Virus record (IMG/VR): IMGVR_UViG_3300001279_000002
Coordinates: 1-57,354 of that record
DNA length: 57,354 nt
Direction: 5' to 3' (one strand)
Source of the DNA: a virus
Taxonomy: Duplodnaviria > Caudoviricetes
In this document: piece by piece, positions 1 through 57,354 of the stretch
Numbering within the stretch: the stretch's first letter is position 1
How the letters are laid out: every line of letters begins with the position of its first letter
Translations under genes and position numbers: made by a program
Notes under the pieces: generated by a model
Databases searched by the model: none
What the model was told of the DNA's origin: nothing
Seen by the model: only the letters and a program-made list of their open reading frames with translations

Positions 1-1102
1 CGGAGTCAAGTGTAAATGGCAGGGCGTCAATGCTGGCGGACACGGCGTCGAGCCCTTCTAACGTCATCCCCGGCTTTGCCAGGGATGAGATAAATTGCCC
101 CACCATATCAATCGGCGTCCACTTATCCAGCAACCAGTTATAACAGAGGAGCTTGTCAAACGTCCCCGCCGTTCCGCCCGCCTTCGATCTGTACGCCCAG
201 ATGACTTGATTGGCTGTCGGGTCCGACACGCCAATCATCAATTCTGGGTGGCTGTCGTCATAGTCGGCGAAAAACGTCTTATCGACTCGTTGCGTCCCAA
301 TCGGCGTAAGCTGCCCCGTGGCGTCCGTTTGCACAAATCCCTGGGCGGATAACAGGAACATGCGCTCGCCAGCGGTGACCAAGGAATAGGGGGCTAGCGC
401 CCCGCGATCTTTGGCCAAACGGTCAATTTGGAAAACAATGTCTGATCCTGGCGAAAAGATCATGCGCCGCATAGCGGAATCCTGGCACACGATTCCCATT
501 TCTCCGCCAACGACGCCGCGCACGACGCCGCCGTCTGGAAAGTCCTGATAGTCGGAATAATCAAGCGCAGGCGTCCACCCCGTCACATCATTAAGCGCGC
601 TCCACTGAATGCGGTAGGGATAGGAAAGCAGGCCCGACAGCACAACAAAACGGTTAACAATCGCGATATAGGCGGCCTGGGGAGGGCTCCCGGCAAGGTC
701 TGCGAATGCGGTTGACGACGACAGGTCGAACACTTGGGGAACGGCGTTTGCTTGAACCGCAATGACGAAATTATTGAACTGCGCGAATTGCCATTGCGCA
801 GAGCCGGACACAGCGGAATAGGCGGCCCCGCCCTTGGATACGTCAACCCACGTTAAGTTCGTGTTGTTCAACGTATAAACGCGCGTTGACGTAGCCGCGA
901 AAATCACAACGGAATTGTCTGATTTGTGCGCGAAAAAACATCCGCGACAGGGGCCCGTCAACGCGGCGGCGTATCCTGTCCAGCTCTTGAATGGGGCGTA
1001 TCCGTCCGCCGTAGGGAGCACGTTTTTGATGTATCCGGACGCGCCAGAGTTCAGATTGCTGAGGTCTGGCATGTACTGGGCAAAGGGTATCATTTTCGCC
1101 AT
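1..1102 (-). CDS. Virion structural protein (probable tail nozzle / DNA-stabilisation protein), 3'-truncated by window edge
   Basis: Not in the ORF track because it has no stop in the window. ATG at 1102 reads MAKMIPFAQYMPDLSNL... and the window edge reads ...SIDALPFTLDS; beta-rich, directly downstream of the adaptor gene. Confidence 0.7.
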   Translation of the reverse strand, partial: MAKMIPFAQYMPDLSNLNSGASGYIKNVLPTADGYAPFKSWTGYAAALTGPCRGCFFAHKSDNSVVIFAATSTRVYTLNNTNLTWVDVSKGGAAYSAVSGSAQWQFAQFNNFVIAVQANAVPQVFDLSSSTAFADLAGSPPQAAYIAIVNRFVVLSGLLSYPYRIQWSALNDVTGWTPALDYSDYQDFPDGGVVRGVVGGEMGIVCQDSAMRRMIFSPGSDIVFQIDRLAKDRGALAPYSLVTAGERMFLLSAQGFVQTDATGQLTPIGTQRVDKTFFADYDDSHPELMIGVSDPTANQVIWAYRSKAGGTAGTFDKLLCYNWLLDKWTPIDMVGQFISSLAKPGMTLEGLDAVSASIDALPFTLDS

Positions 1103-1105
1103 GTG

Positions 1106-1753
1106 CTAGAACCCCATAGCGTCGACGCGTGACTTACGCGTCTTGGTTTTACGCGTCGTCAGCGTTTTGAGATTGGCGAAGGCGTCAGCGATCGCCGATT
1201 GCATGCGCTGTTCAAGCGCGCTGTCATAAATTACGTGCAGCGCGAGCTCCAGTTTCGCGCGCGAGCGGATGAGGCGTTCAGCCTCATTCATCCAAACATT
1301 ATCAATCTCTGTGTCCGACGCGGGGGCTGGGCGGTTCTCAACAACCCCCGCGCGGACTTTCCAGATGTCAGTGGGAATCGGGTAAAGCCTAAGGGTTTCG
1401 TCATACCACCCAAATTCCCCAGGCTGTCCTGACATGGTGCCGTTTTGGGAAGCGCTCTCCAGCCTGATTTGGGGGCTTTGACGGAGCTCAAAGGGCGTGT
1501 TGCCGACGTATAAAAAGACAAAGTCAATTTTCATCAACGTCCCGAGCGAGGGAACGTCTGTCGCCGTATAGAATTCTTTCATAGCTGTTGTCCAAAAGAC
1601 AACATCCCGCGACTCGTTAAACCAAAACCTGTCACTATTATGGACGTCTATTGCGTCCATAATAGCTAGGTCTATTTGTGCGTTGATAGTGCTTCTTCGA
1701 ATCTCTGACGCTATGCGCGCCCGCATGGTCGCGAGAGTTCTTGTGCCAGCCAT
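1106..1753 (-). CDS. Putative head-tail adaptor protein
   Basis: 215 aa, TLATMRARIASEIRRS...LRLYPIP...NVWMNEAERLI pattern typical of podophage adaptors; position after head genes. Confidence 0.65.
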   Translation of the reverse strand: MAGTRTLATMRARIASEIRRSTINAQIDLAIMDAIDVHNSDRFWFNESRDVVFWTTAMKEFYTATDVPSLGTLMKIDFVFLYVGNTPFELRQSPQIRLESASQNGTMSGQPGEFGWYDETLRLYPIPTDIWKVRAGVVENRPAPASDTEIDNVWMNEAERLIRSRAKLELALHVIYDSALEQRMQSAIADAFANLKTLTTRKTKTRKSRVDAMGF

Positions 1754-1777
1754 CTTTAACCCCCCGCTGTATGCGGT

Positions 1778-2182
1778 TTATGCGTTGGGCATTGTGCGCC
1801 CGTAGGCTGTTACAGTGATAGCCTGCCCGGAGGCTATCGAGACATTATCAATAGTCATGTCTCCTCCGCCGCCTGTGGCTGTAACGGTTCCTTGCTCGTG
1901 GCATGTGGTTCCGGCCGTGTCCGTTATGCGATAATGGCCCGCCGTCCCTGGCGCCGCGCCAGCCCCCGCCCACGTCCCGGCCATCGCTACGGCCCCCGCC
2001 GACGCCGTGGCGAGCCAATCAGAGGGGAGCGCGATATCTGCGAGCAGCGTGCCCGACGCCGCCGCCGCGCAGTTGGCGGGGGGTGAACCAGAATAAATTT
2101 TCAGATAAGGCGACGTCCCTATAGTAACCTCATAGGTTGCAGCCATAGCGGTTCTAAGAACTGTCGATAGTTGAATAGCCAT
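1778..2182 (-). CDS. Virion-associated hypothetical protein
   Basis: 134 aa Ala/Gly/Thr-rich, LKIYSGSPPANC..GTLLA motif common in phage structural regions; AAGGA RBS. Confidence 0.6.
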   Translation of the reverse strand: MAIQLSTVLRTAMAATYEVTIGTSPYLKIYSGSPPANCAAAASGTLLADIALPSDWLATASAGAVAMAGTWAGAGAAPGTAGHYRITDTAGTTCHEQGTVTATGGGGDMTIDNVSIASGQAITVTAYGRTMPNA

Positions 2183-2227
2183 ATGTGTATTTCCTTAGAG
2201 TATTATTCCATTATGCTCTGTGGGCGG

Positions 2228-3172
2228 TTACGCCGCCGCCCACGACGCGGCGGCTATCCCCTTGTACAGGCCCGCGCTCGTGATAGACGCAGCGGCGTTT
2301 GCAGATAGGCCCGTAGCGTGTCCGGCGTAGACGCCCCAGCTAGACCCGTTTGTTGTGATGGATGAGTCGTCTGTGGTGAGCGCTATATCGCCAGTGATCA
2401 ATAACCCTGTTACCTCAAACGCAGACGCGCCACCAACAACTATGCCATTGGCTGGCACATTTAAGTTATACGGCGGGGCCTCTCCCGCCACAGAGGCGTG
2501 AGGAATTTCTGAGGCTAGCCCAGTAGCCGCGTAAACATAAACATCAGTTACTTGAGTGCTCCCCGTGTCCCCTATGGCTAGTGTCGCCGTCGCGCCGCTA
2601 GGATATGGGATGGTGAATATTGCTGGATAATTCCAGGTGTCCCCCCCATGAGCTCTAAGGGTGGCTGACGTCCCCCCAACCGTAAGAGAAGGATTTGGGG
2701 GGCGAGCGCCATGGTAAACTACTGTAATTATTAATATTCTGTCCGCTGAAGGTGTCCCAATGGCGACGTCGGCGATGGATATCGGCAAAACGGCAAGTGA
2801 TTGGCTTTTGCCAATATACGTCAGGACGCTCCCAGCGGCGGCAGTCCCTGTAAACGCGCCCGTTACCGTCGCCAGGGTCGCAGAAGAAGCCGCCTGCAGG
2901 CCGTCCGCCACGGTCAGCGCGCCCGTTACCGTCGCCAGGGTCGCAGAAGAAGCCGCCTGCAGGCCGTCCGCCACGGTCAGCGCGCCCGTTACCGTCGCCA
3001 GGGTCGCAGAAGAGGCTATATGCGAAGAGTTAATGGCGGTAAGCGCTCCCAGGATAGGCCCAAGCCAAGATGACTGCTCGCCCCCTGTGGACGATCCCCG
3101 GAAGCCTTCTAGGATAACGCTCCGTGCAGGCGCATGAACGGCGTTTCCCACAAAAGCATGCGCAACAGACAT
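2228..3172 (-). CDS. Putative fibre/spike-like structural protein with 21-aa tandem repeats
   Basis: 314 aa Ala/Thr/Gly-rich with repeated SSATLATVTGALTVADGLQAA. Confidence 0.55.
   Translation of the reverse strand: MSVAHAFVGNAVHAPARSVILEGFRGSSTGGEQSSWLGPILGALTAINSSHIASSATLATVTGALTVADGLQAASSATLATVTGALTVADGLQAASSATLATVTGAFTGTAAAGSVLTYIGKSQSLAVLPISIADVAIGTPSADRILIITVVYHGARPPNPSLTVGGTSATLRAHGGDTWNYPAIFTIPYPSGATATLAIGDTGSTQVTDVYVYAATGLASEIPHASVAGEAPPYNLNVPANGIVVGGASAFEVTGLLITGDIALTTDDSSITTNGSSWGVYAGHATGLSANAAASITSAGLYKGIAAASWAAA
2855..3013. repeat. 63-bp tandem repeat (~2.5 copies) inside CDS
   Basis: Units start at 2855, 2918, 2981 and are essentially identical at DNA level. Confidence 0.9.
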
Positions 3173-3193
3173 GTGCTTTACCCCCGGACATTC

Positions 3194-3502
3194 TTAACCG
3201 CCAGAAACGACAGGGAAAAAGTCAATAGTCACGGTTCCTGTGGTCACAACGACGTCAACACGCCATTCCATTTCCGCGCCAGCGTCTAAAACGCCAAGAT
3301 CACTAACGCTTGCGTTTAGCATGGTTGCTGTTTTGGCCACGTCAGCAGGAAGCCATATGTCAGCGTCTTTCCACGGCGCGCGCGCTGGGCGGAACATGAG
3401 TTGCGCTGATCCTGTCCCCGAAAGAACAGCGTAATAAATGACGCGGCGACTCCGCACCGTATGCGTTTGGCCACTTGCATTGAAAACTGTGCGTTCGCCC
3501 AT
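3194..3502 (-). CDS. Hypothetical virion-region protein
   Basis: Start refined to MGERTVF (3502) after AAGGGG RBS; co-oriented in operon. Confidence 0.55.
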   Translation of the reverse strand: MGERTVFNASGQTHTVRSRRVIYYAVLSGTGSAQLMFRPARAPWKDADIWLPADVAKTATMLNASVSDLGVLDAGAEMEWRVDVVVTTGTVTIDFFPVVSGG

Positions 3503-3617
3503 AGAAGGCCCCCTTATTTGAGACTCTAGCGCGGGCGGAGCCACGCGCAACCCCGCCCGCATGAGCCTGCTACGAATGGTGGAGCCCTTCCCACAACCGC
3601 CGCAAGCTCAATTCACG

Positions 3618-4013
3618 TTAGCTGTCCGCTGCAAACGCCTTAACTACCAGATAAGAAACGACAATCGTTCCATTAAAGGCGGCGCTCCCCGTGTCCTTGT
3701 TATGGACGAGGAAAACACAGCTCCCTGCCGCTGGCTTAACCGTCCCCAGCACAGGGACGCCTGTTGTAGCCGTGCCCAGAGCGACGGAGGCCAGGACAAT
3801 ATCGCCCGCCGCAATCTCTGTGTTGGTCATAGTCAGCGTATAGACGGCGTCTTTGGCCGTCGTCAGGCTCTCTGACGTGATTTTGCCAACTTTGCCGGTG
3901 ACCGTGACCGCGCCAGATGACGCTGTCCCGTCGACAAAGTCGCCGCCCAGGCCCGCCATTCCCAAAACCTTATTGCGGTTAAAATTTTCTTGACCGCCCG
4001 CCCCGTGACTCAT
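3618..4013 (-). CDS. Putative head decoration/structural protein
   Basis: 131 aa beta-rich (GKITSESLTTA...FNGTIVVSYLV), tightly coupled to upstream gene. Confidence 0.55.
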   Translation of the reverse strand: MSHGAGGQENFNRNKVLGMAGLGGDFVDGTASSGAVTVTGKVGKITSESLTTAKDAVYTLTMTNTEIAAGDIVLASVALGTATTGVPVLGTVKPAAGSCVFLVHNKDTGSAAFNGTIVVSYLVVKAFAADS

Positions 4014-4016
4014 TGC

Positions 4017-4781
4017 CTACTCTCCCGTTTTCCATTTCCCGGCCTTAAGCCAGTCTCCAATTTTCCCGGAAAACGTCTTGTAGCCGACATGATGCAGCTT
4101 AAGCTCCGGGTCCATCCACACACTACCGCCTGTATCTCGATAACGCTTGCAGAATGAGAAATCCTCTCCCCAATAGGCCCCGTGATCAGGCTCCTTATGG
4201 GAGTCAAAAACAGCCCAGGCTTCGCCATTGGGCGACGGCGGACTTGCAAACCGCAGATCCGGATTTGCGTCAACGATCGCCTGCACGGCCTTGCGTGACA
4301 GACGGAGAAACCCGGCCGGAACGCCTTCAACTTCGATAAGGCCGCCATTTTGGGGCTCACCTGTCTCTGGATTGCGCGCCACGAGGCCGCGCCCGTCAGC
4401 GTCAGGAAGCCAGCGGACGGAATAGCTCTCCGGGTCGACGCGGTGAGGATAGACGCCAGCGACAAAGTCAGCCTTGCGCTCCAACAGGGAGACAAGCGCG
4501 CCCTGCTCCCACGCCACATCAAAATCTATCATCACGATGTCTGTAGCGTCGGACGCCAGGAACTGCGCCAGCATGATGGCGCGGCAGTGGGCAATCAGCG
4601 CGTTTCCGGACTCGTCGATAAGGCTGAAGCGCCATCCATGCTCAATCAGGCCCAGGGCGTCGACAAGGAGGCTGCGCATAGTGGCCAAGTGCACTTGGCC
4701 GGTGTAGCTTGGGATGGCCAGCCAAACGTATTTGGCGGGCTCGCCCTGGGCAAATTCAACAGTAAGGGCTTCGTCGTTCAT
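4017..4781 (-). CDS. GT-A fold (GT2-like) glycosyltransferase
   Basis: LAIPSY start motif, MIDFD (DxD), GEDFSFC catalytic motif, C-terminal LHHVG. Confidence 0.75.
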   Translation of the reverse strand: MNDEALTVEFAQGEPAKYVWLAIPSYTGQVHLATMRSLLVDALGLIEHGWRFSLIDESGNALIAHCRAIMLAQFLASDATDIVMIDFDVAWEQGALVSLLERKADFVAGVYPHRVDPESYSVRWLPDADGRGLVARNPETGEPQNGGLIEVEGVPAGFLRLSRKAVQAIVDANPDLRFASPPSPNGEAWAVFDSHKEPDHGAYWGEDFSFCKRYRDTGGSVWMDPELKLHHVGYKTFSGKIGDWLKAGKWKTGE

Positions 4782-5311
4782 TGGGGGCTCCAGCGAGAGG
4801 GCTTCACGGCGCGCAACACAAAACGATGCTGCTGGTCTACCGCGATATTAGAAAATTCAAGGTCATAGTCCGCTTTGTAGCAAAAGCGGTAATCCGTCAT
4901 CGGGGTTTTTCCGACGTCGGCGTAAGCGGGCTGATGCAAAAACAGGAACGACTCGGGACAGATTATGCGCGTGTGCCCAGGATCGCCCCAGGCCCATGGG
5001 GAAGAGCGGTGGGGCGAAACGCCCAGGAAGCGCCCGCCAGGGCGCAGGATGCGCCAGAAATCAGACCACTGATCGAAGAAAAAGCGAAAGTCGCCTTGCT
5101 GGCCCATGTGCTCCAGCACATCGTAAGCGTGGATTTCGTCAAAGGAATCGTCGGCGAATGGCAAGGGCAGTTGCGCCATGTCGTGAACGACGTCAGGCTT
5201 ATGCGCGTCTGAAAAATCAAGCGTGGTCAGGGCGGACCATGAGGTCCGCCCTTCAACGTAAAGCTTTTTCTCGCGGTTCGAACCACAGCCGAGAAGAAGC
5301 TCTTTCATCAA
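4778..5311 (-). CDS. Class I SAM-dependent methyltransferase
   Basis: LLLGCG motif I, LPFADDSFDEIHAYDVLEH, RILRPGG; overlaps the GT start (ATGA). Confidence 0.85.
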   Translation of the reverse strand: MMKELLLGCGSNREKKLYVEGRTSWSALTTLDFSDAHKPDVVHDMAQLPLPFADDSFDEIHAYDVLEHMGQQGDFRFFFDQWSDFWRILRPGGRFLGVSPHRSSPWAWGDPGHTRIICPESFLFLHQPAYADVGKTPMTDYRFCYKADYDLEFSNIAVDQQHRFVLRAVKPSRWSPQ

Positions 5312-5637
5312 ATCGAGCCCTTCAACAGCCCGAGCGTGACAAGGTCCGCCCTGATCTGGTTGACGAGCGTCACGACGGCGGCCTGACGCGCGATCAGGCT
5401 GTTTACCGCCGCAACGACGGCGTCGCCCTGGGCGGCCGTCGCAAACCCATAGGGGGCTGTAGACGTCGCGGCCGTGGATACGGCCGTTGTGATCGCGGTT
5501 GACGCCACGACAGACTGCGCCGTTGTGGCGGGCTGGGCGACGGGAGTCGCGCCGTAGAATCCTACGGTGTCAGTCGCCGCGTCGCCAATGATTCCGCCGC
5601 CTGTCAGGGTGACGGTTACGCCTGCTAAAGTAGCCAT
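5308..5637 (-). CDS. Putative head fibre/decoration protein
   Basis: VGFYGATPVAQP...IRADLVTLGLLKG pattern; follows capsid gene. Confidence 0.55.
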   Translation of the reverse strand: MATLAGVTVTLTGGGIIGDAATDTVGFYGATPVAQPATTAQSVVASTAITTAVSTAATSTAPYGFATAAQGDAVVAAVNSLIARQAAVVTLVNQIRADLVTLGLLKGSI

Positions 5638-5651
5638 GTGCTCGCCCTCCC

Positions 5652-6059
5652 TTAAGCGTCGTTGTCAGGAACGTAGGAGATGACAATCACGGCTTCGCCG
5701 GTTGTCCCTGTCCCTACGTTGGTGACCATGGCGTAAACATCGGTGTCGGCGGCAAACGACAGGTCAGACCCGCGAAGGACGGTAGTCGCCCCTGTTGATC
5801 CTTCCGCGACGTCTGCGGCGGCCACAATGTCGTTATAGGTGGACGAATTCTCGCCGACTGTGAGAATGGGCGTCCCGCCCGCGAAAGCCGTCGTGATGTT
5901 CACCATCGCGCTCAAAATCTGCGCCCCTTTCGGGAGCGGATTCGGGAACTTAACCCCGGTCGCAATCCCAGAATCGGCGTAGGTGATTTTCTTGCGAAGG
6001 TAGTGAACTTGCTGTGTAGGCAGCTCACGAGCGGTAGTGCCAGCTGTGTTAGTAGTCAT
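5652..6059 (-). CDS. Putative capsid cement/decoration protein
   Basis: 135 aa jelly-roll-like (LPKGAQIL..V.ITTAF..GT..LTVG) immediately downstream of major capsid gene; GGGAGG RBS. Confidence 0.6.
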   Translation of the reverse strand: MTTNTAGTTARELPTQQVHYLRKKITYADSGIATGVKFPNPLPKGAQILSAMVNITTAFAGGTPILTVGENSSTYNDIVAAADVAEGSTGATTVLRGSDLSFAADTDVYAMVTNVGTGTTGEAVIVISYVPDNDA

Positions 6060-6071
6060 TCCGGCCCTCCC

Positions 6072-6747
6072 TTAGCTAGAAGCTGCGGCGTAGGTGTGGA
6101 TGGTGACAGTGCCAAAGTCGGCGCTGTTGAAGCGGGACTTCTTAAGACCCCAGATCGCCCAGCTGGATACTTCCAGCTTACGTTTGTGATCAAAGAGCTC
6201 CTCATTCCAGCGGTACTTCCCCTGTCCGGGGTTGTTCTGCTGGCCGTAAGCGATCATCGCAGCCTGGGCTCCAAGGAGCACAGCGCGGTGAACGGAAGTA
6301 AGGGCGAGGCTGGTAGACTCGCTGACGCCGGTTGCGACGTCCTGCGAAGAACGGAGAATCACCCCGTTATATTCGCCCAGAGCGCCGGTATAGATGGGAT
6401 TGTCAGTGACTTTACCGCCCATCATTGCGGCCTTCTGAATATCCATCCACTGCCCAGAAGAGGCGTTTGTGCGCATGGAGGTGACTTGATATGGATGCAA
6501 GTAGCAGACGTATTTAGGCTGTCCGCCAATCCGGATTGGCCGCACCATGTTGTTGCCAACTTTGGCAAGTTCCACAGCCTGATCAATCAAGTTCAAAGTG
6601 AACACGTCCGACGAAGTAAGACCGTCGTCAGTCGTGCCAGAGCCCGCCGTGATCTTACGCGTCGACGACGGCGCGACAGTAGCGTTAAGGCCCGTGTATT
6701 TAGTGTTGGTCTGCGCCGTATTGCCGCAAACCTGATTGAAAAAGCTG
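6072..6747 (-). CDS. Major capsid protein (N4-gp56/DUF4043-like), exon 2
   Basis: After splicing reads (I)SFFNQVCGNTAQ...YVCYLHPYQVTSMR...GALGEYNGVILR...RAVLLGAQAA...WGLKKSRFNSADFG; in frame with ORF 6072..6605. Confidence 0.88.
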
Positions 6748-7556
6748 CTTTACCTTCGCATCCGCGCGCTGGGCGAACACCGCTCTTTCGAGCTGCTCAT
6801 GGTTTCCCATGAGAGGAGATCATATCATCATCCGCTTTCGCGGAGCCGGGCGCTTCCAGCCGCTTGGCTGTACGGGGTCCCCCTGATCGTTGCGCCTTCC
6901 CTCGACTCGGCGATCCTTTACGAGGATTCCGCCGTTTTGCCGTTTGCCAAAGTTGCAATTATAACAAAGCACTTCAAGATCATCTCGCATACCATTCCGT
7001 AAGATATCTATGTACAGCCCTATGCCGAATTCACGATAGCCGTTTTCTTTTCTAAGCTTCCACCCATCATTATTTATATGATCGATGGTCAAAAACAGTC
7101 TTTCTCGTTCTCCGCAAGCTCTGCACTCATCGCCATACAAATCAAATACTTTATTTTTGATTCGCATGTATCTTACACGGTCTAACTCTTTTGCCCGTTG
7201 CCGCCGCTCTGGCGTCCACACAGCAAGAGGATTCTCTTGATACCGTTCCCGCGCTTTCTGGAGTCTTTCTACCTTATTTGCCTGATGGTGCGACTCAACC
7301 CTTTCGGTGTTGCACTCTTTGCACTCGTGGCGGCGGTAGCCTTTCTCTCGATTGTACACAGGGAACGTATTTAAAGGCTTCGTCTCATTGCACTTTTTAC
7401 AGATTCTGGTCATTAGGGCTCCTGGAGTTTTCTAACCACCAGAATTTCTAACCACCACAACCCCGACTGTCAAGGGCTTGGTTCAGGATTGCCGCCGTCT
7501 TTCACGCTGCGGTGTTCCCTGAGTTCACCCGGTTTAGAGTCCACCAGACTTAGTTA
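6748..7556 (-). mobile_element. Group I self-splicing intron (809 nt) in the major capsid gene
   Basis: P1: exon AGUCCAU pairs with IGS GUGGACU with a U.G pair at the splice site; P element GAACUCAGGGAAC; Q AAUCCUGAACCAAGC; R GCAACGAUCAG; S GAUGAUAUGAUCU; P3 CCGGGUG/CGCCCGG; GAAA-capped P9 hairpins; terminal G at 6748. Splicing restores the frame (AT|C = Ile) to give a 358-aa capsid protein. Confidence 0.93.
6820..7413 (-). CDS. Intron-encoded HNH homing endonuclease
   Basis: CxxC zinc knuckles, CRACGE..LTIDHINNDG...LEVLCYNCN; lies within the intron and its 3' end overlaps ribozyme core elements. Confidence 0.85.
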   Translation of the reverse strand: MTRICKKCNETKPLNTFPVYNREKGYRRHECKECNTERVESHHQANKVERLQKARERYQENPLAVWTPERRQRAKELDRVRYMRIKNKVFDLYGDECRACGERERLFLTIDHINNDGWKLRKENGYREFGIGLYIDILRNGMRDDLEVLCYNCNFGKRQNGGILVKDRRVEGRRNDQGDPVQPSGWKRPAPRKRMMI

Positions 7557-7957
7557 ATGGACTTTCTGTCGCTCCACCACTCGCCCAAAGCATCCTTGCT
7601 CTGCTGGCGGAGGTCGAACGGAACGCGCTGGGCGTCAATCGTGTTGTCCGAACGGACGCCGACGACGTGGCCGAGCTCGTTGATTGTGATGGCGTCGGAA
7701 TAGATCGAGAGCGATTCGCCGTTGCCTTCAGCGACTTCGCTTTCGCTTTTGCCTTCGCCAGTAAGACGAGCGCGAAGGCCAAAGGTGACCTTATCGCCCG
7801 GACCTTTCCGGGATTCGCTTTTGAGTTGGATAATCGAGTTATCCCCCTCACCGATCAAGGGAGCAATGTCCAAGTACTCGCGCTCTGCGACCGCAAGCAT
7901 TTTGCTCCATAGCTTGATCGCCATGGCGTCATTAACGCCAAACGATGTAGTTGCCAT
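7557..7957 (-). CDS. Major capsid protein (N4-gp56/DUF4043-like), exon 1
   Basis: MATTSFGVNDAMAIKLWSK...KGPGDKVTFGLRARLTGEG...AEGNGESL...QRVPFDLR..KDALGEWW. Confidence 0.88.
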
Positions 7958-8220
7958 AAAGGCCCCTTCAAGTAATGGGTGCAGTTATTATTTTGAGGAT
8001 TTGCGCGGTATCGCCAGCGCGGCGGATTTGGTCTTTAAGGCGGCCAAGAGCCCGGACTGCTCCTCTGTAACGGAGAGGCTCCGAACACCCATTTGTGAGC
8101 GCTGGGCGGGGCGCTTGCTGCGTTCCCTCGTTAGCGGAGAGGGGCCGAAATGAGACAAGCTCACGAAGAAAACGCTATCACGCGCGCGGTGGCTAAGCAA
8201 GTCCCCCGCGCGCCGTGGTT

Positions 8221-8877
8221 TTACTCGTTTTCGCGCGCGTCAACGACAAGAACGCCGCCGTTTCGACGCCTCCCATATTTGCAGTTGAAGCACAAAACTT
8301 GCAGCTCTGGCGGCATGCCCAGGCGGAGGATATCGAGATAGAGCCCGTTCCCGTCCGCGCGATAGCCGGGGACACGGACGAAATCACGCTCCGTGAAGTC
8401 GACGGGGACGACAGTCAGAAAATACGGGTTCGACTCCCCACATGCGACGCAGCCCCCGGCATAGCCAACAAGGCGGCGCAGAACTGCCATGGAATATGCA
8501 AGCTTCTCCCCCGCGCGCTCCCGGCGCGCCGCTTTCGCCGCGTCCGGATCGTAGCGTGCTCGCGCCTGGGCAAGCCGCGCCGCCATGTCCCCGGCGTGGT
8601 GCGCCTCAACGCGGGCCGTGTTGCAGACCCTGCAGGCGTGGCGGCGCATGCCGCTTTCGCCGCGCACGAAGGGAAACGCCTCAATAGGCTTGACCACTTT
8701 GCATTTTTTGCATTTTCGTTGCGCCTCCGCGATAAGCGCACAGGCTTTGCATGTGTGCCGCCTTTTCTGGGCGGCCCCGAAGTTGTAAATCGGGAACTCC
8801 GTTAACACCTTCTTTTTCTTACAGACTTTGCATCGCCGCTTGTTCGTCGCGTCGACGGCCGCGCTAATTTCGGACAC
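8221..8877 (-). CDS. Free-standing, probably inactive HNH-like protein paralogous to the intron endonuclease
   Basis: GTG start at 8877 after AAAGGGG; duplicated zinc-knuckle unit; C-terminus aligns with the intron HNH but LTIDH is LTVVP and CYNCN is CFNCK. Confidence 0.7.
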   Translation of the reverse strand: MSEISAAVDATNKRRCKVCKKKKVLTEFPIYNFGAAQKRRHTCKACALIAEAQRKCKKCKVVKPIEAFPFVRGESGMRRHACRVCNTARVEAHHAGDMAARLAQARARYDPDAAKAARRERAGEKLAYSMAVLRRLVGYAGGCVACGESNPYFLTVVPVDFTERDFVRVPGYRADGNGLYLDILRLGMPPELQVLCFNCKYGRRRNGGVLVVDARENE

Positions 8878-8887
8878 TTGGGGCCCC

Positions 8888-8944
8888 TTTCCGAAATTTT
8901 CAGGAGTTTTCCGATATTTTCCGAAGTTTTCCGATATTTTCCGA
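8888..8944. repeat. Six TTTTCCGA-like units at 10-bp period
   Basis: tttccgaaa ttttcaggag ttttccgata ttttccgaag ttttccgata ttttccga. Confidence 0.85.
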
Positions 8945-9034
8945 CGCGCGCCAGAAATTTGGCAACAAAAAAGCCCACGCAGACCTCTCGAAAGAGATTC
9001 GCATGGGCTTCTCACGCCCCCTCATCAAGAAGGA

Positions 9035-9472
9035 TTAGCTTGCCGGATTAGGCTCAACCGGAATCGGGTCAGCTGCGGGAGCGGGCTCAACCGGCGCAGA
9101 CGGCGCGGCCGGAGTGTTGGCCACGATCGCAGCCGCCAGGGCGTCAGACGACGCGCCCAGGGAGGCGACAAGCGCCTGAACCTGGGCGATATCCTCGGGA
9201 GTGGTCGCCGAAGCCAGAGCAGCGGCGATCTGTGCAGTAAGCGCCTGCAGAAGGCGGACAGCTGAATTTTCGACGTCGGTGTTGCGCTGTACGGCGCCAG
9301 TTAAAGCCTGGATATCGGCCTGCATAATAAGCTCCTTTATTGTTACGGTGTTTAACGCTGACAGGACCTGCACAAGCAGGCTTGACACTGCGTCCAGCTT
9401 GGATTCTATGCGGTTGAATCGTGTGGTGAACTCAACGCCAGGAATAGCCGTTACAGTGGAATTGCGAGACAT
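9035..9472 (-). CDS. Hypothetical coiled-coil Ala-rich protein
   Basis: 145 aa; RBS at start, plus a second AAGGAG RBS before internal MQADIQ. Confidence 0.6.
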   Translation of the reverse strand: MSRNSTVTAIPGVEFTTRFNRIESKLDAVSSLLVQVLSALNTVTIKELIMQADIQALTGAVQRNTDVENSAVRLLQALTAQIAAALASATTPEDIAQVQALVASLGASSDALAAAIVANTPAAPSAPVEPAPAADPIPVEPNPAS

Positions 9473-9697
9473 GCAAGGGGCTCCTGTTTGAGGGACAGCG
9501 AGCGGGGCGCGACTCCCGCGATGGGCCTAGATTCCCGGCATGGCCGGTAGTTCCTTATCAATAGCGTGTCTGCTTCCACGCCGTCGCCGTCTGCGGAGGC
9601 CCTCCATAGAAGGGGCTTCGAAGGCGGCGCAGCTCCCCGGAAGACAAAAAACAGGAAGCTGCAGCCCTCACGGAACGCGAAACGAATCCGCGTCGCC

Positions 9698-10516
9698 TTA
9701 TCGTATCCCGCCATATATCAGGGGGAGGCTTGTTTTTGTTGCCAGCACCTCTATTTTTTCGCGCGTCGCTGCGAGAACGATGGGTTCCAAGCGGTGAAAT
9801 TTGACTTCAAAACTCAGTTTACTATTTGTGATTCTATACCGGAAAAGCAAGGACAAATCAAAGGTCTCTCCCCCCTCAAAGAGGGGAATGCGGATAACCA
9901 CGGCCTTAGGCACGACGATGTTTTTACCGTTCGACGACGGGCTGTCCTCCTCAAGGCATGTAAGCTGTGTGCAGCCGTTCGACAGCTTTATTTTGCTTTT
10001 TATGGACGATACGCGCGTCACGCTAAGATCGTTGACGAGTTCCGCCAGCGTCGCCGCGTCTGGGCTAATAACGTCCGCTCCGTTCTCCTCCAAAAACTCT
10101 GCAAATGCGTCCTGCCCAAGGAGCCTATTGTTGATTAGGCTCCAGACTAAGAACGAAGGCGACGGCTCAAACTCGTAACGAACTTTATGCTCTCCGCGCC
10201 CAACGCCACTAGGCCCAGATTCGCTGCTGTGGTAGTCGAGAACCGCGATTACCGACCCAGACTGCCCTGTGCGCCCAAAGATCATTGACCGCTCAAGGCT
10301 CTTAAAGGCGTCGACGTAGCGGATAAACGATTCGTCTGTGTCGACGTCGATGGTCTGAGAGATAAATTCCTTCTGGAGCAACACCTTGGGCAAGGTCTGC
10401 AACGTCGTCCCCTCCGGGACGGGGACGACAATGTCTCCGTTATCCCGGCGAATGGGAGCCACGAGCGTTTTTCCCGTTTCGAGTAACAGTCTGATCTGAT
10501 CTGCGGATATGTCCAT
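9698..10516 (-). CDS. DUF2303 (YfdQ-like) family protein
   Basis: ESFIRYV...AVLDYH...QDAFAEFLEEN...IPLFEGG...FRYRI; start refined to MDISAD after AGGAG. Confidence 0.75.
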   Translation of the reverse strand: MDISADQIRLLLETGKTLVAPIRRDNGDIVVPVPEGTTLQTLPKVLLQKEFISQTIDVDTDESFIRYVDAFKSLERSMIFGRTGQSGSVIAVLDYHSSESGPSGVGRGEHKVRYEFEPSPSFLVWSLINNRLLGQDAFAEFLEENGADVISPDAATLAELVNDLSVTRVSSIKSKIKLSNGCTQLTCLEEDSPSSNGKNIVVPKAVVIRIPLFEGGETFDLSLLFRYRITNSKLSFEVKFHRLEPIVLAATREKIEVLATKTSLPLIYGGIR

Positions 10517-10593
10517 GTGTGGGCGCTCCTGGGCGTAAGAAGGCGTGTTTTTACAAACTGGCGTATTGAATGCAGGGGTAAACCGAAAAGGCA

Positions 10594-10920
10594 TTAGTCC
10601 TTATGCAGCCGAACAGACGCCAGGGACGGGCGGTCTAAGTCAAGCCTCCCTTGTCTTGGGTCATTCCTGCCCAGGGAGTTATCATCTTGGACAAACATTA
10701 TCGTCGTTCCCCGCGCGGGGTCTGGGATAACGGCTTTGATTTTGGCGACAACCTGCACGGAGCCGTCTCCGTTAGGCGTTACTTCAATAGTAAGAGTCAA
10801 GGACCCCTTTTTATCAGTCGCCATAACGCCCTCAACCACACCAGCGAGACGACTGGTTAGATCGTCGACAACATTTCCGTGGTTTATTTCAGATAACACT
10901 TCAACAAATGATCTGGCCAT
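10594..10920 (-). CDS. Small conserved partner of DUF2303 protein (YfdP-like)
   Basis: KKGSLTLTIEV.P...L.RNDPRQ..L motif; usual neighbour of DUF2303. Confidence 0.65.
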   Translation of the reverse strand: MARSFVEVLSEINHGNVVDDLTSRLAGVVEGVMATDKKGSLTLTIEVTPNGDGSVQVVAKIKAVIPDPARGTTIMFVQDDNSLGRNDPRQGRLDLDRPSLASVRLHKD

Positions 10921-10928
10921 GATGTTCC

Positions 10929-11324
10929 TCACGATATGATGGGCTGCTCTGTTGTTTTTTTGCTTTCGTCAAGTTTCCAATATGAAAGCAACATGTCGCA
11001 AGGCACAAGCCCTTGCTCCATCCGGTTAAGCCACGCGCGGCTTACGCCAGCGGCGGAGGCGATCGCGCTTTGCGACAGGGCGGAGCGCCAACGCATGAGC
11101 CTACACCATTCAGGGGGCGTCAAAATCTCCTCTTCTGGGCTTTCTAACGCCTGCTCCCGAAGTTGATATTCCCAACGTGGTTCGCCCAGGGAGCGCGCAC
11201 GGGCGCGCTGCGACATGTTGACTCTGTCGCGCGCTATGCGGAGACGCTCTCCCGAAAAGATGGTCTCTCTGACGAAAAATTCTTCAGACACTCTTTGAAC
11301 TCCCGCTTGTTGAATGTACCCCAA
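10929..11324 (-). CDS. XRE-family HTH regulator (two HTH-like segments; start uncertain)
   Basis: LRIARDRVNMSQ and LSQSAIASAAGVSRAWLNRMEQG. Confidence 0.65.
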   Translation of the reverse strand: MGYIQQAGVQRVSEEFFVRETIFSGERLRIARDRVNMSQRARARSLGEPRWEYQLREQALESPEEEILTPPEWCRLMRWRSALSQSAIASAAGVSRAWLNRMEQGLVPCDMLLSYWKLDESKKTTEQPIIS

Positions 11325-11680
11325 TATCCGACAGCGGCGCCCACAAGTCTCGATTTGTCAACTTTCCCCAAACACAGAGCCGCCCAAGCCCCATCCAAGA
11401 TAAGCCACTCTCTGCCAACTTTCAGGACCACGCACACGAAACCCCCAAGCCGCGCGCGCCGCGCAATCCATGCCCTTTGTTGCGGTGAAAAGTGGTCGAC
11501 CGCAAGCGGCGTCGCTGGGCGGGCGGGCCAGCTTTCGACGTACTTAAGCTCTATCCACCCCAGAGTGCAATTAACGTCCGGGGTCCCTAGCCGCGCGCCA
11601 TTTTCAACGGATATGGCGTCAAGGGCGCGGAGGGCGTCAACAACAACCCTCCGCATTTGTGTGCGCTCATGCTCCGCCAT
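11234..11680 (-). CDS. PD-(D/E)XK nuclease, probable Holliday junction resolvase
   Basis: VEN....GTPDV.....WIELK...FSPQQRAW. Confidence 0.7.
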   Translation of the reverse strand: MAEHERTQMRRVVVDALRALDAISVENGARLGTPDVNCTLGWIELKYVESWPARPATPLAVDHFSPQQRAWIARRARLGGFVCVVLKVGREWLILDGAWAALCLGKVDKSRLVGAAVGYWGTFNKREFKECLKNFSSERPSFRESVSA

Positions 11681-11973
11681 TAGATCATGGCCCTTTTGGG
11701 CTCGCCCTCTGAAGCTGCAGAGGCGCGTGGTGTTTTCGTATTTGGCCGCAAACGAACTGCTATATACTCGAATATTCCAGCTTCTACAGAAACGCGACGT
11801 TGAAAAAGCCCCACTTCTCCGCGCGTGTACAAATCCCAGGCCGCCGCGCAGCTCCCTAGCTTATCCATGCCAATTGTTGCTGTCTGCCCCTTGTGGTATA
11901 TGAAGCGCTCTCCTGCTTTTGCACTTTTCGCCCACGCTATTAATCTTGCTGTTGTCGAACAGTCTACTTTCAT
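11680..11973 (-). CDS. Hypothetical protein
   Basis: GGAGG RBS before MKVDC; co-oriented and coupled. Confidence 0.55.
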   Translation of the reverse strand: MKVDCSTTARLIAWAKSAKAGERFIYHKGQTATIGMDKLGSCAAAWDLYTRGEVGLFQRRVSVEAGIFEYIAVRLRPNTKTPRASAASEGEPKRAMI

Positions 11974-12041
11974 ATGATCCTCCATTTTTTTAAAATGTAA
12001 CGCATAAAAAACGCGCTGATCAGGCACAACACGCATGCGTG

Positions 12042-14105
12042 TCAAACTATTTCGCCCCAGTTGGGGCCTATCTCAAGGTCAATTTTGAACGGGACAGAAG
12101 CTGTTACGGCGTTAGCGACAATGCGCGCGATAGCCTCCCCCTCTTCGCGGCTTTCTATCGACAGGTCCACCTCATCATGGACCTGCAGTTGCAGGAAATG
12201 CCCCGCGCGGTCAACGTCAATCATGGCCTTTTTCATCTGGTCTCCGCTGGAGCCCTGAATCAGGCGGTTGAGCGCTTTATGCGTCCACTCATAATTAACG
12301 GCGCGTATTTCGGCGACTTCCGCGCTGGCGTCGCCCTCGTTCGCAGCTTTGATTACGCGGCCCTCAGCTTTTTTAAGCTGACTTTCTTCCGGAAAGCGGC
12401 AACGCCGCCCAAGAACAGTAGTAAGATACCCGTCTCTGCGGGCAACTTTTTGGCACATCTTAGCCAACTCCCGAACAAAAGGGACTTTGCTATCAAATGT
12501 GTCAATGATGCGCTGGCCCTCTTCGCCCGCCACCTCCATTACTCTGGAGCCGTTCGCGATCGCCATTCGCCCAGCGGAGGAGTCAGGGTCAACTACGCTC
12601 CCCTTGTAGTACACAGCCCAGCGTGTTGGGAGGCCCATGTCACGGCACATCTTCGCGCCGCCCTCGCCATACATCAGGCCCAGGCCAAGCGCCTTGGCGT
12701 ACTTCCTGGGCAACCCGCTAATCTCCGCAATCATGGAATGGGAGTCGGTGGCGGGGTCCTCGTTGTAGCGGCGGACCATTTCGGCCGCGCCGCGCAGAGG
12801 AACGCCACGCCGTCGCGTTTTGTACGCGAAATGCACGGCCCATCGGGGTTCCTGCTGGGAGATGTCGGCGCAGCCCCAAAGGCGGCCCTCCTCCGGGATA
12901 TAGATCGATCGCCACGCCTTCGCGAAATCGTCCCGCGATGGCTGCGCCTGCAGGTTCGGGTCCTTCGACGACAACCGCCCAAAGCGCGCGCCCGCTTGGC
13001 CGCCTTCGCCGTCCTCGCTGTCCCCCTTAAGTTGGTTGAACGTCGTATGGATTCGGCCGTTCGTCGCGAACCGGCGAATACTCGTGGCGAACGTCGTCCG
13101 GAGCTTGTTCACTTTCCGCGCGTGGAGAAGCGCGGCGGCAGTTGGGTTTCCTGCGGCCTTCAACAGCGCGGAGTCTATCTTGAGCTGATTCGTCTTGTCC
13201 GTCCGAACGAGCTTCATTCCGATTGCAACAAGCGCCGGGGCGACGGCGTCAGGCTTCCACACGTCGCCGACTTCGATGCTGTGGCCGGTGACGTCCTTTA
13301 TCCGCGCCAGGGCCAGCGCCTCTTGTTCATAGGACCAGCTTTCAACGCGGGACAGCTGATCGAAGTCAATCCGCACTCCGCGTCGACGCATGCGCACAAG
13401 GACAGGCAACAAGTCGGACTCCAGGTCAAAAACCTGCTGGAGATTCTGAGCATCAATGTCCTTTTGTTGATGCGCCAATATTTTCATCGGCAGCCGCGCG
13501 TCGTCTTCGCCATATGGTCCGACATAGCGGGCGGCAAGCTTGTACATTTCCCCCTTAACGTTCTTCAACTGATAGACAGCGGCGGCCTCTTTCAGGAGCG
13601 CTTCGTTTTTACCGACGAACCCGCGCCGCTTGGCGATGGCGTCGAGCCCGTATTCGTGATGCAGCTCATAGATTAATGAATCCGCTATCATCACGTCGCG
13701 GAAGTGGCTGACTCTCGGAAACAGGACGCCATAATTTGCCGCCCAATCCAGATCATAGGATAGGTTTTGCCCAACGATCTCGCCTGTGAACGCGTCAGAC
13801 TGCGCGCGCAGGTACGCCCAGGCTTGCGCCTCGTCTTCCACATTGTCGCCGCCCTCATGGCTTAGCGGGACGTAATGATAGGGACCGTCTTCTATCGCGA
13901 AGGAAAACCCGACGACACGGCCGCCAGGGCGCCGGGGGCCTGGGCCAAGCCCCTTGAACGTTTCCTTGCCTATTTTATGCGACCGCAAAAACGGGTCTTT
14001 GGTTTCAACGTCAAATCCAATGCGCCGCGCGCCTGCCCAGGTGGGCAAATCAGCGATGCGCGGAGGCCGCCAATCGGAGACGGGGGGAAACAGATCAAAC
14101 TGCAT
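12042..14105 (-). CDS. polA: DNA polymerase family A with 3'-5' exonuclease domain
   Basis: ExoI FDVET, ExoII NLSYD, GRLSSKDPNLQ, motif A DISQQEPR, motif B RKYAKALGLGLMYG, motif C QVHDE. Confidence 0.95.
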   Translation of the reverse strand: MQFDLFPPVSDWRPPRIADLPTWAGARRIGFDVETKDPFLRSHKIGKETFKGLGPGPRRPGGRVVGFSFAIEDGPYHYVPLSHEGGDNVEDEAQAWAYLRAQSDAFTGEIVGQNLSYDLDWAANYGVLFPRVSHFRDVMIADSLIYELHHEYGLDAIAKRRGFVGKNEALLKEAAAVYQLKNVKGEMYKLAARYVGPYGEDDARLPMKILAHQQKDIDAQNLQQVFDLESDLLPVLVRMRRRGVRIDFDQLSRVESWSYEQEALALARIKDVTGHSIEVGDVWKPDAVAPALVAIGMKLVRTDKTNQLKIDSALLKAAGNPTAAALLHARKVNKLRTTFATSIRRFATNGRIHTTFNQLKGDSEDGEGGQAGARFGRLSSKDPNLQAQPSRDDFAKAWRSIYIPEEGRLWGCADISQQEPRWAVHFAYKTRRRGVPLRGAAEMVRRYNEDPATDSHSMIAEISGLPRKYAKALGLGLMYGEGGAKMCRDMGLPTRWAVYYKGSVVDPDSSAGRMAIANGSRVMEVAGEEGQRIIDTFDSKVPFVRELAKMCQKVARRDGYLTTVLGRRCRFPEESQLKKAEGRVIKAANEGDASAEVAEIRAVNYEWTHKALNRLIQGSSGDQMKKAMIDVDRAGHFLQLQVHDEVDLSIESREEGEAIARIVANAVTASVPFKIDLEIGPNWGEIV

Positions 14106-14649
14106 GGACGCCCCCCCTCTTCGTTATTGCCTTTTTAAGCTGTTTTGGGGGGACGTCTGAGAACATCAAAATATGCGTCTCCCCGTCGCGGAGTTCTTCC
14201 CGCAACCCCCAACCATAATCAATGTGTTGCGTCCGAATAAGTTTGTACGCGCGCCATTCGATATTATGCGGGGCTATGCCTCTCATAATATCGAAATCTT
14301 CAACAATATCTTTTATGCGTTCGAATGTTTCCCCCACCGTGAGGGCCATTTGCACACGCCAATATAACGTATTAGGGGTGGATAGCGCCGGGGCGCCGTC
14401 ATGTCGGCCGTTCGGCGGGTAGCGCCAAACCTTTTGGCGGGGTTTTCTGCGCCTGACGATGGCCTCCGTAGCAGAGATAAGGCCGCATAGCGCCATGAGG
14501 CGCAGACAGCGCTTTCTCCCAGAAGCCAGCGACGAAAAGCGCTTCGTTTCTGGCTCGCCACACCTAACGGCTAATGTGTTGAAATACAGCACTAGCTTTT
14601 TTCCATGAAGGCCATCCAGCTGGGCCTTCGCTTTTTCGTGGCTGATCAT
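14095..14649 (-). CDS. Hypothetical basic protein
   Basis: 184 aa, overlaps polymerase start. Confidence 0.55.
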   Translation of the reverse strand: MISHEKAKAQLDGLHGKKLVLYFNTLAVRCGEPETKRFSSLASGRKRCLRLMALCGLISATEAIVRRRKPRQKVWRYPPNGRHDGAPALSTPNTLYWRVQMALTVGETFERIKDIVEDFDIMRGIAPHNIEWRAYKLIRTQHIDYGWGLREELRDGETHILMFSDVPPKQLKKAITKRGGVHAV

Positions 14650-14715
14650 ATTCGATTCCCTCCATGCGTGGAGGGTGCACTTTACAATGGCCGAAACGGT
14701 TCGGCAAGTGTAAAT

Positions 14716-15075
14716 TTACAACGGCTGAACGGAAACAGGATCGTAATAGACCATGTATCCGGCGTGTGATCCCTTTGTGATGACAACACCTATATCTTTC
14801 AAAGCCTTACGCATTTTTGACACGGTCACGCGGATGCACGCAGAGCCATTCCCAGGCTCATCACGTTGGCCGTAAACATATCCAAGGAGAGATAAAATTG
14901 TTAACGGCCTACCGTGCGACCACAGGGCGTAAAGAATTTCCGCCTCCATGGGCGTTAGGCTCGCGCGCCCCATGGGAGTCACGACGGAGTTGCGGTTAAT
15001 ATCCACTTTGAGGGAAGGAGATTCAAAGGGCCGGCCGCAACAGGGGCATGTTGCAGCGTTAGTGTTGTAGGGCAT
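14716..15075 (-). CDS. OmpR/PhoB-type winged-helix DNA-binding protein
   Basis: LTPMEAEILYAL...LLGYVYG...IRVTVSKMRKAL...GY; N-terminal CPCCG knuckle. Confidence 0.75.
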   Translation of the reverse strand: MPYNTNAATCPCCGRPFESPSLKVDINRNSVVTPMGRASLTPMEAEILYALWSHGRPLTILSLLGYVYGQRDEPGNGSACIRVTVSKMRKALKDIGVVITKGSHAGYMVYYDPVSVQPL

Positions 15076-15151
15076 GGCTCTCTCCGGTGTTTTTCGGGAA
15101 AACCATGCCACTTTGGCGGAGCGCCGTGCAGGATAAACAAGCGTGTGCGGG

Positions 15152-15712
15152 TCAGTTGTCGCCAAACTTTATGTCTGGCCATGCATCAACAAGGGCCTGC
15201 ATGACAGCCTCCCCCTGGCGCTGCATAAAAATATCCCGAACAATTCCGCCTTTCTCCGCCATCCGCGCCGCCTCAAGATAAGCGCCCAAGATGGCGGCCT
15301 CGTTGAAGGGGGCAGGGCCTGATCGCCGGTTCCACGGCTTAAAGTGAAGTAGCTCCCTCGGGTCTGGCCACACGCCCTGAAATTGAACCACCCTGTCGTC
15401 GAGGCCGACGAAGGCCGGGGGCTTCTCTCGTGGCCATTCCACTTGCGCGTATACATGGGAGGCGCGATCCTCGCCCAGGGAGGCCGTAAGCCAGCGGAGG
15501 AGGGCTTGTCGCATGGCGTCGCCGCCGCCAGGGAGATTAGAGCGACTGGAGAAAATCCCGACGCGGAATAGCTCCACGGCTTCGTCAAGAAACTTCGCCA
15601 TGCCCTCTGTTGGGCTGTCGTTGATGACGGCGGCGCCCTGCCAGCCGTTTCCGTAAGCCGAAACGCAACCGTCCCAGTCGAGAGACAAATAAGGCTTATG
15701 ATTTCCATTCAT
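15152..15712 (-). CDS. HAD-superfamily phosphatase-like protein
   Basis: LDWDG motif I, FSSR motif II, KPPA..LDDR motifs III/IV. Confidence 0.75.
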   Translation of the reverse strand: MNGNHKPYLSLDWDGCVSAYGNGWQGAAVINDSPTEGMAKFLDEAVELFRVGIFSSRSNLPGGGDAMRQALLRWLTASLGEDRASHVYAQVEWPREKPPAFVGLDDRVVQFQGVWPDPRELLHFKPWNRRSGPAPFNEAAILGAYLEAARMAEKGGIVRDIFMQRQGEAVMQALVDAWPDIKFGDN

Positions 15713-15930
15713 TTCAGGGCGTCCTTCCTGGCGCTTATCCCAGCAATACGCTGGTCCGCCTGCTTTCCTGCGTCATCAACGGCCTGTTGCGCCTCGCCAA
15801 TAAGCCACTCGTCGTTATGGGGGGATGTCCCCGCATCGGTGAATACGGGAATTGTGCGCTCACCTGGGCCTATTCGGATTCTACCGATAAGCCGTTCTCG
15901 TGTATTGGTTGTTGTCATATTGGGCTCCAT
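15709..15930 (-). CDS. Hypothetical protein
   Basis: Short co-oriented ORF filling the operon gap with ATGA overlap. Confidence 0.45.
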   Translation of the reverse strand: MEPNMTTTNTRERLIGRIRIGPGERTIPVFTDAGTSPHNDEWLIGEAQQAVDDAGKQADQRIAGISARKDALK

Positions 15931-15937
15931 TTCTAGT

Positions 15938-17383
15938 TTAGAACACGTTTGCCGTAGCGATAGCCTTACTTTCGTTAAGCTCCAGCGAGAGTTTTTGAAT
16001 AAGCATCACGTCGCCAGGGACAAGATTACCTTCTGGCATAAAACACAGCCCCCGTACGCGGCGGCCGTTTTTGTCAAGCTGGTAAACGTTCATTTGCCTA
16101 CCGCGCGTTATGCGATAGGTTTTTCCAGAGCTCCCGCCCATGACGTCAAAGCAGCCGTTTGCGTCGAGCTGGGAAAGCTGGCTGTCCGACAGGTTTTCGC
16201 GGAGAAGCTTTTCAGCGCGCGCCTCCGCCGCAGTCTCCCGGACGCGGGCGGCGCCGTAAAACGACGGAAAGCGCATGAGCTGCTCACGCGCAATGTACCC
16301 CGTGCATTCGGGGCCGTTGTTTACGATTCCCATGCCATACGTCGCAGCGTCTTCCATGGCGCGGAGATGCGCGTCAGACAGACCTCCTTGGAGTTCTCCC
16401 GGCGTAAGGGGAAGCTGGCCGCCCATGAGCGCCGCAAGCGTCTGACGGTTAAGGTCACGCGCCAAGTTGCGCAATAGGTCCTGCTGGGCTGCTACAGGAT
16501 CACGGCGCTGATACGCCGCCGCCATATCCCAACGCTGTTCATATTGCGCGCGCCACCCCTGGCGATCGCGCGCCGCATTCTCTTGCCTGCGCGGCTGGCC
16601 GGGGCCTCCGCCCCAATCGCAAAAATATGGGTCCGCCAGCGCTATGCCCATGGCCGCCTCCTGCTCAATGTCCGGCGATGGGAACACCTGGGCAAGCATG
16701 GCGCGAATGGTTTCCGCCCAGCTGGCTGTCTGCGGCGTGATGTGCGCCAGATCGATGGCGCGTTTCGCTACGTCGCACGCCGCGCGCAAATAGAAGTTGC
16801 GGCGGCCCTCATGGTGAAGCAGCGCCTGCATGAGCGCCGCAGGCGTCGGATGTAGGCGCGTGAACACATCCTGATCCGGACGCCAGGACCACGCGGAGGC
16901 GTCCCCACGCTCACGGTGAAACGCCGCCCCCACGTCCGACAGGCGCGAAACGTGGGAAGGGGAGAGCGGATATGACAGAATAGCCGCAGTAGCAGAGGGC
17001 GCCATAATGTCAGAAGAGGGAAGAACAGCCTCGCTATGCGCTCTTTCCGCGCATCTCCGCATTTCACGGATGTCTGCCCTGAAGTCCTGATTGACGTGTT
17101 TGGCGTAGGCGCTTGACCAAAGCGCCAGGATGGCAGGGGCGGAGACGAAAGCGAAGTCGCGCGCGCTGAACTCGAACGCTGTGAATGATAGGTCGACCCG
17201 TTCGCCAGAGGCAAAAGAAACCCGCGTGCAGACACGATACTGCGCCTCATCCTCCCACACATCGAACGATGCAGGGGGAGGGAAAAACGTGATTCCATCT
17301 CCCCCTTTCCTATCGATGTATTGACGAAAAGCGTCTTCAAACGCCTGTGCAATGTGTTCTGTTTTCTCCGCACGCGACGCCAT
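15938..17383 (-). CDS. Hypothetical protein with C-terminal Cys-containing domain; partner of the GG-ending protein
   Basis: 481 aa; C-terminal ~95 aa AEKLLRENLSDSQ...TYRI...NVYQLD...GLCFMPEGNLVPGDVMLIQKLSLE...AN; starts 1 nt after the upstream stop. Confidence 0.7.
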   Translation of the reverse strand: MASRAEKTEHIAQAFEDAFRQYIDRKGGDGITFFPPPASFDVWEDEAQYRVCTRVSFASGERVDLSFTAFEFSARDFAFVSAPAILALWSSAYAKHVNQDFRADIREMRRCAERAHSEAVLPSSDIMAPSATAAILSYPLSPSHVSRLSDVGAAFHRERGDASAWSWRPDQDVFTRLHPTPAALMQALLHHEGRRNFYLRAACDVAKRAIDLAHITPQTASWAETIRAMLAQVFPSPDIEQEAAMGIALADPYFCDWGGGPGQPRRQENAARDRQGWRAQYEQRWDMAAAYQRRDPVAAQQDLLRNLARDLNRQTLAALMGGQLPLTPGELQGGLSDAHLRAMEDAATYGMGIVNNGPECTGYIAREQLMRFPSFYGAARVRETAAEARAEKLLRENLSDSQLSQLDANGCFDVMGGSSGKTYRITRGRQMNVYQLDKNGRRVRGLCFMPEGNLVPGDVMLIQKLSLELNESKAIATANVF

Positions 17384-17384
17384 G

Positions 17385-17606
17385 TCAGCCCCCAATGAGA
17401 TGGGGGAGCATGATTATTTTCGTGGCCGTACGGTCAAACGCCTGGATTATGCGCTTGTTGTCGGGGTCCGAGACGTCGGCCGCCGCGTAACCTTTGGCGC
17501 GCAGATCGTTGAAGACGGCCATGCAGCTGGAAACGGCCGCGTCGTCATCGGCCGTGAACTCCATGCGCGTGTCTCCGGAGGCGTCTGGGATTATGAGCTG
17601 TGGCAT
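17385..17606 (-). CDS. Small protein ending in di-glycine (ubiquitin-like/sulfur-carrier-like candidate)
   Basis: 73 aa MPQLIIPDASGDTRMEF...IIMLPHLIGG-stop; AAGGAG RBS; own promoter. Confidence 0.7.
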   Translation of the reverse strand: MPQLIIPDASGDTRMEFTADDDAAVSSCMAVFNDLRAKGYAAADVSDPDNKRIIQAFDRTATKIIMLPHLIGG

Positions 17607-17633
17607 GTGGCGTGACTCCTTTGTTGAGTGGCG

Positions 17634-17662
17634 AGAATGGCCCTGTTTTCGGCCATTGTAAA
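17634..17662 (-). promoter_or_regulatory. Phage consensus promoter copy (TTTACA-ATGGCCGAA..-CATTCT)
   Basis: Same motif as at 32200, 49904, 52666, 54610, 56663; 17-bp spacer. Confidence 0.7.
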
Positions 17663-17669
17663 GCATGCT

Positions 17670-17915
17670 TTACGCGAACCCGTAAAATCTCCCAACGCGC
17701 CAGAGATTGTTCGCCGCCGCCTTCGAGTGGAAAACCAACAGCGGATCAAGCACGCCCTTAGCGAGCTCCTCCGGCGTCGGGGCCTCAAGGCGGCCGCCGC
17801 GCCGCATGACGTTAACCGCCGTGCACGCCGTGCAAACGGTAAGATCGCCGGTTTTCGGTTTCTGTCGGGGAGTCCACTGCGGAACGTCTTTGCATACAAA
17901 ACAATGAGTTGTCAT
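17670..17915 (-). CDS. Small zinc-finger hypothetical protein
   Basis: CFVC and CTAC pairs. Confidence 0.5.
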   Translation of the reverse strand: MTTHCFVCKDVPQWTPRQKPKTGDLTVCTACTAVNVMRRGGRLEAPTPEELAKGVLDPLLVFHSKAAANNLWRVGRFYGFA

Positions 17916-18364
17916 CGTTGCGCCCCTCCCTTTGGCGCGTTCTTCGCATAAATGATGCGCGTCACTTTGCCCAGACTAACGCCAGCTTGACAGGCTGTGC
18001 CCCTCAAACTGAGGTGCATGTCAAAAAACATGCGCCGCACGTCCGCCGCTTGCGCAGCTGTATACATGGCGCGCTCCGGAACGCCCCTATAAACATCAGG
18101 GTCGCGTTTTCCAAAGATGTCGGTCGTATAGCAAAAGACTGAGCAAAATCGCTTTTGATGACGCGCCAGCTTGTTAGAACACCCCTCGCATTCGCAGTAA
18201 CGAGGGGCTTTGCGCCGGTCAGCTTTGGGCAGGCGGCGCGCGGCGCGACGCGTTTCATAATAGGCCCTTTGGTGAGCCTGACAGCAGAACAGTTTATTGA
18301 TCTTTCCCGCGCTTGTTTTTTGCAAGGGCGCGCTGCAGTGGTAGCATCTTGGTTCTTGGAGCAT
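17912..18364 (-). CDS. Zinc-finger plus HTH hypothetical protein
   Basis: CYHC..FCCQAH, CECEGC..FCSVFC, C-terminal SLRGTACQAGVSLGKV. Confidence 0.55.
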   Translation of the reverse strand: MLQEPRCYHCSAPLQKTSAGKINKLFCCQAHQRAYYETRRAARRLPKADRRKAPRYCECEGCSNKLARHQKRFCSVFCYTTDIFGKRDPDVYRGVPERAMYTAAQAADVRRMFFDMHLSLRGTACQAGVSLGKVTRIIYAKNAPKGGAQR

Positions 18365-18420
18365 GGGATAACCATAAGGAAACGCCCCTAAAACAGGGGC
18401 GCTTCGGTTTAATTTTAGGG

Positions 18421-18684
18421 CTACGCGAGCTGGTCCGCGGTGGGGGTGGAATCTATCTCCGCCACCAGAGGAACGATAACCACGGCCGGAGCGGCGCCAT
18501 TCGGCACAGACGGCGCGCCATGATCGCCGACGACGTGGAGAGCTCCGGCGTCATCGTAGTAGACGGAGAGGCGACCTTTGCCGTCCTTCAGGATTTTTCC
18601 CAGGGCGGCGCGCGCCGTAGAGGCGGCGATAGCCAAGCGCATTATATTGGAGTTCACTGAAAATTTAACTGGTTCGTCTGCCAT
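18421..18684 (-). CDS. Hypothetical protein
   Basis: AGGAG RBS before MADEPV; followed by a terminator-like hairpin. Confidence 0.55.
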   Translation of the reverse strand: MADEPVKFSVNSNIMRLAIAASTARAALGKILKDGKGRLSVYYDDAGALHVVGDHGAPSVPNGAAPAVVIVPLVAEIDSTPTADQLA

Positions 18685-18688
18685 GTTT

Positions 18689-19909
18689 TTAGCTCCTATC
18701 ATTGTAGTCTTTAATTACGGTAACCCTGTTTGAGGCCCTTGTTATTGCTGTGTAGAGCCACTTATTGCGATCGCGCCGAAACACTTCGCTCTGATCTGCA
18801 ACCATAACAGACGGCCACTCGCTCCCCTGGGCTTTATGGGCCGTCAATGCATACCCAAAATCAAACTCGTCTTTGTCTCGGCGGCCCCAATATGGGACGT
18901 CAAGCCCAAGGAAATGCTCTCTGTGCGCGGCGACTTCCCGCACGAATGACCCGTCATCAGCCTCTATCGTCATATTAACCGATTCTCCGTCATCCTCAGC
19001 GGCTATGACGTTGAACAACATGCCATTTAACAGGCCGCTTTCCTTGTTGTTACGAAGACAGACAATGCGGTCTCCTTTGCCCCCCTCATTACGCGGGCCT
19101 TGCGGGAAATCCCCTGTGAACCCCAGCTGGGCGCGCATGGATCTATTTGCCGCGCGGCGCGTTGGATTGGTGCCAACCAACGTTTGATCGTGGGCAAGCC
19201 CAGAACCGCGCGGAAGGTCTTTACGCCGACAAACACGGCTTTCGCCATATTCGCCCAGGCGCAGTTCTTGCCCGTTGCGAACCTGCGTCGCCAGACGGAG
19301 AACGGGGGAATCAAGCGCCGTCCGATGGACCTCCGTAAGCATCACGTCGGGGTTGTCTTGCGGGAAAAACCCAGACCCCTTGACCGGGGGGAGCTGAAAC
19401 GGATCGCCCAGGGCAAGAATAGGCGTTCCGAAAGTCATCATGTCGTGACCGATGTATTTATCGATCATACTACATTCGTCGACTATGAGCAGATCGCAGT
19501 CTTTTATTGGGCTGTCAGGGTTTAAGGAAAACGACGGTTTACTATGCCGTGCGTTCTCTTCCGCCAACTCCTTTTTTAGAACGTCAAGCTTTTCAGGGTC
19601 TGTTTCTTCCTCGATCTGGGCGCGCAGCTCGTTGATGCGCATCTGTGACTTTGCCTTGGGGTTGTACAAAAGAGAATGGATCGTAGACGCCCCAAGACAG
19701 CCCTTGCGGTTGAGCACAAGGGCGGCCTTGCCCGTGTACGCCCCAAAGAGGACGCGGCCGTCTACAGCCTCAGCAAGACCTTTGGCGATGAATGTTTTTC
19801 CTGTCCCTGCAGGACCAAACAGGCGGAAGAACTCTCCGCGCGGGTTTCCGCTGAACCAGCGCTGAAACTCCTTCAGCGCGGCGTCCTGTTGTGGTGACCA
19901 TGTTGACAT
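18689..19909 (-). CDS. SF1B RecD/Dda-like DNA helicase
   Basis: GPAGTGKT, AYTGKAA, IVDECSM, GDPFQLPPV, YALTAHKAQGSEW, LYTAITRA. Confidence 0.92.
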   Translation of the reverse strand: MSTWSPQQDAALKEFQRWFSGNPRGEFFRLFGPAGTGKTFIAKGLAEAVDGRVLFGAYTGKAALVLNRKGCLGASTIHSLLYNPKAKSQMRINELRAQIEEETDPEKLDVLKKELAEENARHSKPSFSLNPDSPIKDCDLLIVDECSMIDKYIGHDMMTFGTPILALGDPFQLPPVKGSGFFPQDNPDVMLTEVHRTALDSPVLRLATQVRNGQELRLGEYGESRVCRRKDLPRGSGLAHDQTLVGTNPTRRAANRSMRAQLGFTGDFPQGPRNEGGKGDRIVCLRNNKESGLLNGMLFNVIAAEDDGESVNMTIEADDGSFVREVAAHREHFLGLDVPYWGRRDKDEFDFGYALTAHKAQGSEWPSVMVADQSEVFRRDRNKWLYTAITRASNRVTVIKDYNDRS

Positions 19910-20174
19910 GTTGGGCTCCCTCTGGTGATAGCGCGCCAGCACGCGCCTTGGCTAAGAATCGTCCATTGGTCTGGGCTCTGCGCACACGTCGACGCGCAGG
20001 AGGGAACCGGCAGCCGTCGACGTATCGGGAAGATACACCGTGCTGGCGGCGGAGCGCAAAGCCCAGGCCAATGGATGATTTAAGGAGCGGGGGAGGACAG
20101 CAACGCCAGAAGCAGAACCTCCCCCTTTCTGCGCGGACGGATGGGCCCGCGCAGAATTACAGTTCTTGTGACAG

Positions 20175-21116
20175 TCAGAAAGGCATCTCTTCGTCGACGT
20201 CTTCAGCGTCGGCCTTACGGAAGCCATTTCCGCCTTCAGAAACGGCGGCGCCCTGGGCGTCAAGGCTCTTTTCCGTCGCTTCCGTCATTCCCCCAGAAGC
20301 GCACAGATTGTAGAATTCCTTAACGGCCTGAAACAAAAGGCTCCCCGTGGGGATGCAGCTTTCAATCGCGCCCGTCTTGGCGTTGCCGAATGCGAGATTC
20401 CACGCAATGTTATAGGAGTCGCCTTCAGAATGAGACTGGGCCTTAGTTTGGACGCGCCAGACATGGGAATACAGAGGGAATGACTTTGAAGTCCCAGGAA
20501 TACGCATGAGGCGCTTACGCCCCAGCATAGTTTTGAACACGCCTATCTTCGTTGAGAAGTGAGGGATAACGGCCTGCTCAAATTCGTAAGTGTCCCAGTT
20601 AACTCCGTCTGCGGTGATAAATGCATCTTCATCAATACTCACGCCGTATACGGAATACGTATCAATGAGGTCGTTTCCTTCTGGCGAGGAAATCTTTCCA
20701 AAGGGCTTATTTTCAGCCTTCGCCGCTGCAACGGCGTCTTGCACGAACGCGTCATGGGGCTGATGAATTCCAACAAACCCCCCGCCAAGCTTGCGCGGGC
20801 GCCACTCGTTAAATGTATGGATGAAGTAACAGGGGACAAACAAAATTCCCCGTTCCTTCTCCTTCATGTCAGATGGATACGCGACTCCCGTAACTGTATT
20901 GTACAGCATGCCCTCACGGACAGAACCGTCACGACAAGCCTTGACGGGGTCAGACAACGACTGAAGGACGTTGAAAAATGGGATTTTAAAATCGCCAGCT
21001 TCCGCGTTTTCGAATCCAGCTCCCTGATCATCATCGCCGTAATCGTATCCGGCGGGCAAACCAGCCGGGGCAGCTACGGTAAGGGACTTATTCTCTTCTG
21101 TTTTCTTGGCGTTCAT
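20175..21116 (-). CDS. Probable single-stranded DNA-binding protein
   Basis: GFEN...IPF..LQ..S, EWRPR..GGGFVG; acidic tail ending DEEMPF. Confidence 0.65.
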   Translation of the reverse strand: MNAKKTEENKSLTVAAPAGLPAGYDYGDDDQGAGFENAEAGDFKIPFFNVLQSLSDPVKACRDGSVREGMLYNTVTGVAYPSDMKEKERGILFVPCYFIHTFNEWRPRKLGGGFVGIHQPHDAFVQDAVAAAKAENKPFGKISSPEGNDLIDTYSVYGVSIDEDAFITADGVNWDTYEFEQAVIPHFSTKIGVFKTMLGRKRLMRIPGTSKSFPLYSHVWRVQTKAQSHSEGDSYNIAWNLAFGNAKTGAIESCIPTGSLLFQAVKEFYNLCASGGMTEATEKSLDAQGAAVSEGGNGFRKADAEDVDEEMPF

Positions 21117-21154
21117 GTCATTCCTCAAAAATTGTAAATGGAGGTCTCACGAGG

Positions 21155-21829
21155 CTAGGCCGACTTTTTCTTACCGCCGCCCTTGCCCTTCGCCGTAACT
21201 ATAGCCGCCCGCTGGCGTATGAACAGGGATAACAACGATGCGAGTGATCTCTCATCGCCGCGCTCCGCCATCGCCGGAGTTGGCTGGCTGAGGTCATAGC
21301 CTTCCGCCAACAACTCCCGCGCCAGGGCGCAGAGCGTTTGCGCGTGGACGGTCGACACGTCGGACGTAGGGAACCCTAAATCACCCAGCGCCGACCGCGC
21401 CGCCTGCACGTCGGTGACGCTGGTTCCCCGGTCAATGCTGATCGCCAGCCCCCACTTAATGACGTCTCCCTGATCAATCTCTATGAGCGCCTCCAGAGCG
21501 TCGAGTCGATTTGCATGCGAAATCGCCGCCTTGACGTCGTCCTTGAGTTTGATGGAGCTGTTGTCCGACAAGGCAAACGAATCGAGCCCCGAGTCCTCCA
21601 TAATCTCCGGAATAACATCCGTAAGCAGGCTCTCCGCCAGGGCGTCGACAATCTTTTGTTGCTTGCCCAGAGCCTCGGAGAGCGCCTCCGCGTAGACGGC
21701 GACGGCCGCAAGGGCCGTCAGCTTTTTGATCACGTCAGGCCGCCTGTACGCGGCGGACAGCTCCGCGCGCGCCTGGGCAAGGGAGTGCGCTCCGTTAAGG
21801 AGCGCCGCATCTTCAGGTAAATCGTCCAT
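21155..21829 (-). CDS. Conserved replication-module hypothetical protein
   Basis: IPEIMEDSGLDSFALSD...VHAQTL pattern usually found next to this SSB type. Confidence 0.6.
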   Translation of the reverse strand: MDDLPEDAALLNGAHSLAQARAELSAAYRRPDVIKKLTALAAVAVYAEALSEALGKQQKIVDALAESLLTDVIPEIMEDSGLDSFALSDNSSIKLKDDVKAAISHANRLDALEALIEIDQGDVIKWGLAISIDRGTSVTDVQAARSALGDLGFPTSDVSTVHAQTLCALARELLAEGYDLSQPTPAMAERGDERSLASLLSLFIRQRAAIVTAKGKGGGKKKSA

Positions 21830-21862
21830 GTGAACAGCCTCTCTACAGCTGGTTTGCGAGGG

Positions 21863-22174
21863 TCAGTCTTCGCGGATGTGCGGCGCCCGGCAAGGCGTCG
21901 CCATCACAACAAAGCGCGGGGTTGTCTGACCATCAGGGCGCCAAAACTTCCGCCGCTGGGCGAACTCCCACACAGAGAAGGACTCCCCATGCAGGCGGGC
22001 GGCGGAGCGGCTCCATTCCAGTACGGCGAGGCGTTTGGCCTCCTCCAGTGTCCGCCCAGGGGAGCCGACGGCATGGACGGGGCGCGCAAGACACACCGAC
22101 GAGCGCGCCTCCGCAGCGGTGGAAAGAAGCGTCAGCGAAATAAGGGCTGACGCGATAACGATATGATTAAGCAA
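21863..22174 (-). CDS. Small putative exported protein
   Basis: TTG start after AGGAGG; hydrophobic signal-like N-terminus ending AEA; two Cys. Confidence 0.55.
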   Translation of the reverse strand: MLNHIVIASALISLTLLSTAAEARSSVCLARPVHAVGSPGRTLEEAKRLAVLEWSRSAARLHGESFSVWEFAQRRKFWRPDGQTTPRFVVMATPCRAPHIRED

Positions 22175-22862
22175 GGGGGCCTCCTGTTGTGAAAACAATA
22201 TAGTCAACGTGCGGCGGGATGCTGTCGGGGTTGTCCACGCCCTCATCAGACACGCCGTCCGGCGTGTTGTAGCCGAGCATTCCGATAACGAGGTTTTGGA
22301 CAAGCGCGTCAGGATCAAAGTCGGATGACGCCCCGTTCATGGTCGAACAACGCACGGCGTAGCGGGCGGCGGCGGACACTTTCTCGATAAGCGCCAGCCG
22401 CAGGCGGAGGTTGTTCCGGCCGACGCGGAGCGGCATGGGCGGAATGTTCGGCTCACCTGGGTTAGCCGTAAGCCAATGATCATCCGGGAGCCCGGAACCG
22501 TCTGGGAGGCGCGCCGCGTGCTGATCCGCGCGGATCGCAGGGCCGCCCTGGGCAAACGCCCTGACATAATCGGCGTCCGTGGCGCCGCCGAACAATTCGC
22601 ACGGATCATAAGGATGTGACGTGTCCCCCTCCGTGGCGAGGCGTACGGCCATAGCGGCGGTTTGAACAGCCTCTTTCAAGATGGCGCGCGCATCGCCGCC
22701 TTGATGTTTATGCTCAAGAACAGACTTAACTGTCTCGCCTGCCTCTTCCGCCATGGCCAACACTAAATCTTGCGTGCTCGGCCATAATTTACGGGCGCTC
22801 GATAACTCATCACGCACCATATTGAGAAACAACTCATCATACGGCGTTGGTCTACCTGTCAT
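22167..22862 (-). CDS. MazG-like NTP pyrophosphatase domain protein with C-terminal extra domain
   Basis: AMAEEAGE...LKEAVQTAAMAVR. Confidence 0.55.
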   Translation of the reverse strand: MTGRPTPYDELFLNMVRDELSSARKLWPSTQDLVLAMAEEAGETVKSVLEHKHQGGDARAILKEAVQTAAMAVRLATEGDTSHPYDPCELFGGATDADYVRAFAQGGPAIRADQHAARLPDGSGLPDDHWLTANPGEPNIPPMPLRVGRNNLRLRLALIEKVSAAARYAVRCSTMNGASSDFDPDALVQNLVIGMLGYNTPDGVSDEGVDNPDSIPPHVDYIVFTTGGPLA

Positions 22863-23724
22863 GCCGTGATCCAATCCCATTGGCTAAGTTAAGATAATGC
22901 TGCGCGGTAAACCGCACGTCTGGTTTATCCTGGATGTTTTTCAGCACCCATTCATAATAGTTTGGAGGGACGTTCGCCCAGAGCTTCCCCTTGTGCATGC
23001 CAAACCCCACCTTGTGCAGGAGAGACGGCCGCGTGCTCCACTCATGGAGAAGCTTCATATGGGGCGCGCTCACGTCACCCAGGCCCCTGATATCGGCGAA
23101 CCCCATCTCGCCAAACGTCCGGCCGCCGTGGTCCGTGGTCCACATATGCTGGAGCGCGGCGCGGAGAATATGCGCTGTCACGTAGGCGTCAGGGCCCGCC
23201 CTGTGCGCCATGTTGGCGTATTTGCGATCAACACCGCCGTGGGGCGCGTGCATCCGGCCTGTCGCCGCCAACCAGTAGCGAAGGACTTGATTCGTATGGG
23301 CGGGGGCGTCAGGCCATAGCTCCCGCGCTACGCGCAGCGTATCGATCACAGGGAGGCCGCCCGTGACTTCCGGCGTGACCCACTGCTCGTCAAACCGACT
23401 GTTGTGCATCGCCACGTAGTCAAAGCGCCGGGGCGCGCCGTTTTCGTCATAGCCCAGGAGGCGCGCCCCATAGCTGCTGATGATCGCCGGGGCGGACTCC
23501 CATGACGGCGCGCCCATAACGTCGTCATTCACAATATGATGGACGGCAGACACCTCCGGAGGAATGGCCACGCCAGGATCAATAAAATACGACTCCGCGA
23601 AGTCGATTGCCTGATCGTGGCAGCTTGGCCACGACAGGCAACACAGCCCAATGTCAACGACCGCCGCGCCAGCCGCGCGGCTAAACCCTGTCGACTCCGT
23701 GTCAACAACAAGAATCTCCGTCAT
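22852..23724 (-). CDS. DEDDh 3'-5' exonuclease (ExoX/DnaQ-like)
   Basis: VDTEST, HNSRFD, AHRAGPD; C-terminal FGMHKG..W..VP..Y. Confidence 0.9.
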   Translation of the reverse strand: MTEILVVDTESTGFSRAAGAAVVDIGLCCLSWPSCHDQAIDFAESYFIDPGVAIPPEVSAVHHIVNDDVMGAPSWESAPAIISSYGARLLGYDENGAPRRFDYVAMHNSRFDEQWVTPEVTGGLPVIDTLRVARELWPDAPAHTNQVLRYWLAATGRMHAPHGGVDRKYANMAHRAGPDAYVTAHILRAALQHMWTTDHGGRTFGEMGFADIRGLGDVSAPHMKLLHEWSTRPSLLHKVGFGMHKGKLWANVPPNYYEWVLKNIQDKPDVRFTAQHYLNLANGIGSRHDR

Positions 23725-24014
23725 AGCGCGTCAACCTCCTGCGTGGGCGCGCTGGCGGCTTCTACTGGGGCTTCGTCTTCTTTAACGCCGCCTACCTCCG
23801 TGGGGACGGCCCCCGGCGCAGCGCCATAAGTGTTGTATGTGACATGGTCCCCGTCAATGCGTATGCCACAACACATATTCTGCTCTCCAATGGTATTTGC
23901 AAGAATACGTGCAGATGTGGCCATTTCAAGAAGAGCTTTCGCTAAAGTCTCCGCCGCACGCGTCTGTGGTGTATTCCCAACTTCTATGTTTGTATCATTT
24001 ATAGTCGTATACAT
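23721..24014 (-). CDS. Hypothetical protein
   Basis: 97 aa, coupled to neighbours. Confidence 0.55.
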   Translation of the reverse strand: MYTTINDTNIEVGNTPQTRAAETLAKALLEMATSARILANTIGEQNMCCGIRIDGDHVTYNTYGAAPGAVPTEVGGVKEDEAPVEAASAPTQEVDAL

Positions 24015-24016
24015 TA

Positions 24017-25489
24017 TTAGTCCTCCTTTTCAAACCATGTAAGTTTCTCATCCCCAAGCACTATGTCAGAGATATTTTTCTTCATGCGCAGAGCGCGCAA
24101 AATGGCGCGGTCCATACTCCCACGGGCGACGATATCGGTATACGTCACCTTATTTACTTGCCCAATCCGGTGATTGCGGTCCTCGGATTGGAGCCTGTCG
24201 CCAAGGCGGTAACTGTTGCTGTAATAAATCGTCTGATTAGCGGCCGTCATGGTCCAGCCTTCCCCGGCCGCCGCTGGCGTCCCCACGAAAAACTGTGCGC
24301 CCCCGGCCTGGATGGCGGCGACGGCGCGGACGCGGTCAGCCTGGGGGACAGACCCATCTATTTTTACGGCGCGCTTGCCCAGAAGGCTCATGATCTTATC
24401 GACGTCGCGGCGATAGCGCGCCCAGATCAGGCATTGATCTGTCCCCATGTCCTCAATAAGCTCTCCCAGGAGGTCAAGGCGCGGGTTGTCCTTGAGGTCC
24501 GTTATTTCGTCTTCGCCGTCGAGCCTGACATAGCCAAGCGTAATCTGCTGCATGCGCATCATGCGCGTTATCGCCATTTCGGCGGACACAGCGCCGCTGT
24601 CAGGGTCCGCGCTCTTGAGCCATGTCACGAAATCGGCTTTCAGGTCCGCGTACATCCGTTTTTGCTCCGCGCTCATGTCATAGGCCATGACGCGGTAGAC
24701 CTTAGGTGGCAAGTCCAAAACGTCGGACTTAACGACGCGTGATGAAATGGGGCGGACAAGGCGGCCAAGCTCCGGAAGGTTGACGCATTTCTTGAGCGTC
24801 TCATATTGGCGGCCCATGCTGTCCTTCCGCCGCTCCCACTCGCCAAAATAGTGCTTGAACGCGGTGAACGATCCAAAACCCTGCGATTTCCAGTAACCGG
24901 GGAACACCCACTCAATTTGCGAATAAAAATCAAAGGGGCTTTGAGAAATCGGCGTCCCTGTCATCGAGCGCCTGTACTTCGCCAGATGTCGGATCGCCAT
25001 CAGGGCCTTAGTCCGTTCCGCCTTTGGGTTCTTGATTCGTGCGCTTTCGTCCACGATCATGATGGAGCGCCGGACGGTCAGGAAATCAGCGAGCGCCTCT
25101 TTCGCCGCGTCCGTCGCCAGGGCGCCGTAACCCATCATGAGCCAGCTCATCCCAGGATGCTCAAGCGTGGCCTTAAAGTCGGCTTTCACCGCCGCCCGCT
25201 TGGCTGTCTTGGAGTCCCACACATGCGACCGTGTGACGCTCATAACGCGGTCTGGGAGATGCGCCGGAAGTTCGTTATCTCGCCAATTGGAGTGCACGCC
25301 GTTCGGAGCTATAACAACGCCGCCGTCTATAAGGCCCTGCAAATAGAGCCACGCCGCCGTGTCGACGCCCAGCTTGGATTTCCCGCAACCCTGTTCCCAG
25401 TGTATGCAGAAACCCGTCTGGTTTCGCGTCTCCGCGAACAGTTTCCCCTGATGAGAAAAGGGCTTTGTCTTGAATGGGTAGTCTGGCAT
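24017..25489 (-). CDS. SNF2-family SF2 helicase (first copy)
   Basis: EQGCGKS, VDES, MTGTP, QSEDRNHRIGQ. Confidence 0.92.
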   Translation of the reverse strand: MPDYPFKTKPFSHQGKLFAETRNQTGFCIHWEQGCGKSKLGVDTAAWLYLQGLIDGGVVIAPNGVHSNWRDNELPAHLPDRVMSVTRSHVWDSKTAKRAAVKADFKATLEHPGMSWLMMGYGALATDAAKEALADFLTVRRSIMIVDESARIKNPKAERTKALMAIRHLAKYRRSMTGTPISQSPFDFYSQIEWVFPGYWKSQGFGSFTAFKHYFGEWERRKDSMGRQYETLKKCVNLPELGRLVRPISSRVVKSDVLDLPPKVYRVMAYDMSAEQKRMYADLKADFVTWLKSADPDSGAVSAEMAITRMMRMQQITLGYVRLDGEDEITDLKDNPRLDLLGELIEDMGTDQCLIWARYRRDVDKIMSLLGKRAVKIDGSVPQADRVRAVAAIQAGGAQFFVGTPAAAGEGWTMTAANQTIYYSNSYRLGDRLQSEDRNHRIGQVNKVTYTDIVARGSMDRAILRALRMKKNISDIVLGDEKLTWFEKED

Positions 25490-25545
25490 TGGCTCCTCCT
25501 AAGGAAACCAATACCAGACCAGCAAAAGCCGGAAACCGCAAAACA

Positions 25546-26073
25546 TCACTGCGCGGCGTCATTTTGCATTGACCGCCCACGAAGAATCGAGCGGGGAAGG
25601 CTGCGGAGGGCTTCGTCAAGTTTGCCCTCCGCTCGCGACAGCTGCGCGCCGAACTGAAACACGGCTCCGCGCTGCTCCTTGAGCTCCGTCGTCAACACCT
25701 GGATATCACCTGATATCCGCGCGTCCGCCTCGGATGTGTGCTTCTCCAGCTGCGCAATCTTCTCCACGGCCTTGACAACGTCGTCCTGCTTCGCCGGGGC
25801 TGACAGCCAACCCGACGAATGCAAAAACGTCCCGATCGAAAAGAGCGCGGCCACGACGGCGGCGGCGGAACTCCAGTTCCGAAAATACCACGGAGGTAGC
25901 ACACCCTCAGATGGGGGTGGACTTTTCCGACGCGGCGCCCGTTTTTTCATTGGCGGCTTTCGCGCGTCAACCACCCATGCGGCCCCGACGCCGGTGGCCG
26001 CATGCATAACGCGTTGCACCTTGGGCGTGAGTTTTTCGGCGCCGTCCACACGGCGCATGTCTTCGAATTCCAT
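25546..26073 (-). CDS. Single-TM coiled-coil membrane protein (possible lysis accessory)
   Basis: TM AAAVVAALFSIGTFL followed by coiled coil; downstream of endolysin. Confidence 0.5.
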   Translation of the reverse strand: MEFEDMRRVDGAEKLTPKVQRVMHAATGVGAAWVVDARKPPMKKRAPRRKSPPPSEGVLPPWYFRNWSSAAAVVAALFSIGTFLHSSGWLSAPAKQDDVVKAVEKIAQLEKHTSEADARISGDIQVLTTELKEQRGAVFQFGAQLSRAEGKLDEALRSLPRSILRGRSMQNDAAQ

Positions 26074-26442
26074 AGCGACTCCCCCTGTTTGTCGCGTTGG
26101 CGGGGGCCTGCCCAGGCTCAAACTGGCGGCCCCCATTAACGTGCGTCCATCCTCACAAAATTGCATGCAACTTTCACCAATTTTACGGCGCAATCCCGCA
26201 AAAGAGGGGGGTGCATACAATTTTTTACGCCGCGCTGAGGTATTTTTCACAAGCCCGAACAACGCCGCAGGACCTCCGCCCACGCTGCGCCGCCAGTCGC
26301 CTGACCCAAATCCCTGTCAGCCGCAGACGTCCTCGGCCGCGGCCCAGGAGGCACGCCGTACAGGCGCGGGGGCGGCCGTTACAGCGAATTGGGCAAGCCT
26401 GAAGCGTGTGTTTCCATCGTTGGGATAACGTCATGTCGCGCC

Positions 26443-27282
26443 TCATACATGCGAGAGGTAGGCGTTGTTAATCCAGCCCTCCGCCAGCGTCGACGTCTCG
26501 CGAGCCAGCGTCCAGACCTCCGTTTTTCCGTCGTTCACGAATTCGCCGCTCCTGAGAGGCTCAAGACTCGCGCCCACGGGGATAGCTGTCACGACGTTGT
26601 CGGCGTAGCTGGGCCATCGCCGTAACACAGCGGCGACGATCGTTGTAACGATGGGGGCGCCGTCGTCATCGTGGCCGCCGAACAGATGCGCGCGGAGATA
26701 CTCCAACGGGAAAAAGGGATTCGTGTCGACTTTACGGCCGGGGGCGATCTCCCAATGCGTTGTTATCGCCTGAATAGGGTAGGCGCCCTTAAGCGCACGG
26801 CAGATATCCGTGATCATGGCGATCTGTTCCGCCGTATAATCCATCCACCATGCCTCTGGGTGGTGCTCATCCTTGGCGCGGCGGATGTTGAACGGGATCA
26901 GGTCATAATTCTTACGATCCGGCCCGATCGCAGATTTTCCGTTGGCGTGCAATGTCATTTCGCCAGGGTTTACAATTTCGATTCCGACGCTAAACGCGTT
27001 GCAACCAGAACGGCCTCGCCAGGAGGACTTGCCCGCGTGCCACGCCACGACGTCAAAGGGGACAAGCTGTGTGATGGAGCCATCCCGCCCAACGACAAGA
27101 TGGGCGGAAACCTTGGCGGCCGGGTCCGTGAGCCAGCTTATGGGGCCGTCAGAATTGAGGCCGCTGGCCGTGTCGTGGAGCACGATAAGCGTGGGCGTGA
27201 GCGCGCCGCCGTGGTTCGGGCTCCGTTTGAAGGCGATGGGCTGGCCGCCATCGCCGGTAAGCATGTGGTTTACAATTTTCAT
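26443..27282 (-). CDS. Endolysin, N-acetylmuramoyl-L-alanine amidase (Amidase_2) with SH3-like C-terminus
   Basis: IVLHDTA, VSAH, AWHAG.S, SVGIEIVN, THWEIAPGRKVD; C-terminal EGWINNAYL. Confidence 0.9.
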   Translation of the reverse strand: MKIVNHMLTGDGGQPIAFKRSPNHGGALTPTLIVLHDTASGLNSDGPISWLTDPAAKVSAHLVVGRDGSITQLVPFDVVAWHAGKSSWRGRSGCNAFSVGIEIVNPGEMTLHANGKSAIGPDRKNYDLIPFNIRRAKDEHHPEAWWMDYTAEQIAMITDICRALKGAYPIQAITTHWEIAPGRKVDTNPFFPLEYLRAHLFGGHDDDGAPIVTTIVAAVLRRWPSYADNVVTAIPVGASLEPLRSGEFVNDGKTEVWTLARETSTLAEGWINNAYLSHV

Positions 27283-27428
27283 AAGCGCCCCCGTGGGTTG
27301 TGTGTCGGATACGTCATGGTAGCGGGGGGCGCCAAAGACTGCCAGAGAGGATGCTATTGACAAAATTTCTGTCACGGTACAGTGTGGCGCAGTAGTGTAG
27401 AGTGTTTTTAATGAGTGGAACCCAAAAA

Positions 27429-27698
27429 ATGAACATACCAGACGTCACAGATGTGGAAGCTCGCGGAAGCGCCGCCGTCGCCGTGGGGGATATGCTCCTG
27501 ACAACAAAGCAGGTCCTATCAGTAGTAAACATGTCGCGCACATGGTTGGAGGCAGCGCTTCGTGATGGATCGTTCCCTAAGCCGTTGCCCGTGTCGGCCG
27601 GTAAGGGTGAGTTTAAAAAGGGCGGCGTTCGCCTGTGGAGCGCCAAGACGGTGGCAAAGTGGATTGAAGACCTTCAGGCAAAGAACAGCGGTGTATAA
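27429..27698 (+). CDS. AlpA/excisionase-like HTH protein
   Basis: LLTTKQV...MSRTWL....G.FPKP....W....V..WI. Confidence 0.75.
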   Translation: MNIPDVTDVEARGSAAVAVGDMLLTTKQVLSVVNMSRTWLEAALRDGSFPKPLPVSAGKGEFKKGGVRLWSAKTVAKWIEDLQAKNSGV

Positions 27699-27931
27699 TG
27701 ACCGATGCTTCAGCTAAATCTTCTTTTACACATGTCAGAATAAAAGAAGACGACCAAGGAAGACTGATACCTGCCAATACAACATGCTGCCCATATAGCG
27801 GAAATGTACCATGTAAGGCTAAGAGTACGCTATGCAGCCGATACAGAGGAACAAGAAAAAGCTCTATTGGGCTCACATGCGTTCTATGTAATACAGTCGG
27901 GTACGTGGATCATGTGTACATAGAGCTATAG
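27698..27931 (+). CDS. Small Cys-rich hypothetical protein
   Basis: AT-rich, TAATG overlap with upstream gene, 6 Cys. Confidence 0.4.
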   Translation: MTDASAKSSFTHVRIKEDDQGRLIPANTTCCPYSGNVPCKAKSTLCSRYRGTRKSSIGLTCVLCNTVGYVDHVYIEL

Positions 27932-28168
27932 GACTGATGTATAAAGGCAACTGTAAACAAAGTTTACAGTGTGGCCAAGACGACTCAGTCAACAAAATTC
28001 GTATCGAGGCGCAGGAATAAAATATTGTCGCACATCAAAGTTTTGCCTAGACGGCGGCCGGAGGATAGGCGCAAAAAGGAGTCCTTGGCCCTGAAAAGAA
28101 AGAACCCGCCCCACAGACATGGGACGGGTTCAAAGACTTAATCAACGTTTTCCAAGGACGAGGTAAAC

Positions 28169-30985
28169 ATGTCCGAATCAAGTTGTAAAGTAAAAAATTC
28201 ACCCCAAGATGCATTAAGTTTTTTGCGCCTCCTGGGCGACGATTGGGGGCAGCGCCTCCACTCTTTCGACCAAGGGCGCAAAGACCTCAAGAATGAAACT
28301 ATTTTCGTAGGCGGCGCTGACGCTTTGGCGGATAGCGACGTTGTCGACGAAATAACAGCGTGGCTGAATGCTCGCCATGCCGCTGGGCAAAACATTTACT
28401 ACGCCCTCAACCCGATACTGCCAAGCCTGCCCAGGGAGCGCAAAGCGACAAAGGCGGACGTCGCCAAAGTCAGCTGGTTCCACGCGGATATTGACCCAAA
28501 AGACGAAAATCTTGCGGGGCCCGTGGAGGGCCAGAGCGAGCGCATCCAGAAAGAAACAGCGCGGCTTAACGAGCTCGTGACGAGCGAAGAACGCCTGAAA
28601 GCTCTTGGAATTGCGCCAGGACTCCCCACGATAGACGTATCGAGCGGCGGCCGTGGCGGAAGGCAACTCCTGTGGAAGCTTGCCGCTCCTATGGAGACGG
28701 CGGGGCAAGAGGCGATCATAGCCCTTGTGGAGAGCCACACGCGCGCCATAGAAACCGCGCTCACAGGAAGCGCCAAATGCTTCAACATCGATCGCGTGTT
28801 GCGCTTGCCGGGAACGGTGAACTTTCCCAATGCAAAAAAGAAAAAGCAGGGAGCGCAGATCGCCCTGGCGTCGCTCGTGTCCCATCACCCAGAGATCGCC
28901 CCGCCCCCCATGTACTTCCCACGCCTCCGCGCCGACGAAACCCTGGCGGATACGGCGCAGGGCGCGGAGGGCATAGCCCAAGGTGCGGCCAAGCCAGCCA
29001 AAAAGGAATGGTGCAAGGCGGAGCCGATTGATGGAGTCCCGACAGACCCGCTGGAGCTGGCGGGCTACCTGGAAAAGTGGGGCGTAGCGCTGCGCACGGT
29101 TGAGCGAATCTGCTTCGGGGGCAATGAAGACGAGCCCAAGATGTATGATTCGCGTTCCGAGAATATGTTCGGAGTTTGCCGGGAGCTGGCGCGCAAGGGA
29201 GTCCCTGACGATGTGATCATAACGCTGATCACAAACGAGGCTTACGCCATTTCCGGCCATGTGCTTGACCCTGAAAAGAATAAACAGCACAAGGGGCCTG
29301 TCCACTACGCTCAGAGGCAGGTTACGCGGGCAAAGGCGGCCAACGCCAAAAGCGCGGCGGAGGAAGCCAAGGCGGCCGACGCGGAAAAGCCAGCGCAGGC
29401 GCAGAAGGCGGCCGACGCGGGAGAGTGCGGCAAGCCGCCAGCCGGCGACGACGGCGACGGAAGCCGCCCGCTCAAGCCGATATTCAACAAGGGCGCCTAT
29501 TCCGAAATGGCGCGGGCCTATCGCGATCGCGTCCGCCCCACAATCCTTGTTGGCCCGTCCGGTGAATTCCTGGCGTGGGAAGGCGCGTGCTATCGCCCGA
29601 TAGACGCGGCTATGGTTGACCACGAGATTCACATATTTCTCGAAGGCAGCCGCCTGCGCATTCCCAGGGGGCGCGGGACGACGGTAATCGATACGGTCGA
29701 CGTGTTGGACACGAAAACCGTCAACGAAACGCGCAACGCCCTGACTCGCATCCAAACGATATCCGCCGACAAGCTTGATTTGCCGTGCTGGCTCAAGCGC
29801 GAAAAAGGCGACCTTCCGGCGAACGAGATTATTTCGTTTCCGAACGGCCTGCTCCATGTCCCATCCGGAACGATGCTCCCCCCAACGCCGCGCTTTTTCA
29901 CGCGCAACGCATTGGAGTTCTCATACGATCCGGAAGCGCCCAAGCCTACGCGGTTCCTGCAGTTTTTGCGGGAGACATGGGGCGAAGATTTAAGCTGCGT
30001 TCAGCTTGCCCAGGAGTGGGCGGGCTATACGCTCATCCCTGACAACTCGCACCATAAGATTCTGGTCCTGACTGGCGTCCAGCGCGGCGGTAAGGGGACG
30101 TATGCGCATATCCTGGAAAGCCTCGTGGGAAAGACAAACACGAGCTGGCCGGAGGCCAATGACCTGGGGGAAAAGTTCGGCGGGGAGGCCCTGATAGGGA
30201 AGTCCCTGGCGATCGTCCCTGAATTCGATCTGGACAGGACGACGCCGGTCAAGCGGATTATCTCCCGCCTGAAGAGCTATGCGGGCGGCGATAGCTTCTC
30301 CGTCCAGCGCAAAAATAAGCAGAACTGGGAGGGGCGGCCGTCGACGCGCGTCGTCATCCTGTCCAACAACGTCCTGTCGTTGCCGGAGGCGTCCGGCGCC
30401 ATGGCGGGCCGGTTCATGCCCCTCCCGATCGAAAACAGCGTTTTCGGCAAAGAGGACACGAAACTAGGGGAAAAGCTCAAGGCTGAATTGCCGGGGATTC
30501 TGCTCTGGGCCATTGAGGGATGGAAGCAGCTTAAAGAGCGTGGGTCCTTTATTCTTGGCGACGCCAGCAAATACGAGCTCGATAAGATATCCCGTTCGTC
30601 GTCTCCGTTGTTGGGCTTCATGGAGGATACGTTCACCTTCGACCCACGCGACAAAACAGCGTTTACGCCCAGGAGCGCCCTGTATCCCGTGTATCAGCGC
30701 TGGGCGAAGGCCAACGGCTACGGCGTGATGGGCATGCAGGCTTTCTGCAACGCCCTTGAAGCCGCTACAGGCCGCCAGCTGAAGCTTTCCCGCCCAGCTG
30801 GCAAGGAGCGCGGGTTTGTCGGCGTGACGATCACAGATGATTGCCAACCAAAAGACGACTTGAGCGGATATGAAGACAACTTCTCAAAAATGAGCCCGTC
30901 CATGAAGTTTGAGATGGATTTGGACAACCACAACAACCGCGTGCGGCCTGCGATCAACGGCGCCGCGTACGATCCGCCCTCCTAA
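28169..30985 (+). CDS. DNA primase-helicase (RepB-type AEP primase + D5/P4-like SF3 helicase)
   Basis: HADID, SSGG.G.Q..WKL, RVLRLPGTVN; FPNGLL (D5_N), GVQRGGKGT Walker A, C-terminal winged helix. Confidence 0.9.
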   Translation: MSESSCKVKNSPQDALSFLRLLGDDWGQRLHSFDQGRKDLKNETIFVGGADALADSDVVDEITAWLNARHAAGQNIYYALNPILPSLPRERKATKADVAKVSWFHADIDPKDENLAGPVEGQSERIQKETARLNELVTSEERLKALGIAPGLPTIDVSSGGRGGRQLLWKLAAPMETAGQEAIIALVESHTRAIETALTGSAKCFNIDRVLRLPGTVNFPNAKKKKQGAQIALASLVSHHPEIAPPPMYFPRLRADETLADTAQGAEGIAQGAAKPAKKEWCKAEPIDGVPTDPLELAGYLEKWGVALRTVERICFGGNEDEPKMYDSRSENMFGVCRELARKGVPDDVIITLITNEAYAISGHVLDPEKNKQHKGPVHYAQRQVTRAKAANAKSAAEEAKAADAEKPAQAQKAADAGECGKPPAGDDGDGSRPLKPIFNKGAYSEMARAYRDRVRPTILVGPSGEFLAWEGACYRPIDAAMVDHEIHIFLEGSRLRIPRGRGTTVIDTVDVLDTKTVNETRNALTRIQTISADKLDLPCWLKREKGDLPANEIISFPNGLLHVPSGTMLPPTPRFFTRNALEFSYDPEAPKPTRFLQFLRETWGEDLSCVQLAQEWAGYTLIPDNSHHKILVLTGVQRGGKGTYAHILESLVGKTNTSWPEANDLGEKFGGEALIGKSLAIVPEFDLDRTTPVKRIISRLKSYAGGDSFSVQRKNKQNWEGRPSTRVVILSNNVLSLPEASGAMAGRFMPLPIENSVFGKEDTKLGEKLKAELPGILLWAIEGWKQLKERGSFILGDASKYELDKISRSSSPLLGFMEDTFTFDPRDKTAFTPRSALYPVYQRWAKANGYGVMGMQAFCNALEAATGRQLKLSRPAGKERGFVGVTITDDCQPKDDLSGYEDNFSKMSPSMKFEMDLDNHNNRVRPAINGAAYDPPS

Positions 30986-31249
30986 GCCGCCGCAGTCCGG
31001 CGCAAAATCAGTCCACGGGCCGTTTTAACGGAATGAGCCCTGCTGTCTAAAAACCTCTCGCCTCGCCAGCGGAGGGCTTTCGCGTGTCTGGAATCCATCG
31101 ACCAAGCCAAAAACGAACGCTCTGGGCCCCCAGCTCCGGGGCGTTTTGGCGTGTTTTCGGCGTGAAGCAGGCGCAAAACCAGCGTGCTGGCGCGAAATTG
31201 GCGTGTTCTTGCGTAATTTCCGCGTAAGACGTATTTTTATTCTGTTTCG

Positions 31250-31635
31250 TTCTTTTTTCAAACCACGCCAAACCAAACTAGGCCCCTCAAAACCACGATT
31301 TCAGGCCAAACCAGACCCTGCAAACCAAGCTTTTGGGGCTCGCCCAGGGGGCGGACGGTCATTTTTGGCCTCGCTACAGGTTTTTTGTTGAGAGGCTCAG
31401 CAGCGGTGAAAAGGGCGGAAATCGAGAAAAAGCTTGGATTTGAGCTCCGCCGTTTGGATTTGAAGGGCCTATTTTGGAGCGAAACCAGCCTAACTTATTG
31501 TTTTATATACCTCCTCCACAAATCCACACATATGAATAGGTACTAGGGGGAGTGTATAGACATTAGTCTAATGATTAGACGTTAGTCTATATGCGCCGTA
31601 TATAGGACGGATTTTGCGCCTTGGATTTGTGGAGC
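31250..31635. other. Putative replication origin A
   Basis: Non-coding, downstream of primase; AT-rich core, TATAGAC..GTCTATA palindrome, many TGGAT/CCAAA short repeats; inverted homology to 49265-49440. Confidence 0.55.
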
Positions 31636-31826
31636 TGCAATTTAGACCTATTCCAGGGTTGGCCGGTGTTCTCCCCTGGGCAAGGGGAACACGCCGATTA
31701 CCCGCCGCCCCGCGCCTTGACGCCGCCCCTACTCCCCCCACGTTTCGTAGGCGGCCACAAAGGCCGTACAGCCCCCTTTACGCGGGGGCGCGCCAACCCA
31801 CAGCCGATCCTATGAATGGAGCCCCT

Positions 31827-32165
31827 ATGAGCCCGATACCCAGCCCCAGAGAGTATGTGTGCGGCGACAGCCTGTCGCTCGTAGCGTCCTACGTTTATCC
31901 CCGTGGCTGGAGGCGTACGAGCGAATCGACGTGGGAGCGCCCTGGGCGAGACGGCGCGCCACCTGTCCACGTCGTCTATGTTTCAGACCCCCGCCGCCTG
32001 ATGGGCGCGCTGGGCGGCGTGCTCCACATGGCGCCGTTCGTCGGCTCCAGGCCGCGCGCACGCCAAGACTTCCTGGATATGGCCGGATGTCGCCGCATGC
32101 GCGTCTCCCACCTGTTCGATATGGAGCGCGCCATTCATGAAGCGCAAAGGCGCTCTTCCCCATGA
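31827..32165 (+). CDS. Hypothetical protein
   Basis: GGAG RBS before MSPIPS. Confidence 0.45.
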   Translation: MSPIPSPREYVCGDSLSLVASYVYPRGWRRTSESTWERPGRDGAPPVHVVYVSDPRRLMGALGGVLHMAPFVGSRPRARQDFLDMAGCRRMRVSHLFDMERAIHEAQRRSSP

Positions 32166-32199
32166 TGGGGTAAAACAGTGGTGCGCGCCAAAAACCCAC

Positions 32200-32228
32200 T
32201 TTACAGCGGCCGAAGGCGCTGGCATGAT
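32200..32228 (+). promoter_or_regulatory. Phage consensus promoter copy upstream of ncRNA array
   Basis: TTTACA-GCGGCCGAAGGCGCTGG-CATGAT. Confidence 0.65.
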
Positions 32229-32669
32229 CCGCCCTGTAGCCGACGCGGCGCCCACAATGCCAAATCAGCGACATACGCCCCAAACGCAACCCGGAGGGGC
32301 TGGCTCCCCCCAAAGCCGCCAGCCCTTCCAACCCAAAACAGTAGTGTATGAAGTCGGAACGCCGTTCCGTTGGCTCAGACACCCACCGTGCTTTTTCTGA
32401 TAGGTAGGCGCGCCGACTTCACCGACTACTGCAACGCATAGCGCCATATGCGCAAGCACATTTCTGTTTCCGATGGTTTTGTCTGTGGAGTCGGCGGCGC
32501 GGCCTGGAATTTGGAACTCAAACTGATTTCGCCCAGCGCCGCCGACTTTCCGCTTTGAGCAAAAATGCCTGACTACAGACGTTTTTGCTGAAGGAGGCCC
32601 CGCTTAGCGTGGGGAGTCATGCTTGCCTCTTTCTGGCCACGCTCCGGATAAGTCGCCAGAAAAACAGGC

Positions 32670-32744
32670 GTGATTTTGTAGCATAGGGGTAGTGCGGCGG
32701 ATTTGTAATCCGTGTCTGCGCCGGTTCGAGTCCGGTCAACCACC
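32670..32744 (+). tRNA. Degenerate tRNA-Thr(TGT)-like element
   Basis: D arm GCAT/GTGC, anticodon arm GCGGA-TTTGTAA-TCCGT, T arm GCCGG-TTCGAGT-CCGGT; acceptor stem mispaired, no CCA. Confidence 0.65.
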
Positions 32745-33318
32745 TTCATCCGTTCTGGAGCGTCGAGGCCCGAAAATCTTGTGTTTCAAACAATTTTTCA
32801 ACCGCCTCGGCGCCTCAGAAACCCGGTTTATGGAATGCCGCCCGGAGACGAATGAGCACGGCTCCAGTAGTCTCGCCAGGGTTAACCGCTCCCCTCCGTC
32901 TCATGGGGAAACGGATGAAGCATAGACGGTGACAGCGCGGAAAGACGGCCCGGATTTAAAAGTTTCCTCCCCGGCGCAAGGTGCGCCACTCGATGCGCGA
33001 TCACGCATTTGAAGGGCCGGTTAAACTCCGTGGGGGAGGGCCAAGTTCCGGTAGCCTCCTGGATTTGAAACCCTCGGGGCACGCTAAAACCGGCGCCGCC
33101 CTGTTAGCGTGGGGCGGCGATAAATTAAAGCGTCGGCGAATGCCCAGGAAACTACATTTGGTATGACGTTTCCGAATCACTTGTCGCCGACGCCTTCGAA
33201 TGCCTGCCCCAGGAAGTAAGCACGGGGTTTCAAAGCTGTCTGCCGGGTCTCAGCCGCCTTGAAACCACCACGCGACAGGGGAGCCCGCGCAGAGGCTTCT
33301 GTAAATATCTGCGCATTT

Positions 33319-33403
33319 TGGCTGGTGGCGTAGCGGTTCCGCATTTCCCGTTCGGCCACAACGAATCGGAAAGACGCAGGTTCGAATCCTGCCCAGCCAA
33401 CTA
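33319..33403 (+). tRNA. tRNA-like element with elongated anticodon arm
   Basis: Acceptor TGGCTGG/CCAGCCA, D arm, T arm GCAGG-TTCGAAT-CCTGC; anticodon stem ~11 bp with loop GCCACAA; ends A-CTA. Confidence 0.7.
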
Positions 33404-33801
33404 ACCGCCATCGTTGCGGCCCGTCGTTCCTCATGCCCTAGCAAATCGCCTGAACCGATTTGCGCCATGGGCTAAACGCTCAAAGCAAAGGCTGACAGCG
33501 GAGGAGTTCAGGCGACGGGCCACAAGGACGGCGGCCATAACAGGCGGCGAGACGCGGGAATCTGCACTACTTACGGCCGGAAGGTTTTGCAGACGATCAA
33601 ATCCGCCGCGCGCGGCGCAAGGGCCTGGGCCTGATGAGGGTCTTTCGTTTCGAGACGGAGCGCGCCGAGTCCTACCGTTCCCCGCCTTCTCGGGGTCACA
33701 GAATCAGCCATGAATGACTTTCTCCATGTGGGGGAATCGCTCCGGCTGGCCCTCCCTGGGCAAGGATCAAAAGGCCCAATCTTCCTTCTATGCACGACTT
33801 A

Positions 33802-33831
33802 GGCGCGCTCCGTATGGGGCGCGCCCTTTTA
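33802..33831 (+). terminator. Rho-independent terminator
   Basis: GGCGCGCTCC-GTAT-GGGGCGCGCC followed by CTTTTATT. Confidence 0.75.
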
Positions 33832-33856
33832 TTGCGTGGTCCTCGCCCATATCCGG

Positions 33857-33883
33857 AGCGCACCGTTGTTTTCCGTTATCCAC
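33857..33883 (+). repeat. Left copy of 27-bp imperfect direct repeat (promoter-like)
   Basis: AGCGCACCGTTGTTTTCCGTTATCCAC, 23/27 identical to 41337-41363. Confidence 0.7.
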
Positions 33884-33962
33884 GCGTGGCGATCCTGGCA
33901 AACTTCGGGTTATCGCAGATTACAGCACACAAACGCAGGCAACCCTAGAGCAGAGGTAAACC

Positions 33963-34319
33963 ATGGATAATGTTGACCTAATCAATCAAACATTTCGATC
34001 AAACGGTTACAGCTATCACGCGGAACACGCGCGCAACGGCATGATGAATGTTTACGACGGCCCTGCGTTCGTCGTGCGCCTCCCAGTAAGCACATCAGCC
34101 GCTCAGGTGCTCCAGACGCTAAACTGCGGCGGCTCAACGACTGTTGTCGTGGATCGCGGCCCATCGTTTGGGCAATGCGTCGCGGAAGGCGTTGGCAACG
34201 GCTTGGGCTTTGGCCTTGGCGTCGCGGCGATCAACAGCATGTTTGGCCACGGCCACGATACGGTCATTCACGAAACTGTCGTCTATGACGACAGCGACGG
34301 CGATTTCTTCGACGACTGA
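33963..34319 (+). CDS. Small protein with glycine-zipper segment and acidic tail
   Basis: GAGG RBS; GVGNGLGFGLGVAA; ends DDSDGDFFDD. Confidence 0.65.
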   Translation: MDNVDLINQTFRSNGYSYHAEHARNGMMNVYDGPAFVVRLPVSTSAAQVLQTLNCGGSTTVVVDRGPSFGQCVAEGVGNGLGFGLGVAAINSMFGHGHDTVIHETVVYDDSDGDFFDD

Positions 34320-34359
34320 CGACGGGAAAAACAAGCGAAACCAGCCAGGGGAGAGCCAC

Positions 34360-36336
34360 ATGTTTGGATTTTCAAAGAGAAAGAAGCGGTTCACCCCTGA
34401 CCGGGATTCCGTTGTGTCTGTCTTTCAGGCCATTTTAAACAGGCTATGTGAAGGCCCCGGAGACGCGGATACATTTGATGTCATCATGATCGATGAAGGA
34501 GACGGAACGACTGCCTCTATCTCGGTTACGCCATCCACCAGACACGCTGTAGTTTCGATTAATCCAATTATCACGTCTCGCCCAAATGAGGACCTGTGGA
34601 CGGCGCTCGCCCATGAGCTTGGTCATAGCTATGCGGACGGAAAGGGCCACGGCCCGGAGTGGTTCGCATGGATGCTAGATCGCGGAATCACGGTGAACAC
34701 CGTGACGATTGAGGGCCGAGAAGTCCAGGGCGAGCCCCACCGCATCATTCGCGGAGGGAGGTTAGATCGTCTCCGCAACAAGTGGCATGAGGAGCACGGT
34801 GTAGAGCCGGACTCCATGTCAGAAAAGTTTGAGCCCCGAATGATTGATTTTCGGGACGTCTCCCCCACGCGCTATTCCCCCCCGGTCCCGTTTACGGAGA
34901 ACCCGGCCGCGATGGCGTACATCGCCCGCAACCCCCCGTCTGGGCCGACTACCCCGGACGTTTATTCTCGTGGTTATGCGGCGGCCTCTCGGAAAGCGCA
35001 ACAGAAAGGAATGGAGAATATGACAGGCCGCGCGTCGGGGTGGTCCACGCCACCGTCAGGAACGACACATCTTGACCAGTCCGGAAATATCAGCGCCCCG
35101 GTAACCGACCTGACGGGGTGGACTGTGGCGCTCGATGTCTCTGCTTCCATGGATTATGCCGTTACAGGGAGCAACAGTTCCCGCTTGGGCGTAGCCAAAC
35201 AACAGCTGCGGAGCTATTGGCCGGAGGGCGGAGGCGCGCGTCTCCTGACATTTTCTCAAGTTATTTCAGAATACGATTCCCCAAAAAAGATTCCCATTCT
35301 TGCAGAGAGTGGGACGCTTTACGGAATACTTTTTCACGCTATTGCCGATAGCGGAAACAGCGAACAAGTATTGATCATATCTGATGGAGATTTGGTTGAT
35401 GATGATAAGTACTCCTCCCAGGAAACTAGGGAAACGGAAGAGTCCGTTCTTGCAGCGCGCCAACGTGCCATTGACTCCGGCGTACGCGTTATCTCCGCAA
35501 TATTCATCGGGGAGATAAATGACCCCGGCTTCTCGTTCATGCGCAAGCTCTGTTATGGCGGGGGCGTGTGCACAGCAGCCCTTGACCCTGGCGCCATGGA
35601 GCAGGCGCTTAACGCTTCAATGAAGGGAGCCCGAGCAGTGGCGAATAACCCTCTAGGCGCCCCCTCCGTAACGGCGGCGGCGCGCCATATCGCTGACCTG
35701 ACCCCATCCATCCAACAACAGGCTACGCATCTAAAACACCGTGTGGAGATTGACTCCCGTGTCGTCGAGCTTGGCCAAACAGTCGCCGACGTTGTCGCCA
35801 ACGTCCACGAGCTTCAGGGCCGGACGATCATCAGTGAATCATTCACTGGTCTTCATGCCCAGGCGGCGGGGATGGCCGTGGACGCCATCCAAAACCAGCG
35901 CGCCCAAGAGGCCGTTGACGCGACGGCGCAAGAGCAGTCGTTAGCCGCTCTGCGCGGGAGCCTGCAAGAGGGCGGCCAAAGGGCGCTTGGGCAGGTCAAG
36001 GCCGGATATGAGGGCATGATTCTCAACCACGCTGCGAAAGTGGCGGCGCTTCCTGTTCATGGTTCTGCTGGAGGCGTTTATGTGAAGGATACAAGACTTG
36101 ACGAGTCCGTGTACGCCAAGGCGAGGGCGCTCCTCAGTGCGCAGAGACAAGGGCAAGCGCAAGAGTCCCGTGTGCTCCCTGCTCCAGCCAGGGAAGCTCA
36201 CCCGCTCCCTCCTCCGGTCAGGGAAACCCGTATGTTGCCTCCCCCAAATCAACATGTCGCAACTTCGCCGATCCTTGACGGGGGGCGTCCCCTATTCAGC
36301 GTCGCCGCCAGGAGGGTTCGCAATGATAGTAACTGA
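34360..36336 (+). CDS. SprT-like zinc metalloprotease fused to VWA domain and helical tail
   Basis: LAHELGH...GHGPEW (HExxH); MIDAS DVSAS...GT...ISDG; start refined to MFGFSK. Confidence 0.8.
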   Translation: MFGFSKRKKRFTPDRDSVVSVFQAILNRLCEGPGDADTFDVIMIDEGDGTTASISVTPSTRHAVVSINPIITSRPNEDLWTALAHELGHSYADGKGHGPEWFAWMLDRGITVNTVTIEGREVQGEPHRIIRGGRLDRLRNKWHEEHGVEPDSMSEKFEPRMIDFRDVSPTRYSPPVPFTENPAAMAYIARNPPSGPTTPDVYSRGYAAASRKAQQKGMENMTGRASGWSTPPSGTTHLDQSGNISAPVTDLTGWTVALDVSASMDYAVTGSNSSRLGVAKQQLRSYWPEGGGARLLTFSQVISEYDSPKKIPILAESGTLYGILFHAIADSGNSEQVLIISDGDLVDDDKYSSQETRETEESVLAARQRAIDSGVRVISAIFIGEINDPGFSFMRKLCYGGGVCTAALDPGAMEQALNASMKGARAVANNPLGAPSVTAAARHIADLTPSIQQQATHLKHRVEIDSRVVELGQTVADVVANVHELQGRTIISESFTGLHAQAAGMAVDAIQNQRAQEAVDATAQEQSLAALRGSLQEGGQRALGQVKAGYEGMILNHAAKVAALPVHGSAGGVYVKDTRLDESVYAKARALLSAQRQGQAQESRVLPAPAREAHPLPPPVRETRMLPPPNQHVATSPILDGGRPLFSVAARRVRNDSN

Positions 36337-36820
36337 GGCGATGGTTGTCCGCCGCCAGCACGATAGGGAGCACCGCAGGCGGGGCTGGCTGATGGTTCCT
36401 TCAGACTACATCGATCAGGTTAAAAAGATCGTGGCTGATTCATTTGACGCTATGGAAGACGCCATTGAACAATACGAATTAATATCTGATAAAAAAATAG
36501 ACCGCCACCCTGCTCTTCTGAAGCTGACGGAAAGCCTTGAAGAGAAGATAATAAAACAAGTCGTGTCGAAGCTATACGCCTGGGGCTGTAAACAATGGAA
36601 TTCCTCCCCAGACGAAGAAAACGTTATCACTAATGAAGCTGCGTATACTTATATATCGCAACTTGTCGCGGGCCTGTTCGCCAATGATACAGCGAAAATA
36701 TATGATTTCTCTCTTGTAGATAGGAGTGACCCCGTCAAGGTGTTAGCTCTTCTTGAACTTCAAAATCTTGAGGAGAGAATAAGAGACGATTTAATATCGG
36801 TTATTGATGGGTGGCGATAG
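36323..36820 (+). CDS. Hypothetical helical protein
   Basis: GGAGG RBS before MIVTEA; overlaps both neighbours; AT-rich. Confidence 0.65.
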   Translation: MIVTEAMVVRRQHDREHRRRGWLMVPSDYIDQVKKIVADSFDAMEDAIEQYELISDKKIDRHPALLKLTESLEEKIIKQVVSKLYAWGCKQWNSSPDEENVITNEAAYTYISQLVAGLFANDTAKIYDFSLVDRSDPVKVLALLELQNLEERIRDDLISVIDGWR

Positions 36821-37329
36821 TGGCGACGGATTTTATTACAGGCGTTGTGCTCCCAACAATGGGGGCGGCATGCGTAGCAGGGACAGCAATGTTTTATGTC
36901 GCCTCTGGGCTCAACCACGGCGGCGCGCAAGAAAGAGGGAAAAGAGATTTGGGACGTTCACTAGTCGACGCCACCCCGCCACCCAGGAAAATTGGGCGAC
37001 GCCGAGAGCTCATTCTTACGCAGACCGAACGCTATGCGCGCATAGAGGCAAAGAAAGACGCCACGAAGCACGGCCCGCGCCTTGACGCGCACGACGTGTT
37101 TTACCAGTGGTTTGCGACGCATATCTTGTTGATAGCCAACCCTACGAACGCGGATGTCATCCCATATGATGACTGGATACAGAGTTACGTGGGCTACTGC
37201 AACGCGCACAAACACCCATTGCTTGATAGTGACGAACAGATCGTGGAAACGATTAAATCCTATGCGCAGGCGAGTCGCTGTTCTATTGGAAATCTGGGAG
37301 AGTTTAATGGCGGCAGACTTAAGGGGTGA
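36811..37329 (+). CDS. Membrane-anchored protein with possible primase-type winged-helix C-terminus
   Basis: N-terminal TM; C-terminal DVFYQWF...YVGYC..H.HP pattern. Confidence 0.6.
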   Translation: MAIVATDFITGVVLPTMGAACVAGTAMFYVASGLNHGGAQERGKRDLGRSLVDATPPPRKIGRRRELILTQTERYARIEAKKDATKHGPRLDAHDVFYQWFATHILLIANPTNADVIPYDDWIQSYVGYCNAHKHPLLDSDEQIVETIKSYAQASRCSIGNLGEFNGGRLKG

Positions 37330-39427
37330 TAGGACGCGCACCGCGCCTGACGCCGCTCAAACGTGCACATTCATCGAAGCGCTTGACCCAGACAGAACCA
37401 TTTGGCAGTTGGGGGCGTACTTCGGGCGCACATGGGGCTGGGCGGGGTTCTACGGCCCGTCACGACGGGCGCAAGCACAAGAATGGATAGCGGGGCGCTA
37501 TCGGGCGGGGGCAGGAGTGTGGCTCCTCTTGGGGGATGTCAGCGCGCCACATGCTCATGGTCTAGCCCCGTCATCTATCGTGGGAGTCCGTTTCATCGCC
37601 GCAACGGCCGGGAGCTCCGTCGACCTGTTGTCCCCCTGGGCAGGAGATCCCCTTACAGTCTATCAGGATCAAACGGGGCAGTTCGTTGGAATTTGGAAGC
37701 TCCCCCGCGCCATCGCCCAGGAAGACGAGGCCGAAGAGTGCGGCAAAGCCGCCGCCCGTTGCTGTGTCGGGAGATTGTCCGCGTCCCCGCTTCTCCGCGT
37801 AGCCCCCCTCCCCGGCGATTTCCGCGCGGCGGGCGGCGGCCGGGGGTCTATCGTTCGCATGCCGCTTCATGGCCGGACGGCGACTCCGCTTGTTCCTGCG
37901 CTGCCGGTTCTCGCCCAGGAAGGCTATGCAGCGACCGCTCTTGCGTTGCCATCCGCAGAGCGAACTGTGATTGAGGATCAGGACCGCTGGTTGGCGCACT
38001 CGATAAGCGAGGCCCTGGAGTCGCAAAAGATCACAGGCGGCCGCATCGTTGGAATGACGCGCGGCCCGCTCGTCACCGTGTGCGACTATGAGCCCGCGCG
38101 TTCAGAGAAGAGCGCCCGCGTCGTCAAGTCATCAAACGATGTCGCGCGGCTCATCAAGGCCGCCTCCGTCATCGCCCGCGAAGACACGGCGCGGGGCGTC
38201 GTCTGTTTTGACGTATCCAATGAACGGAGAGACATCGTCCATCTGCGCGGCGTCCAGGCGTCGGCCGAATGGGGGAGCGCCAAGCGCTCTATGGCGCTCC
38301 CATATATCCTGGGCGTAACGAGCGCGGGAGAGCCGCTTATCATAGACTTCGCCAAGGCGCCCCATGTGCTCAAGGCGGGGTCGACAGGGAGCGGGAAGTC
38401 AACGGGCATGAACTCCGGAATCGTGTCGCTTCTGGAGGCGCGCGGACCCGATAAGCTGCGCGTGATCCTTATTGATCCAAAACGCGTCGAGCTATCGATT
38501 TACGGCCGCCACAAACAGGCGCCCTCAGATATCCCCCACCTGCTCGCCCCTATCGCCAACGACGCGACCAAGGCGGCGGCGGCGCTTGAATGGGCCCTGG
38601 GAGAGATGCTCCGGCGCTATGAGCTATTAGAAGAGGAGGGCGTCTCCAACGTCGCAGAATATAACGAACAGTTGGCGGAGTTCCGCGCGGCCGGGGATTC
38701 CGGCGTCCCTGACGATATGCCCCGCATCCTGATCGTGATCGACGAATATGCGATGCTCCTCCAGCAGGCGGAGCGCCGCGTAAAGGACGTTGTTCGCCGC
38801 CTGTCGGCTGAAGCGCGCGCGGCGGGAATACACATCCTGCTGGCGACGCAGCACCCGAGCGCAAAAATGATGTCCGGCGATCTGCGGACTAATTTTCCTG
38901 TGGCCGTAACCTACCGCATGGCCAAAAACGAAGGCTCTATCGTGGCCACGGGGTCGACGATCGCCCGTCGTCTTCTGGGCGATGGAGATGGGCTCCTTGA
39001 CCGTGGCGACGGCTTCGAGCGCATCCACGCGCCCTATATTTCGAAGGCCGAAATAAGGGAGCGCCTCGCGCCCGTCCGCGCCCTGGGCGAGCCTGTTTTC
39101 GCCTTCGACTACACGGGCGCTCGTCCAGTGAGGCCGTCTGACGCCGGGTCTGGATACGACGATTCAGGGCCTGTTTTCGACGCCGGGAGCGGGGATTTCA
39201 CGCCGGAAGAGGAGAACGAACACGGGGTGAAAGAAAGCCCAAGAGGGGCGGCAATGTCAGAACTTTGTAAGATCATGCCCAGGGGGCAGCAGATGCGAAG
39301 GGCCGATGTCTGGCGCGAAATGAAGGCGTGCGGCCACTCAAAAGGAACCATGGACAGGGCGTCCGATGACATGGGAATCGACAAGGTCGACGGCAAGGGA
39401 AATGACCAACTGTGGACGCGCCCATAA
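37307..39427 (+). CDS. FtsK/SpoIIIE-family ATPase with N-terminal degenerate primase-like domain
   Basis: GPLVT, APHVLKAGSTGSGKS, LIDPKRVEL, EMLRRY, IVIDEYA, ARAAGIHILLATQHP, LLGDGDGL. Confidence 0.9.
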   Translation: MAADLRGDRTRTAPDAAQTCTFIEALDPDRTIWQLGAYFGRTWGWAGFYGPSRRAQAQEWIAGRYRAGAGVWLLLGDVSAPHAHGLAPSSIVGVRFIAATAGSSVDLLSPWAGDPLTVYQDQTGQFVGIWKLPRAIAQEDEAEECGKAAARCCVGRLSASPLLRVAPLPGDFRAAGGGRGSIVRMPLHGRTATPLVPALPVLAQEGYAATALALPSAERTVIEDQDRWLAHSISEALESQKITGGRIVGMTRGPLVTVCDYEPARSEKSARVVKSSNDVARLIKAASVIAREDTARGVVCFDVSNERRDIVHLRGVQASAEWGSAKRSMALPYILGVTSAGEPLIIDFAKAPHVLKAGSTGSGKSTGMNSGIVSLLEARGPDKLRVILIDPKRVELSIYGRHKQAPSDIPHLLAPIANDATKAAAALEWALGEMLRRYELLEEEGVSNVAEYNEQLAEFRAAGDSGVPDDMPRILIVIDEYAMLLQQAERRVKDVVRRLSAEARAAGIHILLATQHPSAKMMSGDLRTNFPVAVTYRMAKNEGSIVATGSTIARRLLGDGDGLLDRGDGFERIHAPYISKAEIRERLAPVRALGEPVFAFDYTGARPVRPSDAGSGYDDSGPVFDAGSGDFTPEEENEHGVKESPRGAAMSELCKIMPRGQQMRRADVWREMKACGHSKGTMDRASDDMGIDKVDGKGNDQLWTRP

Positions 39428-39644
39428 CGTCCCACGTCCCACGGGCCAGCGCCAAACTAAGCGCAGATTTTGCCGAAAAAGGCGCTGGCCCGTGAGACAT
39501 TTTTTGAGCCATCCAAATAAAATCAATGGCATAGCAAAATCCCGCACCGATGTTTAGGGGGGACAAAACGGCCGAAAACATGGACTGTTTAAACTCCGGC
39601 GCCATGCGTCTGGAGCCCTTAAACACGACATGAAGGAGCCGAAA

Positions 39645-40922
39645 ATGCCGTCTGCAAACCGCCATAGCGGGACGCCGCCCTTGTTCATATATGGCCTTTT
39701 CGCCGTCGCCTTTGTCGCGCTTGGGCTCACAATGTTTATGTCGTTGGCATGGGCGAAAAGCTCGCCAGACGGGATGGAGCGTTACGCCGCATACGCCGTT
39801 GTCGCTATCACAGGCCCAGGGTCTTTGATGTGTTTCACGGCCGCAGTATGGGCCCATAGACAGGGCGGGATGGGCGTCACAGCCCTCTCTGCGGCGTTCT
39901 GGATCGCCCTTAGCGCGGGCGAAATAAACACCGCTGGGAAGTGGCTGGAGGCCCGCGCGCGTGGCTCTTCAGCTCCTTTCGAACAGGCAAAACACGCCGC
40001 GCAGGAGGCCCAAAAGGACCTCGCGACGGAGCGCGCGGCGCTTGATTCCATCCGAAAAAAACTTCTGGACGAACGCAGGGAGGCCAAAATAGACGAGCTC
40101 CGAAAGGACAAAGCGACGGCGGAAAAGCGCGTCTTCGAGCTGTCCACAAGGTCCGTTGAGCCTGTCGCTGGGCACGTGGAGAACTGGTTCTCCGGCAATG
40201 GGGCGTATGCTGCGGCACTCCTAATGGTTGTAGGTCACGGGTTCTTTGCGATCGCCCTTTTCTGCCGGGATTCCCATCGTGGAGCCCCTGTTCAGTTCGA
40301 CCCGCGCGCCCTCCGCCCAGAGGAGCTGGAGGCTGTTCGCAGGTTGCTGGAGCTGGGCGAAACCACGCTGACCATTTCGCCCACTCCGCCCAAACCCGCC
40401 CAGCTGGTTGCGCCTGGGCGAACTGGTTATAACCACGCAACCAGTGGGCGCCCAACCACGCCCAACCACGCCCAACCAGCCATAACCAGCGGCGCCCACG
40501 CCCAACCACATAACCAGCTGGTTGACGCGCAAGCCCTTGGTTATGAAGAAAAACCACTTGGGCGCCCAGACGCCCAACCAGCTGGTTATGTGGTTGGCCC
40601 AACCAGTTTGGGCGCGCAACCAGACGCCCAGCCAACCAGTTTGGGCGAAGTGGGCGGAAGTTTGGGCGCCCAAATCCGCCCAGTGGGCGCCCAGCCCCAA
40701 CCAGCCGCCCAACCAGTTCCGCCCAAACATGGAACGGCTCTAAGATTGGTTGAAACCCGCCCAGCTCTAACGGCGTTTCAGATCACTGTTCGGGACATGC
40801 TAGACGCCGGGATGACAGAGCGGCCGATAGCCACAGCGACAGGCCGGAAGCGCCACGAGGTTAGGTCGGCTAAGGCCGCCATCGCAGCGCATGCAACTAA
40901 AAGTAGCAAAGAGGGAACCTAA
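39645..40922 (+). CDS. Multi-TM, coiled-coil protein with low-complexity linker and C-terminal HTH
   Basis: AAGGAG RBS; 3 TMs, coiled coil, 4th TM, AQP-rich region, GMTERPIATATG..RHEV HTH. Confidence 0.7.
   Translation: MPSANRHSGTPPLFIYGLFAVAFVALGLTMFMSLAWAKSSPDGMERYAAYAVVAITGPGSLMCFTAAVWAHRQGGMGVTALSAAFWIALSAGEINTAGKWLEARARGSSAPFEQAKHAAQEAQKDLATERAALDSIRKKLLDERREAKIDELRKDKATAEKRVFELSTRSVEPVAGHVENWFSGNGAYAAALLMVVGHGFFAIALFCRDSHRGAPVQFDPRALRPEELEAVRRLLELGETTLTISPTPPKPAQLVAPGRTGYNHATSGRPTTPNHAQPAITSGAHAQPHNQLVDAQALGYEEKPLGRPDAQPAGYVVGPTSLGAQPDAQPTSLGEVGGSLGAQIRPVGAQPQPAAQPVPPKHGTALRLVETRPALTAFQITVRDMLDAGMTERPIATATGRKRHEVRSAKAAIAAHATKSSKEGT
40400..40725. repeat. Dense CGCCCAACCA / AACCAG repeats in both orientations inside CDS
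   Basis: Repeated cgcccaacca, aaccagctggtt palindromes, ttgggcg inverted copies. Confidence 0.75.
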
Positions 40923-40925
40923 AAA

Positions 40926-41333
40926 ATGAGCCGTAAATCGCTGACGCCTGAAAATGACAGGTGCGGAGAGCACCCCATATTTGGGGAGACTTCTCCGGCC
41001 GCCGACGCTTTCGCAATGTCAATCCTTACCCCAACGCTAACGGCGTTCGTGACGCTGCTCGTCTTCAGCCTTTTTCTGATGGCCTATGATCTGGCCTATG
41101 GGAAAAACGGATATCTGGAGGAGCTGGATTTGATCATCCCCGCTGTGGCGGCGTTCGCTACATCAACGGTTGTATTCGTGAGGATTCGTCATGTCGCCTT
41201 CATCCCCGCTTACGCCACCGTCGCGGTTGTCGCCGCCGTGCTCCTGTGGACGCACCCCATGAACCCATATTCCACAAGAGAGGATAATTGCTCTTTCTAT
41301 GGCGTATGCGAGGGATGGGGCCCAAAACCATAA
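40926..41333 (+). CDS. Three-TM membrane protein
   Basis: Three hydrophobic segments; last gene of cassette. Confidence 0.65.
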   Translation: MSRKSLTPENDRCGEHPIFGETSPAADAFAMSILTPTLTAFVTLLVFSLFLMAYDLAYGKNGYLEELDLIIPAVAAFATSTVVFVRIRHVAFIPAYATVAVVAAVLLWTHPMNPYSTREDNCSFYGVCEGWGPKP

Positions 41334-41336
41334 ACC

Positions 41337-41363
41337 AGCGCACCGCTATTTTCCCTTATCAAC
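41337..41363 (+). repeat. Right copy of 27-bp imperfect direct repeat (promoter-like)
   Basis: AGCGCACCGCTATTTTCCCTTATCAAC. Confidence 0.7.
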
Positions 41364-41418
41364 CCCAGCGCGCTCCGGCACGCTGGGGTTTCATTTTTGG
41401 ACAGCTGGGCGCACAGAC

Positions 41419-41670
41419 ATGGACGCAGTGAGAGACGCCGCTTTTGTATTGCTGGTTCTGCCTCTCGGGGGGTTCCTCATTTCCGGCGCCGTAGTGCTCG
41501 CGTTTATGGTGGTCTCCTCCCCAGTGCTAGGGCTTATGAGGCTGCGGAGAATGCTGGTTCAGGAAGACGCGGAGGAGCCCCGCGAAGGTGTGAAACAACA
41601 CAGGAGAAGGCCAAATGGAAAGAAACCAGGCGCCGCGAAAGCGCCAATTCGTAATTCCGCGAATTCATGA
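41419..41670 (+). CDS. Small membrane protein
   Basis: MDAVRD.. long hydrophobic stretch then basic tail. Confidence 0.5.
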   Translation: MDAVRDAAFVLLVLPLGGFLISGAVVLAFMVVSSPVLGLMRLRRMLVQEDAEEPREGVKQHRRRPNGKKPGAAKAPIRNSANS

Positions 41671-41817
41671 TCCGCGTACGTATGATTATGAAATGTCACC
41701 GGACGGAGCTATGACGCCCAGGGAGCAGGAGCGGCGAAAGGCCACCGCCGCCAAGGAGCACGACGAACAGGTCATAGAAGAACTTGGCCGCCGCCTCCGC
41801 GCCATAGGGGCGGGCCT

Positions 41818-42111
41818 ATGACGGAAACCCCAGACAGCCCCTGCAGGGAGCTCCGGATGCGCGTCGCCCGCGCCCTTGAGCTGGCGAGCCTGTGCAGCAG
41901 CATTGACAGGTTTGAGCATAGCAAATGGATCATTGATCAAATGGTGCGGGCGCTCTGTGGTTGCCCGTCCGTCAAGACGTCCATGCTTGGCGCGGACGGA
42001 GAGGAATACGAGCTGGAGGCCCTGGGCGATAATGACCAGTACAGGGCGTTCATTGAAGAATACGAGGGCGCGGAAGGTGAATACGAATGGGAGCTGGGGA
42101 CGCCGCCATGA
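41818..42111 (+). CDS. Conserved phage hypothetical protein
   Basis: HSKWIIDQMVRAL...YEWELGTPP resembles a common small phage family. Confidence 0.6.
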   Translation: MTETPDSPCRELRMRVARALELASLCSSIDRFEHSKWIIDQMVRALCGCPSVKTSMLGADGEEYELEALGDNDQYRAFIEEYEGAEGEYEWELGTPP

Positions 42112-42368
42112 GTGAACTCAGCACAAACAACCGTTTCAGCGCCGCCGTCGTCTTCACAGAGTACGATCTGCGCAACGCGGCGGAGAGCGCATACGAGGGC
42201 TATCGTGAATTTGCCCAGAGGCGCTTTGGCGCGGCGCTCAAACCCTGGGCGGAAGTCGACGGCATGGATCGACTCGGATGGGTTATCGCCGCCCGTCTGG
42301 CGCTCCGAAAGTACGGCGGGGAAATGGAATACGATATCCCGTCGCAGGAAATGAAGCTCACGGACTAA
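42108..42368 (+). CDS. Hypothetical protein
   Basis: ATGA overlap with upstream gene. Confidence 0.5.
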   Translation: MSELSTNNRFSAAVVFTEYDLRNAAESAYEGYREFAQRRFGAALKPWAEVDGMDRLGWVIAARLALRKYGGEMEYDIPSQEMKLTD

Positions 42369-42391
42369 CCACGCCAATATGGACAGTCACA

Positions 42392-42946
42392 ATGCCAAGA
42401 TGGAAACAGCACTCTTCTCGGTTCGATAAGAACCCAAAACACTATACATCTCTAATAGAGATACGCAGGGGAAACTGTGTGTATGTGTTTGATATCATAG
42501 TGCAGAGGAATGAGGCGCGGTGGTCATTAACGTTTGACCCATTTTTTGAAGTAGAGTTTCCGCATGACCTTGGAGAGATGACAGGGGGAGACGCCAAGAC
42601 AGCCGCCAAGATTCTAGCGACGGAGGCCGTACAGGCGCTCATGGCGGAACTAGACGAACTTGTTCAGACAGAGGGGGAAATCCCCAAGTCTAGTAGATAC
42701 GCCGCCGCCGAATGGATGGGCATTAGCGACGATAATTTTAGGGCCAACATGGACTCCTTTGGGCGCGCTGTATTTGTTGAAAGCTTGGGAAACGGCGTGT
42801 GGTGGGTGAGGAACCCGTTTGATGAGTATGGCGGCGGCGTGCAGATAGAAGCTGGCGCGGCAAAAGAGGCCCGCGAGATAACAGCAGCGCTGTCTCAGGT
42901 GTTTGTTCGGGAACTATTGGCGGGGGTCCAGTCCATAGAAGACTGA
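42392..42946 (+). CDS. Hypothetical protein (start uncertain)
   Basis: Long ORF ending just before a bidirectional terminator. Confidence 0.55.
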   Translation: MPRWKQHSSRFDKNPKHYTSLIEIRRGNCVYVFDIIVQRNEARWSLTFDPFFEVEFPHDLGEMTGGDAKTAAKILATEAVQALMAELDELVQTEGEIPKSSRYAAAEWMGISDDNFRANMDSFGRAVFVESLGNGVWWVRNPFDEYGGGVQIEAGAAKEAREITAALSQVFVRELLAGVQSIED

Positions 42947-42965
42947 CAGGCGTGCGAGGTAAACA

Positions 42966-42998
42966 AAGGCCGCCAGGGGAAACCTTGGCGGCCTTTTC
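42966..42998. terminator. Bidirectional terminator between convergent operons
   Basis: AAAGGCCGCCAGGG-GAAA-CCTTGGCGGCCTTTT. Confidence 0.8.
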
Positions 42999-43012
42999 CG
43001 TGCGTCGCAGCC

Positions 43013-43501
43013 TTAAGAAATGGAGCCAATCGGAGAAGCGTCCGACGGCGCGGGAGCCATGCGGGCGGGCTCTGCGGTCAACACGACGTCCGGAGCGGTT
43101 CCGGCCGCCAGCGGGGCGCCAGAACCGCCCAGGGAGACGTTATCCGCCTGTAGCTGGCTAATCTGCGTCAGGAGCGTTCCAATCGTCGACAGCGTGTTGT
43201 TGTCGCTGGCGCTGATGGCGTTGGAGTGGCCAAGCGCCGTAGCGATTGCCCCCACGCCGCCCAACACGAGCATGGCCGTATGTGTGATGTCGCCGAACCC
43301 GGCCGCGCCCAGAGTGGCGATCGCGGTAGACGCCAGCATGCCGATAAGGGACATGTTGACGTTAGGGACGGTGACCCCGGCGCCGGAAGCGCGCTTTACG
43401 GCGTTGTCTGCATGGGCGGGAGCGACGCCGCCAAGCCCCGCGCTGTTGATGATTGCCGGGAGAAGACTCCCAAGCAGAGAAATTGCGATGTTTGGAAACA
43501 T
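43013..43501 (-). CDS. Membrane protein, holin-like candidate
   Basis: 2-3 hydrophobic segments; start MFPNIA. Confidence 0.5.
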   Translation of the reverse strand: MFPNIAISLLGSLLPAIINSAGLGGVAPAHADNAVKRASGAGVTVPNVNMSLIGMLASTAIATLGAAGFGDITHTAMLVLGGVGAIATALGHSNAISASDNNTLSTIGTLLTQISQLQADNVSLGGSGAPLAAGTAPDVVLTAEPARMAPAPSDASPIGSIS

Positions 43502-43586
43502 GATAGGCCCCTTGTGTGTGAGCTCCGGGCCCCCGCCCGAAGATGTATGCACTTTACCGGGGGACTATGAACGGCGCCAGAAGGAT

Positions 43587-43757
43587 TTATTCCCTCTGGC
43601 GCTTAAGTTGGTCACCATAAGCGGCGCTCGCTTGTTTCCGCTCAAGGTAAAGGCGCTCTTCCCGTAAACGCCAACGGTTTAAGAAGTGGTCGCGCCAGTT
43701 GACCGCGCCGAAAATCAAAACGTGCGCGGCGAAGAGCGCGCGGCGAAGCATCCTCAT
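43587..43757 (-). CDS. Small hypothetical protein (56 aa)
   Basis: Hand-translated MRMLRRALFAAHVLIFG...KRQRE; below ORF-track cutoff; fills operon gap. Confidence 0.4.
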   Translation of the reverse strand: MRMLRRALFAAHVLIFGAVNWRDHFLNRWRLREERLYLERKQASAAYGDQLKRQRE

Positions 43758-43784
43758 GGTGTGGCTGTACCCCCGGCGCTTAAC

Positions 43785-43919
43785 TTAACGAACACAATGG
43801 CAGACGCTGCGGCCTCCCACATATTCACATACGGGGTGCGAGCCGAGAGGGCAGGCAGAGGCCGCCGCAGACGCGAACGCTGCGAAAAGAGTGATCGCAA
43901 TAATGGTATTCCTAATCAT
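43785..43919 (-). CDS. Secreted four-cysteine peptide (44 aa)
   Basis: Hand-translated MIRNTIIAITLFAAFASAAASA-CPLGSHPVCEYVGGRSVCHCVR; AAGGAG RBS; overlaps upstream stop. Confidence 0.7.
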   Translation of the reverse strand: MIRNTIIAITLFAAFASAAASACPLGSHPVCEYVGGRSVCHCVR

Positions 43920-44184
43920 GCTGTTGTCTCCTTGTTATCGGCGTGATCCACACGCCCTCGTCTGTTTCGCCCAGGAAGATGCGCGCGGCGTCCCCCTTGG
44001 GCAAAACGCCCTCCGCCCCCGCCGCCACCCTGGCGCCAGGGGAAAGACCGCGCGCAACCTTCGTCGACGGTGCGCAAAACATGTCCGGCGTCACGCGCGG
44101 CGCTCCGAATGCTATGCACTCGCCAATGGTCCGGCCTTTGTTGGGGCCGTCCTGGATAATGGCGTTAACAAAACCCATGGTCAC
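43912..44184 (-). CDS. Hypothetical protein
   Basis: Coupled to scaffold gene stop; GGAGG RBS. Confidence 0.5.
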   Translation of the reverse strand: MTMGFVNAIIQDGPNKGRTIGECIAFGAPRVTPDMFCAPSTKVARGLSPGARVAAGAEGVLPKGDAARIFLGETDEGVWITPITRRQQHD

Positions 44185-45380
44185 CTCCCCAAAATCTTGT
44201 TGACCTTGTCAACACCGTGCTTGTCGAGAAACGACTCGAACTCGCGCTCGCCCATGTTCGCCAGGGTCTCCGCCGTAATGACGGCCTCTGACGATCCGCC
44301 TCCGCCGCCCGACAGCGTCGCCGCCGCGCGTTGCGCCTTCTCCGCCGCCGTAACCGCGCTCATGGCCGCGCCGTTCTTAGCCGCCGCTGGGGCTGGTTTG
44401 GCCGCTGGCTCCGGGTCTGCGACAGGCGGCGCTTCCACGCCGCGAAATCCCTTTGCTTTGGCCAGATTGTAAATCATGTCCGCTGGGCGGCGCCCCGTCC
44501 TCACGGCGTGAATCACAATGGCGCGCTCCTCTTCAATGAGCTGCTTTTGAATGGCCGCCTTGTCCATCATCCCCATGATTTCCAGCTCCGTGCGGCGCGC
44601 CTGCGAAAGATGCTGATAGGCGGGTCCGAAGTCAGGAACGGACTGGGCATAATGCAATGCGTCGTCCTGATACGCGCGCTGCAGCTGCTGCTCCGCCAGC
44701 TGCGTTTGAGACAGCTGCGCGGTTTCTGTGGCTCTCTTAACGCCCTGATCGCGTTCCGCACGCTCCTTGACCAGCTGCTTTTGCATCTGCTTGAACGCGC
44801 CGAAAATGTCAACTTCGGGGTCGATAGGCTCATCTGAGTCCGTGGGGTCCGCGTCTTCAGCTTGCCCAGGCGGCGGGGTAGTCCCCTGGGCAAGCGCTTC
44901 ATTCATGATCGCAAGGCGTTCCTTAAGCTGGGCGAGCTCGATTGACTCCCTGGCGCGATCCTGGCGGAGCGTCTCCACCTGCGCCGCTAGCTCCTTGCGC
45001 GCCATGCGCTCCTGATGCAACGCGGCATGGGGGACAAAGCGGCCTTTGACGTCGCGGGCCTTGCCATCCTCGTCCAGGGTAATCTCTCCGGGCTCCGCGT
45101 CACCGTCCGGCGCAGGGGCGGCGGTCTGGTCCGGCCGCGTCGTCTGGTCTGGAGCTGGCGCGCCGCCGTCCGGCGTCAGAGGGGCCTTGGCCTCCGTCTT
45201 GTCGCCGACGGCTTCTGATTCAGACAGGCCCTTGAACAGGCCCTCCGTTTTTTCGCCGCCAGACTCGAAATATTCGCGCTCCTCCGGCGTCAGGACTTCG
45301 AACGCGGACGACGGCGCGGGGGCTTCCGCCTGGGCTGGCGTTGTCGATTCTGCGGGGGCGGATGATGTGTTCTCGCTCAT
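44181..45380 (-). CDS. Probable capsid scaffolding protein
   Basis: Acidic/Pro-rich N-terminus, VPHAALHQER motif, coiled coils, P...IY.LAK..G; downstream of portal. Confidence 0.75.
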   Translation of the reverse strand: MSENTSSAPAESTTPAQAEAPAPSSAFEVLTPEEREYFESGGEKTEGLFKGLSESEAVGDKTEAKAPLTPDGGAPAPDQTTRPDQTAAPAPDGDAEPGEITLDEDGKARDVKGRFVPHAALHQERMARKELAAQVETLRQDRARESIELAQLKERLAIMNEALAQGTTPPPGQAEDADPTDSDEPIDPEVDIFGAFKQMQKQLVKERAERDQGVKRATETAQLSQTQLAEQQLQRAYQDDALHYAQSVPDFGPAYQHLSQARRTELEIMGMMDKAAIQKQLIEEERAIVIHAVRTGRRPADMIYNLAKAKGFRGVEAPPVADPEPAAKPAPAAAKNGAAMSAVTAAEKAQRAAATLSGGGGGSSEAVITAETLANMGEREFESFLDKHGVDKVNKILGR

Positions 45381-46162
45381 GTGAATTTTCTTTCGGCTTC
45401 CATACGCCTTAGGGCTTGTTCAATCGTTTCATCGGGGAGCATTTCCCAACCGCAGCCTGTACAGCCACCCTTCCACGAGCCCGCGCGTTCGCCGACTTCG
45501 TCAGAAAAGGTTATGCCCAGGGAGCGCCGCTCCCACTCGAATAGGCGCGTCCACGTCAACCACTTAGGACGCCACGCCATGCGTTCGGCATAGCACGTCG
45601 CGGTTACGGTTTGGGCGCCGCCGCCGCGCAGCTCGTAGCGGTACGGGAGCTCTTCAACGTGGCGGCCGTCCGGGTCTTTCAGGGGTTTTCCGTTCCATGC
45701 CGCCATGGCCCCGTTATGGGGCTGTTTTTCCTCCCACGATCCGACGAACGGCGTCCATGAGCCATCAGGTCGTTGAACCTCGTGGCGTTGGTGGATGTGG
45801 TTAAAAAACGGAAAGTCCCATATTTTACAACGCAGCCCCCAATGGAAAAACACGTTCGGCATGTCGCGCTCAAAATGCGCCATCACGCCCCAGCGCTCGC
45901 GCTCTCCATACGCCGGTTGATTGCGCGTGTCGCGAATGGCGCGCCTGGGCAACGGAAGATAGATAAACACATCAAGGGGGAAGACCTGAATATTCAGAAA
46001 CCACGGTCGCCGATAGTCTGAATCCTCGCCCTCATTGACGAGCGTAACGCCAAGGCCCATTCGCCCAAGGAAGATCTCCACAACGCCAGGGGCGCGGAGC
46101 GAACGGCGCTCCACGAACACGCGGCGACGTATAAAGCGAGGGACAAGTTTTGTGAAGCTCAT
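45377..46162 (-). CDS. Conserved Trp-rich phage hypothetical protein
   Basis: C-terminal FSDEVGERAGSWKGG..GCG..MLP.ET..QALRRME.ERKF. Confidence 0.65.
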   Translation of the reverse strand: MSFTKLVPRFIRRRVFVERRSLRAPGVVEIFLGRMGLGVTLVNEGEDSDYRRPWFLNIQVFPLDVFIYLPLPRRAIRDTRNQPAYGERERWGVMAHFERDMPNVFFHWGLRCKIWDFPFFNHIHQRHEVQRPDGSWTPFVGSWEEKQPHNGAMAAWNGKPLKDPDGRHVEELPYRYELRGGGAQTVTATCYAERMAWRPKWLTWTRLFEWERRSLGITFSDEVGERAGSWKGGCTGCGWEMLPDETIEQALRRMEAERKFT

Positions 46163-46401
46163 GGGGCGACCTCGGAAGCCGTCATCCGCTCAATCTGCAG
46201 GCGCAGATTGGTGACTTCAGCCTCAAGGCGCGCGTTTTCCGCCTGTAGGGAGCGGATAATTTCCATCTGGTGATTGATGGCGATGTTGGCGCGCTCCGTC
46301 CGGTCTGCGAGCTGGGCGGACTCGGTTGTTTCCAGCAATTCAACCCGCGCGCGAAGACAAGCAATCTCCTGTTCGGGCTCTGTATGGGGGGCGTCTGTCA
46401 T
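46159..46401 (-). CDS. Small coiled-coil hypothetical protein
   Basis: 80 aa heptad pattern, ATGA overlap. Confidence 0.55.
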   Translation of the reverse strand: MTDAPHTEPEQEIACLRARVELLETTESAQLADRTERANIAINHQMEIIRSLQAENARLEAEVTNLRLQIERMTASEVAP

Positions 46402-46428
46402 GTTTTGGGCTCCAAATTATGCGCGTGG

Positions 46429-48864
46429 TTATGCAGGCGGAGGGGCTCCCGCGCCTGTGAGCTGGGCGAGATGCGCCAGCAATTCGGGGGGCAGGTGGCT
46501 CAGGCCAGAAAGCGGGCCGCCCAGGGGCTGCGGACCCCGAAGGGGACTGACGGGCGGCATGTGGCCGTCCATCGCAGGAGCCACAGCGGGGGCCCCTGGA
46601 TGGGGTTGCCCAAGAACAGTCAACGCCAGCGGCCCAACAGGCTCCTGGCCCATATGGCCCCCCATTGGCGCCTGATGAGGCATTCCGCCCCCGAGAGGGG
46701 TATTCATGTGCGCGTCTATTTCGGACGCCAGCAAATCGCGCTTGGCGTGGGATACGGCCGTGTCTCCTGCGACGCCAGCCGCCTGGGCGAGCGCCAAAAC
46801 CGTAAGCGCCCGGATGCGGTCTGTCTCCGCCGCGTCCTTTTCCGTTGGGGCCGGGGGAGGCGTTGGCCCCTTGCCTTGTCCCGCCGTCGCAGCCTTGGCC
46901 ATGAGCTCGTGAGCCTTGGCCTGATCCAACCCAATGCCCGCAATCGTCCGCTGCGCCGTGGCCTGATCCTTCGCCGCCTGCGCCTGCTGTTGGGCGACGG
47001 CCGCCTGTATGGCCGCCAGCTGCGCCTGCGCCGTCTGCTGGGCGACGGGGTCAGGCGCTTTCTGCAGCAAGCCCTTGAGCGATTCGATAAGCCGCGATGG
47101 CAAGGGGCTATATTCGAGAATCATTACAACGACTTCAGGCGTCAGCATCTGCGCGAACATGGGGAGGATCGTCACCAGCAACGCCCAGGTCTCTTGTTTT
47201 TGATTCGGCGACGTCGGCGCGTCGTCAATAATAACGTCATATTTGCCCAGGGTTTTTTCACGGATAAGCGGAACGAGTTCGAAGCCCTCTTGCCCAGCGA
47301 TGCGGATGATCCGGCCGTCGCTCAGATATTCCTGAATGAAAAACAGGCGGACGCGGCCGACCTGCTTGCGGAACCGGCGCAAGGCGTCGAACAGGCCCGC
47401 CAGGATCGTCATGGCCGCCTCTTTCCGCTTTTGCTCCAACACTCCGGGCTGATTTATGTCGCGTTGCCCCAACAGCTCTGGGTTGAGCCCTGTCACGGCC
47501 GGGATGCTGTTGACGGCGAACTCCAACAGCTGTTGATACGCCTGGGGTATCCCCTGCCCAGGCTTGGCCGTTATCTTGCCCTTGCTGATCGCGCCATTCG
47601 CAACCCACGTGATGCTGTCAGGCTGGGCGTATGTCTCCTCCGCCTCACGCTGATCTGGAAAGGCGTCTTCTTCCGCCAGCACGCCGCCCTTGGCCGTCGT
47701 GTTGAGGATGTGCAGGGTCTGTGACAGCCACTTATTTGCCCACATTTGCGGATCGCGCATAAGCCGAACGAGGCCAAACCACACGCCCCGGTTTCTGTCT
47801 TTTTCCCCGGTTATACAATTGAAAGTAAAGCGGTCCTCACACGGCCCAACGCGCACGCCGTCAAGGATTTGAGCGCCCAGGAACGCCTGCTTATAGACGC
47901 GGCGCGTCATTTGAATCGCCTTGATGGGCATGCCCAGGAGCGCCGCGCGCCTTGAAAGCTGTTGATACTGCTTTTCATCCAAATCCACAGGGCGAGCCGC
48001 GCGCGGATCAGCGACGCGCCAGTATTTCTCACGCTCCCACCACTGGACTTGCACAATGTGAACCTCTGTGCGGCGGTCGAAGTCGCCCGCTTTTGGTTCT
48101 GTATTGCGAAATTTCTTTTCCTCGTACGACTTTGTCGGCTCTGTCTGACCGGCGTATCTCGCCCAGGTGCAATCTAGCTCCTCCGGGGGATAGTCCGGAA
48201 AGCGCGCCATCGCCTCATCTAAGGCGAATTTTCGAACGCGCCAGAGGCGCTTGGCGTCGGCCAAATTCTTAGCCCGCGCGTTCTTGTCCCAATACATTTC
48301 GAGAGGGTCAATTTTCTCTTCGATGTAGATTCCCTCTGGGTCCTGCTCGAAGTCCAGCCGCGCCTCGGTGAACCCCATGCCGCAGATAACCGCATCCTGA
48401 AACGCCTCGGACTGTTCGTCCTCAGCGTCGCAGCCGTCGCTCATCCACTGGGAGGCTTGGTTCAGGAGTTCGTTGGCTTTCACCGCGCCCACGTCGTTGC
48501 CCCTGGGGAGATAGGTAGTCTCGTGGCGGCCGTTAATCTCGATCCCAGCCACGCTTTTGATGATCGCAATCGCCCGGTTAAACACAATCGCCGGGCGCCG
48601 CTGCTCCTCCAAGACGCGTTTGTCTTCAGGGCTCCACTGCTCTCCGGCGACAAAATCATATTCTTCATGAGCGCGCTTGCGCCACTCCGCGCTGTGCGTG
48701 GCGTCGTCTTCGAACCAATGCCGAAGCACCACATACAGCGTCTCTTCATCGAGCCCGCTGGGCTCCTTACGCGTATCGTGCTCAGTGTCCGGGTCAAGCT
48801 CCGTCGCCGGGTCTATCGTCGCGTCAAACGCGGGAAATGAAGACTTAAGCGCGGAGGAATCCAT
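46429..48864 (-). CDS. Portal protein (P22-like, long C-terminal barrel)
   Basis: FVAGEQW...RPAIVFN, AFQDAVICGMG, GLVRLMRDPQ..NK, GKYDVIID..PTSP, Gln/Ala-rich tail. Confidence 0.9.
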   Translation of the reverse strand: MDSSALKSSFPAFDATIDPATELDPDTEHDTRKEPSGLDEETLYVVLRHWFEDDATHSAEWRKRAHEEYDFVAGEQWSPEDKRVLEEQRRPAIVFNRAIAIIKSVAGIEINGRHETTYLPRGNDVGAVKANELLNQASQWMSDGCDAEDEQSEAFQDAVICGMGFTEARLDFEQDPEGIYIEEKIDPLEMYWDKNARAKNLADAKRLWRVRKFALDEAMARFPDYPPEELDCTWARYAGQTEPTKSYEEKKFRNTEPKAGDFDRRTEVHIVQVQWWEREKYWRVADPRAARPVDLDEKQYQQLSRRAALLGMPIKAIQMTRRVYKQAFLGAQILDGVRVGPCEDRFTFNCITGEKDRNRGVWFGLVRLMRDPQMWANKWLSQTLHILNTTAKGGVLAEEDAFPDQREAEETYAQPDSITWVANGAISKGKITAKPGQGIPQAYQQLLEFAVNSIPAVTGLNPELLGQRDINQPGVLEQKRKEAAMTILAGLFDALRRFRKQVGRVRLFFIQEYLSDGRIIRIAGQEGFELVPLIREKTLGKYDVIIDDAPTSPNQKQETWALLVTILPMFAQMLTPEVVVMILEYSPLPSRLIESLKGLLQKAPDPVAQQTAQAQLAAIQAAVAQQQAQAAKDQATAQRTIAGIGLDQAKAHELMAKAATAGQGKGPTPPPAPTEKDAAETDRIRALTVLALAQAAGVAGDTAVSHAKRDLLASEIDAHMNTPLGGGMPHQAPMGGHMGQEPVGPLALTVLGQPHPGAPAVAPAMDGHMPPVSPLRGPQPLGGPLSGLSHLPPELLAHLAQLTGAGAPPPA

Positions 48865-48868
48865 GAGG

Positions 48869-49120
48869 CTAAACCTTTTCCTTGGCCTTCCTGGCGGGTT
48901 TTTCCGGAGGCGTCGCCTGTTGTTTTACAGCAATGACAATGAGCTTAGCAATGCGTGAGGCTAAATCCGCGCGCGCATTTGGGTGCAGCGGCGTGTCAAA
49001 GTAGTAGCGGTTCTCCGCCGCCCACTCCGTTATGAGGCGCTCCGCCTCGCCCAGGGGGGATGTCTGGGGCTCCTGCCAAGCGTCTATCTGCTCCTCCGTG
49101 AGTTCGGGATTGATCGCCAT
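48869..49120 (-). CDS. Hypothetical protein
   Basis: GGAG RBS before MAINPEL; immediately upstream of portal. Confidence 0.5.
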   Translation of the reverse strand: MAINPELTEEQIDAWQEPQTSPLGEAERLITEWAAENRYYFDTPLHPNARADLASRIAKLIVIAVKQQATPPEKPARKAKEKV

Positions 49121-49259
49121 GCGTGGGGCTCCATCGGCTGTGCGCGGCGTGGATCGCGGCGCGTGGATCGCGATGTTAGGCGTCGGCGCGGCGGGGGGCA
49201 AGGCGTTCGCCCAGGGGAGGGCCGCCCCTGGGGCAATCCACAAAACCCCGGTTCGCGAA

Positions 49260-49710
49260 TTGATTCCCCTATATGCTGCACGTATAGACTAACGTATATA
49301 TGATATATATACCACTATATACGTTAGTCTATATGCTCCCCTCATATGTGGATCGATTTACATATATATGTGTGGATTAGTTACTCATACATATACATAT
49401 CAATAGGTTAGCTTGGATTTCAAACCAAAAAAGGCCCCAAAATGACCCTGAATCGTGGATTTGCTCCAAACGATCCTCAAAAAACCGTGGATCAAACCAA
49501 ACCAAACCAAAGGCAGAGGGGTTTTTGGCGTCCGGAGGCGCTCCCCCTGGGCAAACAGGGCGGGGCCGTATGCAGCAATGCGGCGCGCCGAAGAATATTC
49601 GTTTGTGCTGATATTTTGGATCGTTTGGATCAAATCCCCGATTTTGGAGCGCCAAACCAAACCAAACCAAACCAAACCAAACCAAAAAGCGCCCCGTAAA
49701 AGGGGCGCTG
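49260..49710. other. Putative replication origin B / packaging-related cis element
   Basis: TATAGACTAACGTATATA..TATATACGTTAGTCTATA palindrome, AT-rich, (CCAAA)n arrays at ~49493 and ~49652; inverted homology with 31465-31610. Confidence 0.55.
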
Positions 49711-49903
49711 GTTGTGGCGTCAGGCTGACTGTTTGATAATCACGCCCGACGCCCTGGCCAAAACCGGCCTCAATCTGGCCAAAACCGGCCTCAGTCAAGA
49801 AAAGAATCTCATTGAAATCAACAGATTGTCTCTTGAAACACCCTTGCCGACGGTCGCCAGTCAAATAAGCCTTAAATAAATTCACCATTAGTCAAAAAAC
49901 CAC

Positions 49904-49932
49904 TTTACAATGGCCGAAGCTCCCGCTAAAAA
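49904..49932 (+). promoter_or_regulatory. Phage consensus promoter copy
   Basis: TTAGTCAAAAAA upstream, TTTACA-ATGGCCGAAGCTCCCGC-TAAAAA. Confidence 0.75.
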
Positions 49933-49967
49933 GGTGTTGCAGCCAACGCCAGCAGGGAGCCCACAAC

Positions 49968-52361
49968 ATGAGCCGATACATCACTTTAACCACTGACGCC
50001 GCCGCCTTCCGCGTATCCTTCGACTATGACGCTGCGCTTGTCGCCGCCATCAAATCGGCGATCGACTACAAGGCGCGCAGCTTTGTGAAAGAGAACCGTG
50101 GCGGCCATTGGGTTGTGAACACGTCTGCCGCCGCCATCCTGGCCAAGTTCGCCGTGGATCACGCCTTTAGCGTCGAGGAAACGGCCGCCGACAAAATCAA
50201 GGCGCTCCTCTCCGCCCCTGCCGTTCCCGCCATCGCCCTCCCCCACATAACCGCCCGCACGCTCCAGGGCGAAATCGTCGCCTTTCATATCCGCACGCCA
50301 GGGTTTGACGCAGAGCAGAACGCCGTCATTAAGTCCGCTGGCGGGGCCAAGTGGAATGGGGACGGCAAATATTGGGACGTTCCTTTTTCCCGCGCCGCCA
50401 TAACCGCCGTTGAGGCCCTCGCCCACGGCTTTGGCCTGACGATCGCCCCTGACCTCGCCCAGGCCGTAAACGCCGCGCTGGCGGCTCAAGATAGCGTCAT
50501 TGGCCTGTCCGCCGCTCACGACGCCGATATCCAAATCCCGGCGCCGGACGGCCTCGCCTACCTGGGCTATCAAAAGGCGGGCATTGCCTACGCCGCCCAG
50601 AAAAAGAGCTGCATAATCGGGGATGAACCCGGCCTGGGCAAAACGATCCAAGCCATCGGCGCCAGCAATCTGGACCCCGCCGCCCGCCGCATTCTCGTGA
50701 TCTGCCCCGCCTCGCTTAAGATCAACTGGGCGCGGGAGTGGGATAAGTGGTGTGTAAAGGGCCTCCGCGTCGAGATCGTGAAGAACGGCAAGCCTGAAAG
50801 CTGGCCCGCCCGCGCTGACGTCGTGATCATCAATTATGACCTCGTTGGCAAGCACGGCGACGCCATTTTCGCCCAGAGCTGGGACATGCTGATCGTCGAC
50901 GAAGCCCACAACCTGAAGAACCCGAAGACGAAGCGCACGAAGAATATCCTGGGGCTGCGCGCTCGTGACGGCGGATGGGAGGAAACCCCTATCCCGGCCA
51001 AGCGAATTCTCCTCCTGACTGGCACGGCTATCGTTAACCGCCCTATCGAGCTATGGACTCTCGTGTCGGCCGTCAACCCTTCGCGCTTCAACAACTTTTT
51101 CGCATTTGCGAAACGCTATTGCGATGCGAAGCAGGACGGATATGGCTGGAATTTCAGTGGGGCCAGCAACTTAGGCGAGCTGCACGCGGAGCTGCGCGCC
51201 AACTGCATGGTGCGGCGCAAGAAAGCCGATGTGCTGACGGAGCTCCCAGCTAAGACGCGCCAGATCGTCCGTGTCGAGTGCACGGCGGCCGTGAAGAAAG
51301 AGACCAAGACGCGCGACAGGCTGACGCGCCGTCTGATCGAGCTTGAAGCCGCCAAGCTGCTCGCCTTCCTGGGCGATGACCGCGACGCCTACACATACGC
51401 GGTTGAGGACCTGAAATCAGCCCAGGCGACGGCGTTCGCGGAAATGTCGAAGCTTCGCCACGCTACGGCGCTCGCCAAATTGCCGGAGGTTATCGCCCTT
51501 GTGCGCGAGTCCTTGGAGCAGGGCAAGGTGATTCTGTTCGCGCACCATGCCGACGTCATTGACGCCCTTGCGGCCGAATTCGGGGACTCCGCCGTCGTTA
51601 TTGATGGCCGTACGCCTCTCGATCGCCGTCAGGCCGCCGTTGACCGCTTCCAGACTGACGACTCTTGCGTGGTCTGCATCGCCTCTATCCAGGCCGCTGG
51701 CGTCGGGCTCACGCTTACCGCGTCGAGCCATGTCATTTTCGCGGAACTCGATTGGGTTCCTGGCAACATGACGCAGGCCGAAGACCGCGCCCATCGGATT
51801 GGCCAGCGCGAAAACGTTCTGGTCTGGCATGTCGTCGCCGACGGCAGCATTGACGCCCACATGGCGAAGATGATCGTCCGCAAGCAAAGGACGATAGACG
51901 CTGCTCTGGACGCCGGGGAGGTCGAAGCGCGGCGCGTCGACCTCCCCGGCGCTGTCGACACGGAGGAACTGTCGCCTGTGGCCAACGTGATCCCCGAGTT
52001 CGTCACTGTGTCGAGCGCCGAAGTTAACGCGTGGCTCGCCCAGGGGAGCGCCGAACGCGTCGACGCGACGGTTGCCCGCGCCACGCAGCGCGCCGCAGAC
52101 AGGGGTTTTGGCCGCGAAGCCGCAGAGATGACGCCGGAGCAGATCGCCGCCGTGCGCATCAACCTGGGCGCGCTCGTGGCTGTCTGCGACGGCGCGGTTG
52201 AAAACGACGCCATGGGATTTTCCGGCGTCGACGCAAAGGTTGGTCACGCCCTGGCGCGGCTTGCCGAACTTGAGCCCATTCAGGCCGCCTATGCGCGGGC
52301 GATGCTGGGCAAGTACAAGCGCCAGTTGGGCGTGGAAGCCGTTAACGCAATGTGGAGCTAA
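49968..52361 (+). CDS. SNF2-family (SMARCAL1/HARP-like) helicase (second copy)
   Basis: GDEPGLGKT, VDEAH, LTGT, QAEDRAHRIGQ; two N-terminal HARP-like repeats. Confidence 0.92.
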   Translation: MSRYITLTTDAAAFRVSFDYDAALVAAIKSAIDYKARSFVKENRGGHWVVNTSAAAILAKFAVDHAFSVEETAADKIKALLSAPAVPAIALPHITARTLQGEIVAFHIRTPGFDAEQNAVIKSAGGAKWNGDGKYWDVPFSRAAITAVEALAHGFGLTIAPDLAQAVNAALAAQDSVIGLSAAHDADIQIPAPDGLAYLGYQKAGIAYAAQKKSCIIGDEPGLGKTIQAIGASNLDPAARRILVICPASLKINWAREWDKWCVKGLRVEIVKNGKPESWPARADVVIINYDLVGKHGDAIFAQSWDMLIVDEAHNLKNPKTKRTKNILGLRARDGGWEETPIPAKRILLLTGTAIVNRPIELWTLVSAVNPSRFNNFFAFAKRYCDAKQDGYGWNFSGASNLGELHAELRANCMVRRKKADVLTELPAKTRQIVRVECTAAVKKETKTRDRLTRRLIELEAAKLLAFLGDDRDAYTYAVEDLKSAQATAFAEMSKLRHATALAKLPEVIALVRESLEQGKVILFAHHADVIDALAAEFGDSAVVIDGRTPLDRRQAAVDRFQTDDSCVVCIASIQAAGVGLTLTASSHVIFAELDWVPGNMTQAEDRAHRIGQRENVLVWHVVADGSIDAHMAKMIVRKQRTIDAALDAGEVEARRVDLPGAVDTEELSPVANVIPEFVTVSSAEVNAWLAQGSAERVDATVARATQRAADRGFGREAAEMTPEQIAAVRINLGALVAVCDGAVENDAMGFSGVDAKVGHALARLAELEPIQAAYARAMLGKYKRQLGVEAVNAMWS

Positions 52362-52364
52362 ACT

Positions 52365-52646
52365 ATGCAGTTACCAGAAATAAACGAGCGCCGTTGCGCG
52401 CTCGTCGTCTTTTCCTACATGGGTCTGATGCTGGCGGTTGGCGTCGCCAGCGAGTTTGCCCAGAGCGCGGCCCTGTCCTGGCTGGCGCTTCGCCTGGGGC
52501 TGTTCTTCCTCTGGGTGGTCTATGTGTTCGCCATCGTCGTCTGCATGCTCGCCCTGGGCAAGATCCTGCAGGAGGCGTTTTCGTTCGCCCAGAGGGCGGC
52601 CGTGCGCTTCGCCGACTCCGTTGTCGACGTCATGCAAAAATTCTAA
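52365..52646 (+). CDS. Two-TM membrane protein
   Basis: GGAG RBS; two hydrophobic segments. Confidence 0.55.
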   Translation: MQLPEINERRCALVVFSYMGLMLAVGVASEFAQSAALSWLALRLGLFFLWVVYVFAIVVCMLALGKILQEAFSFAQRAAVRFADSVVDVMQKF

Positions 52647-52665
52647 CCATTAGTCAAAAAATCGC

Positions 52666-52694
52666 TTTACAATGGCCGAAGCGTCCGCTACAAA
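52666..52694 (+). promoter_or_regulatory. Phage consensus promoter copy
   Basis: TTTACA-ATGGCCGAAGCGTCCGC-TACAAA. Confidence 0.75.
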
Positions 52695-52737
52695 GGAGAC
52701 ACAGCAGACAACAACGCCAGACACGGAGCCCAACGAA

Positions 52738-53019
52738 ATGAAGAATTTCCTCCTCACCGTCACCAGCGCCGCCAACGCCCTCCCAGTCACGCACAGCGTC
52801 CTGGCGCATGACTACGCTGAAGCCTGTCATGGCGTCTGGCTGGAGCTGTGCCGCGCAAACCCTGACCTGAATGTGTGGATGGCGGTTAAGAGCTGGTGTT
52901 GGGCCCCGTCCGTCGACGGGAGCGTGATCGATCCGACAGCCTTCGAAAATGTCAGCTTCGATCCATACACGGCGCGCATCACCGATATCATCCCGCGTGA
53001 GGATATGTTCGCCCACTAA
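52738..53019 (+). CDS. Hypothetical early protein
   Basis: Follows promoter and GGAG RBS. Confidence 0.6.
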   Translation: MKNFLLTVTSAANALPVTHSVLAHDYAEACHGVWLELCRANPDLNVWMAVKSWCWAPSVDGSVIDPTAFENVSFDPYTARITDIIPREDMFAH

Positions 53020-53080
53020 GTCGACAACAGGGAGGGGCGAGGGCCTCTCCCACAACTCACACAAACGAGGCCCGCACGGC

Positions 53081-53308
53081 ATGCCCGAACCCCAAGACAC
53101 AACCCACCTTGTTGCGATCCACGAGCGCCTTTGCCGGGAGCGCCGCCGACTGGCGGAATCGAAGCAGCCAGAGGAGCGCGCGCTTCGCTCCGAGTGGGTG
53201 AGGCAGAACGAAAACGAACTTGCTGCGGAGCTGGCGCGCCTGGGCGTGCCTTTGGACGACTTGCCGGAAATGAGCGATGACGAACTTTTGGAGGAGCTTT
53301 TCAAATGA
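53081..53308 (+). CDS. Hypothetical early protein
   Basis: THLVAIHERL..ER.RL...MSDDELLEEL. Confidence 0.6.
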   Translation: MPEPQDTTHLVAIHERLCRERRRLAESKQPEERALRSEWVRQNENELAAELARLGVPLDDLPEMSDDELLEELFK

Positions 53309-54057
53309 AAAAATCTAGGTTTAATAGAATTGTCGGGTACACTGAGGAGTACATGTCTAAAAAAGGGAGTCTTCTTGATTTTGACGGGAATATCACAGGC
53401 GATAACCGCTTGTATTTTCCAGAAAGGCGAAAGACAGCGTTATGTAAAAATGCTGATATCAGCATTCATTTTGGGGACCTAGAAACACCGCTTTTAAAAT
53501 ATATCGACGAGGCAGATTGTATTATTGGTTGTGTTGCATGGCTAACAAATAAGCCTGTACTTATGGCATTGTCCAAAAAGGAAGTCGTGTCGATAGTTGT
53601 ACAAAAAGAAGATTTTCTTAGGCCGGATAGTGGAAAATGGTTCAGAGATGACCTGCGCAAGTTATATGCAAGACTAAAAACCACAGATCGTTATTACATA
53701 AGCCGTATTCCTCTATCCATATGCTGTGACCCAACGATTGATGCTATTAGGTGTGTAGGGGTTTGCCCAGATGGGCACGCCCCTGCTGTCCCAAGAATGC
53801 ATCATAAATTTCTTGTCTTTTGCAAGTATGACGATACAGCGCGCTGCGCAAATACCTGTATTTCCGAGTACGCTGTGTGGACAGGGTCATTTAACATAAC
53901 GCACAATGCAACAATGTCCATAGAGAACTCCGTGTATATTAGGGACACGGAAATAGCTGGTGTGTATAGAGCAGAGTACGAACATATATTGGCCATGTCG
54001 GAGCCTCTAAACTGGGATTCTCGATGGGTATCCCCAGAATATCGGATTGGGTCATGA
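53305..54057 (+). CDS. Phospholipase D-superfamily (Nuc-like) protein
   Basis: GCVAWLTN, MHHKFLV (HxK), VWTGSFN, EN; AT-rich. Confidence 0.8.
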   Translation: MKKSRFNRIVGYTEEYMSKKGSLLDFDGNITGDNRLYFPERRKTALCKNADISIHFGDLETPLLKYIDEADCIIGCVAWLTNKPVLMALSKKEVVSIVVQKEDFLRPDSGKWFRDDLRKLYARLKTTDRYYISRIPLSICCDPTIDAIRCVGVCPDGHAPAVPRMHHKFLVFCKYDDTARCANTCISEYAVWTGSFNITHNATMSIENSVYIRDTEIAGVYRAEYEHILAMSEPLNWDSRWVSPEYRIGS

Positions 54058-54347
54058 CAAAATCAAACCTCTCCTCTCGCATCCTCTCCGTTCCCATCGC
54101 CCAGGGGGAGGCCCGCGAGCGCCTTATCAAGACGCTGCAGCTGATCCACCGCGAGACGGGCGGAACCATGAACCTGCACGCCAGTTTCTGCGCCGCCGCC
54201 TTCAAAGCGTACGTCGAAGCTCAAGCCGCATGCGACGCCGCGCGCAAGGCGTACGCGAAGGCCCTAGACGCCGTTGACGCGGCCGCGTCGGAGACAACTA
54301 AGGCGCGGATTGAATTAGGAAAGCGCTTTCTTAAGGAGCCCAAATGA
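54054..54347 (+). CDS. Hypothetical protein
   Basis: ATGA overlaps on both sides. Confidence 0.55.
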   Translation: MTKSNLSSRILSVPIAQGEARERLIKTLQLIHRETGGTMNLHASFCAAAFKAYVEAQAACDAARKAYAKALDAVDAAASETTKARIELGKRFLKEPK

Positions 54348-54637
54348 AACGAAAGCCCATCAAACTCATGACGCCAGACGAGCGCCGCGCCTACAACCGC
54401 GCCACACAAAAGCGCAGGCGTGAGAGGATCAAAGCTGACCCGGAGCTTGCCCGGAAAGAAGCCCAGAGGAACGCAGAGCATACGGCGCGATGGCTCGCCA
54501 AAGTCAAGGCGGACCCGGAGCGGCGTGCAGCGTATGAGGAGCTGCACCGCGCCAGGAATCATGAAAAATACTGGCGGCGTAAAAATTCACCACAAGTAGA
54601 AAATAGTTGTTTACAACGGCCGAAAAACCAGCCATAA
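54344..54637 (+). CDS. Basic helical hypothetical protein
   Basis: AAGGAG RBS; Arg/Lys-rich with internal KADPE repeat. Confidence 0.55.
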   Translation: MKRKPIKLMTPDERRAYNRATQKRRRERIKADPELARKEAQRNAEHTARWLAKVKADPERRAAYEELHRARNHEKYWRRKNSPQVENSCLQRPKNQP

Positions 54638-54638
54638 A
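54610..54638 (+). promoter_or_regulatory. Phage consensus promoter copy
   Basis: TTTACA-ACGGCCGAAAAACCAGC-CATAAA. Confidence 0.75.
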
Positions 54639-54681
54639 GGTGTTGCAGACGCAGACAAACGCCAGACACGGAGACAGCCAC

Positions 54682-56148
54682 ATGAAAAAGTTTCTCGACT
54701 CCATCCTCTTTGTTGAAACCCGCCTCCGCAGCATCGGCGGAGAGCAGCTTATCGATCGCGCCGATCAATGCGCCTCCTGGGCTCGCCAGATCGCCGCAAC
54801 CTCTGGCGTCGTCGACGACGCGCGCTTTGACGAGATTGACGCCGCCCTGGGCGAATTTCTCAGCATGGCGCGCGACGCTGACCCCCAGCTGACGGGGCTT
54901 CGCCGCGTCACGTTCCGCAAGGCTGGCGGCAAAGCGCATAGGGGAATCGTTCACGAGGGTTGCGAGCGCCCGTCCGCCGTCTGTGGTTGCCCAGGGGCTT
55001 CGAACGGCTCCCTGACGCAGGGCGCGGAGATTATCGCGGAGGGCTGGGAGAAGGCGAATTGCTGCCCCAATGATCGGCCGCGCAAGCGCCGCGTGCTGAA
55101 GCCCCTGAACGCTGTAAAGGCCCCAAAGGAAAAGGGCCCGATTATCCCGGCCGCCGCCAAAGCAGAAATGCGTTTCGCTCGCCAGTGCAGAGAGGCGGCG
55201 GCCAACTGGGCGAACGGCCACGGGTACAGCAAGAACGAACACGAAATTCACCGCAGCGTCGAGCATTTCAACAACGAAGCCAACGCCCACGAACAGCGCG
55301 CGGCTCAGATCATTGCGGAGGCCGAAGGCGTGAAGTCGATTGAAGACGAGCATGCGGAGAAAGCGGCCAAGGCCAGCGCTCCAAAGGCCCCACGCGTCCC
55401 CAAAGACGCCCAGGAATGCCAGAAGCGCTCAAAGGCGGCGTACGCCAGGGCGAAGGACTATGCGGCGGCCGGGGAGAAAGGCGCGGCCCATGAGGCCCGC
55501 ATAGCGGCCGGGGAATGGGCGCTTAAGGCGGAGCGCATCATTGCCCAGAAGGCGGCGACTTCCGCCGCCAAGGCCGAACGCGCCGCCGTCAAAGATCGGC
55601 TCGCCAACGGGAAGGCGACGCTTCGGGAGAAGCTTGGCGCCATGAGGCGCGCTGATCTGATGACGCTGGTCAAACAGCTTGGGTTCCTCCGCGCCGACGG
55701 TTCGGATGATCTTTCCAAAATGCCGGTTGAGTGGCTTCGCCGTCAGCTCAATGGGGCAGGCTACACAAGCACGGGCTCTGTGCCTGCGTCGATCATCCTT
55801 GGAATGGTTGACGGGCTCATTCAGGAGAAGGCGCGCCTTGCGGCGTCCATCGAGGCGGACAAGCGCGCCGAACTGGCGGCCGAAGACAAGGCCAACGCGG
55901 ACTTTGCCGCCTTCGCTGAAGAGCAGGCCGTTTATGTCGCCCGGCCGTCGAGCTCCGTCAACTGGGGCGTCTACAACACAGAGCGCAAATGCTTCGTCTA
56001 CAGTACGCATTGCGAGGATGCGGCCAAGACGGAGGCCGCCAGACGCAACGTCGCGTGGATTATGCAGGAGGACGACGCGGAGGATGTTTACGACAGTATG
56101 TCGTCAGAGGAAATCACGGGGAACAACGGGTTCGGAGGGCTTTTCTAA
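54682..56148 (+). CDS. Ala-rich multi-domain hypothetical early protein
   Basis: GGAG RBS before MKKFLD; H..CGCPG..C metal-binding-like segment; helical repeats. Confidence 0.7.
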   Translation: MKKFLDSILFVETRLRSIGGEQLIDRADQCASWARQIAATSGVVDDARFDEIDAALGEFLSMARDADPQLTGLRRVTFRKAGGKAHRGIVHEGCERPSAVCGCPGASNGSLTQGAEIIAEGWEKANCCPNDRPRKRRVLKPLNAVKAPKEKGPIIPAAAKAEMRFARQCREAAANWANGHGYSKNEHEIHRSVEHFNNEANAHEQRAAQIIAEAEGVKSIEDEHAEKAAKASAPKAPRVPKDAQECQKRSKAAYARAKDYAAAGEKGAAHEARIAAGEWALKAERIIAQKAATSAAKAERAAVKDRLANGKATLREKLGAMRRADLMTLVKQLGFLRADGSDDLSKMPVEWLRRQLNGAGYTSTGSVPASIILGMVDGLIQEKARLAASIEADKRAELAAEDKANADFAAFAEEQAVYVARPSSSVNWGVYNTERKCFVYSTHCEDAAKTEAARRNVAWIMQEDDAEDVYDSMSSEEITGNNGFGGLF

Positions 56149-56474
56149 TGGCCACACGCTTAACAAAACTGCAAAAAGACGCGCGGCGTGACGCCTTTAT
56201 GGGGTCTAGCCTGTTCACTACCGTGCGGGAAATTATAGCAAAACACCGATTTTGGTGCAGCGTCGCGCAGAATAAAGATCACGCCAATATTTTTTCTGCA
56301 TACGAGGACGCCATTACATGTGTTGACCGAGCTTCTATTACGCGCTGCGCTATGCTCATAATCGAATACGGGGAGGCCATGCAGCGCGTGAAGAGCGCCG
56401 GGGAGACGACGCGCGCCATGTGGGCGAAACACTGCGCAGAGCTGCGCAAGCTGATTGGAGAGTTTCAAGAATGA
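56148..56474 (+). CDS. Hypothetical protein
   Basis: TAATG overlap, GGAGG RBS. Confidence 0.6.
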   Translation: MATRLTKLQKDARRDAFMGSSLFTTVREIIAKHRFWCSVAQNKDHANIFSAYEDAITCVDRASITRCAMLIIEYGEAMQRVKSAGETTRAMWAKHCAELRKLIGEFQE

Positions 56475-56638
56475 ACCAGAGCAACGGCAAGCCCTCCGCG
56501 TACACGCATATCCGCCTCCCAGAGCGCGACGAAAAGCTGCTCGCCCAGGTCAAGCGCCTGACGGCGGAGCAGTCCGACAGCGAAGTCTTCCTGAAGGCGC
56601 TCCGCCTGTACGCGGACGCCCTGGGCATACGGAAATAA
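56471..56638 (+). CDS. Ribbon-helix-helix DNA-binding protein
   Basis: 55 aa THIRLPERDEKLL...SDSEVFLKALRLY. Confidence 0.6.
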   Translation: MNQSNGKPSAYTHIRLPERDEKLLAQVKRLTAEQSDSEVFLKALRLYADALGIRK

Positions 56639-56662
56639 TTTCCCCTCTAGTCAAAATAGTTG

Positions 56663-56691
56663 TTTACAACGGCCGAAAATACCCCCATAAG
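56663..56691 (+). promoter_or_regulatory. Phage consensus promoter copy
   Basis: TTTACA-ACGGCCGAAAATACCCC-CATAAG. Confidence 0.75.
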
Positions 56692-56722
56692 AGAGGGGCA
56701 GGCAACAACGGAGGGAACGAGC

Positions 56723-57313
56723 ATGACGGATTATCGCGAAGCCAATTATGATGAAGAAGTAGCCTACTCTTTTGAGGCTGGCGTTGATGATCCGCACATG
56801 TCCGTGAAGGACGAATTCAGCGGCGAATGGATGCACTATTCCTACTGGGCTAATGAAGACGCCGGAACATGGTGCTATGTCGAGCACGACGACTCCGGCA
56901 ATTGGCTGGCGCCCGTCTCCCGCTGGGATTGCGCGGCGGTTGGCCTCCGCCTTGACTTCCCCATCCAGGACAAGTGGACGGTCAAAAAGCTCCGCGCCAT
57001 CGCCAAGGAGCGCGGCCACAAGCGCATTTCCAAGCTGAAGAAAGCGGAGCTGGTCAAGCTCCTCCGCAATGAAGAAATCGAACAGGCCCGCACGATTCCG
57101 GAGCGCATCGGCCGCGCCAGCGCTGAAGAGGCCCTTGACCAGATCGCCCTGTTTTCCAGCCTGGAGGAGGCGCTTGACAACTATCTCGTGAACGCCAGCG
57201 ACACGTTGGGCGAACAGGGTTTCCTGACGGAGCGCGACGCCAGCGACATGGCGCACGGCTTTGAAGCTGTTCTGATCGAACGCCGCATAGCAGACCGGCC
57301 GCACGGCCTTTGA
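56723..57313 (+). CDS. Protein with Rho N-terminal-like (helix-extension-helix) domain
   Basis: WTVKKLRAIAKERGHKRISKLKKAELVKLL. Confidence 0.7.
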   Translation: MTDYREANYDEEVAYSFEAGVDDPHMSVKDEFSGEWMHYSYWANEDAGTWCYVEHDDSGNWLAPVSRWDCAAVGLRLDFPIQDKWTVKKLRAIAKERGHKRISKLKKAELVKLLRNEEIEQARTIPERIGRASAEEALDQIALFSSLEEALDNYLVNASDTLGEQGFLTERDASDMAHGFEAVLIERRIADRPHGL

Positions 57314-57354
57314 TTTTAGCCCAGGGGCGGCCAAGCCGCCCCACAACCACCCCC

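Follow-up and report, generated by a model that had tools for sequence, protein, structure and literature searches.

The 57,354-nt stretch of viral DNA analysed here (the window) carries on its minus strand a major capsid gene of the PF13252 (Phage_capsid_3) family that is broken by an 809-nt insert at 7556..6748. All features described below lie on this strand. Capsid exon 1 (7557..7957) comprises 401 nt, with codons 1–133 and two nt of codon 134, and capsid exon 2 (6072..6747) comprises 676 nt with the stop codon and begins C|AGC UUU UUC. The capsid frame is interrupted after base 2 of codon 134 and picks up again 809 nt on. In Pfam searches, the exon-1 ORF (7957..7550) matched profile positions 2–126 of PF13252 (E 2.1e-28), while the exon-2 frame, read from 6746, matched positions 129–375 of 376 (E 3.8e-52). 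Both capsid pieces also matched the PHROG family phrog_334, a major head protein.

When T7557 is joined to C6747, the translation runs ..RKS-I-SFFNQVCG.. with no residue gained or lost relative to the intron-less capsid of Rhizobium phage RHph_Y1_10, to which the two exon pieces are 59% and 56% identical. At the junction, DRKSI|SFFNQVCG in the window aligns with DRLSM|MFFMQVGG in RHph_Y1_10. The spliced coding sequence of 401 + 676 nt corresponds to 358 aa plus a stop. An in-frame TAA at 7552..7550, two codons past the 5' splice site, terminates the unspliced exon-1 frame. Because the capsid pieces are colinear, the frame is restored and this TAA is in place, the split gene, the splice RKS-I-SFFNQVCG and the stop codon described in the initial annotation are exact, coordinates included. 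The same annotation had proposed aligning the 358-aa product with homologous capsids, and both RHph_Y1_10 and PF13252 were found to run colinear across the junction. Its further claim, that capsid synthesis would depend on splicing, is supported at the sequence level. The predicted true product is the 358-aa spliced capsid protein; gene callers will instead report three pieces: a capsid fragment of 135 aa, an HNH gene and a capsid that lacks its N-terminal part. An intein was also considered and was rejected on account of the in-frame stops after the junction and the presence of a ribozyme core.

The insert can be folded element by element as a group I intron (6748..7556, 809 nt, IA2-like) that starts UAACUAAG and ends GGUAAAG, with a terminal G (omega-G) at 6748. 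Its boundaries are set by an intron-less DNA allele, found in a contig of metagenome run X4, and by the capsid locus L005. The last seven nt of exon 1, AGUCCAU (7563..7557), form the 5' strand of P1 and pair with GUGGACU (7544..7538) of an internal guide (7538..7547), the U.G wobble of P1 at the 5' splice site being made by U7557 with G7544. The remaining letters of the guide, CUG (7547..7545), could pair with the CAG that opens exon 2 to give P10. There is no P2. The 5' half of the core (7474..7532) contains the P3 5' strand CCGGGUG (7532..7526) followed by J3/4, P4 (7522..7517 with 7488..7483), P5/P5a (7512..7492) and the 5' strands of P6 (7481..7480) and P6a (7476..7474). Within the P6a loop, a 13-nt direct repeat, UGGUGGUUAGAAA, then occurs twice (7457..7445 and 7441..7429), just 5' of the ribosome-binding site of an ORF of 197 aa (6820..7413).

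The 3' half of the core (6755..6901) opens with P6a'/P6' (6901..6895) and the P7 5' strand GAUCA (6888..6884). P7.1 (6883..6874), a GUA linker (6873..6871) and P7.2 (6870..6857) precede the P3 3' strand CGCCCGG (6852..6846), which completes the P3/P7 pseudoknot with the P7 3' strand UGAUC (6822..6818). Between these two strands lie P8 (6844..6831) and J8/7, UGAUGAUA (6830..6823), and the fold closes with P9 (6813..6796), P9.1 (6793..6782) and P9.2 (6777..6755). Each of the 66 pairs defined is a standard one in the window intron. The placing of P7.1 and P7.2 between P7 and P3', joined by G-U-A, is the feature by which the description in PMC3428280 marks the IA2 class. The GC content of the intron is 0.498, against 0.581 for the window. 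A group I intron with a complete core had been claimed for this position, and P1, P3–P9.2, the P7.1-GUA-P7.2 arrangement and the terminal G are all present at the exact boundaries.

A search with group I covariance models was put forward in the initial annotation as a check, and the generic model did not confirm the intron. Rfam RF00028 matched the insert at 13.8 bits (E 3.1) in a local E-value run, which is below the gathering score of 50, and whole-window runs and runs at the gathering threshold gave no group I match in the 57-kb window. The low score is attributed to the ORF of about 590 nt, which the model has to pay for. RF00028 also placed the ORF in P8; by comparison with ORF-less relatives this placement is wrong, the ORF lying in the P6a loop. 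For reference, an ORF-less homologue at the same capsid codon of locus L081 scored 57.2 bits with RF00028, above the gathering score, and the DNA-polymerase intron of Ralstonia phage BOESR1 scored 91.4 bits.

Relatives were collected by scanning IMG/VR with a gapped P3–P6 core pattern, which matched more than 115 contigs. The family alignment consisted of the window and 49 non-redundant ORF-less members (50 sequences). These 49 were picked, among the matches listed, from 78 whose P7 strands match each other fully, once sequences with inserts of more than 40 nt, near-duplicates and two rows longer than 400 nt had been removed. Profiles built with nhmmer from the 49 relatives, with the window row excluded, each gave a single match in the 57 kb, at 7536..7473 (E 6.4e-12) and at 6901..6755 (E 9e-20). 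These matches, together with the pair counts for the 5' half and with covariation and likeness to the BOESR1 intron for the 3' half, define the two halves of the core.

Across the 50 sequences, 79.7% of cells were paired, compared with 33–43% when the partners were slid. The covariation score came to 0.365, a value attained by none of 500 shuffles, while the slid controls gave 0.112 at most. The tested structure was derived from the window row, and the test therefore favours it against the slid controls. P3 was paired in 99.7% of cells with four pairs changed on both sides, and P7 in 100% with two pairs changed on both sides. P4 was invariant, and there was good support for P5, P7.2 (87% paired, with both sides changed in five pairs), P9 and P9.1. 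Support was poor for P1, P7.1, P8 and P9.2, in part because these regions misalign among introns of different host genes; the P7.1 columns were poorly aligned and 24.5–84% paired.

These data also bear on a reading with no intron at all, namely that a free-standing nuclease gene was inserted and that each capsid half is a polypeptide of its own, the two then assembling. The nuclease ORF does have its own Shine-Dalgarno sequence (AGGAG at 7423..7419, five nt ahead of the ATG), and Rfam calls no intron in the window. Nevertheless, no start codon opens exon 2, where GTG 6605, 47 codons in, is the first one listed in frame, and the sequences on either side of the ORF both match the profiles of the ribozyme family and covary. 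In addition, the ORF-less version at the same site in L081 passes the Rfam threshold. A split gene of this kind is considered very improbable.

The P7 of the window, GAUCA/UGAUC, differs from the common form of the family, GACUA/UAGUC. The initial annotation had taken this as a compensatory change that suggested an active ribozyme. For the tally, 121 matches were listed and 96 were resolved by a regular expression: 66 carried GACUA/UAGUC, 13 carried GACCA/UGGUC and five carried GAUCA/UGAUC, the two strands being fully complementary in each of these forms. The strings obtained for the remaining 12 were not complementary and look like misplacements of the expression, save for one GACCA/UAGUC. 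Among the matches listed, the GAUCA/UGAUC form was carried by the window and by L081, L138, L141 and L142. The compensatory nature of the change holds up, as a complementary variant found in 5/96; the step to activity does not, since the change alone is no proof of it. The change is real and recurrent, and it supports a conserved helix but not activity as such.

The 197-aa ORF in the P6a loop was assigned to the HNH (endonuclease VII-like) homing endonucleases from PHROG matches and a sequence motif. The matches were to phrog_1035 (endonuclease VII, E 6.3e-15) and phrog_2255 (HNH, E 8.4e-15), and the motif CRAC...TIDHINNDG...CYNCN contains the catalytic D-H, the downstream N and the paired CxxC zinc ligands. 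The pattern CxxC..DH..N..CxxCN is common to the intronic ORFs of the capsid loci L078 (37% identity) and L073 (31%). A tblastn search found nuclease homologues in 33 phage records at 24–47% identity, mostly annotated as HNH endonuclease or endonuclease VII. Other searches gave less. No Pfam family was found at E <= 0.1 except DUF6510 (0.0079, below its cut-off), no NCBIfam family at E <= 1 and no PDB sequence at E <= 1. In the protein Atlas, only unnamed viral clusters were matched, the nearest named cluster having PF01844 HNH in 15% of its members (score 0.93). The AlphaFold (AF2) model was mediocre (pLDDT 70.7). Foldseek gave no matches to it at E <= 0.001, its three top weak matches being the Gme HNH nicking endonuclease (E 0.09–0.2), and VIA-align gave a best Z of 3.6, with many HNH domains weakly aligned to residues ~78–175 (Z 2.5–3.5). 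HNH domains predominate among these structural matches, which are too weak for a fold to be named. The presence of a homing-endonuclease gene within the intron, as originally proposed, is upheld by the PHROG matches (E ~1e-15) and the HNH motif.

The ORF extends well into the ribozyme. Its last ~28 codons are also ribozyme core, read in frame through P6a', P6', P7, P7.1, P7.2, P3', P8 and J8/7, and the P7 3' strand opens with its stop codon, UGA (6822..6820). A given RNA molecule should therefore either be translated into the nuclease or fold as the ribozyme, not both at once. The P7.1 loop of the window is 2 nt shorter than that of environmental variants from metagenome runs X4, X5 and X6, which carry a GNRA-type loop. 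The two extra bases put the C-terminal tail of the nuclease in another frame in these variants, and the tail is therefore not under constraint at the protein level.

Directly upstream of the capsid gene lies a free-standing paralogue of the intron HNH protein (8221..9015, 264 aa), with 39% identity to it. The paralogue lacks the catalytic DH, having VP instead, and the final N of CxxCN, but it retains, and has doubled, the N-terminal CxxC...RRHxCxxCN module. Its GC content of 0.591 is genome-like, compared with 0.481 for the intron ORF. It was not found at any of the 81 other capsid loci searched. A rather unlikely, though conceivable, account is that the paralogue is a domesticated DNA-binding derivative, or else a relic of a free-standing nuclease whose first target was this capsid gene and which later seeded the intron copy. 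If domesticated, its role might be to mark the homing region of the capsid gene, to shield that region, or to control late expression. If a relic, it would offer an in-genome snapshot of a free-standing nuclease invading an ORF-less intron, with L081 as the earlier state. This catalytically degenerate paralogue is the most interesting loose end of the locus.

The occupancy of the capsid site was assessed in 81 homologous loci (80 from IMG/VR and RHph_Y1_10). It was uninterrupted in 80 of the 81. In L005, whose capsid is 92% identical at the amino acid level, the DNA is continuous through ..AAGTCCAT|GTCTTTC... The lone exception was L081, which has a 250-nt ORF-less insert at the same capsid codon, 74% identical to the window intron over the aligned positions. 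The P1 strands covary between the two, AGUCCAU/GUGGACU in the window versus UGUCCGU/GCGGACA in L081. Across PF13252-like capsids, the intron family was found at several sites, near residue 91, at residue 134 (the site described here), at ~219 and at ~310–318.

Contigs of four public metagenome runs were compared with positions 5900..8300 of the window. In run X4, a 153-nt DNA contig (depth 2.9) runs straight from exon 1 into 6747, with an unambiguous cut position; the last 17 exon-1 letters in it are a synonymous variant. The same run has intron-plus contigs identical to the window. Run X5, from another sample, yielded a contig of 1312 nt (depth 17.8) that carries 32 substitutions and extends from exon 1 through the intron into exon 2. 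The stretch was found in no RNA run. Intron-plus and intron-less alleles thus both exist in nature, the sequence of the latter being just that predicted for the ligated exons, and the distribution is sporadic, with one of 81 homologues occupied and both alleles in run X4. These contigs leave little room for an assembly chimera in which the capsid gene was fused to unrelated intron-bearing DNA. The window is a whole IMG/VR record, a metagenome-assembled, linear, incomplete viral contig (57,354 bp; CheckV completeness 54%), a setting in which such a fusion might arise. Nevertheless, the X5 contig comes from an independent sample, other runs cover both junction regions and the boundaries match the frame-restoring splice to the base. 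A chimera is accordingly regarded as extremely improbable, the least probable of the readings considered.

A further alternative is that the insert is a group I intron by descent that is decaying here, with impaired splicing and/or an inactive nuclease, and persists as a fixed passenger. Of the 77 columns with a conservation of 90% or more among the other 49 sequences, the window retains 72; the five deviating columns are the two sides of the compensated P7 pair, the outer P6 pair and one base of the P9.2 loop. The outer P6 pair is A.C (unpaired) in the window only and G.U or A-U in the 49 others, which would fit decay. The short P7.1 loop, which alters the C-terminal frame of the ORF relative to X4, X5 and X6, and the failure of Pfam and NCBIfam to recognize the nuclease point the same way. 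Moreover, the sister intron of L081 appears to lack the terminal G, so that introns at the capsid site can carry defects. Against this, the capsid protein is essential and a non-splicing intron would therefore be lethal, and near-identical intron-plus contigs were seen in several samples. The retained core columns and the pairing of all catalytic-core helices also speak against decay, and the residues of the HNH motif are intact, unlike those of the upstream paralogue. Decay is judged improbable, although less so than a split gene or a chimera.

With a probability of about 0.9, the segment 7556..6748 is instead a mobile IA2-type group I intron that an uncultivated tailed phage carries in its major capsid gene. 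In the proposed mechanism, the late capsid transcript would fold and a free guanosine bound in P7 would attack after U7557. The 3'-OH of exon 1 would then attack after G6748, aligned by P10, and ligation would give a capsid mRNA of 358 codons. The TAA just inside the intron would halt ribosomes and leave the core free to fold, and unspliced RNA would yield only the 135-aa fragment. The HNH protein might be made from the precursor or from the excised intron RNA. It is predicted to nick or cut, near ..AAGUCCAU|.., the capsid alleles of co-infecting relatives that lack the intron, and repair off the intron-plus copy would spread the intron (homing).

The location in a capsid gene had been called uncommon in the initial annotation, and this does not hold. 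Mycobacteriophage LittleE has a capsid intron that carries an endonuclease gene, with splicing demonstrated by RT-PCR according to the account of Pope et al. (PMC3706429), in which a capsid intron of lactococcal phage Tuc2009 is also cited. In the Delta and Zeta groups of crAss-like phages, the MCP gene is among those that typically carry introns, according to Yutin et al. (PMC7886860). As reported by Selles Vidal et al. (PMC11835236), more than half of viral group I introns are of the IA2 class.

Host genes were sampled from the ORF entering the 5' side of 120 family hits listed; 84 of these reached 60 codons and were kept, and 36 were left out. Among these matches, the 84 upstream-exon peptides gave 32 capsid Pfam matches versus 11 to DNA_pol_A, in a sample set by the search pattern and with families that may overlap per member. 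The capsid matches were to SU10_MCP (13), Phage_capsid_3 (8), Phage_capsid_4 (6), Phage_capsid_2 (4) and Phage_capsid (1), and the others to GIY-YIG (13, nuclease ORFs and not hosts), RNA_pol (1) and Photo_RC (1). Thirteen deposited phage records with a similar 3' core included none annotated as capsid; their cores lie in or beside polymerase, primase/helicase or HNH genes, or in unannotated gaps. The sample suggests that capsid genes host this IA2 subfamily no less often than DNA polymerase genes do, and it corrects the textbook impression behind the claim of rarity. A capsid bias fits the idea that homing nucleases aim at the most conserved phage sequences.

The intron in the window is a correct call and is precisely delimited, and capsid-gene introns are already known. 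It adds one well-delimited case to them, with intron-plus and intron-less alleles in one environmental sample and an ORF-less sister intron at the same codon. It is well suited to teaching and might serve for studying how nucleases invade introns, and opens no new question.

Among named systems, the self-splicing DNA-polymerase intron of phage Pf-WMP3 was assigned to IA2 by its lack of P2 and its P7.1-GUA-P7.2 arrangement, as set out by Kong et al. (PMC3428280). By that description it shares with the window intron the missing P2, the G-U-A link, an HNH ORF running from P6a through P7, a short P10 and a location in a conserved phage protein-coding gene. The host gene differs, DNA polymerase in Pf-WMP3 and capsid here, and splicing and nicking are described there from experiment, whereas the window intron is known from sequence.

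The BOESR1 intron belongs to the same family, with ~80% identity over 6865..6796 (70 nt; P3'-P8-J8/7-P7'-P9). Its helices can be aligned with those of the window, with compensatory changes in P3, P5 and P7. Unlike the window intron, it has a P2, no ORF, the P7 form GACUA/UAGUC and a DNA-polymerase host. The BOESR1 record annotates two DNA polymerase CDS and no intron, the intron being the gap between them.

At the same codon of a capsid gene of this family lies the first intron of L081 (intron A), which shares with the window intron its insertion point, the P7 form GAUCA/UGAUC, the lack of P2 and the 74% identity. It differs in having no endonuclease ORF, its P6a being a 6-bp hairpin with a GAAA loop, and it appears to end in A, not G. 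The capsid gene of L081 has a second intron further on.

The major capsid gene of LittleE, compared here by its published description (PMC3706429), is likewise split by an endonuclease-bearing group I intron, which only some close relatives of LittleE have and whose removal by splicing gives back the capsid mRNA. By that account the nuclease is LAGLIDADG-related, and its gene is read leftwards, against the direction of the capsid gene. Neither the capsid family nor the host phylum is shared with the window phage. The MCP introns of crAss-like phages, as presented in PMC7886860, are also group I introns with endonuclease domains in metagenome-assembled phages, where several per gene are possible. 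They belong to another phage order and capsid family, and were found through protein domains and not with a ribozyme model.

Introns were found in 3 of the 81 homologous capsid genes, those of the IMG/VR loci L078, L081 and L073, which hold two, two and one, respectively. The five introns scored 27 to 79 bits against the Rfam group I model RF00028 and occupy about four distinct capsid sites, near residues 91, 134, 219 and 318. Related HNH ORFs lie within the L078 and L073 introns, in the same P6a position as in the intron of the window. An ORF-less sister intron (L081:2753-3001) interrupts the capsid gene at the same codon as in the window. It seemingly ends in ..AUAAACA rather than ..AUAAAG, and the single 3' boundary that restores the frame comes after A, where G is expected for group I introns. 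Such an end could mean that the copy is defective, that the contig contains an error or that the 3' splice site is unusual.

A free-standing ORF of 264 aa (8221..9015, minus strand), immediately upstream of the capsid gene, encodes a paralogue, 39% identical (E 1e-32), of the HNH protein encoded in the intron. It has VP in place of the catalytic DH, CxxCK where the intron protein has CxxCN, and two copies of the N-terminal CxxC...RRHxCxxCN module. Its GC content of 0.591 is genome-like. No counterpart was found by tblastn in the 81 other capsid loci, the sole match being the intronic HNH ORF of L078 at 25% identity.

Within the intron of the window, the P6a loop contains two copies of a 13-nt direct repeat, UGGUGGUUAGAAA, 16 nt apart (7429..7457, minus strand) and immediately 5' of the ribosome-binding site of the nuclease. 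Together with the preceding C, the first bases of UGGUGGUUAGAAA repeat a CUGGUGG that is present in the internal guide region. P7.1 (6874..6883, minus strand) varies in length around plus-strand position 6877: the contigs of three other metagenome runs (X4, X5 and X6) all have two additional bases there, so that their P7.1 consists of a stem of 4 bp closed by a GNRA-type loop. The loop in the window is 2 nt shorter, which places the C-terminal tail of the nuclease in a different frame.

Comparison of the capsid region (5652..10920) with L005, another locus with a homologous capsid gene, gave about 91-92% identity for the capsid protein and only about 42-56% for the flanking genes. This contrast suggests either mosaic exchange or far stronger conservation of the capsid gene. 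Elsewhere in the window, a pair of tRNA genes scoring 41.7 and 43.3 bits is located at 32676..33400 on the plus strand, the second with a long variable arm. Between them, a weak YrlA/Y RNA-like match at 33133..33193 scores 30.7 bits, short of the gathering score of 69.

Capsid Pfam families were the commonest identifiable upstream exon in the intron subfamily, the IMG/VR loci matching its P3–P6 core pattern (L085-L199). Among the matches listed, 84 upstream-exon peptides gave 32 matches to capsid families, 11 to DNA_pol_A, and one each to RNA_pol and psbA-type Photo_RC. Two further relatives of the 3' core were located at L003:6735-7367 and L004:1-1450. One contains a LAGLIDADG ORF and is followed immediately by a capsid-like ORF, itself downstream of portal and scaffold-like genes; the other contains a 301-aa ORF and precedes a 2459-aa tape-measure-like gene. 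A related group I intron is present in Ralstonia phage BOESR1 (OR367448, 2846..3069; 91.4 bits), where the DNA polymerase is annotated as two separate CDS and the intervening intron is unannotated.

Follow-up and report, generated by a model that had tools for sequence, protein, structure and literature searches.

A mobile gene pair encoding a Gly-Gly-ending beta-grasp protein and a partner with a putatively E2/RWD-like cysteine domain: a possible ubiquitin-like conjugation module of phages and plasmids

The window, a stretch of 57,354 nucleotides that makes up a viral record of the Caudoviricetes (IMG/VR IMGVR_UViG_3300001279_000002), carries two adjoining genes on its minus strand. A preliminary description of this DNA had singled them out as a candidate minimal ubiquitin-like (Ubl) conjugation pair, consisting of a 73-aa protein that ends in Gly-Gly (GG) and, 1 nt later, a 481-aa partner with a cysteine-bearing domain; both open reading frames (ORFs) were confirmed. 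The pair sits among replication genes, and the features of the locus are the following.

17385-17606, minus strand: small gene, 73 aa; its translation ends in LIGG, with the TGA stop at 17385-17387
15938-17383, minus strand: partner gene, an ORF of 481 aa, with its ATG at 17383
17616-17620, minus strand: AGGAG ribosome-binding site, 9 nt 5' of the small gene ATG (read from the sequence)
17659-17672, no strand: 14-nt perfect palindrome TAAAGCATGCTTTA (read from the sequence)
17655-17660: TACAAT, adjoining the palindrome
16271-17383, minus strand: partner residues 1-371, a lineage-specific N-terminal region (AF2 and alignment)
15941-16270, minus strand: partner residues 372-481, a portable conserved domain, putatively E2/RWD-like at the fold level
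16043-16045, minus strand: codon of Cys447, the residue that closes strand 4, within the motif LCF-x-P-x-G

Translation of the small ORF gives the C-terminus ...IIMLPHLIGG, directly followed by TGA, and the single nucleotide between this stop and the ATG of the partner suggests translational coupling. The dedicated promoter that had been assigned to the pair was not confirmed, since a sigma-70 consensus scan gave no site upstream of the small gene and just the TACAAT and the palindrome are visible there. The palindrome, a possible operator or promoter element, overlaps the TAA with which the upstream ORF ends. As a separate observation, the capsid gene is split, and an Rfam search of it gave no intron.

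The small protein was modelled by AF2 at a pLDDT of 89.7, with the strand and helix order bb-a-bbb. Both this topology and the fold searches place it in the beta-grasp fold, for which the preliminary description had proposed to look. All leading Foldseek and VIA matches were Ubl/beta-grasp proteins but weak; they include ubiquitin, SUMO, MoaD, ISG15, UBX and RA, as well as CysO and TtuB, and the nearest named Atlas cluster was ThiS, with a weak score of 0.75. The ubiquitin, ThiS and MoaD families of Pfam matched neither the small protein (P0001) nor any of the 118 members of its family, and NCBIfam likewise gave no match for the small protein. GG was the exact C-terminus in 108 of the 118 family representatives, while six more end in AG or SG and three continue past the GG (by 1, 2 or 35 residues). 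The alignment used for this count (A2) excluded ten of the 126 proteins matched by phmmer, which are long or made of repeats (P0023-25, 28, 29, 31, 51, 103, 120 and 126). One of these, P0029 (328 aa), was considered as a natural fusion of both proteins, and was rejected as such because its sequence reads as a probable frameshift across the GG-stop/ATG junction. The bacterial copies end in GG-stop without exception (80/80), and joining both counts gives a free GG end in 188 of 198 sequences, as the preliminary description had anticipated for a genuine modifier.

The C-terminus of the partner contains GLCFMPEGNLVPGDVMLIQKLSLE, and the sequence at its Cys runs R-G-L-C-F-M-P-E-G. Residues 372-481 are arranged as helix-helix, a four-strand meander and two helices, and Cys447, whose conservation had been put forward as a further check, was kept in all sequences of three alignments (18/18, 8/8 and 81/81). 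Other invariant polar residues of this domain are D458, Q463, K464, E468, N432 and N479, and there is no invariant His among the aligned relatives. Few proteins resemble the 481-aa partner over its full length (three clusters, with 90, 71 and 54% identity); the bacterial versions measure ~140-165 aa and are without residues 1-371. Between phages the N-terminal regions differ (alignment A4), a sequence divergence that is compatible with an adaptor role. Residues 1-371 were poorly modelled (AF2 pLDDT mostly <60), as was the full-length partner (pLDDT 52), whose model had no Foldseek match in the PDB at E <= 0.001. The fold matches that the partner did give were to RWD/E2, not to MoaE, ThiG or TusA, and peptidase folds, whether papain-like, JAB or other, gave no match. 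At the sequence level, the partner matched neither UQ_con nor Prok-E2 families of Pfam even at E <= 1, hhalign against nine Prok-E2_B domains gave a probability of 0.6%, and a profile search of the PDB returned nothing relevant and no E2. No sequence-level link thus ties the partner, described earlier as E2-like, to the E2 families; by its fold and the position of its invariant Cys it is a candidate E2-like protein. Two other candidate readings were discarded: a Walker-A motif at GGSSGKT, where the spacing is one residue short and the K/T is not conserved, and a BTRD1 match (E 0.01, below the cut-off), which we regard as noise.

Prediction of the complex of small protein and partner gave ipSAE values of 0.90, 0.90 and 0.88, against 0.17 for the best control; the ipSAE mark applied is reached by 58 of 80 solved complexes and by 2 of 110 mismatched pairs. 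Contact agreement between runs was 100%, with the partner at a pLDDT of at least 93, and the predicted interface is large (81-84 contacts). The predicted pose has the Ubl resting with its beta-sheet face on the helix that first follows the Cys and its tail extending to the Cys loop, where partner residues 447-455 meet tail residues 67-73; F448 and P450, for instance, contact L70/I71. The GG tail is thus set on the Cys-bearing loop, the proximity that had been named as a test of the original proposal. These models support the view that the small protein binds the partner. Nearly all invariant residues of both proteins belong to the core or to the mutual interface, and therefore leave no obvious conserved surface for an E1 or a target.

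Small gene and partner gene lie side by side in all five viral loci, on 13 of 13 Bradyrhizobium plasmids (the same 13 carry each gene) and, on the same strand, in 79 of the 80 bacterial loci, the one exception being cut by a contig end. The preliminary description had stated that the pair recurs in bacteria and phages, and had proposed co-occurrence as a check; both points are borne out by these loci. In the bacterial loci the small gene abuts or overlaps the partner ORF, whose first possible start usually lies within ~20 nt of the small gene stop. The conservation of the GG terminus and of Cys447, together with the gene adjacency, is far beyond chance. Most copies found were chromosomal or plasmid-borne in Bradyrhizobium and other Hyphomicrobiales, at 1-6 pair copies per Bradyrhizobium genome (16 copies across five genomes) and with a tandem double pair in one locus (L076). 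Carriers include conjugative plasmids, phages and chromosomes. In further genomes the module was detected in 4 of 400 other Pseudomonadota sampled, and 150 more genomes of the family gave 3 strong matches. Other viral loci have a capsid-like or lysis-like neighbourhood, as judged by eye from ORF sequences. The module is hence patchy, mobile and multi-copy; it is not phage-specific, and a selfish or conflict module would explain its distribution no less well than a tagging system.

No E1 or JAB gene had been noted in the window, and this was upheld: a search of the window and of five related phage records gave neither a ThiF-type E1 nor a JAB gene. For the 16 copies in the five Bradyrhizobium genomes, the nearest ThiF gene above the cut-off lay ~70 kb away. 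Host-type genomes carry 3-5 unlinked ThiF-family genes each, which could serve for activation, and one of these genomes (G006) has a Cap2-like E2-E1 gene. ORF clustering of 85 loci gave no conserved third gene flanking the pair. What recurs beside the pair is an antisense shadow ORF, together with some further ORF clusters that occur in at most 21 of the 85 loci each; these clusters probably reflect local Bradyrhizobium synteny. Biosynthetic, rhodanese or PP-loop genes linked to the pair were likewise not found. Scans of both proteins against Pfam, NCBIfam, PHROGs and PADLOC gave nothing usable, and the ESM Atlas returned unnamed clusters only. Among 50,697 GenBank phage records, megablast found no match for the 8-kb region and tblastn none for the partner (P0002), the small protein or the partner of locus L005, and the pair is therefore without match among deposited phage genomes at that sensitivity. 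In the full-text literature the pair was not found described in the portions searched, and supplementary tables could list the families.

The reading that we tentatively prefer, at somewhat less than an even chance, is that of an E1-less Ubl/E2-like pair, in which a host-activated modifier would be passed as a thioester to Cys447. What the computations provide are the fold class, the invariance of GG and Cys, the strict pairing, the predicted binding of the tail at the Cys loop and a module with no E1 or JAB of its own; any covalent step, where the activation comes from, which proteins are targeted and how the phage benefits are what we infer. The pair would constitute a self-contained, translationally coupled module of phages, plasmids and chromosomes in Bradyrhizobium-type (Hyphomicrobiales) alphaproteobacteria. 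Its small protein would be made with a free, ready Gly-Gly C-terminus, and the ~100-aa E2/RWD-like C-terminal domain of the partner would clasp the beta-sheet face of this protein, with the L-I-G-G tail laid along the loop that begins at Cys447. A host adenylating enzyme of the ThiF/MoeB type may then activate the C-terminal carboxylate, and the activated modifier would move to a thioester on Cys447, making the partner a minimal E2-like carrier or ligase; in the phage versions, the long divergent N-terminal region could select the target. A borrowed E1 would not be without precedent. Archaeal SAMP/UbaA, Thermus TtuB/TtuC and Urm1/Uba4 are E2-independent Ubl systems that share a ThiF/MoeB-type E1, and they too combine a GG beta-grasp protein with an unlinked E1; however, they are not known to have an E2-like partner of their own and also serve as sulfur carriers, whereas in the phage pair the cognate Cys partner is always adjacent. 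The fuller version of this proposal is more doubtful: a minimal phage/plasmid tagging system that would hijack a host ThiF/MoeB enzyme or the E1 of a defence system (Cap2/Bil), or activate the carboxylate by a new route, and that would tag host or phage proteins with the variable N-terminus as adaptor. Several points speak against the thioester mechanism, among them the missing E1, the lack of a sequence or profile link to the E2 families and of an HPN motif, and the want of an obvious conserved surface for an E1 or target. The module is, besides, patchily distributed, mobile and multi-copy, and its interface is large and predicted with high confidence; both features suit an obligate complex or an addiction/conflict module better than a transient E2~Ubl pair.

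A Ubl and E2 (UBC) pair such as SUMO-Ubc9 has the free-GG beta-grasp protein in common with the phage pair, and the predicted pose resembles the closed E2~Ub arrangement. The phage partner, however, is without the HPN motif that would precede the Cys, has its Cys at the very end of strand 4, and with ~100 aa its domain is without the last E2 helices; sequence or profile similarity and a nearby E1 are also missing. RWD/UEV domains are non-catalytic E2-fold binders, typically without an active-site Cys, whereas the Cys is invariant in the phage partner, which moreover has no match to Pfam RWD or UEV. Bacterial Ubl conjugation (CBASS Cap2, Bil, Bub) is a recently emerged antiphage strategy, and all versions known to us carry their own E1. 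BilABCD, Bub, type II CBASS Cap2/Cap3 and the Iyer 2006 clusters likewise combine Ubl and E2-like proteins and are mobile and conflict-associated. Bacterial Ubl operons are described as encoding an E1 of their own, in most cases together with a JAB or another peptidase (PMC11601596, PMC11601603, PMC1779556). In contrast, the phage module has neither E1 nor JAB, is without PADLOC match, and its present copy is phage-encoded. According to Iyer 2006 (PMC1779556), the clusters comprise RWD-like E2 domains and Ubls that have a Gly at the C-terminus, and the RWD-like bacterial domains are without the Cys that is invariant in the present family. The same paper describes the tail assembly protein I (TAPI) of phages lambda and T1, whose Ubl domain is, like the small protein, a beta-grasp domain encoded by a phage and conserves a Gly at its C-terminus (PMC1779556). 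TAPI carries a further domain by fusion, and in the tail module it is linked to TAPK, a JAB/NlpC peptidase, whereas the small protein is free-standing, lies in a replication gene region without JAB and has another partner.

A serious rival, which we consider somewhat less likely, is a tight, obligate non-covalent heterodimer, in which the GG tail would plug a narrow pocket of the Cys domain without any transfer. Such a pair could act as a toxin-antitoxin-like or addiction module, in which the small protein would mask an active or binding site of the partner, or as a decoy or sponge against host Ubl defences (Cap2-CBASS, Bil), and a Cap2-like E2-E1 gene is indeed present in one host-type genome. 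As in type II toxin-antitoxin modules, a small upstream gene is coupled to a larger downstream gene, and the module is mobile, multi-copy (including the tandem double pair) and patchily spread over conjugative plasmids, phages and chromosomes, with a location that varies within phage genomes. The confident, large predicted interface over the Cys loop and the lack of a linked E1, JAB or third gene agree with this reading as well. On the other hand, the beta-grasp model has no evident DNA-binding domain of the kind found in type II antitoxins, no known toxin family was recognised and PADLOC gave no match. Nor is a strict GG terminus known as a hallmark of toxin-antitoxin modules, and the near-absolute conservation of this free end, together with the invariant Cys, points to carboxylate chemistry rather than plugging.

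We hold it to be improbable that the small protein is a sulfur carrier of the ThiS/MoaD type, which host MoeB/ThiF and a sulfurtransferase would adenylate and thiocarboxylate. Its tail would hand sulfur to the invariant Cys of the partner or take it up there, and the partner would be a persulfide relay or a small sulfur-inserting enzyme. The GG-terminal beta-grasp fold, the structural matches to MoaD, CysO and TtuB, the weak ThiS cluster of the Atlas and the absence of E2-type motifs would fit, as would the ThiF-family genes available in the host and a tail inserted in the partner, much as in MoaD-MoaE. However, Pfam ThiS/MoaD did not match, sulfur-related genes of the kinds searched for were not linked to the pair, a multi-copy mobile spread is unusual for cofactor biosynthesis, and the partner resembles RWD/E2 rather than MoaE, ThiG or TusA. 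Least probable of all is a small cysteine peptidase or hydrolase (deubiquitinase-like) acting on GG tails, with the small protein as its product, substrate mimic or inhibitor: the Cys lies beside the bound tail in the predicted complex, the six invariant polar residues could form a catalytic set and a few family members extend shortly past the GG, but the domain has neither an invariant His nor a peptidase fold match, and 108 of the 118 small proteins require no processing.

Should the tagging reading be true, the pair would be the first phage-encoded Ubl-E2 conjugation module. An E1-less phage/plasmid Ubl with a Cys partner would imply either that mobile elements exploit the activating enzymes of their hosts to tag proteins, or that they use Ubl/E2 mimics to jam host Ubl-based immunity. 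The pair would also name two families that match no Pfam, NCBIfam, PHROGs or PADLOC model, and it constitutes a small, tractable two-protein system (73 aa and ~100-140 aa) with clear point mutants, delta-GG and C447A.

The gene pair lies on the minus strand of the window, between the polymerase and helicase genes. The 57,354-base window is a linear virus record from IMG/VR with an estimated completeness of 54%, and its gene set is that of a typical tailed phage.

Gene pair and other annotated features of the window
17385-17606, minus strand: small ORF, 73 aa, C-terminus IIMLPHLIGG followed by TGA
15938-17383, minus strand: partner ORF, 481 aa, ATG at 17383, one base past the TGA of the small ORF
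12042-14105: family A DNA polymerase
18689-19942: SF1 helicase
9698-10594, minus strand: DUF2303 protein
In the window: Pam3 gp34-like and gp33-like proteins
In the window: SNF2 helicase
In the window: amidase
In the window: D5-type primase
In the window: FtsK-like ATPase
In the window: capsid and adaptor proteins

Both ORFs were thus found as the preliminary description had claimed, a 73-aa GG-ending ORF with a 481-aa ORF 1 nt downstream. The dedicated promoter that it had assigned to them was not recovered by a consensus scan upstream of the small gene. What is visible there is an AGGAG 9 nt ahead of the ATG and a TACAAT that abuts a perfect 14-nt palindrome. This palindrome (TAAAGCATGCTTTA, 17659-17672) spans the stop codon of an upstream 81-aa ORF and may act as an operator or be a relict terminator.

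The small gene and the partner gene are one unit. When the small protein was used to recover viral loci, a larger Cys-domain ORF followed directly downstream in 5/5 cases (two near-identical), its start overlapping or abutting the GG-stop. When bacterial loci were recovered with the Cys domain, a same-strand small gene abutted or overlapped the partner ORF in 79 of 80, the exception being cut by a contig end. In most of them the first possible partner start lay some 20 nt or less from the small-gene stop, or overlapped it, and the GG-stop ended 80/80 of these small ORFs. Both genes also occurred on the same 13 Bradyrhizobium plasmids on which the Cys domain was present. The recurrence of the pair in bacteria and phages, put forward in the preliminary description, was borne out. 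No third gene was conserved around the pair. On a plasmid of Bradyrhizobium sp. CB82 (locus L001, 6382-6672) the order is reversed, with the Cys-domain gene first and a small ORF ending PRLVVG that may be a decaying copy. Bradyrhizobium sp. Rc3b carries two complete pairs in tandem (L076, 5643-7348), and in several strains the pair occurs on two separate contigs (for example L036/L044, L060/L068 and L058/L064).

The neighbourhood of the pair varies between phages, with replication genes in the window, capsid-like genes in viral loci L003/L006 and lysis-like genes in L004 (labels in these three judged by eye from ORF sequences). Because the neighbours differ between the window and L003 and L006/L007, the genomic module that contains the pair is not the same from phage to phage. 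In the latter contigs, of ~100 kb, an ORF of 272-279 aa and unassigned family lies directly upstream of the pair (L003, 5008-5847; L006, 5032-5850) and an ORF that is capsid-like by eye lies downstream. Taxonomically, the pair has a narrow and patchy distribution. Five complete Bradyrhizobium genomes held 2, 1, 3, 4 and 6 copies of the small gene; a further 150 genomes of the centre's family gave three strong matches, the module was present in 4/400 other Pseudomonadota genomes sampled, and none of 50,697 GenBank phage records matched it.

A phmmer search with the small protein against 1.84 billion cluster representatives gave 126 matches at E <= 0.001, which, minus ten long or repeat proteins and plus the window protein and match P0006, made up an alignment of 118 rows (A2). 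An exact Gly-Gly stop was present in 108/118 sequences; the other ten ended in Ala-Gly or Ser-Gly (n=6), had extra residues after the GG (n=3) or were without GG (n=1). No model in Pfam, NCBIfam, PHROGs or PADLOC matched the small protein, and the ubiquitin, ThiS and MoaD Pfam models matched none of the 118 members. The AlphaFold2 model built from A2 was confident (pLDDT 89.7), with the order strand-strand-helix-strand-strand-strand and a flexible tail. In three structure searches nearly all matches were beta-grasp proteins, with weak scores: Foldseek returned RA, UBX, ubiquitin, Hub1 and PB1 from the PDB (best E 0.045), and viral ubiquitin-family proteins at the top of the BFVD list (E >= 0.44). 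Since the matches are beta-grasp but weak, the GG end is found in 108/118 sequences and Pfam is silent, we accept the suspected fold class and the GG signature and claim no membership in a named ubiquitin-like (Ubl) family. The very long proteins P0023, P0024, P0025, P0028 and P0031 (627-4736 aa) align, through several repeated stretches, with short segments of the small protein (residues ~23-66 in four, 6-26 in P0025). The small protein also gave a sub-threshold match to the BTRD1 structural repeat; these likenesses could reflect a common helix-strand motif or compositional noise.

Full-length relatives of the partner were rare, forming three clusters at 90, 71 and 54% identity. Its last ~100 residues are a portable domain, found also in stand-alone proteins of ~116-180 aa, with 430 confirmed stretches in a one-genome-per-species collection; the best 80 of these 430 came from Bradyrhizobium, Hyphomicrobiaceae, Rhodomicrobium and allied MAGs. 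The N-terminal regions diverged among phage lineages and were missing from the short bacterial forms. Cys447 was invariant in all sets (18/18, 8/8 and 81/81); the conservation of GG and Cys that the preliminary description required was found. Also invariant in two protein alignments were F448, P450, G452, G457, D458, Q463, K464, E468 and N479; a second cysteine (GCFDV) was not conserved. The full-length model was poor (pLDDT 52), with about 80-88 at residues ~390-480, modelled as two helices, a four-strand meander ending at Cys447 and two further helices. Foldseek with the partner model gave no significant match; lower-ranked matches of the Cys domain included RWDD1 (3.9) and the VPS37A UEV-like domain (3.8), and E2-superfold entries accounted for 6 of the 11 rows spanning it, leaving the fold evidence mixed. 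At the sequence level, there was no Pfam match to the partner at E <= 1, no relevant match in a PDB profile search and no HPN motif in the Cys domain, and hhalign against nine Cap2-type Prok-E2_B domains from Pseudomonadota genomes gave a probability of 0.6%. Because of this mixed fold evidence and these negative sequence-level tests, we describe the Cys domain as E2/RWD-like in its predicted architecture, with an invariant Cys, and not as a demonstrated E2.

The complex was modelled with the small protein (A2) and partner residues 372-481 (alignment A1), alongside three controls. It scored 0.90, 0.90 and 0.88, whereas the best control had 0.17; the mark for this score was reached by 58/80 solved complexes and 2/110 mismatched pairs. 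Contact agreement between the runs was 100% and partner pLDDT at least 93. These predictions support binding of the small protein to the Cys domain. On the small protein the interface comprises the conserved D-x-[TS]-G-D hairpin (residues 7-12), the sheet face (41-53 and 65) and the entire tail (67-73), and on the partner helices (382-399, 458-479) together with loop 447-455, whose first residue is the invariant Cys; for L70 and I71, packing on F448 and P450 is predicted. The suggestion that the GG lies next to the Cys holds at interface-residue resolution only, because the output gives no distances: G72, G73 and C447 are all in the interface set.

Chemistry at the carboxylate is indicated by the free, invariant Gly-Gly that ends a beta-grasp protein, and also by the combination of the invariant Cys, the cognate partner and the modelled pose with the tail at the Cys. 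In the most economical model, the partner would be an E2-like thioester carrier of the small protein, which would be activated by an unlinked host ThiF/MoeB-type enzyme; we hold this combination to be a tentative but realistic possibility. As no activating enzyme is encoded or linked, the model requires one supplied by the host from an unlinked locus. The window, as the preliminary description stated, yielded no ThiF-family E1, nor did five related phage records (one 96% complete); no Prok-JAB was detected in the five records searched. The five complete Bradyrhizobium genomes each carry 3-5 ThiF-family genes, the nearest above-cut-off one ~70 kb from any pair copy. Precedent for borrowed activation exists in SAMP/UbaA, TtuB/TtuC and Urm1/Uba4, where one E1 is common to Ubl and sulfur carriers.

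The main rival is that the two proteins form a tight pair with no covalent transfer, either resembling a toxin-antitoxin system or serving as a decoy for Ubl-based defences of the host; we consider this less likely, though a serious contender. It is favoured by the multi-copy, mobile and patchy distribution of the module, the translational coupling of the two genes, the large and confidently predicted interface, and the absence of a further conserved surface to which an E1 or a target could bind. The decoy variant is further consistent with a 646-aa Cap2-like E2-E1 fusion (L094; G006:C1:5402446-5405787) in a host-type Bradyrhizobium genome with two pair copies. This protein, a single open frame with Prok-E2_B (E 8e-11) and ThiF (E 6e-17) domains, could be a Ubl-type defence enzyme of the host and a possible interaction partner of the pair. 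The sulfur-carrier reading is weaker and improbable, and the peptidase reading, likewise weaker, highly improbable.

As far as the relevant sections of the sources go, all described bacterial Ubl operons, namely E1-E2-JAB clusters, CBASS Cap2/Cap3, Bil and Bub, encode their own E1 (PMC1779556, PMC11601596, PMC11601603), whereas the pair here is E1-less. In the corresponding part of Iyer 2006 (PMC1779556), bacterial RWD-like E2-fold domains are without Cys, in contrast to the invariant Cys here, and the lambda TAPI Ubl is linked to a JAB peptidase, a description that does not fit this pair. Full-text literature searches turned up no description of the pair, and supplementary tables could still list the families. 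We rate the E1-less, phage- and plasmid-borne module of a Ubl and a Cys domain as a novel form of a familiar type of system, with covalent transfer putative.

Elsewhere in the window, the major capsid gene (Pfam Phage_capsid_3; 6072-7957, minus strand) is split in two.

Parts of the split capsid gene
7550-7957, minus strand: capsid part, Phage_capsid_3 profile positions 2-126, E 2e-28
6072-6749, minus strand: capsid part, stop-to-stop frame, Phage_capsid_3 profile positions 129-375, E 2.5e-52

In the ~800 nt separating the parts lies a Cys-rich ORF (6820-7431); it contains CxxC pairs and, judged by eye, an HNH-like stretch ('DHINNDG ... CYNCN'). This ORF had no above-cut-off Pfam match, and the region had no Rfam intron family at E <= 0.1; the gene may be interrupted by an intron or by a homing-endonuclease element.

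What the first reader, a model, noticed from the sequence alone, without database searches (positions are those of the whole stretch)
32200..33831. Dedicated ~1.3-kb transcription unit of pseudoknotted RNA domains punctuated by tRNA-like elements
Seen: between a phage promoter and a terminator there is almost no coding potential but continuous nested helices, with at least five loop-mediated pseudoknot pairings: AGCGTGG 32606/CCACGCT 32637; CCGTCT 32896/AGACGG 32924; CACGCTAA 33080/TTAGCGTG 33104; GCGCAGA 33287/TCTGCGC 33308; CCTGAAC 33449/GTTCAGG 33506. Structured domains begin right after each tRNA-like 3' end. Known: large phage RNAs such as GOLLD and ROOL occur beside or around tRNAs. Inference: either a new giant ornate RNA, or a polycistron of small RNAs released by RNase P/Z at tRNA mimics, possibly anti-defence decoys.
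Basis: partly seen in the sequence, partly recalled or inferred. Interest (0 to 1): 0.85.

Follow-up and report, generated by a model that had tools for sequence, protein, structure and literature searches.

The report
Phage array of tRNA-like and Y-like RNAs
A 1.6-kb gene-free stretch of an uncultured phage most likely encodes a string of separately folding small RNAs, namely three defective tRNA look-alikes, one Y-RNA-like hairpin of a type that recurs in phage tRNA operons, and several plain hairpins, rather than one giant RNA.

Summary
Window 32200-33835 has no coding signal, folds better than shuffles and than coding controls, and ends in a strong intrinsic terminator. All five quoted word pairs sit at the stated coordinates. 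None of them forms in the nested fold ensemble, and only two join unpaired loops, so "five pseudoknots" is not supported.

The stretch contains three tRNA-like modules, none canonical, and one stem-bulge-stem hairpin (33130-33194) that matches the Ro60-binding stem of Rfam YrlA below threshold.

Eleven further viral contigs carry the same hairpin, with covarying stems. In this set of 12, nine lie beside tRNAs or tRNA-like modules, and four of the records encode a Ro60/Rsr protein. In one jumbo phage the hairpin sits about 40 nt upstream of rsr.

A distant relative (primase 38% identical) has a syntenic 1.15-kb non-coding cluster. It holds the same two conserved modules in a different order. 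Related strains in other metagenomes delete or replace single modules.

Best reading: a co-transcribed, modular array of small RNAs, with the Y-like hairpin a likely Ro60/Rsr ligand. It is not a GOLLD/ROOL-type giant RNA. Transcription, processing and function are inferred. This is a new variant of a known kind, of moderate interest.

The parts
32200..32228 (+). Promoter-like site: TTTACA, 17 nt, TG-CATGAT
   Evidence: Consensus scan gave 9 of 12 matches, at chance frequency. ACTTTACA plus a 17-nt spacer recurs in front of the syntenic cluster in L003, around 16275-16305. This is inferred, not shown.
32258..32662 (+). Leader block of nine local hairpins. The larger ones are 32293-32329, 32339-32431, 32485-32553, 32554-32593 and 32630-32662.
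   Evidence: MFE domains. Segment 32229-32670 has z -5.50, with 0 of 100 shuffles as stable. A variant contig in run X4 skips 32332-32450, which is hairpin 32339-32431 as a unit.
32671..32744 (+). tRNA-like module 1, Thr-UGU type. D, anticodon and T arms are canonical, but the acceptor stem has only 4 of 7 Watson-Crick pairs.
   Evidence: ARAGORN. Rfam tRNA 41.7 bits, matching model positions 5-66 only. The acceptor mismatches are read from the ARAGORN drawing.
32754..32883 (+). Two hairpins, 32754-32819 and 32820-32883. These are replaceable spacer modules.
   Evidence: MFE domains. In runs X8 and X5 contigs jump from 32749 to 32861 or to 32920 with 122 or 85 other letters in between, and from 32714 to 32891.
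32965..33043 (+). tRNA-like module X. It has a 7-bp acceptor-like stem (CCUCCCC/GGGGAGG), a D-like hairpin (GGCGC-AAGGU-GCGCC), a short middle hairpin with no 7-nt anticodon loop, a weak T arm and an encoded 3' GCCA.
   Evidence: ARAGORN at -ps80 calls a tRNA of no assignable anticodon. It is the only blastn-alignable block shared with L003 (88 nt, 65% identity, E 0.015). A model built from L003's copy hits it at 22.3 bits, E 2.7e-4. Acceptor pairs 6 and 7 change C-G to G-C.
33093..33120 (+). G+C-rich hairpin CGCCGCCC / GGGGCGGCG, whose loop holds UUAGCGUG
   Evidence: MFE. The quoted CACGCUAA/UUAGCGUG pairing would consume the whole loop and is absent from the ensemble.
33130..33194 (+). Y-RNA-like stem-bulge-stem hairpin ('mini-Y'). 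It has a 10-bp basal stem, GGCGAAUG at the stem/bulge junction, a 6-bp inner stem, apical CUACAUUUGGUAUG and 3' bulge ...CACUUG.
   Evidence: Rfam YrlA RF02553 scores 30.7 bits (gathering score 69), E 3.2e-4, with the tRNA-like domain (57 model positions) replaced by 5 nt. The fold is -28.2 kcal/mol, z -4.87. It belongs to a 12-member hairpin set with covarying stems.
33233..33298 (+). Hairpin domain between mini-Y and tRNA-like module 3
   Evidence: MFE. No homologue was found.
33319..33401 (+). tRNA-like module 3, called tRNA-Gly(GCC) by ARAGORN. The acceptor stem (7 bp) and T arm are perfect. The anticodon arm is an 11-bp stem with one C-C mismatch, and its loop GCCACAA lacks U33.
   Evidence: ARAGORN reports 83 nt. 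Rfam tRNA scores 43.3 bits, with 24 nt in place of 13 in the anticodon arm. Fold.
33405..33534 (+). 130-nt branched domain closed by CCGCC/GGCGG, starting 4 nt after tRNA-like module 3
   Evidence: MFE. L003 has AACCGCC and a closing helix of similar span directly after its last tRNA-like module. It contains the loop CCUGAAC, which could pair with GUUCAGG at 33506 (P 0.026).
33544..33618 (+). Hairpin domain
   Evidence: MFE.
33802..33835 (+). Intrinsic terminator GGCGCGCUCC-GUAU-GGGGCGCGCC followed by CUUUUAUU
   Evidence: Scan found 10 pairs, 9 of them G-C. A variant in run X8 inserts 2 nt behind 33812, beside the GUAU loop.

Best explanation
Window 32200-33835 is a dedicated non-coding unit of an uncultured tailed phage. 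It encodes a modular array of independently folding small RNAs, not one large RNA.

The array holds three tRNA-like modules that cannot decode normally. One has a mismatched acceptor stem. One has no anticodon loop but keeps a conserved acceptor stem and an encoded GCCA end. One has an 11-bp anticodon stem. The array also holds one Y-RNA-like stem-bulge-stem hairpin and about a dozen other hairpins.

Inferred mechanism:
- The unit is transcribed as one precursor, from a sigma-70-type promoter to the terminator at 33802-33835.
- Host tRNA-processing enzymes (RNase P at 5' ends, 3' tRNA-end nucleases) cut at the well-formed acceptor/T-arm modules and release the neighbouring hairpins.
- The Y-like hairpin binds a Ro60/Rsr ring protein, either the host's or one encoded in the missing part of the genome. 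As known Y RNAs do, it would tether that protein to an exoribonuclease such as PNPase.
- The tRNA look-alikes act as tRNA mimics toward host tRNA-handling or tRNA-cleaving proteins, not as decoders.

Shown: absence of coding signal, excess structure, the modules, their conservation and covariation, and modular turnover. Inferred: transcription, processing, Ro60 binding, and any decoy role.
For: 1. Non-coding and structured.

2. Synteny. The only relative found is L003 (primase 38% identical). It has a 1.15-kb stretch without coding signal, downstream of a homologous small ORF (BLASTP E 2e-6). That stretch holds a tRNA-Tyr-like gene with C33 and a short variable arm, a sub-threshold tRNA-like (24.2 bits, 6-nt anticodon loop), a copy of module X and a copy of the Y-like hairpin.

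3. Module order differs. The window runs Thr-like, X, mini-Y, Gly-like. L003 runs mini-Y, tRNA-like, X, Tyr-like.

4. Covariation between window and L003. In mini-Y, 4 of 9 outer-stem pairs and 3 of 6 inner-stem pairs change on both sides and none is broken. The bulge word AUGC, the apical CUACAUUU and the 3' UUG are kept.

5. The hairpin set. Two pattern scans of IMG/VR gave 29 and 9 loci. Ten of these, plus window and L003, make 12 that share the architecture. Outer pairs 1-5 are standard in 60 of 60 cells. Inner pairs 1-4 are standard in 48 of 48 cells, with up to 5 pair types per position. The search patterns did not fix the inner stems, apart from one base in the second pattern.

6. Context of the 12.
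- Nine have tRNA or tRNA-like genes on the same strand in the fetched locus.
- In L023 the hairpin lies between tRNA-Phe and tRNA-Lys in a 23-tRNA array, with spacers of a few bases.
- In L053 it lies between two tRNA-Glu genes, about 6-7 nt from each.

7. Ro60/Rsr. Four of the 12 records encode it: G005, G007, G008 and G011.
- In G007 the hairpin ends about 40 nt upstream of the rsr start codon on the same strand.
- In G005 no full YrlA was found at E up to 0.1 in the 17-kb stretch fetched, which holds both the hairpin and rsr.

8. Rfam and literature.
- G003's copy hits Rfam YrlB at 27.5 bits, E 0.096.
- The window hairpin carries GGCGAAUG, which fits the GNCGAAN0-1G motif of bacterial Y RNAs (PMC4201824, passages read).
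- It also fits the CGAA stem-bulge-stem description of hairpin Y-like RNAs bound by a phage Ro60 (PMC12135203, passages read).

9. Modular turnover in related strains.
Against: - No RNA data. No listed run that holds the stretch is on record as RNA, so transcription, ends and processing are unshown.
- The promoter match is at chance level.
- The YrlA hit is far below the gathering score (30.7 against 69). L003's copy lacks the GNCGAA motif (it reads GCGCAAAUG) and gives no YrlA hit at E up to 10.
- No Ro60/TROVE gene is present in the window or in L003. Three complete records with the hairpin (G006, G009, G010) also lack it.
- Three of 12 hairpin loci have no tRNA within 6-9 kb.
- Most of the 1.6 kb (leader hairpins, spacers, 33405-33800) has no detectable homologue. 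Parts of it are deleted or replaced in close strains, so it may be dispensable.
- The Thr-like module's weak acceptor stem makes it a poor RNase P substrate.
- The hairpin set was ascertained with patterns derived from the window. Outer pairs 1-3 (1-5 for the first pattern) are fixed by the search. My structural alignment was anchored on motifs and each sequence's own MFE.
Confidence: 0.6

Rival explanations
1. A decaying tRNA island. The stretch is what remains of an ordinary phage tRNA gene cluster. The tRNA-likes are pseudogenes on their way out, and the spacers are functionless or only carry terminator or processing hairpins. At most the Y-like hairpin is functional.
For: - All six tRNA-like modules in the two phages deviate from canonical tRNA.
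- The window's module X has a degenerate T arm, while L003's is intact.
- Close strains delete or replace modules, and one variant has a different T arm in front of 33041.
- Most spacer sequence is not conserved between window and L003.
Against: - Two phages whose primases are only 38% identical both keep more than 1 kb of non-coding DNA at the same place.
- Module X keeps 65% identity, its acceptor stem through compensatory changes, and the 10-mer GGAGGGCCAA, while everything around it is unalignable. That is not expected of a long-dead pseudogene.
- Spacer segments fold far better than shuffles and than coding controls.
Confidence: 0.22
2. Decoy or resistant-substrate cassette against tRNA-targeting immunity. 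The non-decoding tRNA look-alikes soak up or mislead host anticodon nucleases, acceptor-end nucleases or tRNA-modifying toxins. The rest is packaging.
For: - tRNA-like shape is kept, with non-canonical anticodon arms in all modules.
- X has a conserved acceptor stem and GCCA end.
- Module turnover is rapid between strains, as expected in an arms race.
- Phage tRNAs are reported to counter tRNA-cleaving defences (PMC10264068 and PMC11555353; titles and abstract openings from the search listing only).
Against: Nothing tests this directly. The host and its defence repertoire are unknown. Published cases involve functional tRNAs that replace cleaved ones, not non-decoding mimics. Both papers were seen only as a search listing.
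Confidence: 0.12
3. One large ornate RNA of GOLLD/ROOL type, whose helices and pseudoknots form a single architecture around embedded tRNAs.
For: - The non-coding stretch is long and has excess predicted structure.
- Two loop-to-loop complementarities exist.
- GOLLD and ROOL occur near tRNAs.
Against: - No Rfam hit to any large RNA at E up to 10.
- Conserved modules are in a different order in L003.
- Single modules are deleted or replaced in strains.
- No conserved long-range pairing was found.
- Three of the five proposed pseudoknot helices compete with stronger local helices.
Confidence: 0.04
4. Unrecognised small protein genes fill the stretch.
For: ORFs of 40-99 codons exist on both strands.
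Against: - All score at or below +0.06 in codon log-odds, against +0.09 to +0.28 for real genes.
- Several overlap tRNA-like genes or run through the terminator.
- The syntenic stretch in L003 likewise has no coding frame.
- These small ORFs were not themselves run against Pfam or PHROGs.
Confidence: 0.02

Closest known systems
[quoted passage not shown]
   Same: Both are phage-encoded. Both have a stem / large internal bulge / stem layout with a CGAA motif at the bulge, and neither has a tRNA-like domain. In one set member (G007) the hairpin lies directly upstream of a phage Ro60 gene, as Yrl1 and Yrl2 do.
   Different: The window has no Ro60 gene in its 57 kb (54% of the estimated genome). 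The hairpin sits in an array with tRNA-like modules rather than next to Ro60. No sequence comparison with Yrl1 or Yrl2 was possible, because their sequences were not held here. Binding is untested.
Bacterial YrlA / YrlB Y RNAs: Rfam RF02553 and RF02565; Chen et al. 2014 (PMC4201824; passages read)
   Same: Basal stem with GNCGAAN0-1G on the 5' strand, AUGC ... CUA ... ACUUG words, and a sub-threshold CM hit. The paper says that YrlA and YrlB of M. smegmatis are processed from one precursor, and that each species has one Y RNA that is a long hairpin.
   Different: The tRNA-like domain that defines YrlA is missing: 57 model positions are replaced by 5 nt. The score of 30.7 is below the gathering score of 69. 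It is not within 4 kb of an rsr gene. The paper's supplementary tables of phage hits could not be seen.
Phage tRNA gene clusters that carry extra small stable RNAs, such as the T4 tRNA region with its species 1 and 2 RNAs (recalled; from no call)
   Same: tRNA-type genes and non-tRNA small RNAs are co-transcribed and cut out by tRNA-processing enzymes. In L023, L053 and L056 the hairpin sits inside bona fide tRNA arrays.
   Different: In the window none of the three tRNA-type modules is canonical, and most of the unit is hairpin spacer.
tRNA-miRNA-encoded RNAs (TMERs) of murine gammaherpesvirus 68 (recalled; from no call)
   Same: Viral non-aminoacylated tRNA-like modules are followed by hairpins, with tRNA 3'-end processing releasing the hairpins.
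   Different: This is a eukaryotic virus using Pol III and the miRNA pathway. It is an analogy only.
GOLLD and ROOL large RNAs (Rfam)
   Same: Phage-associated, and near tRNAs (recalled).
   Different: No match at E up to 10. The window's unit is modular and re-orderable.

Membership tests
Y RNA (Ro60/Rsr ligand; YrlA / YrlB / phage Yrl type) | The 5' and 3' ends pair into a basal stem, followed by a large internal bulge and a second stem | tested here: met
   Fold of 33127-33197 shows a 10-bp stem, a 7/10-nt bulge and a 6-bp stem, z -4.87.
Y RNA (Ro60/Rsr ligand; YrlA / YrlB / phage Yrl type) | GNCGAAN0-1G (CGAA) motif on the 5' strand at the stem/bulge junction (PMC4201824, PMC12135203) | tested here: met
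   GGCGAAUG at 33134-33141. It is not met in L003's copy, which reads GCGCAAAUG.
Y RNA (Ro60/Rsr ligand; YrlA / YrlB / phage Yrl type) | Encoded near a Ro60/rsr gene on the same strand (within about 4 kb in Chen et al. 2014) | tested here: not met
   No TROVE or vWA_Ro60 match in the window or in L003's record; these records are 54% and 62% complete. Among the hairpin's relatives it is met in G007, about 40 nt upstream of rsr. G005, G008 and G011 have Ro60 about 10 kb or more away.
Y RNA (Ro60/Rsr ligand; YrlA / YrlB / phage Yrl type) | Binds Ro60/Rsr | not testable with these tools
   Needs a gel-shift assay or co-immunoprecipitation.
Rfam YrlA RF02553 | Score at or above the gathering threshold, and presence of the internal tRNA-like domain | tested here: not met
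   30.7 bits against 69. Only 5 nt stand where the model has 57 positions.
Canonical decoding tRNA | 7-bp acceptor stem, 5-bp anticodon stem with a 7-nt loop and U33, and a T loop | tested here: not met
   The Thr-like module has 4 of 7 acceptor pairs. The Gly-like module has an 11-bp anticodon stem and loop GCCACAA. Module X has no 7-nt anticodon loop. Two of the three do pass the Rfam tRNA gathering score (41.7 and 43.3 against 29).
GOLLD / ROOL / other large ornate RNAs | Match to the family covariance model, and one conserved architecture | tested here: not met
   No hit at E up to 10. Module order differs in L003. Single modules are lost in strains.
   Two of the five helices join unpaired stretches (P 0.12 and 0.026). 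Three of the five compete with MFE helices. There are no homologues with which to test covariation of these pairs.

The most novel reading that the evidence does not exclude
An RNA-only host-takeover cassette. A phage with no Ro60 of its own carries a Y-RNA hairpin together with non-decoding tRNA mimics, one of which has a conserved acceptor stem and encoded CCA end. With these it captures the host's Rsr-PNPase and tRNA-repair or surveillance machinery, or decoys tRNA-cleaving immune nucleases. Modules are swapped between strains as in an arms race. More broadly, hairpin Y RNAs would be a recurrent, so far unlisted passenger of phage tRNA operons, which would link phage tRNA islands to Ro60 biology.
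Probability: 0.2. Interest if true: 0.8.

Novelty: new variant of a known kind. Interest (0 to 1): 0.52.

Why it matters
Phage tRNA islands are usually read as codon-supply or, more recently, as replacement parts against tRNA-cleaving immunity.

This locus suggests a third kind of content: tRNA-shaped RNAs that cannot decode, and a Y-RNA-type hairpin. The hairpin recurs in at least 12 viral contigs, including three complete genomes with no Ro60 gene.

If the hairpin binds host Rsr, small phages could steer host RNA decay or repair with an RNA of about 65 nt alone. It would also give a simple sequence and structure signature for finding Ro60 ligands in viromes.

The claim is directly testable with a gel shift and an in-vitro RNase P assay.

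Tried and rejected
Searches for relatives
- blastn of the stretch against 50,697 phage records gave no match.
- Single-protein locus searches with the 730-aa neighbour and with the primase found nothing.
- The 730-aa neighbour has no homologue other than itself among the 8000 candidates scored.
- Alignment-based primase searches found only one relative, L002 = L003, in metagenome and viral contigs, and none in genome contigs.
- A pattern for module X gave 5 loci in viral contigs: L003's own record plus 4 chance hits. It gave 0 in genome contigs.
- A window/L003-specific mini-Y pattern hit only L003's record.

Alignment attempts
- Global MAFFT and RNAalifold of window against L003 were uninformative or misaligned.
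- blastn of the stretch against the whole L003 record found nothing better than E 0.04.

Hairpin set: rows left out
- Of the 29 loci, I set aside 12 copies or variants of one sequence and 3 copies of another that do not fold as the hairpin. They are probably coding, which I did not check.
- I also set aside 9 further loci (L019, L026, L029, L031, L032, L036, L042, L043, L045) that lack the UACAU word. Some of these do fold stem-bulge-stem.

Other
- RtcB is absent from both records.
- Sequencing runs: no RNA holder is listed.
- Of more than 290 variant positions, only 41 were shown, and 9 of those fall in the region. Four are unpaired, 4 keep their pair and 1 breaks a dubious long-range pair. 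This is too few to count as a test.
- Literature searches did not show a description of hairpin Y-like RNAs inside phage tRNA arrays or in Ro60-less phages.
Full report
**What the window is.** The window is a whole IMG/VR virus record of 57,354 bp. It is linear and estimated 54% complete. It carries tailed-phage genes:
- portal, virion protein, DNA polymerase, Dda-like and SNF2-like helicases, amidase endolysin and a D5/P4-type primase;
- an FtsK/SpoIIIE-like protein.

It has no close cultured relative. Portal identity is at most 42% and primase identity at most 34%.

**Checking the observation.**
- The five quoted word pairs are exact reverse complements at the stated positions.
- A codon log-odds model trained on the window's long genes finds no coding frame from about 31000 to 33880. 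ORFs inside the region score -0.22 to +0.06. Thirteen correctly framed training genes score +0.09 to +0.28, and the next gene (33963-34319) scores +0.15. One training interval was mis-framed by my own slip.
- The three segments between the tRNA-type genes fold with z -5.50, -3.08 and -3.01. Eighteen 440-nt coding controls gave mean z -0.50, sd 0.91, minimum -1.83.
- Structure is not uniform. Several 150-nt windows have z at or above 0.4.
- The terminator at 33802-33835 is strong. The promoter is only a chance-level consensus match. Its ACTTTACA block and 17-nt spacer do recur in front of the relative's cluster.
- None of the five claimed helices appears in the nested ensemble; pair probability is at most 0.03.
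- Three of the five compete with stronger local helices.
- Two join unpaired stretches: CCGUCU/AGACGG and CUGAAC/GUUCAG, with P 0.12 and 0.026 against loop shuffles, uncorrected.
- 'Five pseudoknots' is therefore unsupported, although one or two tertiary contacts remain possible.

**What is in the stretch.** ARAGORN and Rfam call two tRNAs, and neither is canonical.
- The Thr(UGU) gene has only 4 of 7 acceptor pairs in either register.
- The 'Gly' gene is 83 nt. Its acceptor stem and T arm are perfect. Its anticodon stem has 11 bp, and its loop GCCACAA lacks U33.
- A third cloverleaf, X (32965-33043), appears only at a lowered ARAGORN threshold. It has a 7-bp acceptor-like stem, a D-like hairpin, a short middle hairpin with no anticodon loop, a weak T arm and an encoded GCCA end.
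- At 33133-33193 Rfam YrlA (Y RNA-like) matches at 30.7 bits, against a gathering score of 69, with E 3.2e-4. The match covers both strands of the basal Ro60-binding stem. The 57 model positions of the tRNA-like domain are replaced by 5 nt.
- No other Rfam family comes near. There is nothing for GOLLD, ROOL or tmRNA.

**Relatives of the locus.** Only one related phage could be fetched: L003 (= L002), with a primase 38% identical. Downstream of its primase lies a small ORF homologous to window 31614-32165 (E 2e-6). After that come 1.15 kb without coding signal, which are strongly structured in the first 400 nt (z -7.69). This stretch holds:
- a tRNA-Tyr-like gene with C33 and a short variable arm;
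- a sub-threshold tRNA-like (24.2 bits, 6-nt anticodon loop);
- a well-formed copy of X;
- a copy of the Y-like hairpin.

DNA similarity is confined to modules. X aligns over 88 nt at 65% identity (E 0.015), and the 5' half of the hairpin also aligns. My single-sequence covariance models find each other's copy:
- the X model from L003 hits the window at 22.3 bits, E 2.7e-4;
- the hairpin model from the window hits L003 at 13.4 bits, E 0.33. That is weak, but it falls at the same place as the blastn hit.

Between the two hairpins, 4 of 9 outer pairs and 3 of 6 inner pairs change on both sides and none is broken. AUGC, CUACAUUU and UUG stay fixed. Module order differs between the two phages: the hairpin precedes the tRNA-likes in L003 and lies between X and the last tRNA-like in the window.

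**Variation among strains.** Eleven DNA runs from wetland and soil metagenomes hold all or part of the stretch, and none is on record as RNA. I laid four runs from different studies.
- Variant contigs are about 90% identical.
- One deletes hairpin 32339-32431 as a unit (skip 32332-32450).
- Others replace the segment that starts 5 nt after the Thr-like module. They jump from 32749 to 32861 or to 32920 with 122 or 85 other letters, and from 32714 to 32891.
- Others skip 32989-33065 or 33667-33779.
- One places a different T arm in front of 33041.

The unit is therefore a string of exchangeable modules. Only contigs were available, and most variant rows were not shown.

**The hairpin belongs to a wider set.** A pattern made of the two basal-stem strands found 29 viral loci. 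A second pattern, which relaxes the stem and requires CUACAU, found 9 loci, 5 of them new. After setting aside sequences that do not fold as a hairpin or lack the UACAU word (listed under Tried and rejected), 10 loci plus window and L003 share one architecture:
- a basal stem ending ...CGA / UCG...;
- a 5' bulge AUGC(C);
- an inner stem that mostly ends ...AC;
- an apical UACAU;
- a 3' bulge ending ACUUG.

In my motif-anchored table, outer pairs 1-5 are standard pairs in 60 of 60 cells. Inner pairs 1-4 are standard in 48 of 48 cells, with up to five pair types at one position. The patterns fixed outer pairs 1-3 or 1-5 and one base of inner pair 1. The rest was free to vary.

Genomic context of the 12:
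- Nine have tRNA or tRNA-like genes on the same strand in the fetched locus.
- In L023 the hairpin lies between tRNA-Phe and tRNA-Lys of a 23-tRNA array, a few bases from each.
- In L053 it lies between two tRNA-Glu genes.
- In L056 it lies just upstream of tRNA-Pro in an 18-tRNA array.
- Three loci have no tRNA within 6-9 kb.

**Link to Ro60/Rsr.** Four of the 12 records encode a Ro60/Rsr orthologue.
- G005: 531 aa, vWA_Ro60 76 bits, TROVE 31 bits, PDB 2nvo E 6e-23.
- G007: PDB 2nvo E 7e-24.
- G008 and G011.
- In G007 the hairpin ends about 40 nt upstream of the rsr start codon on the same strand. That is the classical position of bacterial Y RNAs.
- In G005, which is complete, no full YrlA is found at E up to 0.1 in the 17-kb stretch fetched. 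That stretch holds both rsr and the hairpin, which heads a tRNA cluster about 10 kb from rsr.
- G003's copy gives a weak Rfam YrlB hit of 27.5 bits, E 0.096.
- Against a simple rule: the window, L003, G003, G004 and three complete genomes (G006, G009, G010) show no Ro60. G002, a 12-kb fragment, was searched with TROVE only. G009 and G010 were searched with vWA_Ro60 only.

**Comparison with what is known.**
- Chen et al. 2014 (PMC4201824; passages read) define bacterial Y RNAs by a GNCGAAN0-1G motif near the 5' end. They found YrlA near Ro60 in 254 bacteria and 22 phages. They note that each studied species also has a long-hairpin Y RNA, and that YrlA and YrlB of M. smegmatis come from one precursor.
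- A 2025 paper on Thermus phage phiLo (PMC12135203; passages read) shows a phage Ro60 binding two phage-encoded hairpin Y-like RNAs. It describes them as stem-bulge-stem with a CGAA motif, and it proposes hijacking of host PNPase.
- The window's hairpin carries GGCGAAUG and has that shape. It fails the Rfam threshold, lacks the tRNA-like domain and has no Ro60 gene nearby. I therefore file it as 'works like a hairpin Y RNA; membership probable but unproven'.
- The tRNA-type modules pass (two) or fail (one) the tRNA model, and all fail the features needed for decoding.

**Verdict.** The most likely reading is a co-transcribed, modular array of small RNAs: three tRNA mimics, a Y-like hairpin and other hairpins. 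tRNA-processing enzymes would cut it at the well-formed acceptor/T-arm modules, and the hairpin would act through Ro60/Rsr.
- Shown: non-coding nature, excess structure, module conservation and covariation, modular turnover, and the hairpin set's association with tRNA arrays and with rsr.
- Inferred: transcription, processing, protein binding and any decoy role.
- Main rival: a decaying tRNA island in which only the hairpin matters.
- A single giant RNA is disfavoured.
- My literature searches did not turn up hairpin Y-like RNAs inside phage tRNA operons or in Ro60-less phages. Supplementary tables that I could not open may bear on that.

Noticed in passing
window 30990-31620: About 600 nt of non-coding DNA directly after the primase gene. 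It contains repeated GGCG(C/T)...AAA(A/C)C words, an A+T-rich run (31235-31260) and two 14-nt palindromes, TAGACATTAGTCTA and TAGACGTTAGTCTA, 19 nt apart (31557-31589). Local fold z is -5.25. It looks like an origin or operator region.
   Followed up: partly
window 31614-32165 (probable start ATG 31815); L003 15714-16109: A small ORF with a weak coding score, directly upstream of the RNA cluster. It is conserved between the two phages (GWRR... block, BLASTP E 2e-6) and has no Pfam or PHROG hit. Its fixed position next to the cluster raises the question of whether it acts on these RNAs.
   Followed up: partly
window 34144-36336: A 730-aa protein with only a sub-threshold SprT-like match (23.9 bits against a cut-off of 25.6). 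It had no homologue other than itself among the 8000 candidates scored in the 5.8-billion-protein search.
   Followed up: partly
window 37154-39427: An FtsK/SpoIIIE-family ATPase (145 bits) in a phage that also has a portal. The terminase was not identified in the window.
   Followed up: no
window 24017-25489 (-) and 49968-52361 (+): Two SNF2-type helicase genes of the same PHROG (phrog_62) on opposite strands.
   Followed up: no
L048 (G005) 2343-2442 (-) and 6691-6937 (-): Inside the tRNA cluster of a complete 173-kb phage there is a wcaG RNA match above its gathering score (47 against 42 bits). There is also a tmRNA-like match below threshold (36.3 against 47 bits). Both lie on the same strand as the Y-like hairpin and rsr.
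   Followed up: no
L003 17314 / 17364: A 6-nt loop-to-loop complementarity, CCCAAC/GUUGGG, between MFE-unpaired stretches in the domain after the last tRNA-like module (P 0.012 against loop shuffles). It parallels the CUGAAC/GUUCAG pair in the window's equivalent domain.
   Followed up: partly
window 32599-32614 and 33099-33114: The 16-mer CCCGCTTAGCGTGGGG / CCCTGTTAGCGTGGGG is repeated 500 nt apart, each time with a complementary CCACGCT or CACGCTAA word nearby. It may be an alternative-pairing switch or a duplicated module. It is absent from L003.
   Followed up: partly
window 32965-32971 / 33032-33040 and L003 16792-16798 / 16855-16861: The acceptor-like stem of module X is made of CCUCC paired to GGAGG, that is, an anti-Shine-Dalgarno-like word paired to a Shine-Dalgarno-like word. 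It is conserved in both phages.
   Followed up: no

What the first reader, a model, noticed from the sequence alone, without database searches (positions are those of the whole stretch)
33857..41363. Repeat-bounded seven-gene cassette resembling a dsDNA translocation/segregation machine
Seen: tightly coupled operon of glycine-zipper protein, SprT-like protease-VWA, helical protein, TM-winged-helix protein, FtsK ATPase, 4TM-coiled-coil-HTH protein and 3TM protein. It is flanked by a 27-bp direct repeat (23/27 identical) and is partly more AT-rich than the core genes. Known: Streptomyces plasmids move dsDNA with FtsK-like TraB plus TM/coiled-coil Spd proteins; FtsK/HerA and VWA proteins also occur in conflict systems. 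Inference: a phage-borne membrane DNA pump for partitioning or cell-to-cell spread (for example in budding alphaproteobacteria), or a novel superinfection-defence module.
Basis: partly seen in the sequence, partly recalled or inferred. Interest (0 to 1): 0.8.

Follow-up and report, generated by a model that had tools for sequence, protein, structure and literature searches.

The report
Phage FtsK pump with primase-fold head
An uncultured wetland phage carries a rare, conserved gene module built around a DNA-pumping FtsK motor that has swapped its membrane anchor for a primase-like domain, next to membrane proteins and a dense DNA motif array hidden inside a gene; what it does for the phage is still unknown.

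Summary
The seven ORFs, the 23/27 direct repeat and the AT-rich stretch are real. The window is a 57-kb fragment of a tailed phage. g5 is a true FtsK alpha/beta motor, but it has no 4TM anchor and no gamma domain. Its first ~190 residues model as an archaeo-eukaryotic primase (AEP) fold closest to S-2L PrimPol and RepB' (Z 12.8, 12.0). Only one acidic residue is invariant there, so it is probably not an active primase. g2 is a SprT-like HExxH / VWA-like protein from a family with 17 relatives among 1.84 billion representatives. The order g2-g3-g4-g5 is kept in two metagenome loci whose FtsK N-domain is 42-44% identical.

It is not one tight operon: a strong terminator-like hairpin separates g1-g5 from g6-g7. 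New here: g6 carries 27 CGCCCA/TGGGCG motifs in 450 bp, in all three frames and both orientations, against 4.6 expected for the same protein (0 of 5000 resamplings).

Best reading (0.4): a sequence-directed, membrane-associated DNA-handling machine for the phage's own DNA, working like TraB/clt/Spd but not a member. Rivals are a replication initiator, a conflict module, and unrelated neighbours. No known defence system matches as a whole. The repeat does not show mobility.

The parts
33802..33835 (+). terminator-like hairpin with a T-run, upstream of the cassette
   Evidence: 10-pair stem, 9 GC pairs; -22.9 kcal/mol, z -2.4
33857..33883 (+). copy 1 of the 27-bp direct repeat, 80 nt before the g1 start
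33963..34319 (+). g1, 118 aa, with a glycine-rich hydrophobic segment (GxGxGxG). No family hit. No segment passes my TM threshold.
34360..36336 (+). g2, 658 aa. SprT-like HExxH metallopeptidase domain, VWA-like middle part (DxSxS, SDG), helical C-terminal part with a basic tail.
36392..36820 (+). g3, 142 aa (165 aa if it starts at 36323). AT-rich gene. Conserved in L003 (29% identity, E 5e-23).
36811..37329 (+). g4, 172 aa. One N-terminal membrane segment and a conserved C-terminal domain. Overlaps g3 by 10 nt and g5 by 23 nt. Conserved in L002 and L003.
37307..39427 (+). g5, 706 aa. Soluble FtsK-family translocase with three parts: an AEP-fold domain, the alpha/beta motor, and a small C-terminal domain.
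37307..37885 (+). g5 residues 1-193: primase (AEP) fold, nearest to S-2L PrimPol and RepB'. Only D77 is invariant among acidic residues.
37997..39112 (+). g5 residues 231-602: FtsK alpha/beta motor, with Walker A GSTGSGKS and Walker B DEY invariant in 8 of 8 sequences
39436..39505 (+). strong terminator-like hairpin followed by TTTTTT, between g5 and g6
   Evidence: (I11)
39645..40922 (+). g6, 425 aa as called in the protein collection (the ORF opens at 39630). Membrane segments, then a coiled-coil-like stretch, a further membrane segment, a P/Q/A-rich linker, and a C-terminal helix-turn-helix-like stretch. The coiled coil and HTH were judged by eye only.
40314..40763 (.). array of 27 CGCCCA/TGGGCG motifs (18 forward, 9 reverse; four GGGCGCCC palindrome cores) inside the g6 linker
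40502..40597 (.). perfect 23-nt inverted repeat with a 50-nt spacer, inside the array
   Evidence: I1
40926..41333 (+). g7, 135 aa, three membrane segments. No family hit.
41337..41363 (+). copy 2 of the 27-bp direct repeat, starting 3 nt after the g7 stop codon
41360..41397 (+). terminator-like hairpin with a T-rich tail, after repeat copy 2
   Evidence: -28 kcal/mol, z -3.9

Best explanation
The module is a phage-encoded, sequence-directed DNA-handling machine built around a soluble hexameric FtsK-type dsDNA translocase (g5).

In g5 the cellular 4TM anchor is replaced by a primase-fold (AEP) domain that has probably lost catalysis and serves as a DNA- or partner-binding head. The gamma domain is replaced by another small C-terminal domain. 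g5 is made together with a single-pass membrane protein (g4, overlapping reading frames), a small AT-rich gene product (g3) and a SprT-like/VWA-like protein (g2). A second unit encodes two polytopic membrane proteins (g6, g7).

The array of 27 CGCCCA/TGGGCG motifs inside g6 would be the cis site where the machine is loaded or where phage DNA is tethered. That is the role clt plays for TraB, KOPS for FtsK, or a centromere for a partition system. The motor would then move or organise phage dsDNA at the inner membrane.

Shown: gene order and its conservation, domain identities, the loss of anchor and gamma domain, and DNA-level selection on the array.

Inferred: that module proteins bind the array, that the motor is membrane-tethered, that the substrate is phage DNA, and the biological purpose (replication organisation, segregation or genome internalisation).
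For: Motor:
- The family profile matches solved FtsK at E 1.5e-91 over residues 231-602.
- Walker A and Walker B are invariant in 8 of 8 family members.

Architecture:
- None of the 8 family members (P0001-P0008) carries PF13491 (4TM) or PF09397 (gamma). The bacterial FtsK hits listed below them mostly do.
- No hydrophobic segment is found in g5.
- The N-domain model (pLDDT 78.6, pTM 0.74) matches AEP domains in an all-against-all structure scan of 48,161 chains: 6ZP9 Z 12.8, 3H20 Z 12.0, 3H25 Z 10.9, then PriS, HP0184, LigD PolDom and pRN1 ORF904.
- Foldseek gives the same top hits. The ESM Atlas model independently points to clusters carrying RepB_primase, D5_N, DUF3987 and DUF927.

Synteny:
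- L003 keeps g2 (C-terminal part), g3, g4 and g5. L002 keeps g3 (C-terminal part), g4 and g5.
- The g2 homologue P0125 and the FtsK homologue P0004 both have a longest contig of 39,556 bp from the same sources.

Array:
- 27 motifs occur in 450 bp, against 1.2 per 400 nt in the window overall.
- They lie in all three frames and both orientations.
- Resampling synonymous codons for the same protein gives 4.6 +/- 2.0 (maximum 13). Permuting the region's own synonymous codons gives 8.0 +/- 2.0 (maximum 16). In both tests 0 of 5000 reach 27.

Precedent: TraB recognises 8-bp repeats in clt and works with translationally coupled membrane Spd proteins, including the 4TM coiled-coil DNA-binding SpdB2 (PMC4447253, passages read).
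Against: - No experiment and no binding evidence exists for any step.
- The C-terminal domains of g4, g5 and g6 match no DNA-binding family up to E 10.
- A terminator-like hairpin separates g5 from g6/g7.
- Linkage of g6, g7 and the array to g5 is seen only in this phage lineage. The only g6 relative found is 83% identical and lies on a 1,996-bp contig.
- The array has both orientations, and the motif shows no polarity along the genome, unlike KOPS.
- The SprT/VWA protein has no role in this model.
- A tailed phage of a presumably Gram-negative host has no obvious need to pump dsDNA across a membrane after entry.
- Four of the five AF2 models of the N-domain were poor (pLDDT 46-52), and the 3-sequence model failed.
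Confidence: 0.4

Rival explanations
1. Replication-initiator module. g5 is a primase-helicase-type initiator (AEP domain, hexameric NTPase, C-terminal DNA-binding domain) in which an FtsK motor replaced the helicase. The CGCCCA array is its origin (iterons). The membrane proteins anchor replication to the membrane.
For: - The domain order mirrors AEP-helicase-HTH proteins of mobile elements. AEP domains are fused to RepA, DUF927, DUF3987, VirE, D5 and MCM modules (PMC5862659, passages read).
- The N-domain's nearest folds are RepB' and S-2L PrimPol, both replication enzymes.
- The iteron-like array lies about 0.9-1.3 kb downstream of g5.
- The module follows the D5-type primase gene and the tRNAs on the same strand.
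Against: - Only one acidic residue (D77) is invariant in the N-domain, and no His or Gln motif II is recognisable. S-2L PrimPol needs E85, D87 and D146 (PMC8065100).
- From general knowledge, FtsK motors track dsDNA and are not known to unwind it.
- The phage already has a D5-type primase-helicase, PolA and an SF1 helicase.
- Another iteron-like array (TTTCCGAAAT x5.7 at 8888-8944) lies nearer the polymerase genes.
Confidence: 0.2
2. Conflict module. The genes act against competitors or the host, through superinfection exclusion, anti-defence or host takeover. The motor would strip or expel DNA-bound factors or incoming DNA, and the SprT-like protease would cleave targets.
For: - FtsK-like ATPases occur in defence proteins. 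PADLOC SspH (E 9.5e-42) and mad8 (E 1.6e-25) match the motor.
- SprT-like peptidases in jumbo phages are proposed to target host proteins (PMC7824862, passage read).
- The families are rare and patchy: 7 close FtsK relatives and 17 g2 relatives in 1.84 billion representatives.
- Several small membrane proteins are present, as in exclusion systems (general knowledge).
Against: - PADLOC matches only g5, and only its motor part. 0 of the other 7 proteins tested match anything.
- Gene order is conserved down to 42-44% N-domain identity, which suggests a stable core function.
- A self-encoded DNA motif array under DNA-level selection fits a cis site on the phage's own genome better than a weapon.
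Confidence: 0.2
3. Not one machine. g1-g5 and g6-g7 are independent neighbours. The array is an unrelated cis site, such as a packaging (pac) site, a centromere for a partition system outside the window, or a regulatory site. The 27-bp repeats are module-boundary or regulatory sequences.
For: - A strong terminator-like hairpin and a roughly 200-nt gap lie between g5 and g6.
- Linkage of g6/g7 to g5 is untested in distant relatives.
- Hexamer arrays inside coding regions are known for pac sites, for example P1 pacA (recalled, not checked).
- The window holds other repeated short elements that look regulatory.
- In one run a contig about 86% identical (47 other letters in 334) stops matching at 41341, inside repeat copy 2. 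That fits a mosaic junction.
Against: - The array is 5.7 kb from the portal gene, and no terminase gene was found in the window.
- The g6 linker that holds the array is the best-conserved part of the protein against its 83%-identical relative.
- The array is immediately adjacent to a DNA motor whose cellular and plasmid relatives read short repeated motifs.
Confidence: 0.15

Closest known systems
Cellular FtsK/SpoIIIE DNA translocases (e.g. P. aeruginosa FtsK, PDB 2IUT/2IUU)
   Same: The alpha and beta motor domains match (profile E 1.5e-91), with 35-41% identity to bacterial FtsK, mostly alphaproteobacterial among the named hits. Reading of a short G-rich motif is possible but untested.
   Different: There is no 4TM anchor, no long linker and no gamma (KOPS/XerD) domain. 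An AEP-fold domain sits at the N-terminus. The gene is encoded by a tailed phage.
Streptomyces plasmid TraB / clt / Spd dsDNA transfer system (pSVH1; PMC4447253)
   Same: An FtsK-like motor lies close to a cluster of short repeats, alongside overlapping genes for small membrane proteins. One of those proteins has several membrane segments, a coiled-coil-like stretch and a putative DNA-binding part, like SpdB2.
   Different: NCBIfam plasmid_TraB scores 42.6 bits against a cut-off of 800. The motor is soluble. The repeats are 6-bp cores in both orientations inside a gene. No sequence similarity to Spd proteins was tested or found. The host is probably Gram-negative and non-mycelial.
AEP primase-helicase fusions of mobile elements (PrimPol-PV1 supergroup: RepB', All3500-like such as S-2L PrimPol; PMC5862659, PMC8065100)
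   Same: The N-domain fold is the same (Z 12.8, 12.0 and 8.1 to 6ZP9, 3H20 and 2ATZ). These are the three structures that PMC8065100 groups together. The overall order is the same: AEP, then a hexameric NTPase, then a small C-terminal domain.
   Different: The NTPase is an FtsK motor. The main text of PMC5862659 does not mention FtsK or HerA (0 occurrences; its supplementary architecture tables could not be seen). The catalytic acidic triad is not conserved.
Phage FtsK/SpoIIIE-like proteins (PHROG 1358 and 3551; Bacillus SPO1-like phages, mycobacteriophages)
   Same: They share the motor domain (E 8.6e-64 and 2.9e-60). tblastn hits 269 phage records at under 60% identity. From general knowledge, their function is likewise unknown.
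   Different: The matches cover only residues 214-595. The N-domain, the C-terminal domain and the neighbouring genes are not shared. No phage or plasmid record matches the cassette DNA.
Phage phi29 p16.7 membrane organiser of replicating DNA
   Same: The concept is similar: a membrane anchor, a coiled coil and a C-terminal DNA-binding domain that tethers phage DNA to the membrane, as proposed here for g6.
   Different: No sequence or fold comparison was made. g6 is three times larger, polytopic, and carries the putative site within its own gene.

Membership tests
FtsK/SpoIIIE translocase | alpha and beta motor domains with Walker A and Walker B | tested here: met
   Pfam FtsK_SpoIIIE E 2.8e-42 and FtsK_alpha E 1.7e-5. 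PDB FtsK E 1.5e-91. GSTGSGKS and DEY are invariant in 8 of 8 sequences.
FtsK/SpoIIIE translocase | N-terminal membrane anchor (FtsK_4TM) | tested here: not met
   No PF13491 in any of P0001-P0008. No hydrophobic segment in g5.
FtsK/SpoIIIE translocase | C-terminal gamma winged-helix domain (PF09397) | tested here: not met
   Absent from the Pfam hits of P0001-P0008. The C-terminal 105 aa scanned alone gives no such hit up to E 10.
Streptomyces TraB/clt/Spd system | TraB equivalog model | tested here: not met
   NF041214 plasmid_TraB scores 42.6 bits against a cut-off of 800.
Streptomyces TraB/clt/Spd system | cluster of short repeats (clt) read by the motor's C-terminal domain | tested here: inconclusive
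   A 27-motif array lies 0.9-1.3 kb downstream and is under DNA-level selection. Who binds it is unknown.
Streptomyces TraB/clt/Spd system | Spd-type membrane proteins homologous to SpdB2 | not tested
   No SpdB2 sequence was compared. g6's 30 nearest Atlas clusters are all unnamed.
Archaeo-eukaryotic primase (PrimPol-PV1 supergroup) | AEP fold | tested here: met
   VIA-align Z 12.8 (6ZP9), 12.0 (3H20) and 10.9 (3H25), with 149-155 residues aligned at rmsd 3.2-3.8. Foldseek top hits are the same, at E 1.2e-3 to 1.4e-2. The model's pLDDT is 78.6.
Archaeo-eukaryotic primase (PrimPol-PV1 supergroup) | conserved catalytic acidic triad (motifs I and III) and motif II His/Gln | tested here: not met
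   Of 24 invariant columns in the 8-sequence N-domain alignment, only D77 is acidic and none is His or Gln. There was no residue-level structural superposition, so a non-canonical site is not excluded.
SprT-like zinc metallopeptidase | SprT domain with HExxH | tested here: met
   Pfam scores 25.7 bits against a cut-off of 25.6 on residues 1-280. The whole protein scores 24.0, below the cut-off. The profile hits Spartan 6MDX at E 6.4e-5. HExxH is present in 10 of 10 full-length rows. The result is borderline.
von Willebrand factor A domain | VWA fold with a MIDAS DxSxS motif | tested here: inconclusive
   DxSxS is present in 12 of 14 rows, with SDG downstream. There is no Pfam hit. PDB profile hits are weak: E 0.015 to 8S05 and 0.17 to the PARP4 vWA region. 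No structure model was made.
Known anti-phage defence systems (PADLOC 2.0) | several components matching one system | tested here: not met
   Only g5's motor matches (SspH, mad8). 0 of the other 7 proteins match.
Mobile cassette bounded by direct repeats | flanking direct repeats plus a recombinase, or empty-site variants | tested here: inconclusive
   The repeats are present. No recombinase family was found in g1-g7. No joint skipping 33857-41337 appears in 4 runs, but the listed matching contig pieces are at most 725 nt long.

The most novel reading that the evidence does not exclude
A tailed phage has built a TraB/clt-like system from a captured FtsK motor. The soluble pump uses a dead primase domain and a new C-terminal domain to load at a 27-motif site hidden inside a membrane-protein gene, and is held at the inner membrane by that protein and its partners. 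It would actively move phage genomes. Possible purposes are pulling the rest of the genome in after first-gene expression, or delivering copies to both daughter or bud cells. This would be the first sequence-directed dsDNA pump serving a tailed phage's own genome outside the capsid-packaging step.
Probability: 0.2. Interest if true: 0.8.

Novelty: new variant of a known kind. Interest (0 to 1): 0.6.

Why it matters
FtsK-like genes are common in phages, but from general knowledge none has a demonstrated role. This family offers an unusually readable case. The motor has lost both parts that tie cellular FtsK to division, the membrane anchor and the gamma domain. It has gained a primase-fold head. 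It sits beside a candidate cis site that can be tested directly by gel shift, plasmid assays or synonymous scrambling.

The AEP-FtsK fusion is a domain architecture I could not find in print. Two full-text searches turned up no paper whose listing or read passages describe it, and the main text of the AEP survey PMC5862659 has 0 mentions of FtsK. Its supplements were not visible.

The array also shows how a dense protein-binding site can be overprinted on a coding region in all three frames.

If the module organises or moves phage DNA at the membrane, it would add a new step to the phage life cycle. If it is a conflict system, it would be a new one.

Tried and rejected
- DnaA-box reading of the 27-bp repeat. 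TTATCCACA with at most 1 mismatch occurs 5 times against 6.1 expected. Rejected.
- KOPS-like genome-wide polarity of CGCCCA. No skew pattern appears across 5-kb bins.
- g4, g5 and the phage's D5 primase sharing domains. BLASTP gives nothing. hhalign of the g4 against the g5 families gives probability 0.04.
- Sequence profile of the N-domain against the PDB. The only hit is a spurious repeat match to a designed kelch-like protein.
- AF2 of the N-domain with 3 sequences. It failed (pLDDT 50.2), so I repeated it with 8 sequences.
- Complex prediction of g5 with g4 residues 60-172. No verdict (score 0.00). This is no evidence either way.
- Context searches. blastn of the cassette against phages and plasmids found no match. 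Pattern scans of IMG/VR and GTDB genomes with g5, g2 and their alignments found no relatives. Searches failed because alignment A3 was too divergent. The metagenome scan gave only two short contigs.
- The word-based protein search for g2 found only g2 itself. The full HMMER scan then found 17 relatives.
- Reads. Parts of the region without cover in runs X4-X7, and the absence of a cassette-skipping joint, prove nothing because the contigs are short.
- Terminase. Three Pfam terminase families and the TerL of the nearest portal relative gave no match in the window. The record is only about 54% complete, so this does not show absence.

Full report
WHAT THE WINDOW IS

The window is a 57,354-bp linear virus record that CheckV rates about 54% complete. 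Its own FtsK protein is also seen on a 76,393-bp contig. It is a tailed phage:
- P22-type portal at 46429-48864 on the minus strand (E 8.8e-117)
- family A DNA polymerase
- D5-type primase-helicase at 28169-30985
- SF1 helicase and two SNF2 helicases
- an amidase
- tRNA-Thr and tRNA-Gly at 32671-33401

The nearest portals are about 40% identical. They come from Rhizobium, Microcystis and Paracoccus podoviruses. Runs holding the DNA are wetland metagenomes, plus two soil runs with small unlaid shares.

THE OBSERVATION

The seven ORFs are there. The 27-bp repeat is real at 23/27. The test is circular, because the pattern was built from the two copies. In an all-against-all count the pair is one of 9 direct pairs of at least 23/27 in the window. 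Several of the others look like repeated promoter-type elements.

Copy 1 follows a terminator-like hairpin and lies 80 nt before g1. Copy 2 starts 3 nt after the g7 stop codon and precedes a terminator-like hairpin. The two copies therefore do not sit in the same regulatory position.

The AT-rich part is g3, at 41.7% GC. Its homologues in two other loci are also AT-rich, so this is no mark of recent import.

The 'operon' is at least two units. g2-g3-g4-g5 abut or overlap. Then comes a -39.9 kcal/mol hairpin (z -5.7) with a T6 tail and a gap of about 200 nt. g6 and g7 follow, 3 nt apart.

THE MOTOR (g5)

Residues 231-602 are a canonical FtsK alpha/beta motor. A search of 5.8 billion proteins scored 8,000 candidates and found 4,661 hits. 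Seven of them (P0002-P0008) are full-length relatives at 43-74% identity. All are metagenomic and 662-704 aa long, and none has the 4TM or gamma domains. From the next hit on, matches cover only the motor at 29-41% identity. Most of the named ones are bacterial FtsK with both extra domains, largely from Alphaproteobacteria such as Hyphomonas, Henriciella and Phenylobacterium, but also Pandoraea and Clostridia. The identities are flat, so no donor can be named.

THE N-DOMAIN OF g5

No family or PDB sequence match was found. The ESM Atlas model of this protein resembled viral clusters carrying RepB_primase, D5_N, DUF3987, DUF927 and PriCT_1, with TM 0.61-0.68. I treated that as a lead only.

I tested it with AlphaFold2. 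With three sequences the model failed (pLDDT 50.2). With eight sequences the best model reached pLDDT 78.6 and pTM 0.74, but the other four models stayed at 46-52.

The best model was compared with 48,161 PDB chains without any prefilter. The top matches were:
- cyanophage S-2L PrimPol AEP domain: Z 12.8, 154 residues aligned, rmsd 3.4
- RepB' of RSF1010: Z 12.0 and 10.9
- PriS of the eukaryotic replisome: Z 8.3 and 8.2
- HP0184: Z 8.1
- LigD PolDom, Prim-PolC, pRN1 ORF904 and the NrS-1 primase-polymerase: Z 7.6 down to 5.5

Unrelated folds begin at about Z 7 and below. Foldseek ranks the same families first, with best E 1.2e-3. PMC8065100 (passages read) groups S-2L PrimPol, RepB' and HP0184 together, which matches this result.

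The fold assignment is therefore well supported. Catalysis is not. Among the 24 invariant columns of the eight N-domains only D77 is acidic, and there is no invariant His or Gln. S-2L PrimPol needs E85, D87 and D146. RepB'-type enzymes keep a Gln in motif II and an essential Arg in motif IV (PMC5862659). I could not superpose residues, so a non-canonical active site is not excluded. I consider an inactive, binding-type AEP domain more likely.

THE OTHER PROTEINS

g2. A full HMMER scan of 1.84 billion representatives found 17 relatives (18 hits with E up to 0.001, including g2 itself; 12 with E up to 1e-10). I aligned 16 sequences and left out two short fragments, P0134 and P0139. The family shares these features:
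- HExxH followed by HGP.W (10 of 10 full-length rows)
- DxSxS (12 of 14 rows with residues there)
- F/I-SDG and LCRGGG motifs
- an LPD motif followed by a long helical stretch and a basic tail

The family profile hits the Spartan SprT domain at E 6.4e-5 and VWA-containing chains only weakly.

g3, g4. No family hits. g4 has one membrane segment. Its conserved C-terminal domain reminded me of the C-terminal domain of D5/P4-type primases, but that is a recollection and no test supported it.

g6. It has two strong hydrophobic segments and two weaker ones, a charged coiled-coil-like stretch and a P/Q/A-rich linker. Its N-terminal 240 residues resemble 30 of 30 unnamed Atlas clusters; the three best, and the two best structural matches, are mostly viral (features 0.92-0.93; structure TM 0.64-0.65).

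g7. It has three membrane segments.

Defence models. PADLOC matched only the motor.

SYNTENY

No relative exists in the phage or plasmid collections, IMG/VR or the GTDB genomes by the searches I could run. Two short metagenome contigs carry g5 homologues.
- L003 has the g2 C-terminal part (31% identity, E 2e-7), g3 (29%, E 5e-23), g4 (28%) and the g5 N-domain (42% in A7, 45% in A5) in the same order.
- L002 has the g3 end, g4 (29%) and g5 (44% in A7, 47% in A5).
- The g2 homologue P0125 and the g5 homologue P0004 each have a longest contig of 39,556 bp from the same two sources. I take this as the same contig.

So g2-g5 is a conserved unit. For g1, g6 and g7 I have no evidence beyond this lineage.

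In four further wetland runs from four studies, short contigs cover most of the region: 22 to 30 of 30 bins. Some are nearly identical and some are under 90% alike. No joint skips the cassette, but the listed matching pieces of these contigs are at most 725 nt long. One contig about 86% identical stops matching at 41341, four bases into repeat copy 2. That is a hint of a mosaic junction and nothing more.

THE ARRAY

The 3' half of g6 holds 27 copies of CGCCCA/TGGGCG between 40314 and 40763: 18 forward and 9 reverse. The window mean is 1.2 per 400 nt, and no other 400-nt window outside this region exceeds 4. The array includes four GGGCGCCC palindrome cores and a perfect 23-nt inverted repeat.

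The motifs fall in all three reading frames: forward 5, 4 and 9; reverse 0, 6 and 3. A repeated peptide therefore cannot explain them.

I kept the amino-acid sequence and redrew synonymous codons from the phage's own usage. That gives 4.6 +/- 2.0 motifs with a maximum of 13. Permuting only the region's own synonymous codons gives 8.0 +/- 2.0 with a maximum of 16. None of 5000 trials in either test reaches 27. The array is therefore selected at the DNA level.

The linker that carries it is the best-conserved part of g6 against its 83%-identical relative. The motif shows no polarity along the genome.

HOW IT MOST LIKELY WORKS

The evidence shows three things: a soluble dsDNA pump with two non-FtsK end domains, made together with membrane proteins and a protease/VWA protein, and lying next to a dense cis site. 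The closest working model is FtsK with KOPS, and especially TraB with clt and the Spd proteins. In that system the motor's C-terminus reads 8-bp repeats, and translationally coupled membrane proteins, including the 4TM coiled-coil DNA-binding SpdB2, form a translocation complex. SpdB2 homologues occur in some actinophages (PMC4447253).

I therefore favour, at 0.4, a membrane-associated, array-loaded DNA-handling machine for the phage's own DNA. It is not a member of the TraB family.

The AEP-motor-small-domain order equally recalls primase-helicase initiators, with the array as origin (0.2). That reading is weakened by the missing catalytic residues, by the nature of FtsK motors, by the phage's own D5-type primase-helicase, and by a second iteron-like array at 8888-8944.

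A conflict role (0.2) and unrelated neighbours (0.15) remain open.

NOVELTY AND LIMITS

Phage FtsK-like genes are known. This architecture and gene set are not, as far as I could search. The two full-text searches turned up no paper whose listing or read passages describe such a fusion. PMC5862659 has no mention of FtsK or HerA in its main text, and its supplements are closed.

Everything functional here is inference.

Noticed in passing
window 8888-8944: Tandem array TTTCCGAAAT x5.7 with a 10-bp period (or a 20-bp unit x2.8 at 91% matches). It is iteron-like and lies a few kb from the polymerase genes, so it is a candidate replication origin or operator.
   Followed up: no
window 32187/49891, 49881/52643, 54596/56649: Three further direct-repeat pairs of 23/27 in or near intergenic regions, with TTTACA-containing cores such as CAAAAAACCACTTTACA..GGCCGA. 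They look like repeated phage promoters or operators. One coincides with a sigma-70-like match at 32200.
   Followed up: no
window 46429-49888 and the whole window: No large terminase was found. Three Pfam terminase families and the TerL of the nearest portal relative give no match. In that relative TerL lies directly upstream of the portal. Here only two small ORFs (124 and 162 aa, no family hits) precede the portal. The record is only about 54% complete, so the gene may lie outside it.
   Followed up: partly
window 31000-33900: About 2.9 kb between the D5-type primase gene and the cassette has no convincing ORF, only tRNA-Thr and an unusually long (83-nt) tRNA-Gly(GCC).
   Followed up: no
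window 2855-3013: A perfect 63-bp tandem repeat, 2.5 copies, inside the minus-strand ORF 2228-3172.
   Followed up: no
window 36821 and 40672 (run X7), 41341 (run X6): Variants in other wetland runs. An 18-nt in-frame insertion of GGCGATAG-like repeats lies at the g3/g4 junction. One contig leaves the window sequence inside the array and continues with CAACCAGTCGCT-type repeats. Another contig starts matching exactly at repeat copy 2.
   Followed up: partly
window 53305-54057: A 250-aa ORF with a weak PLD-like nuclease/phosphodiesterase domain: PLDc_2 E 1.9e-5, 24.9 bits, below the cut-off of 27.
   Followed up: no
proteins P0129 and P0137 (g2 family): Two different g2-family members (525 and 536 aa) both report a longest contig of 11,902 bp from the same source. 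Some elements may therefore carry two paralogues.
   Followed up: no
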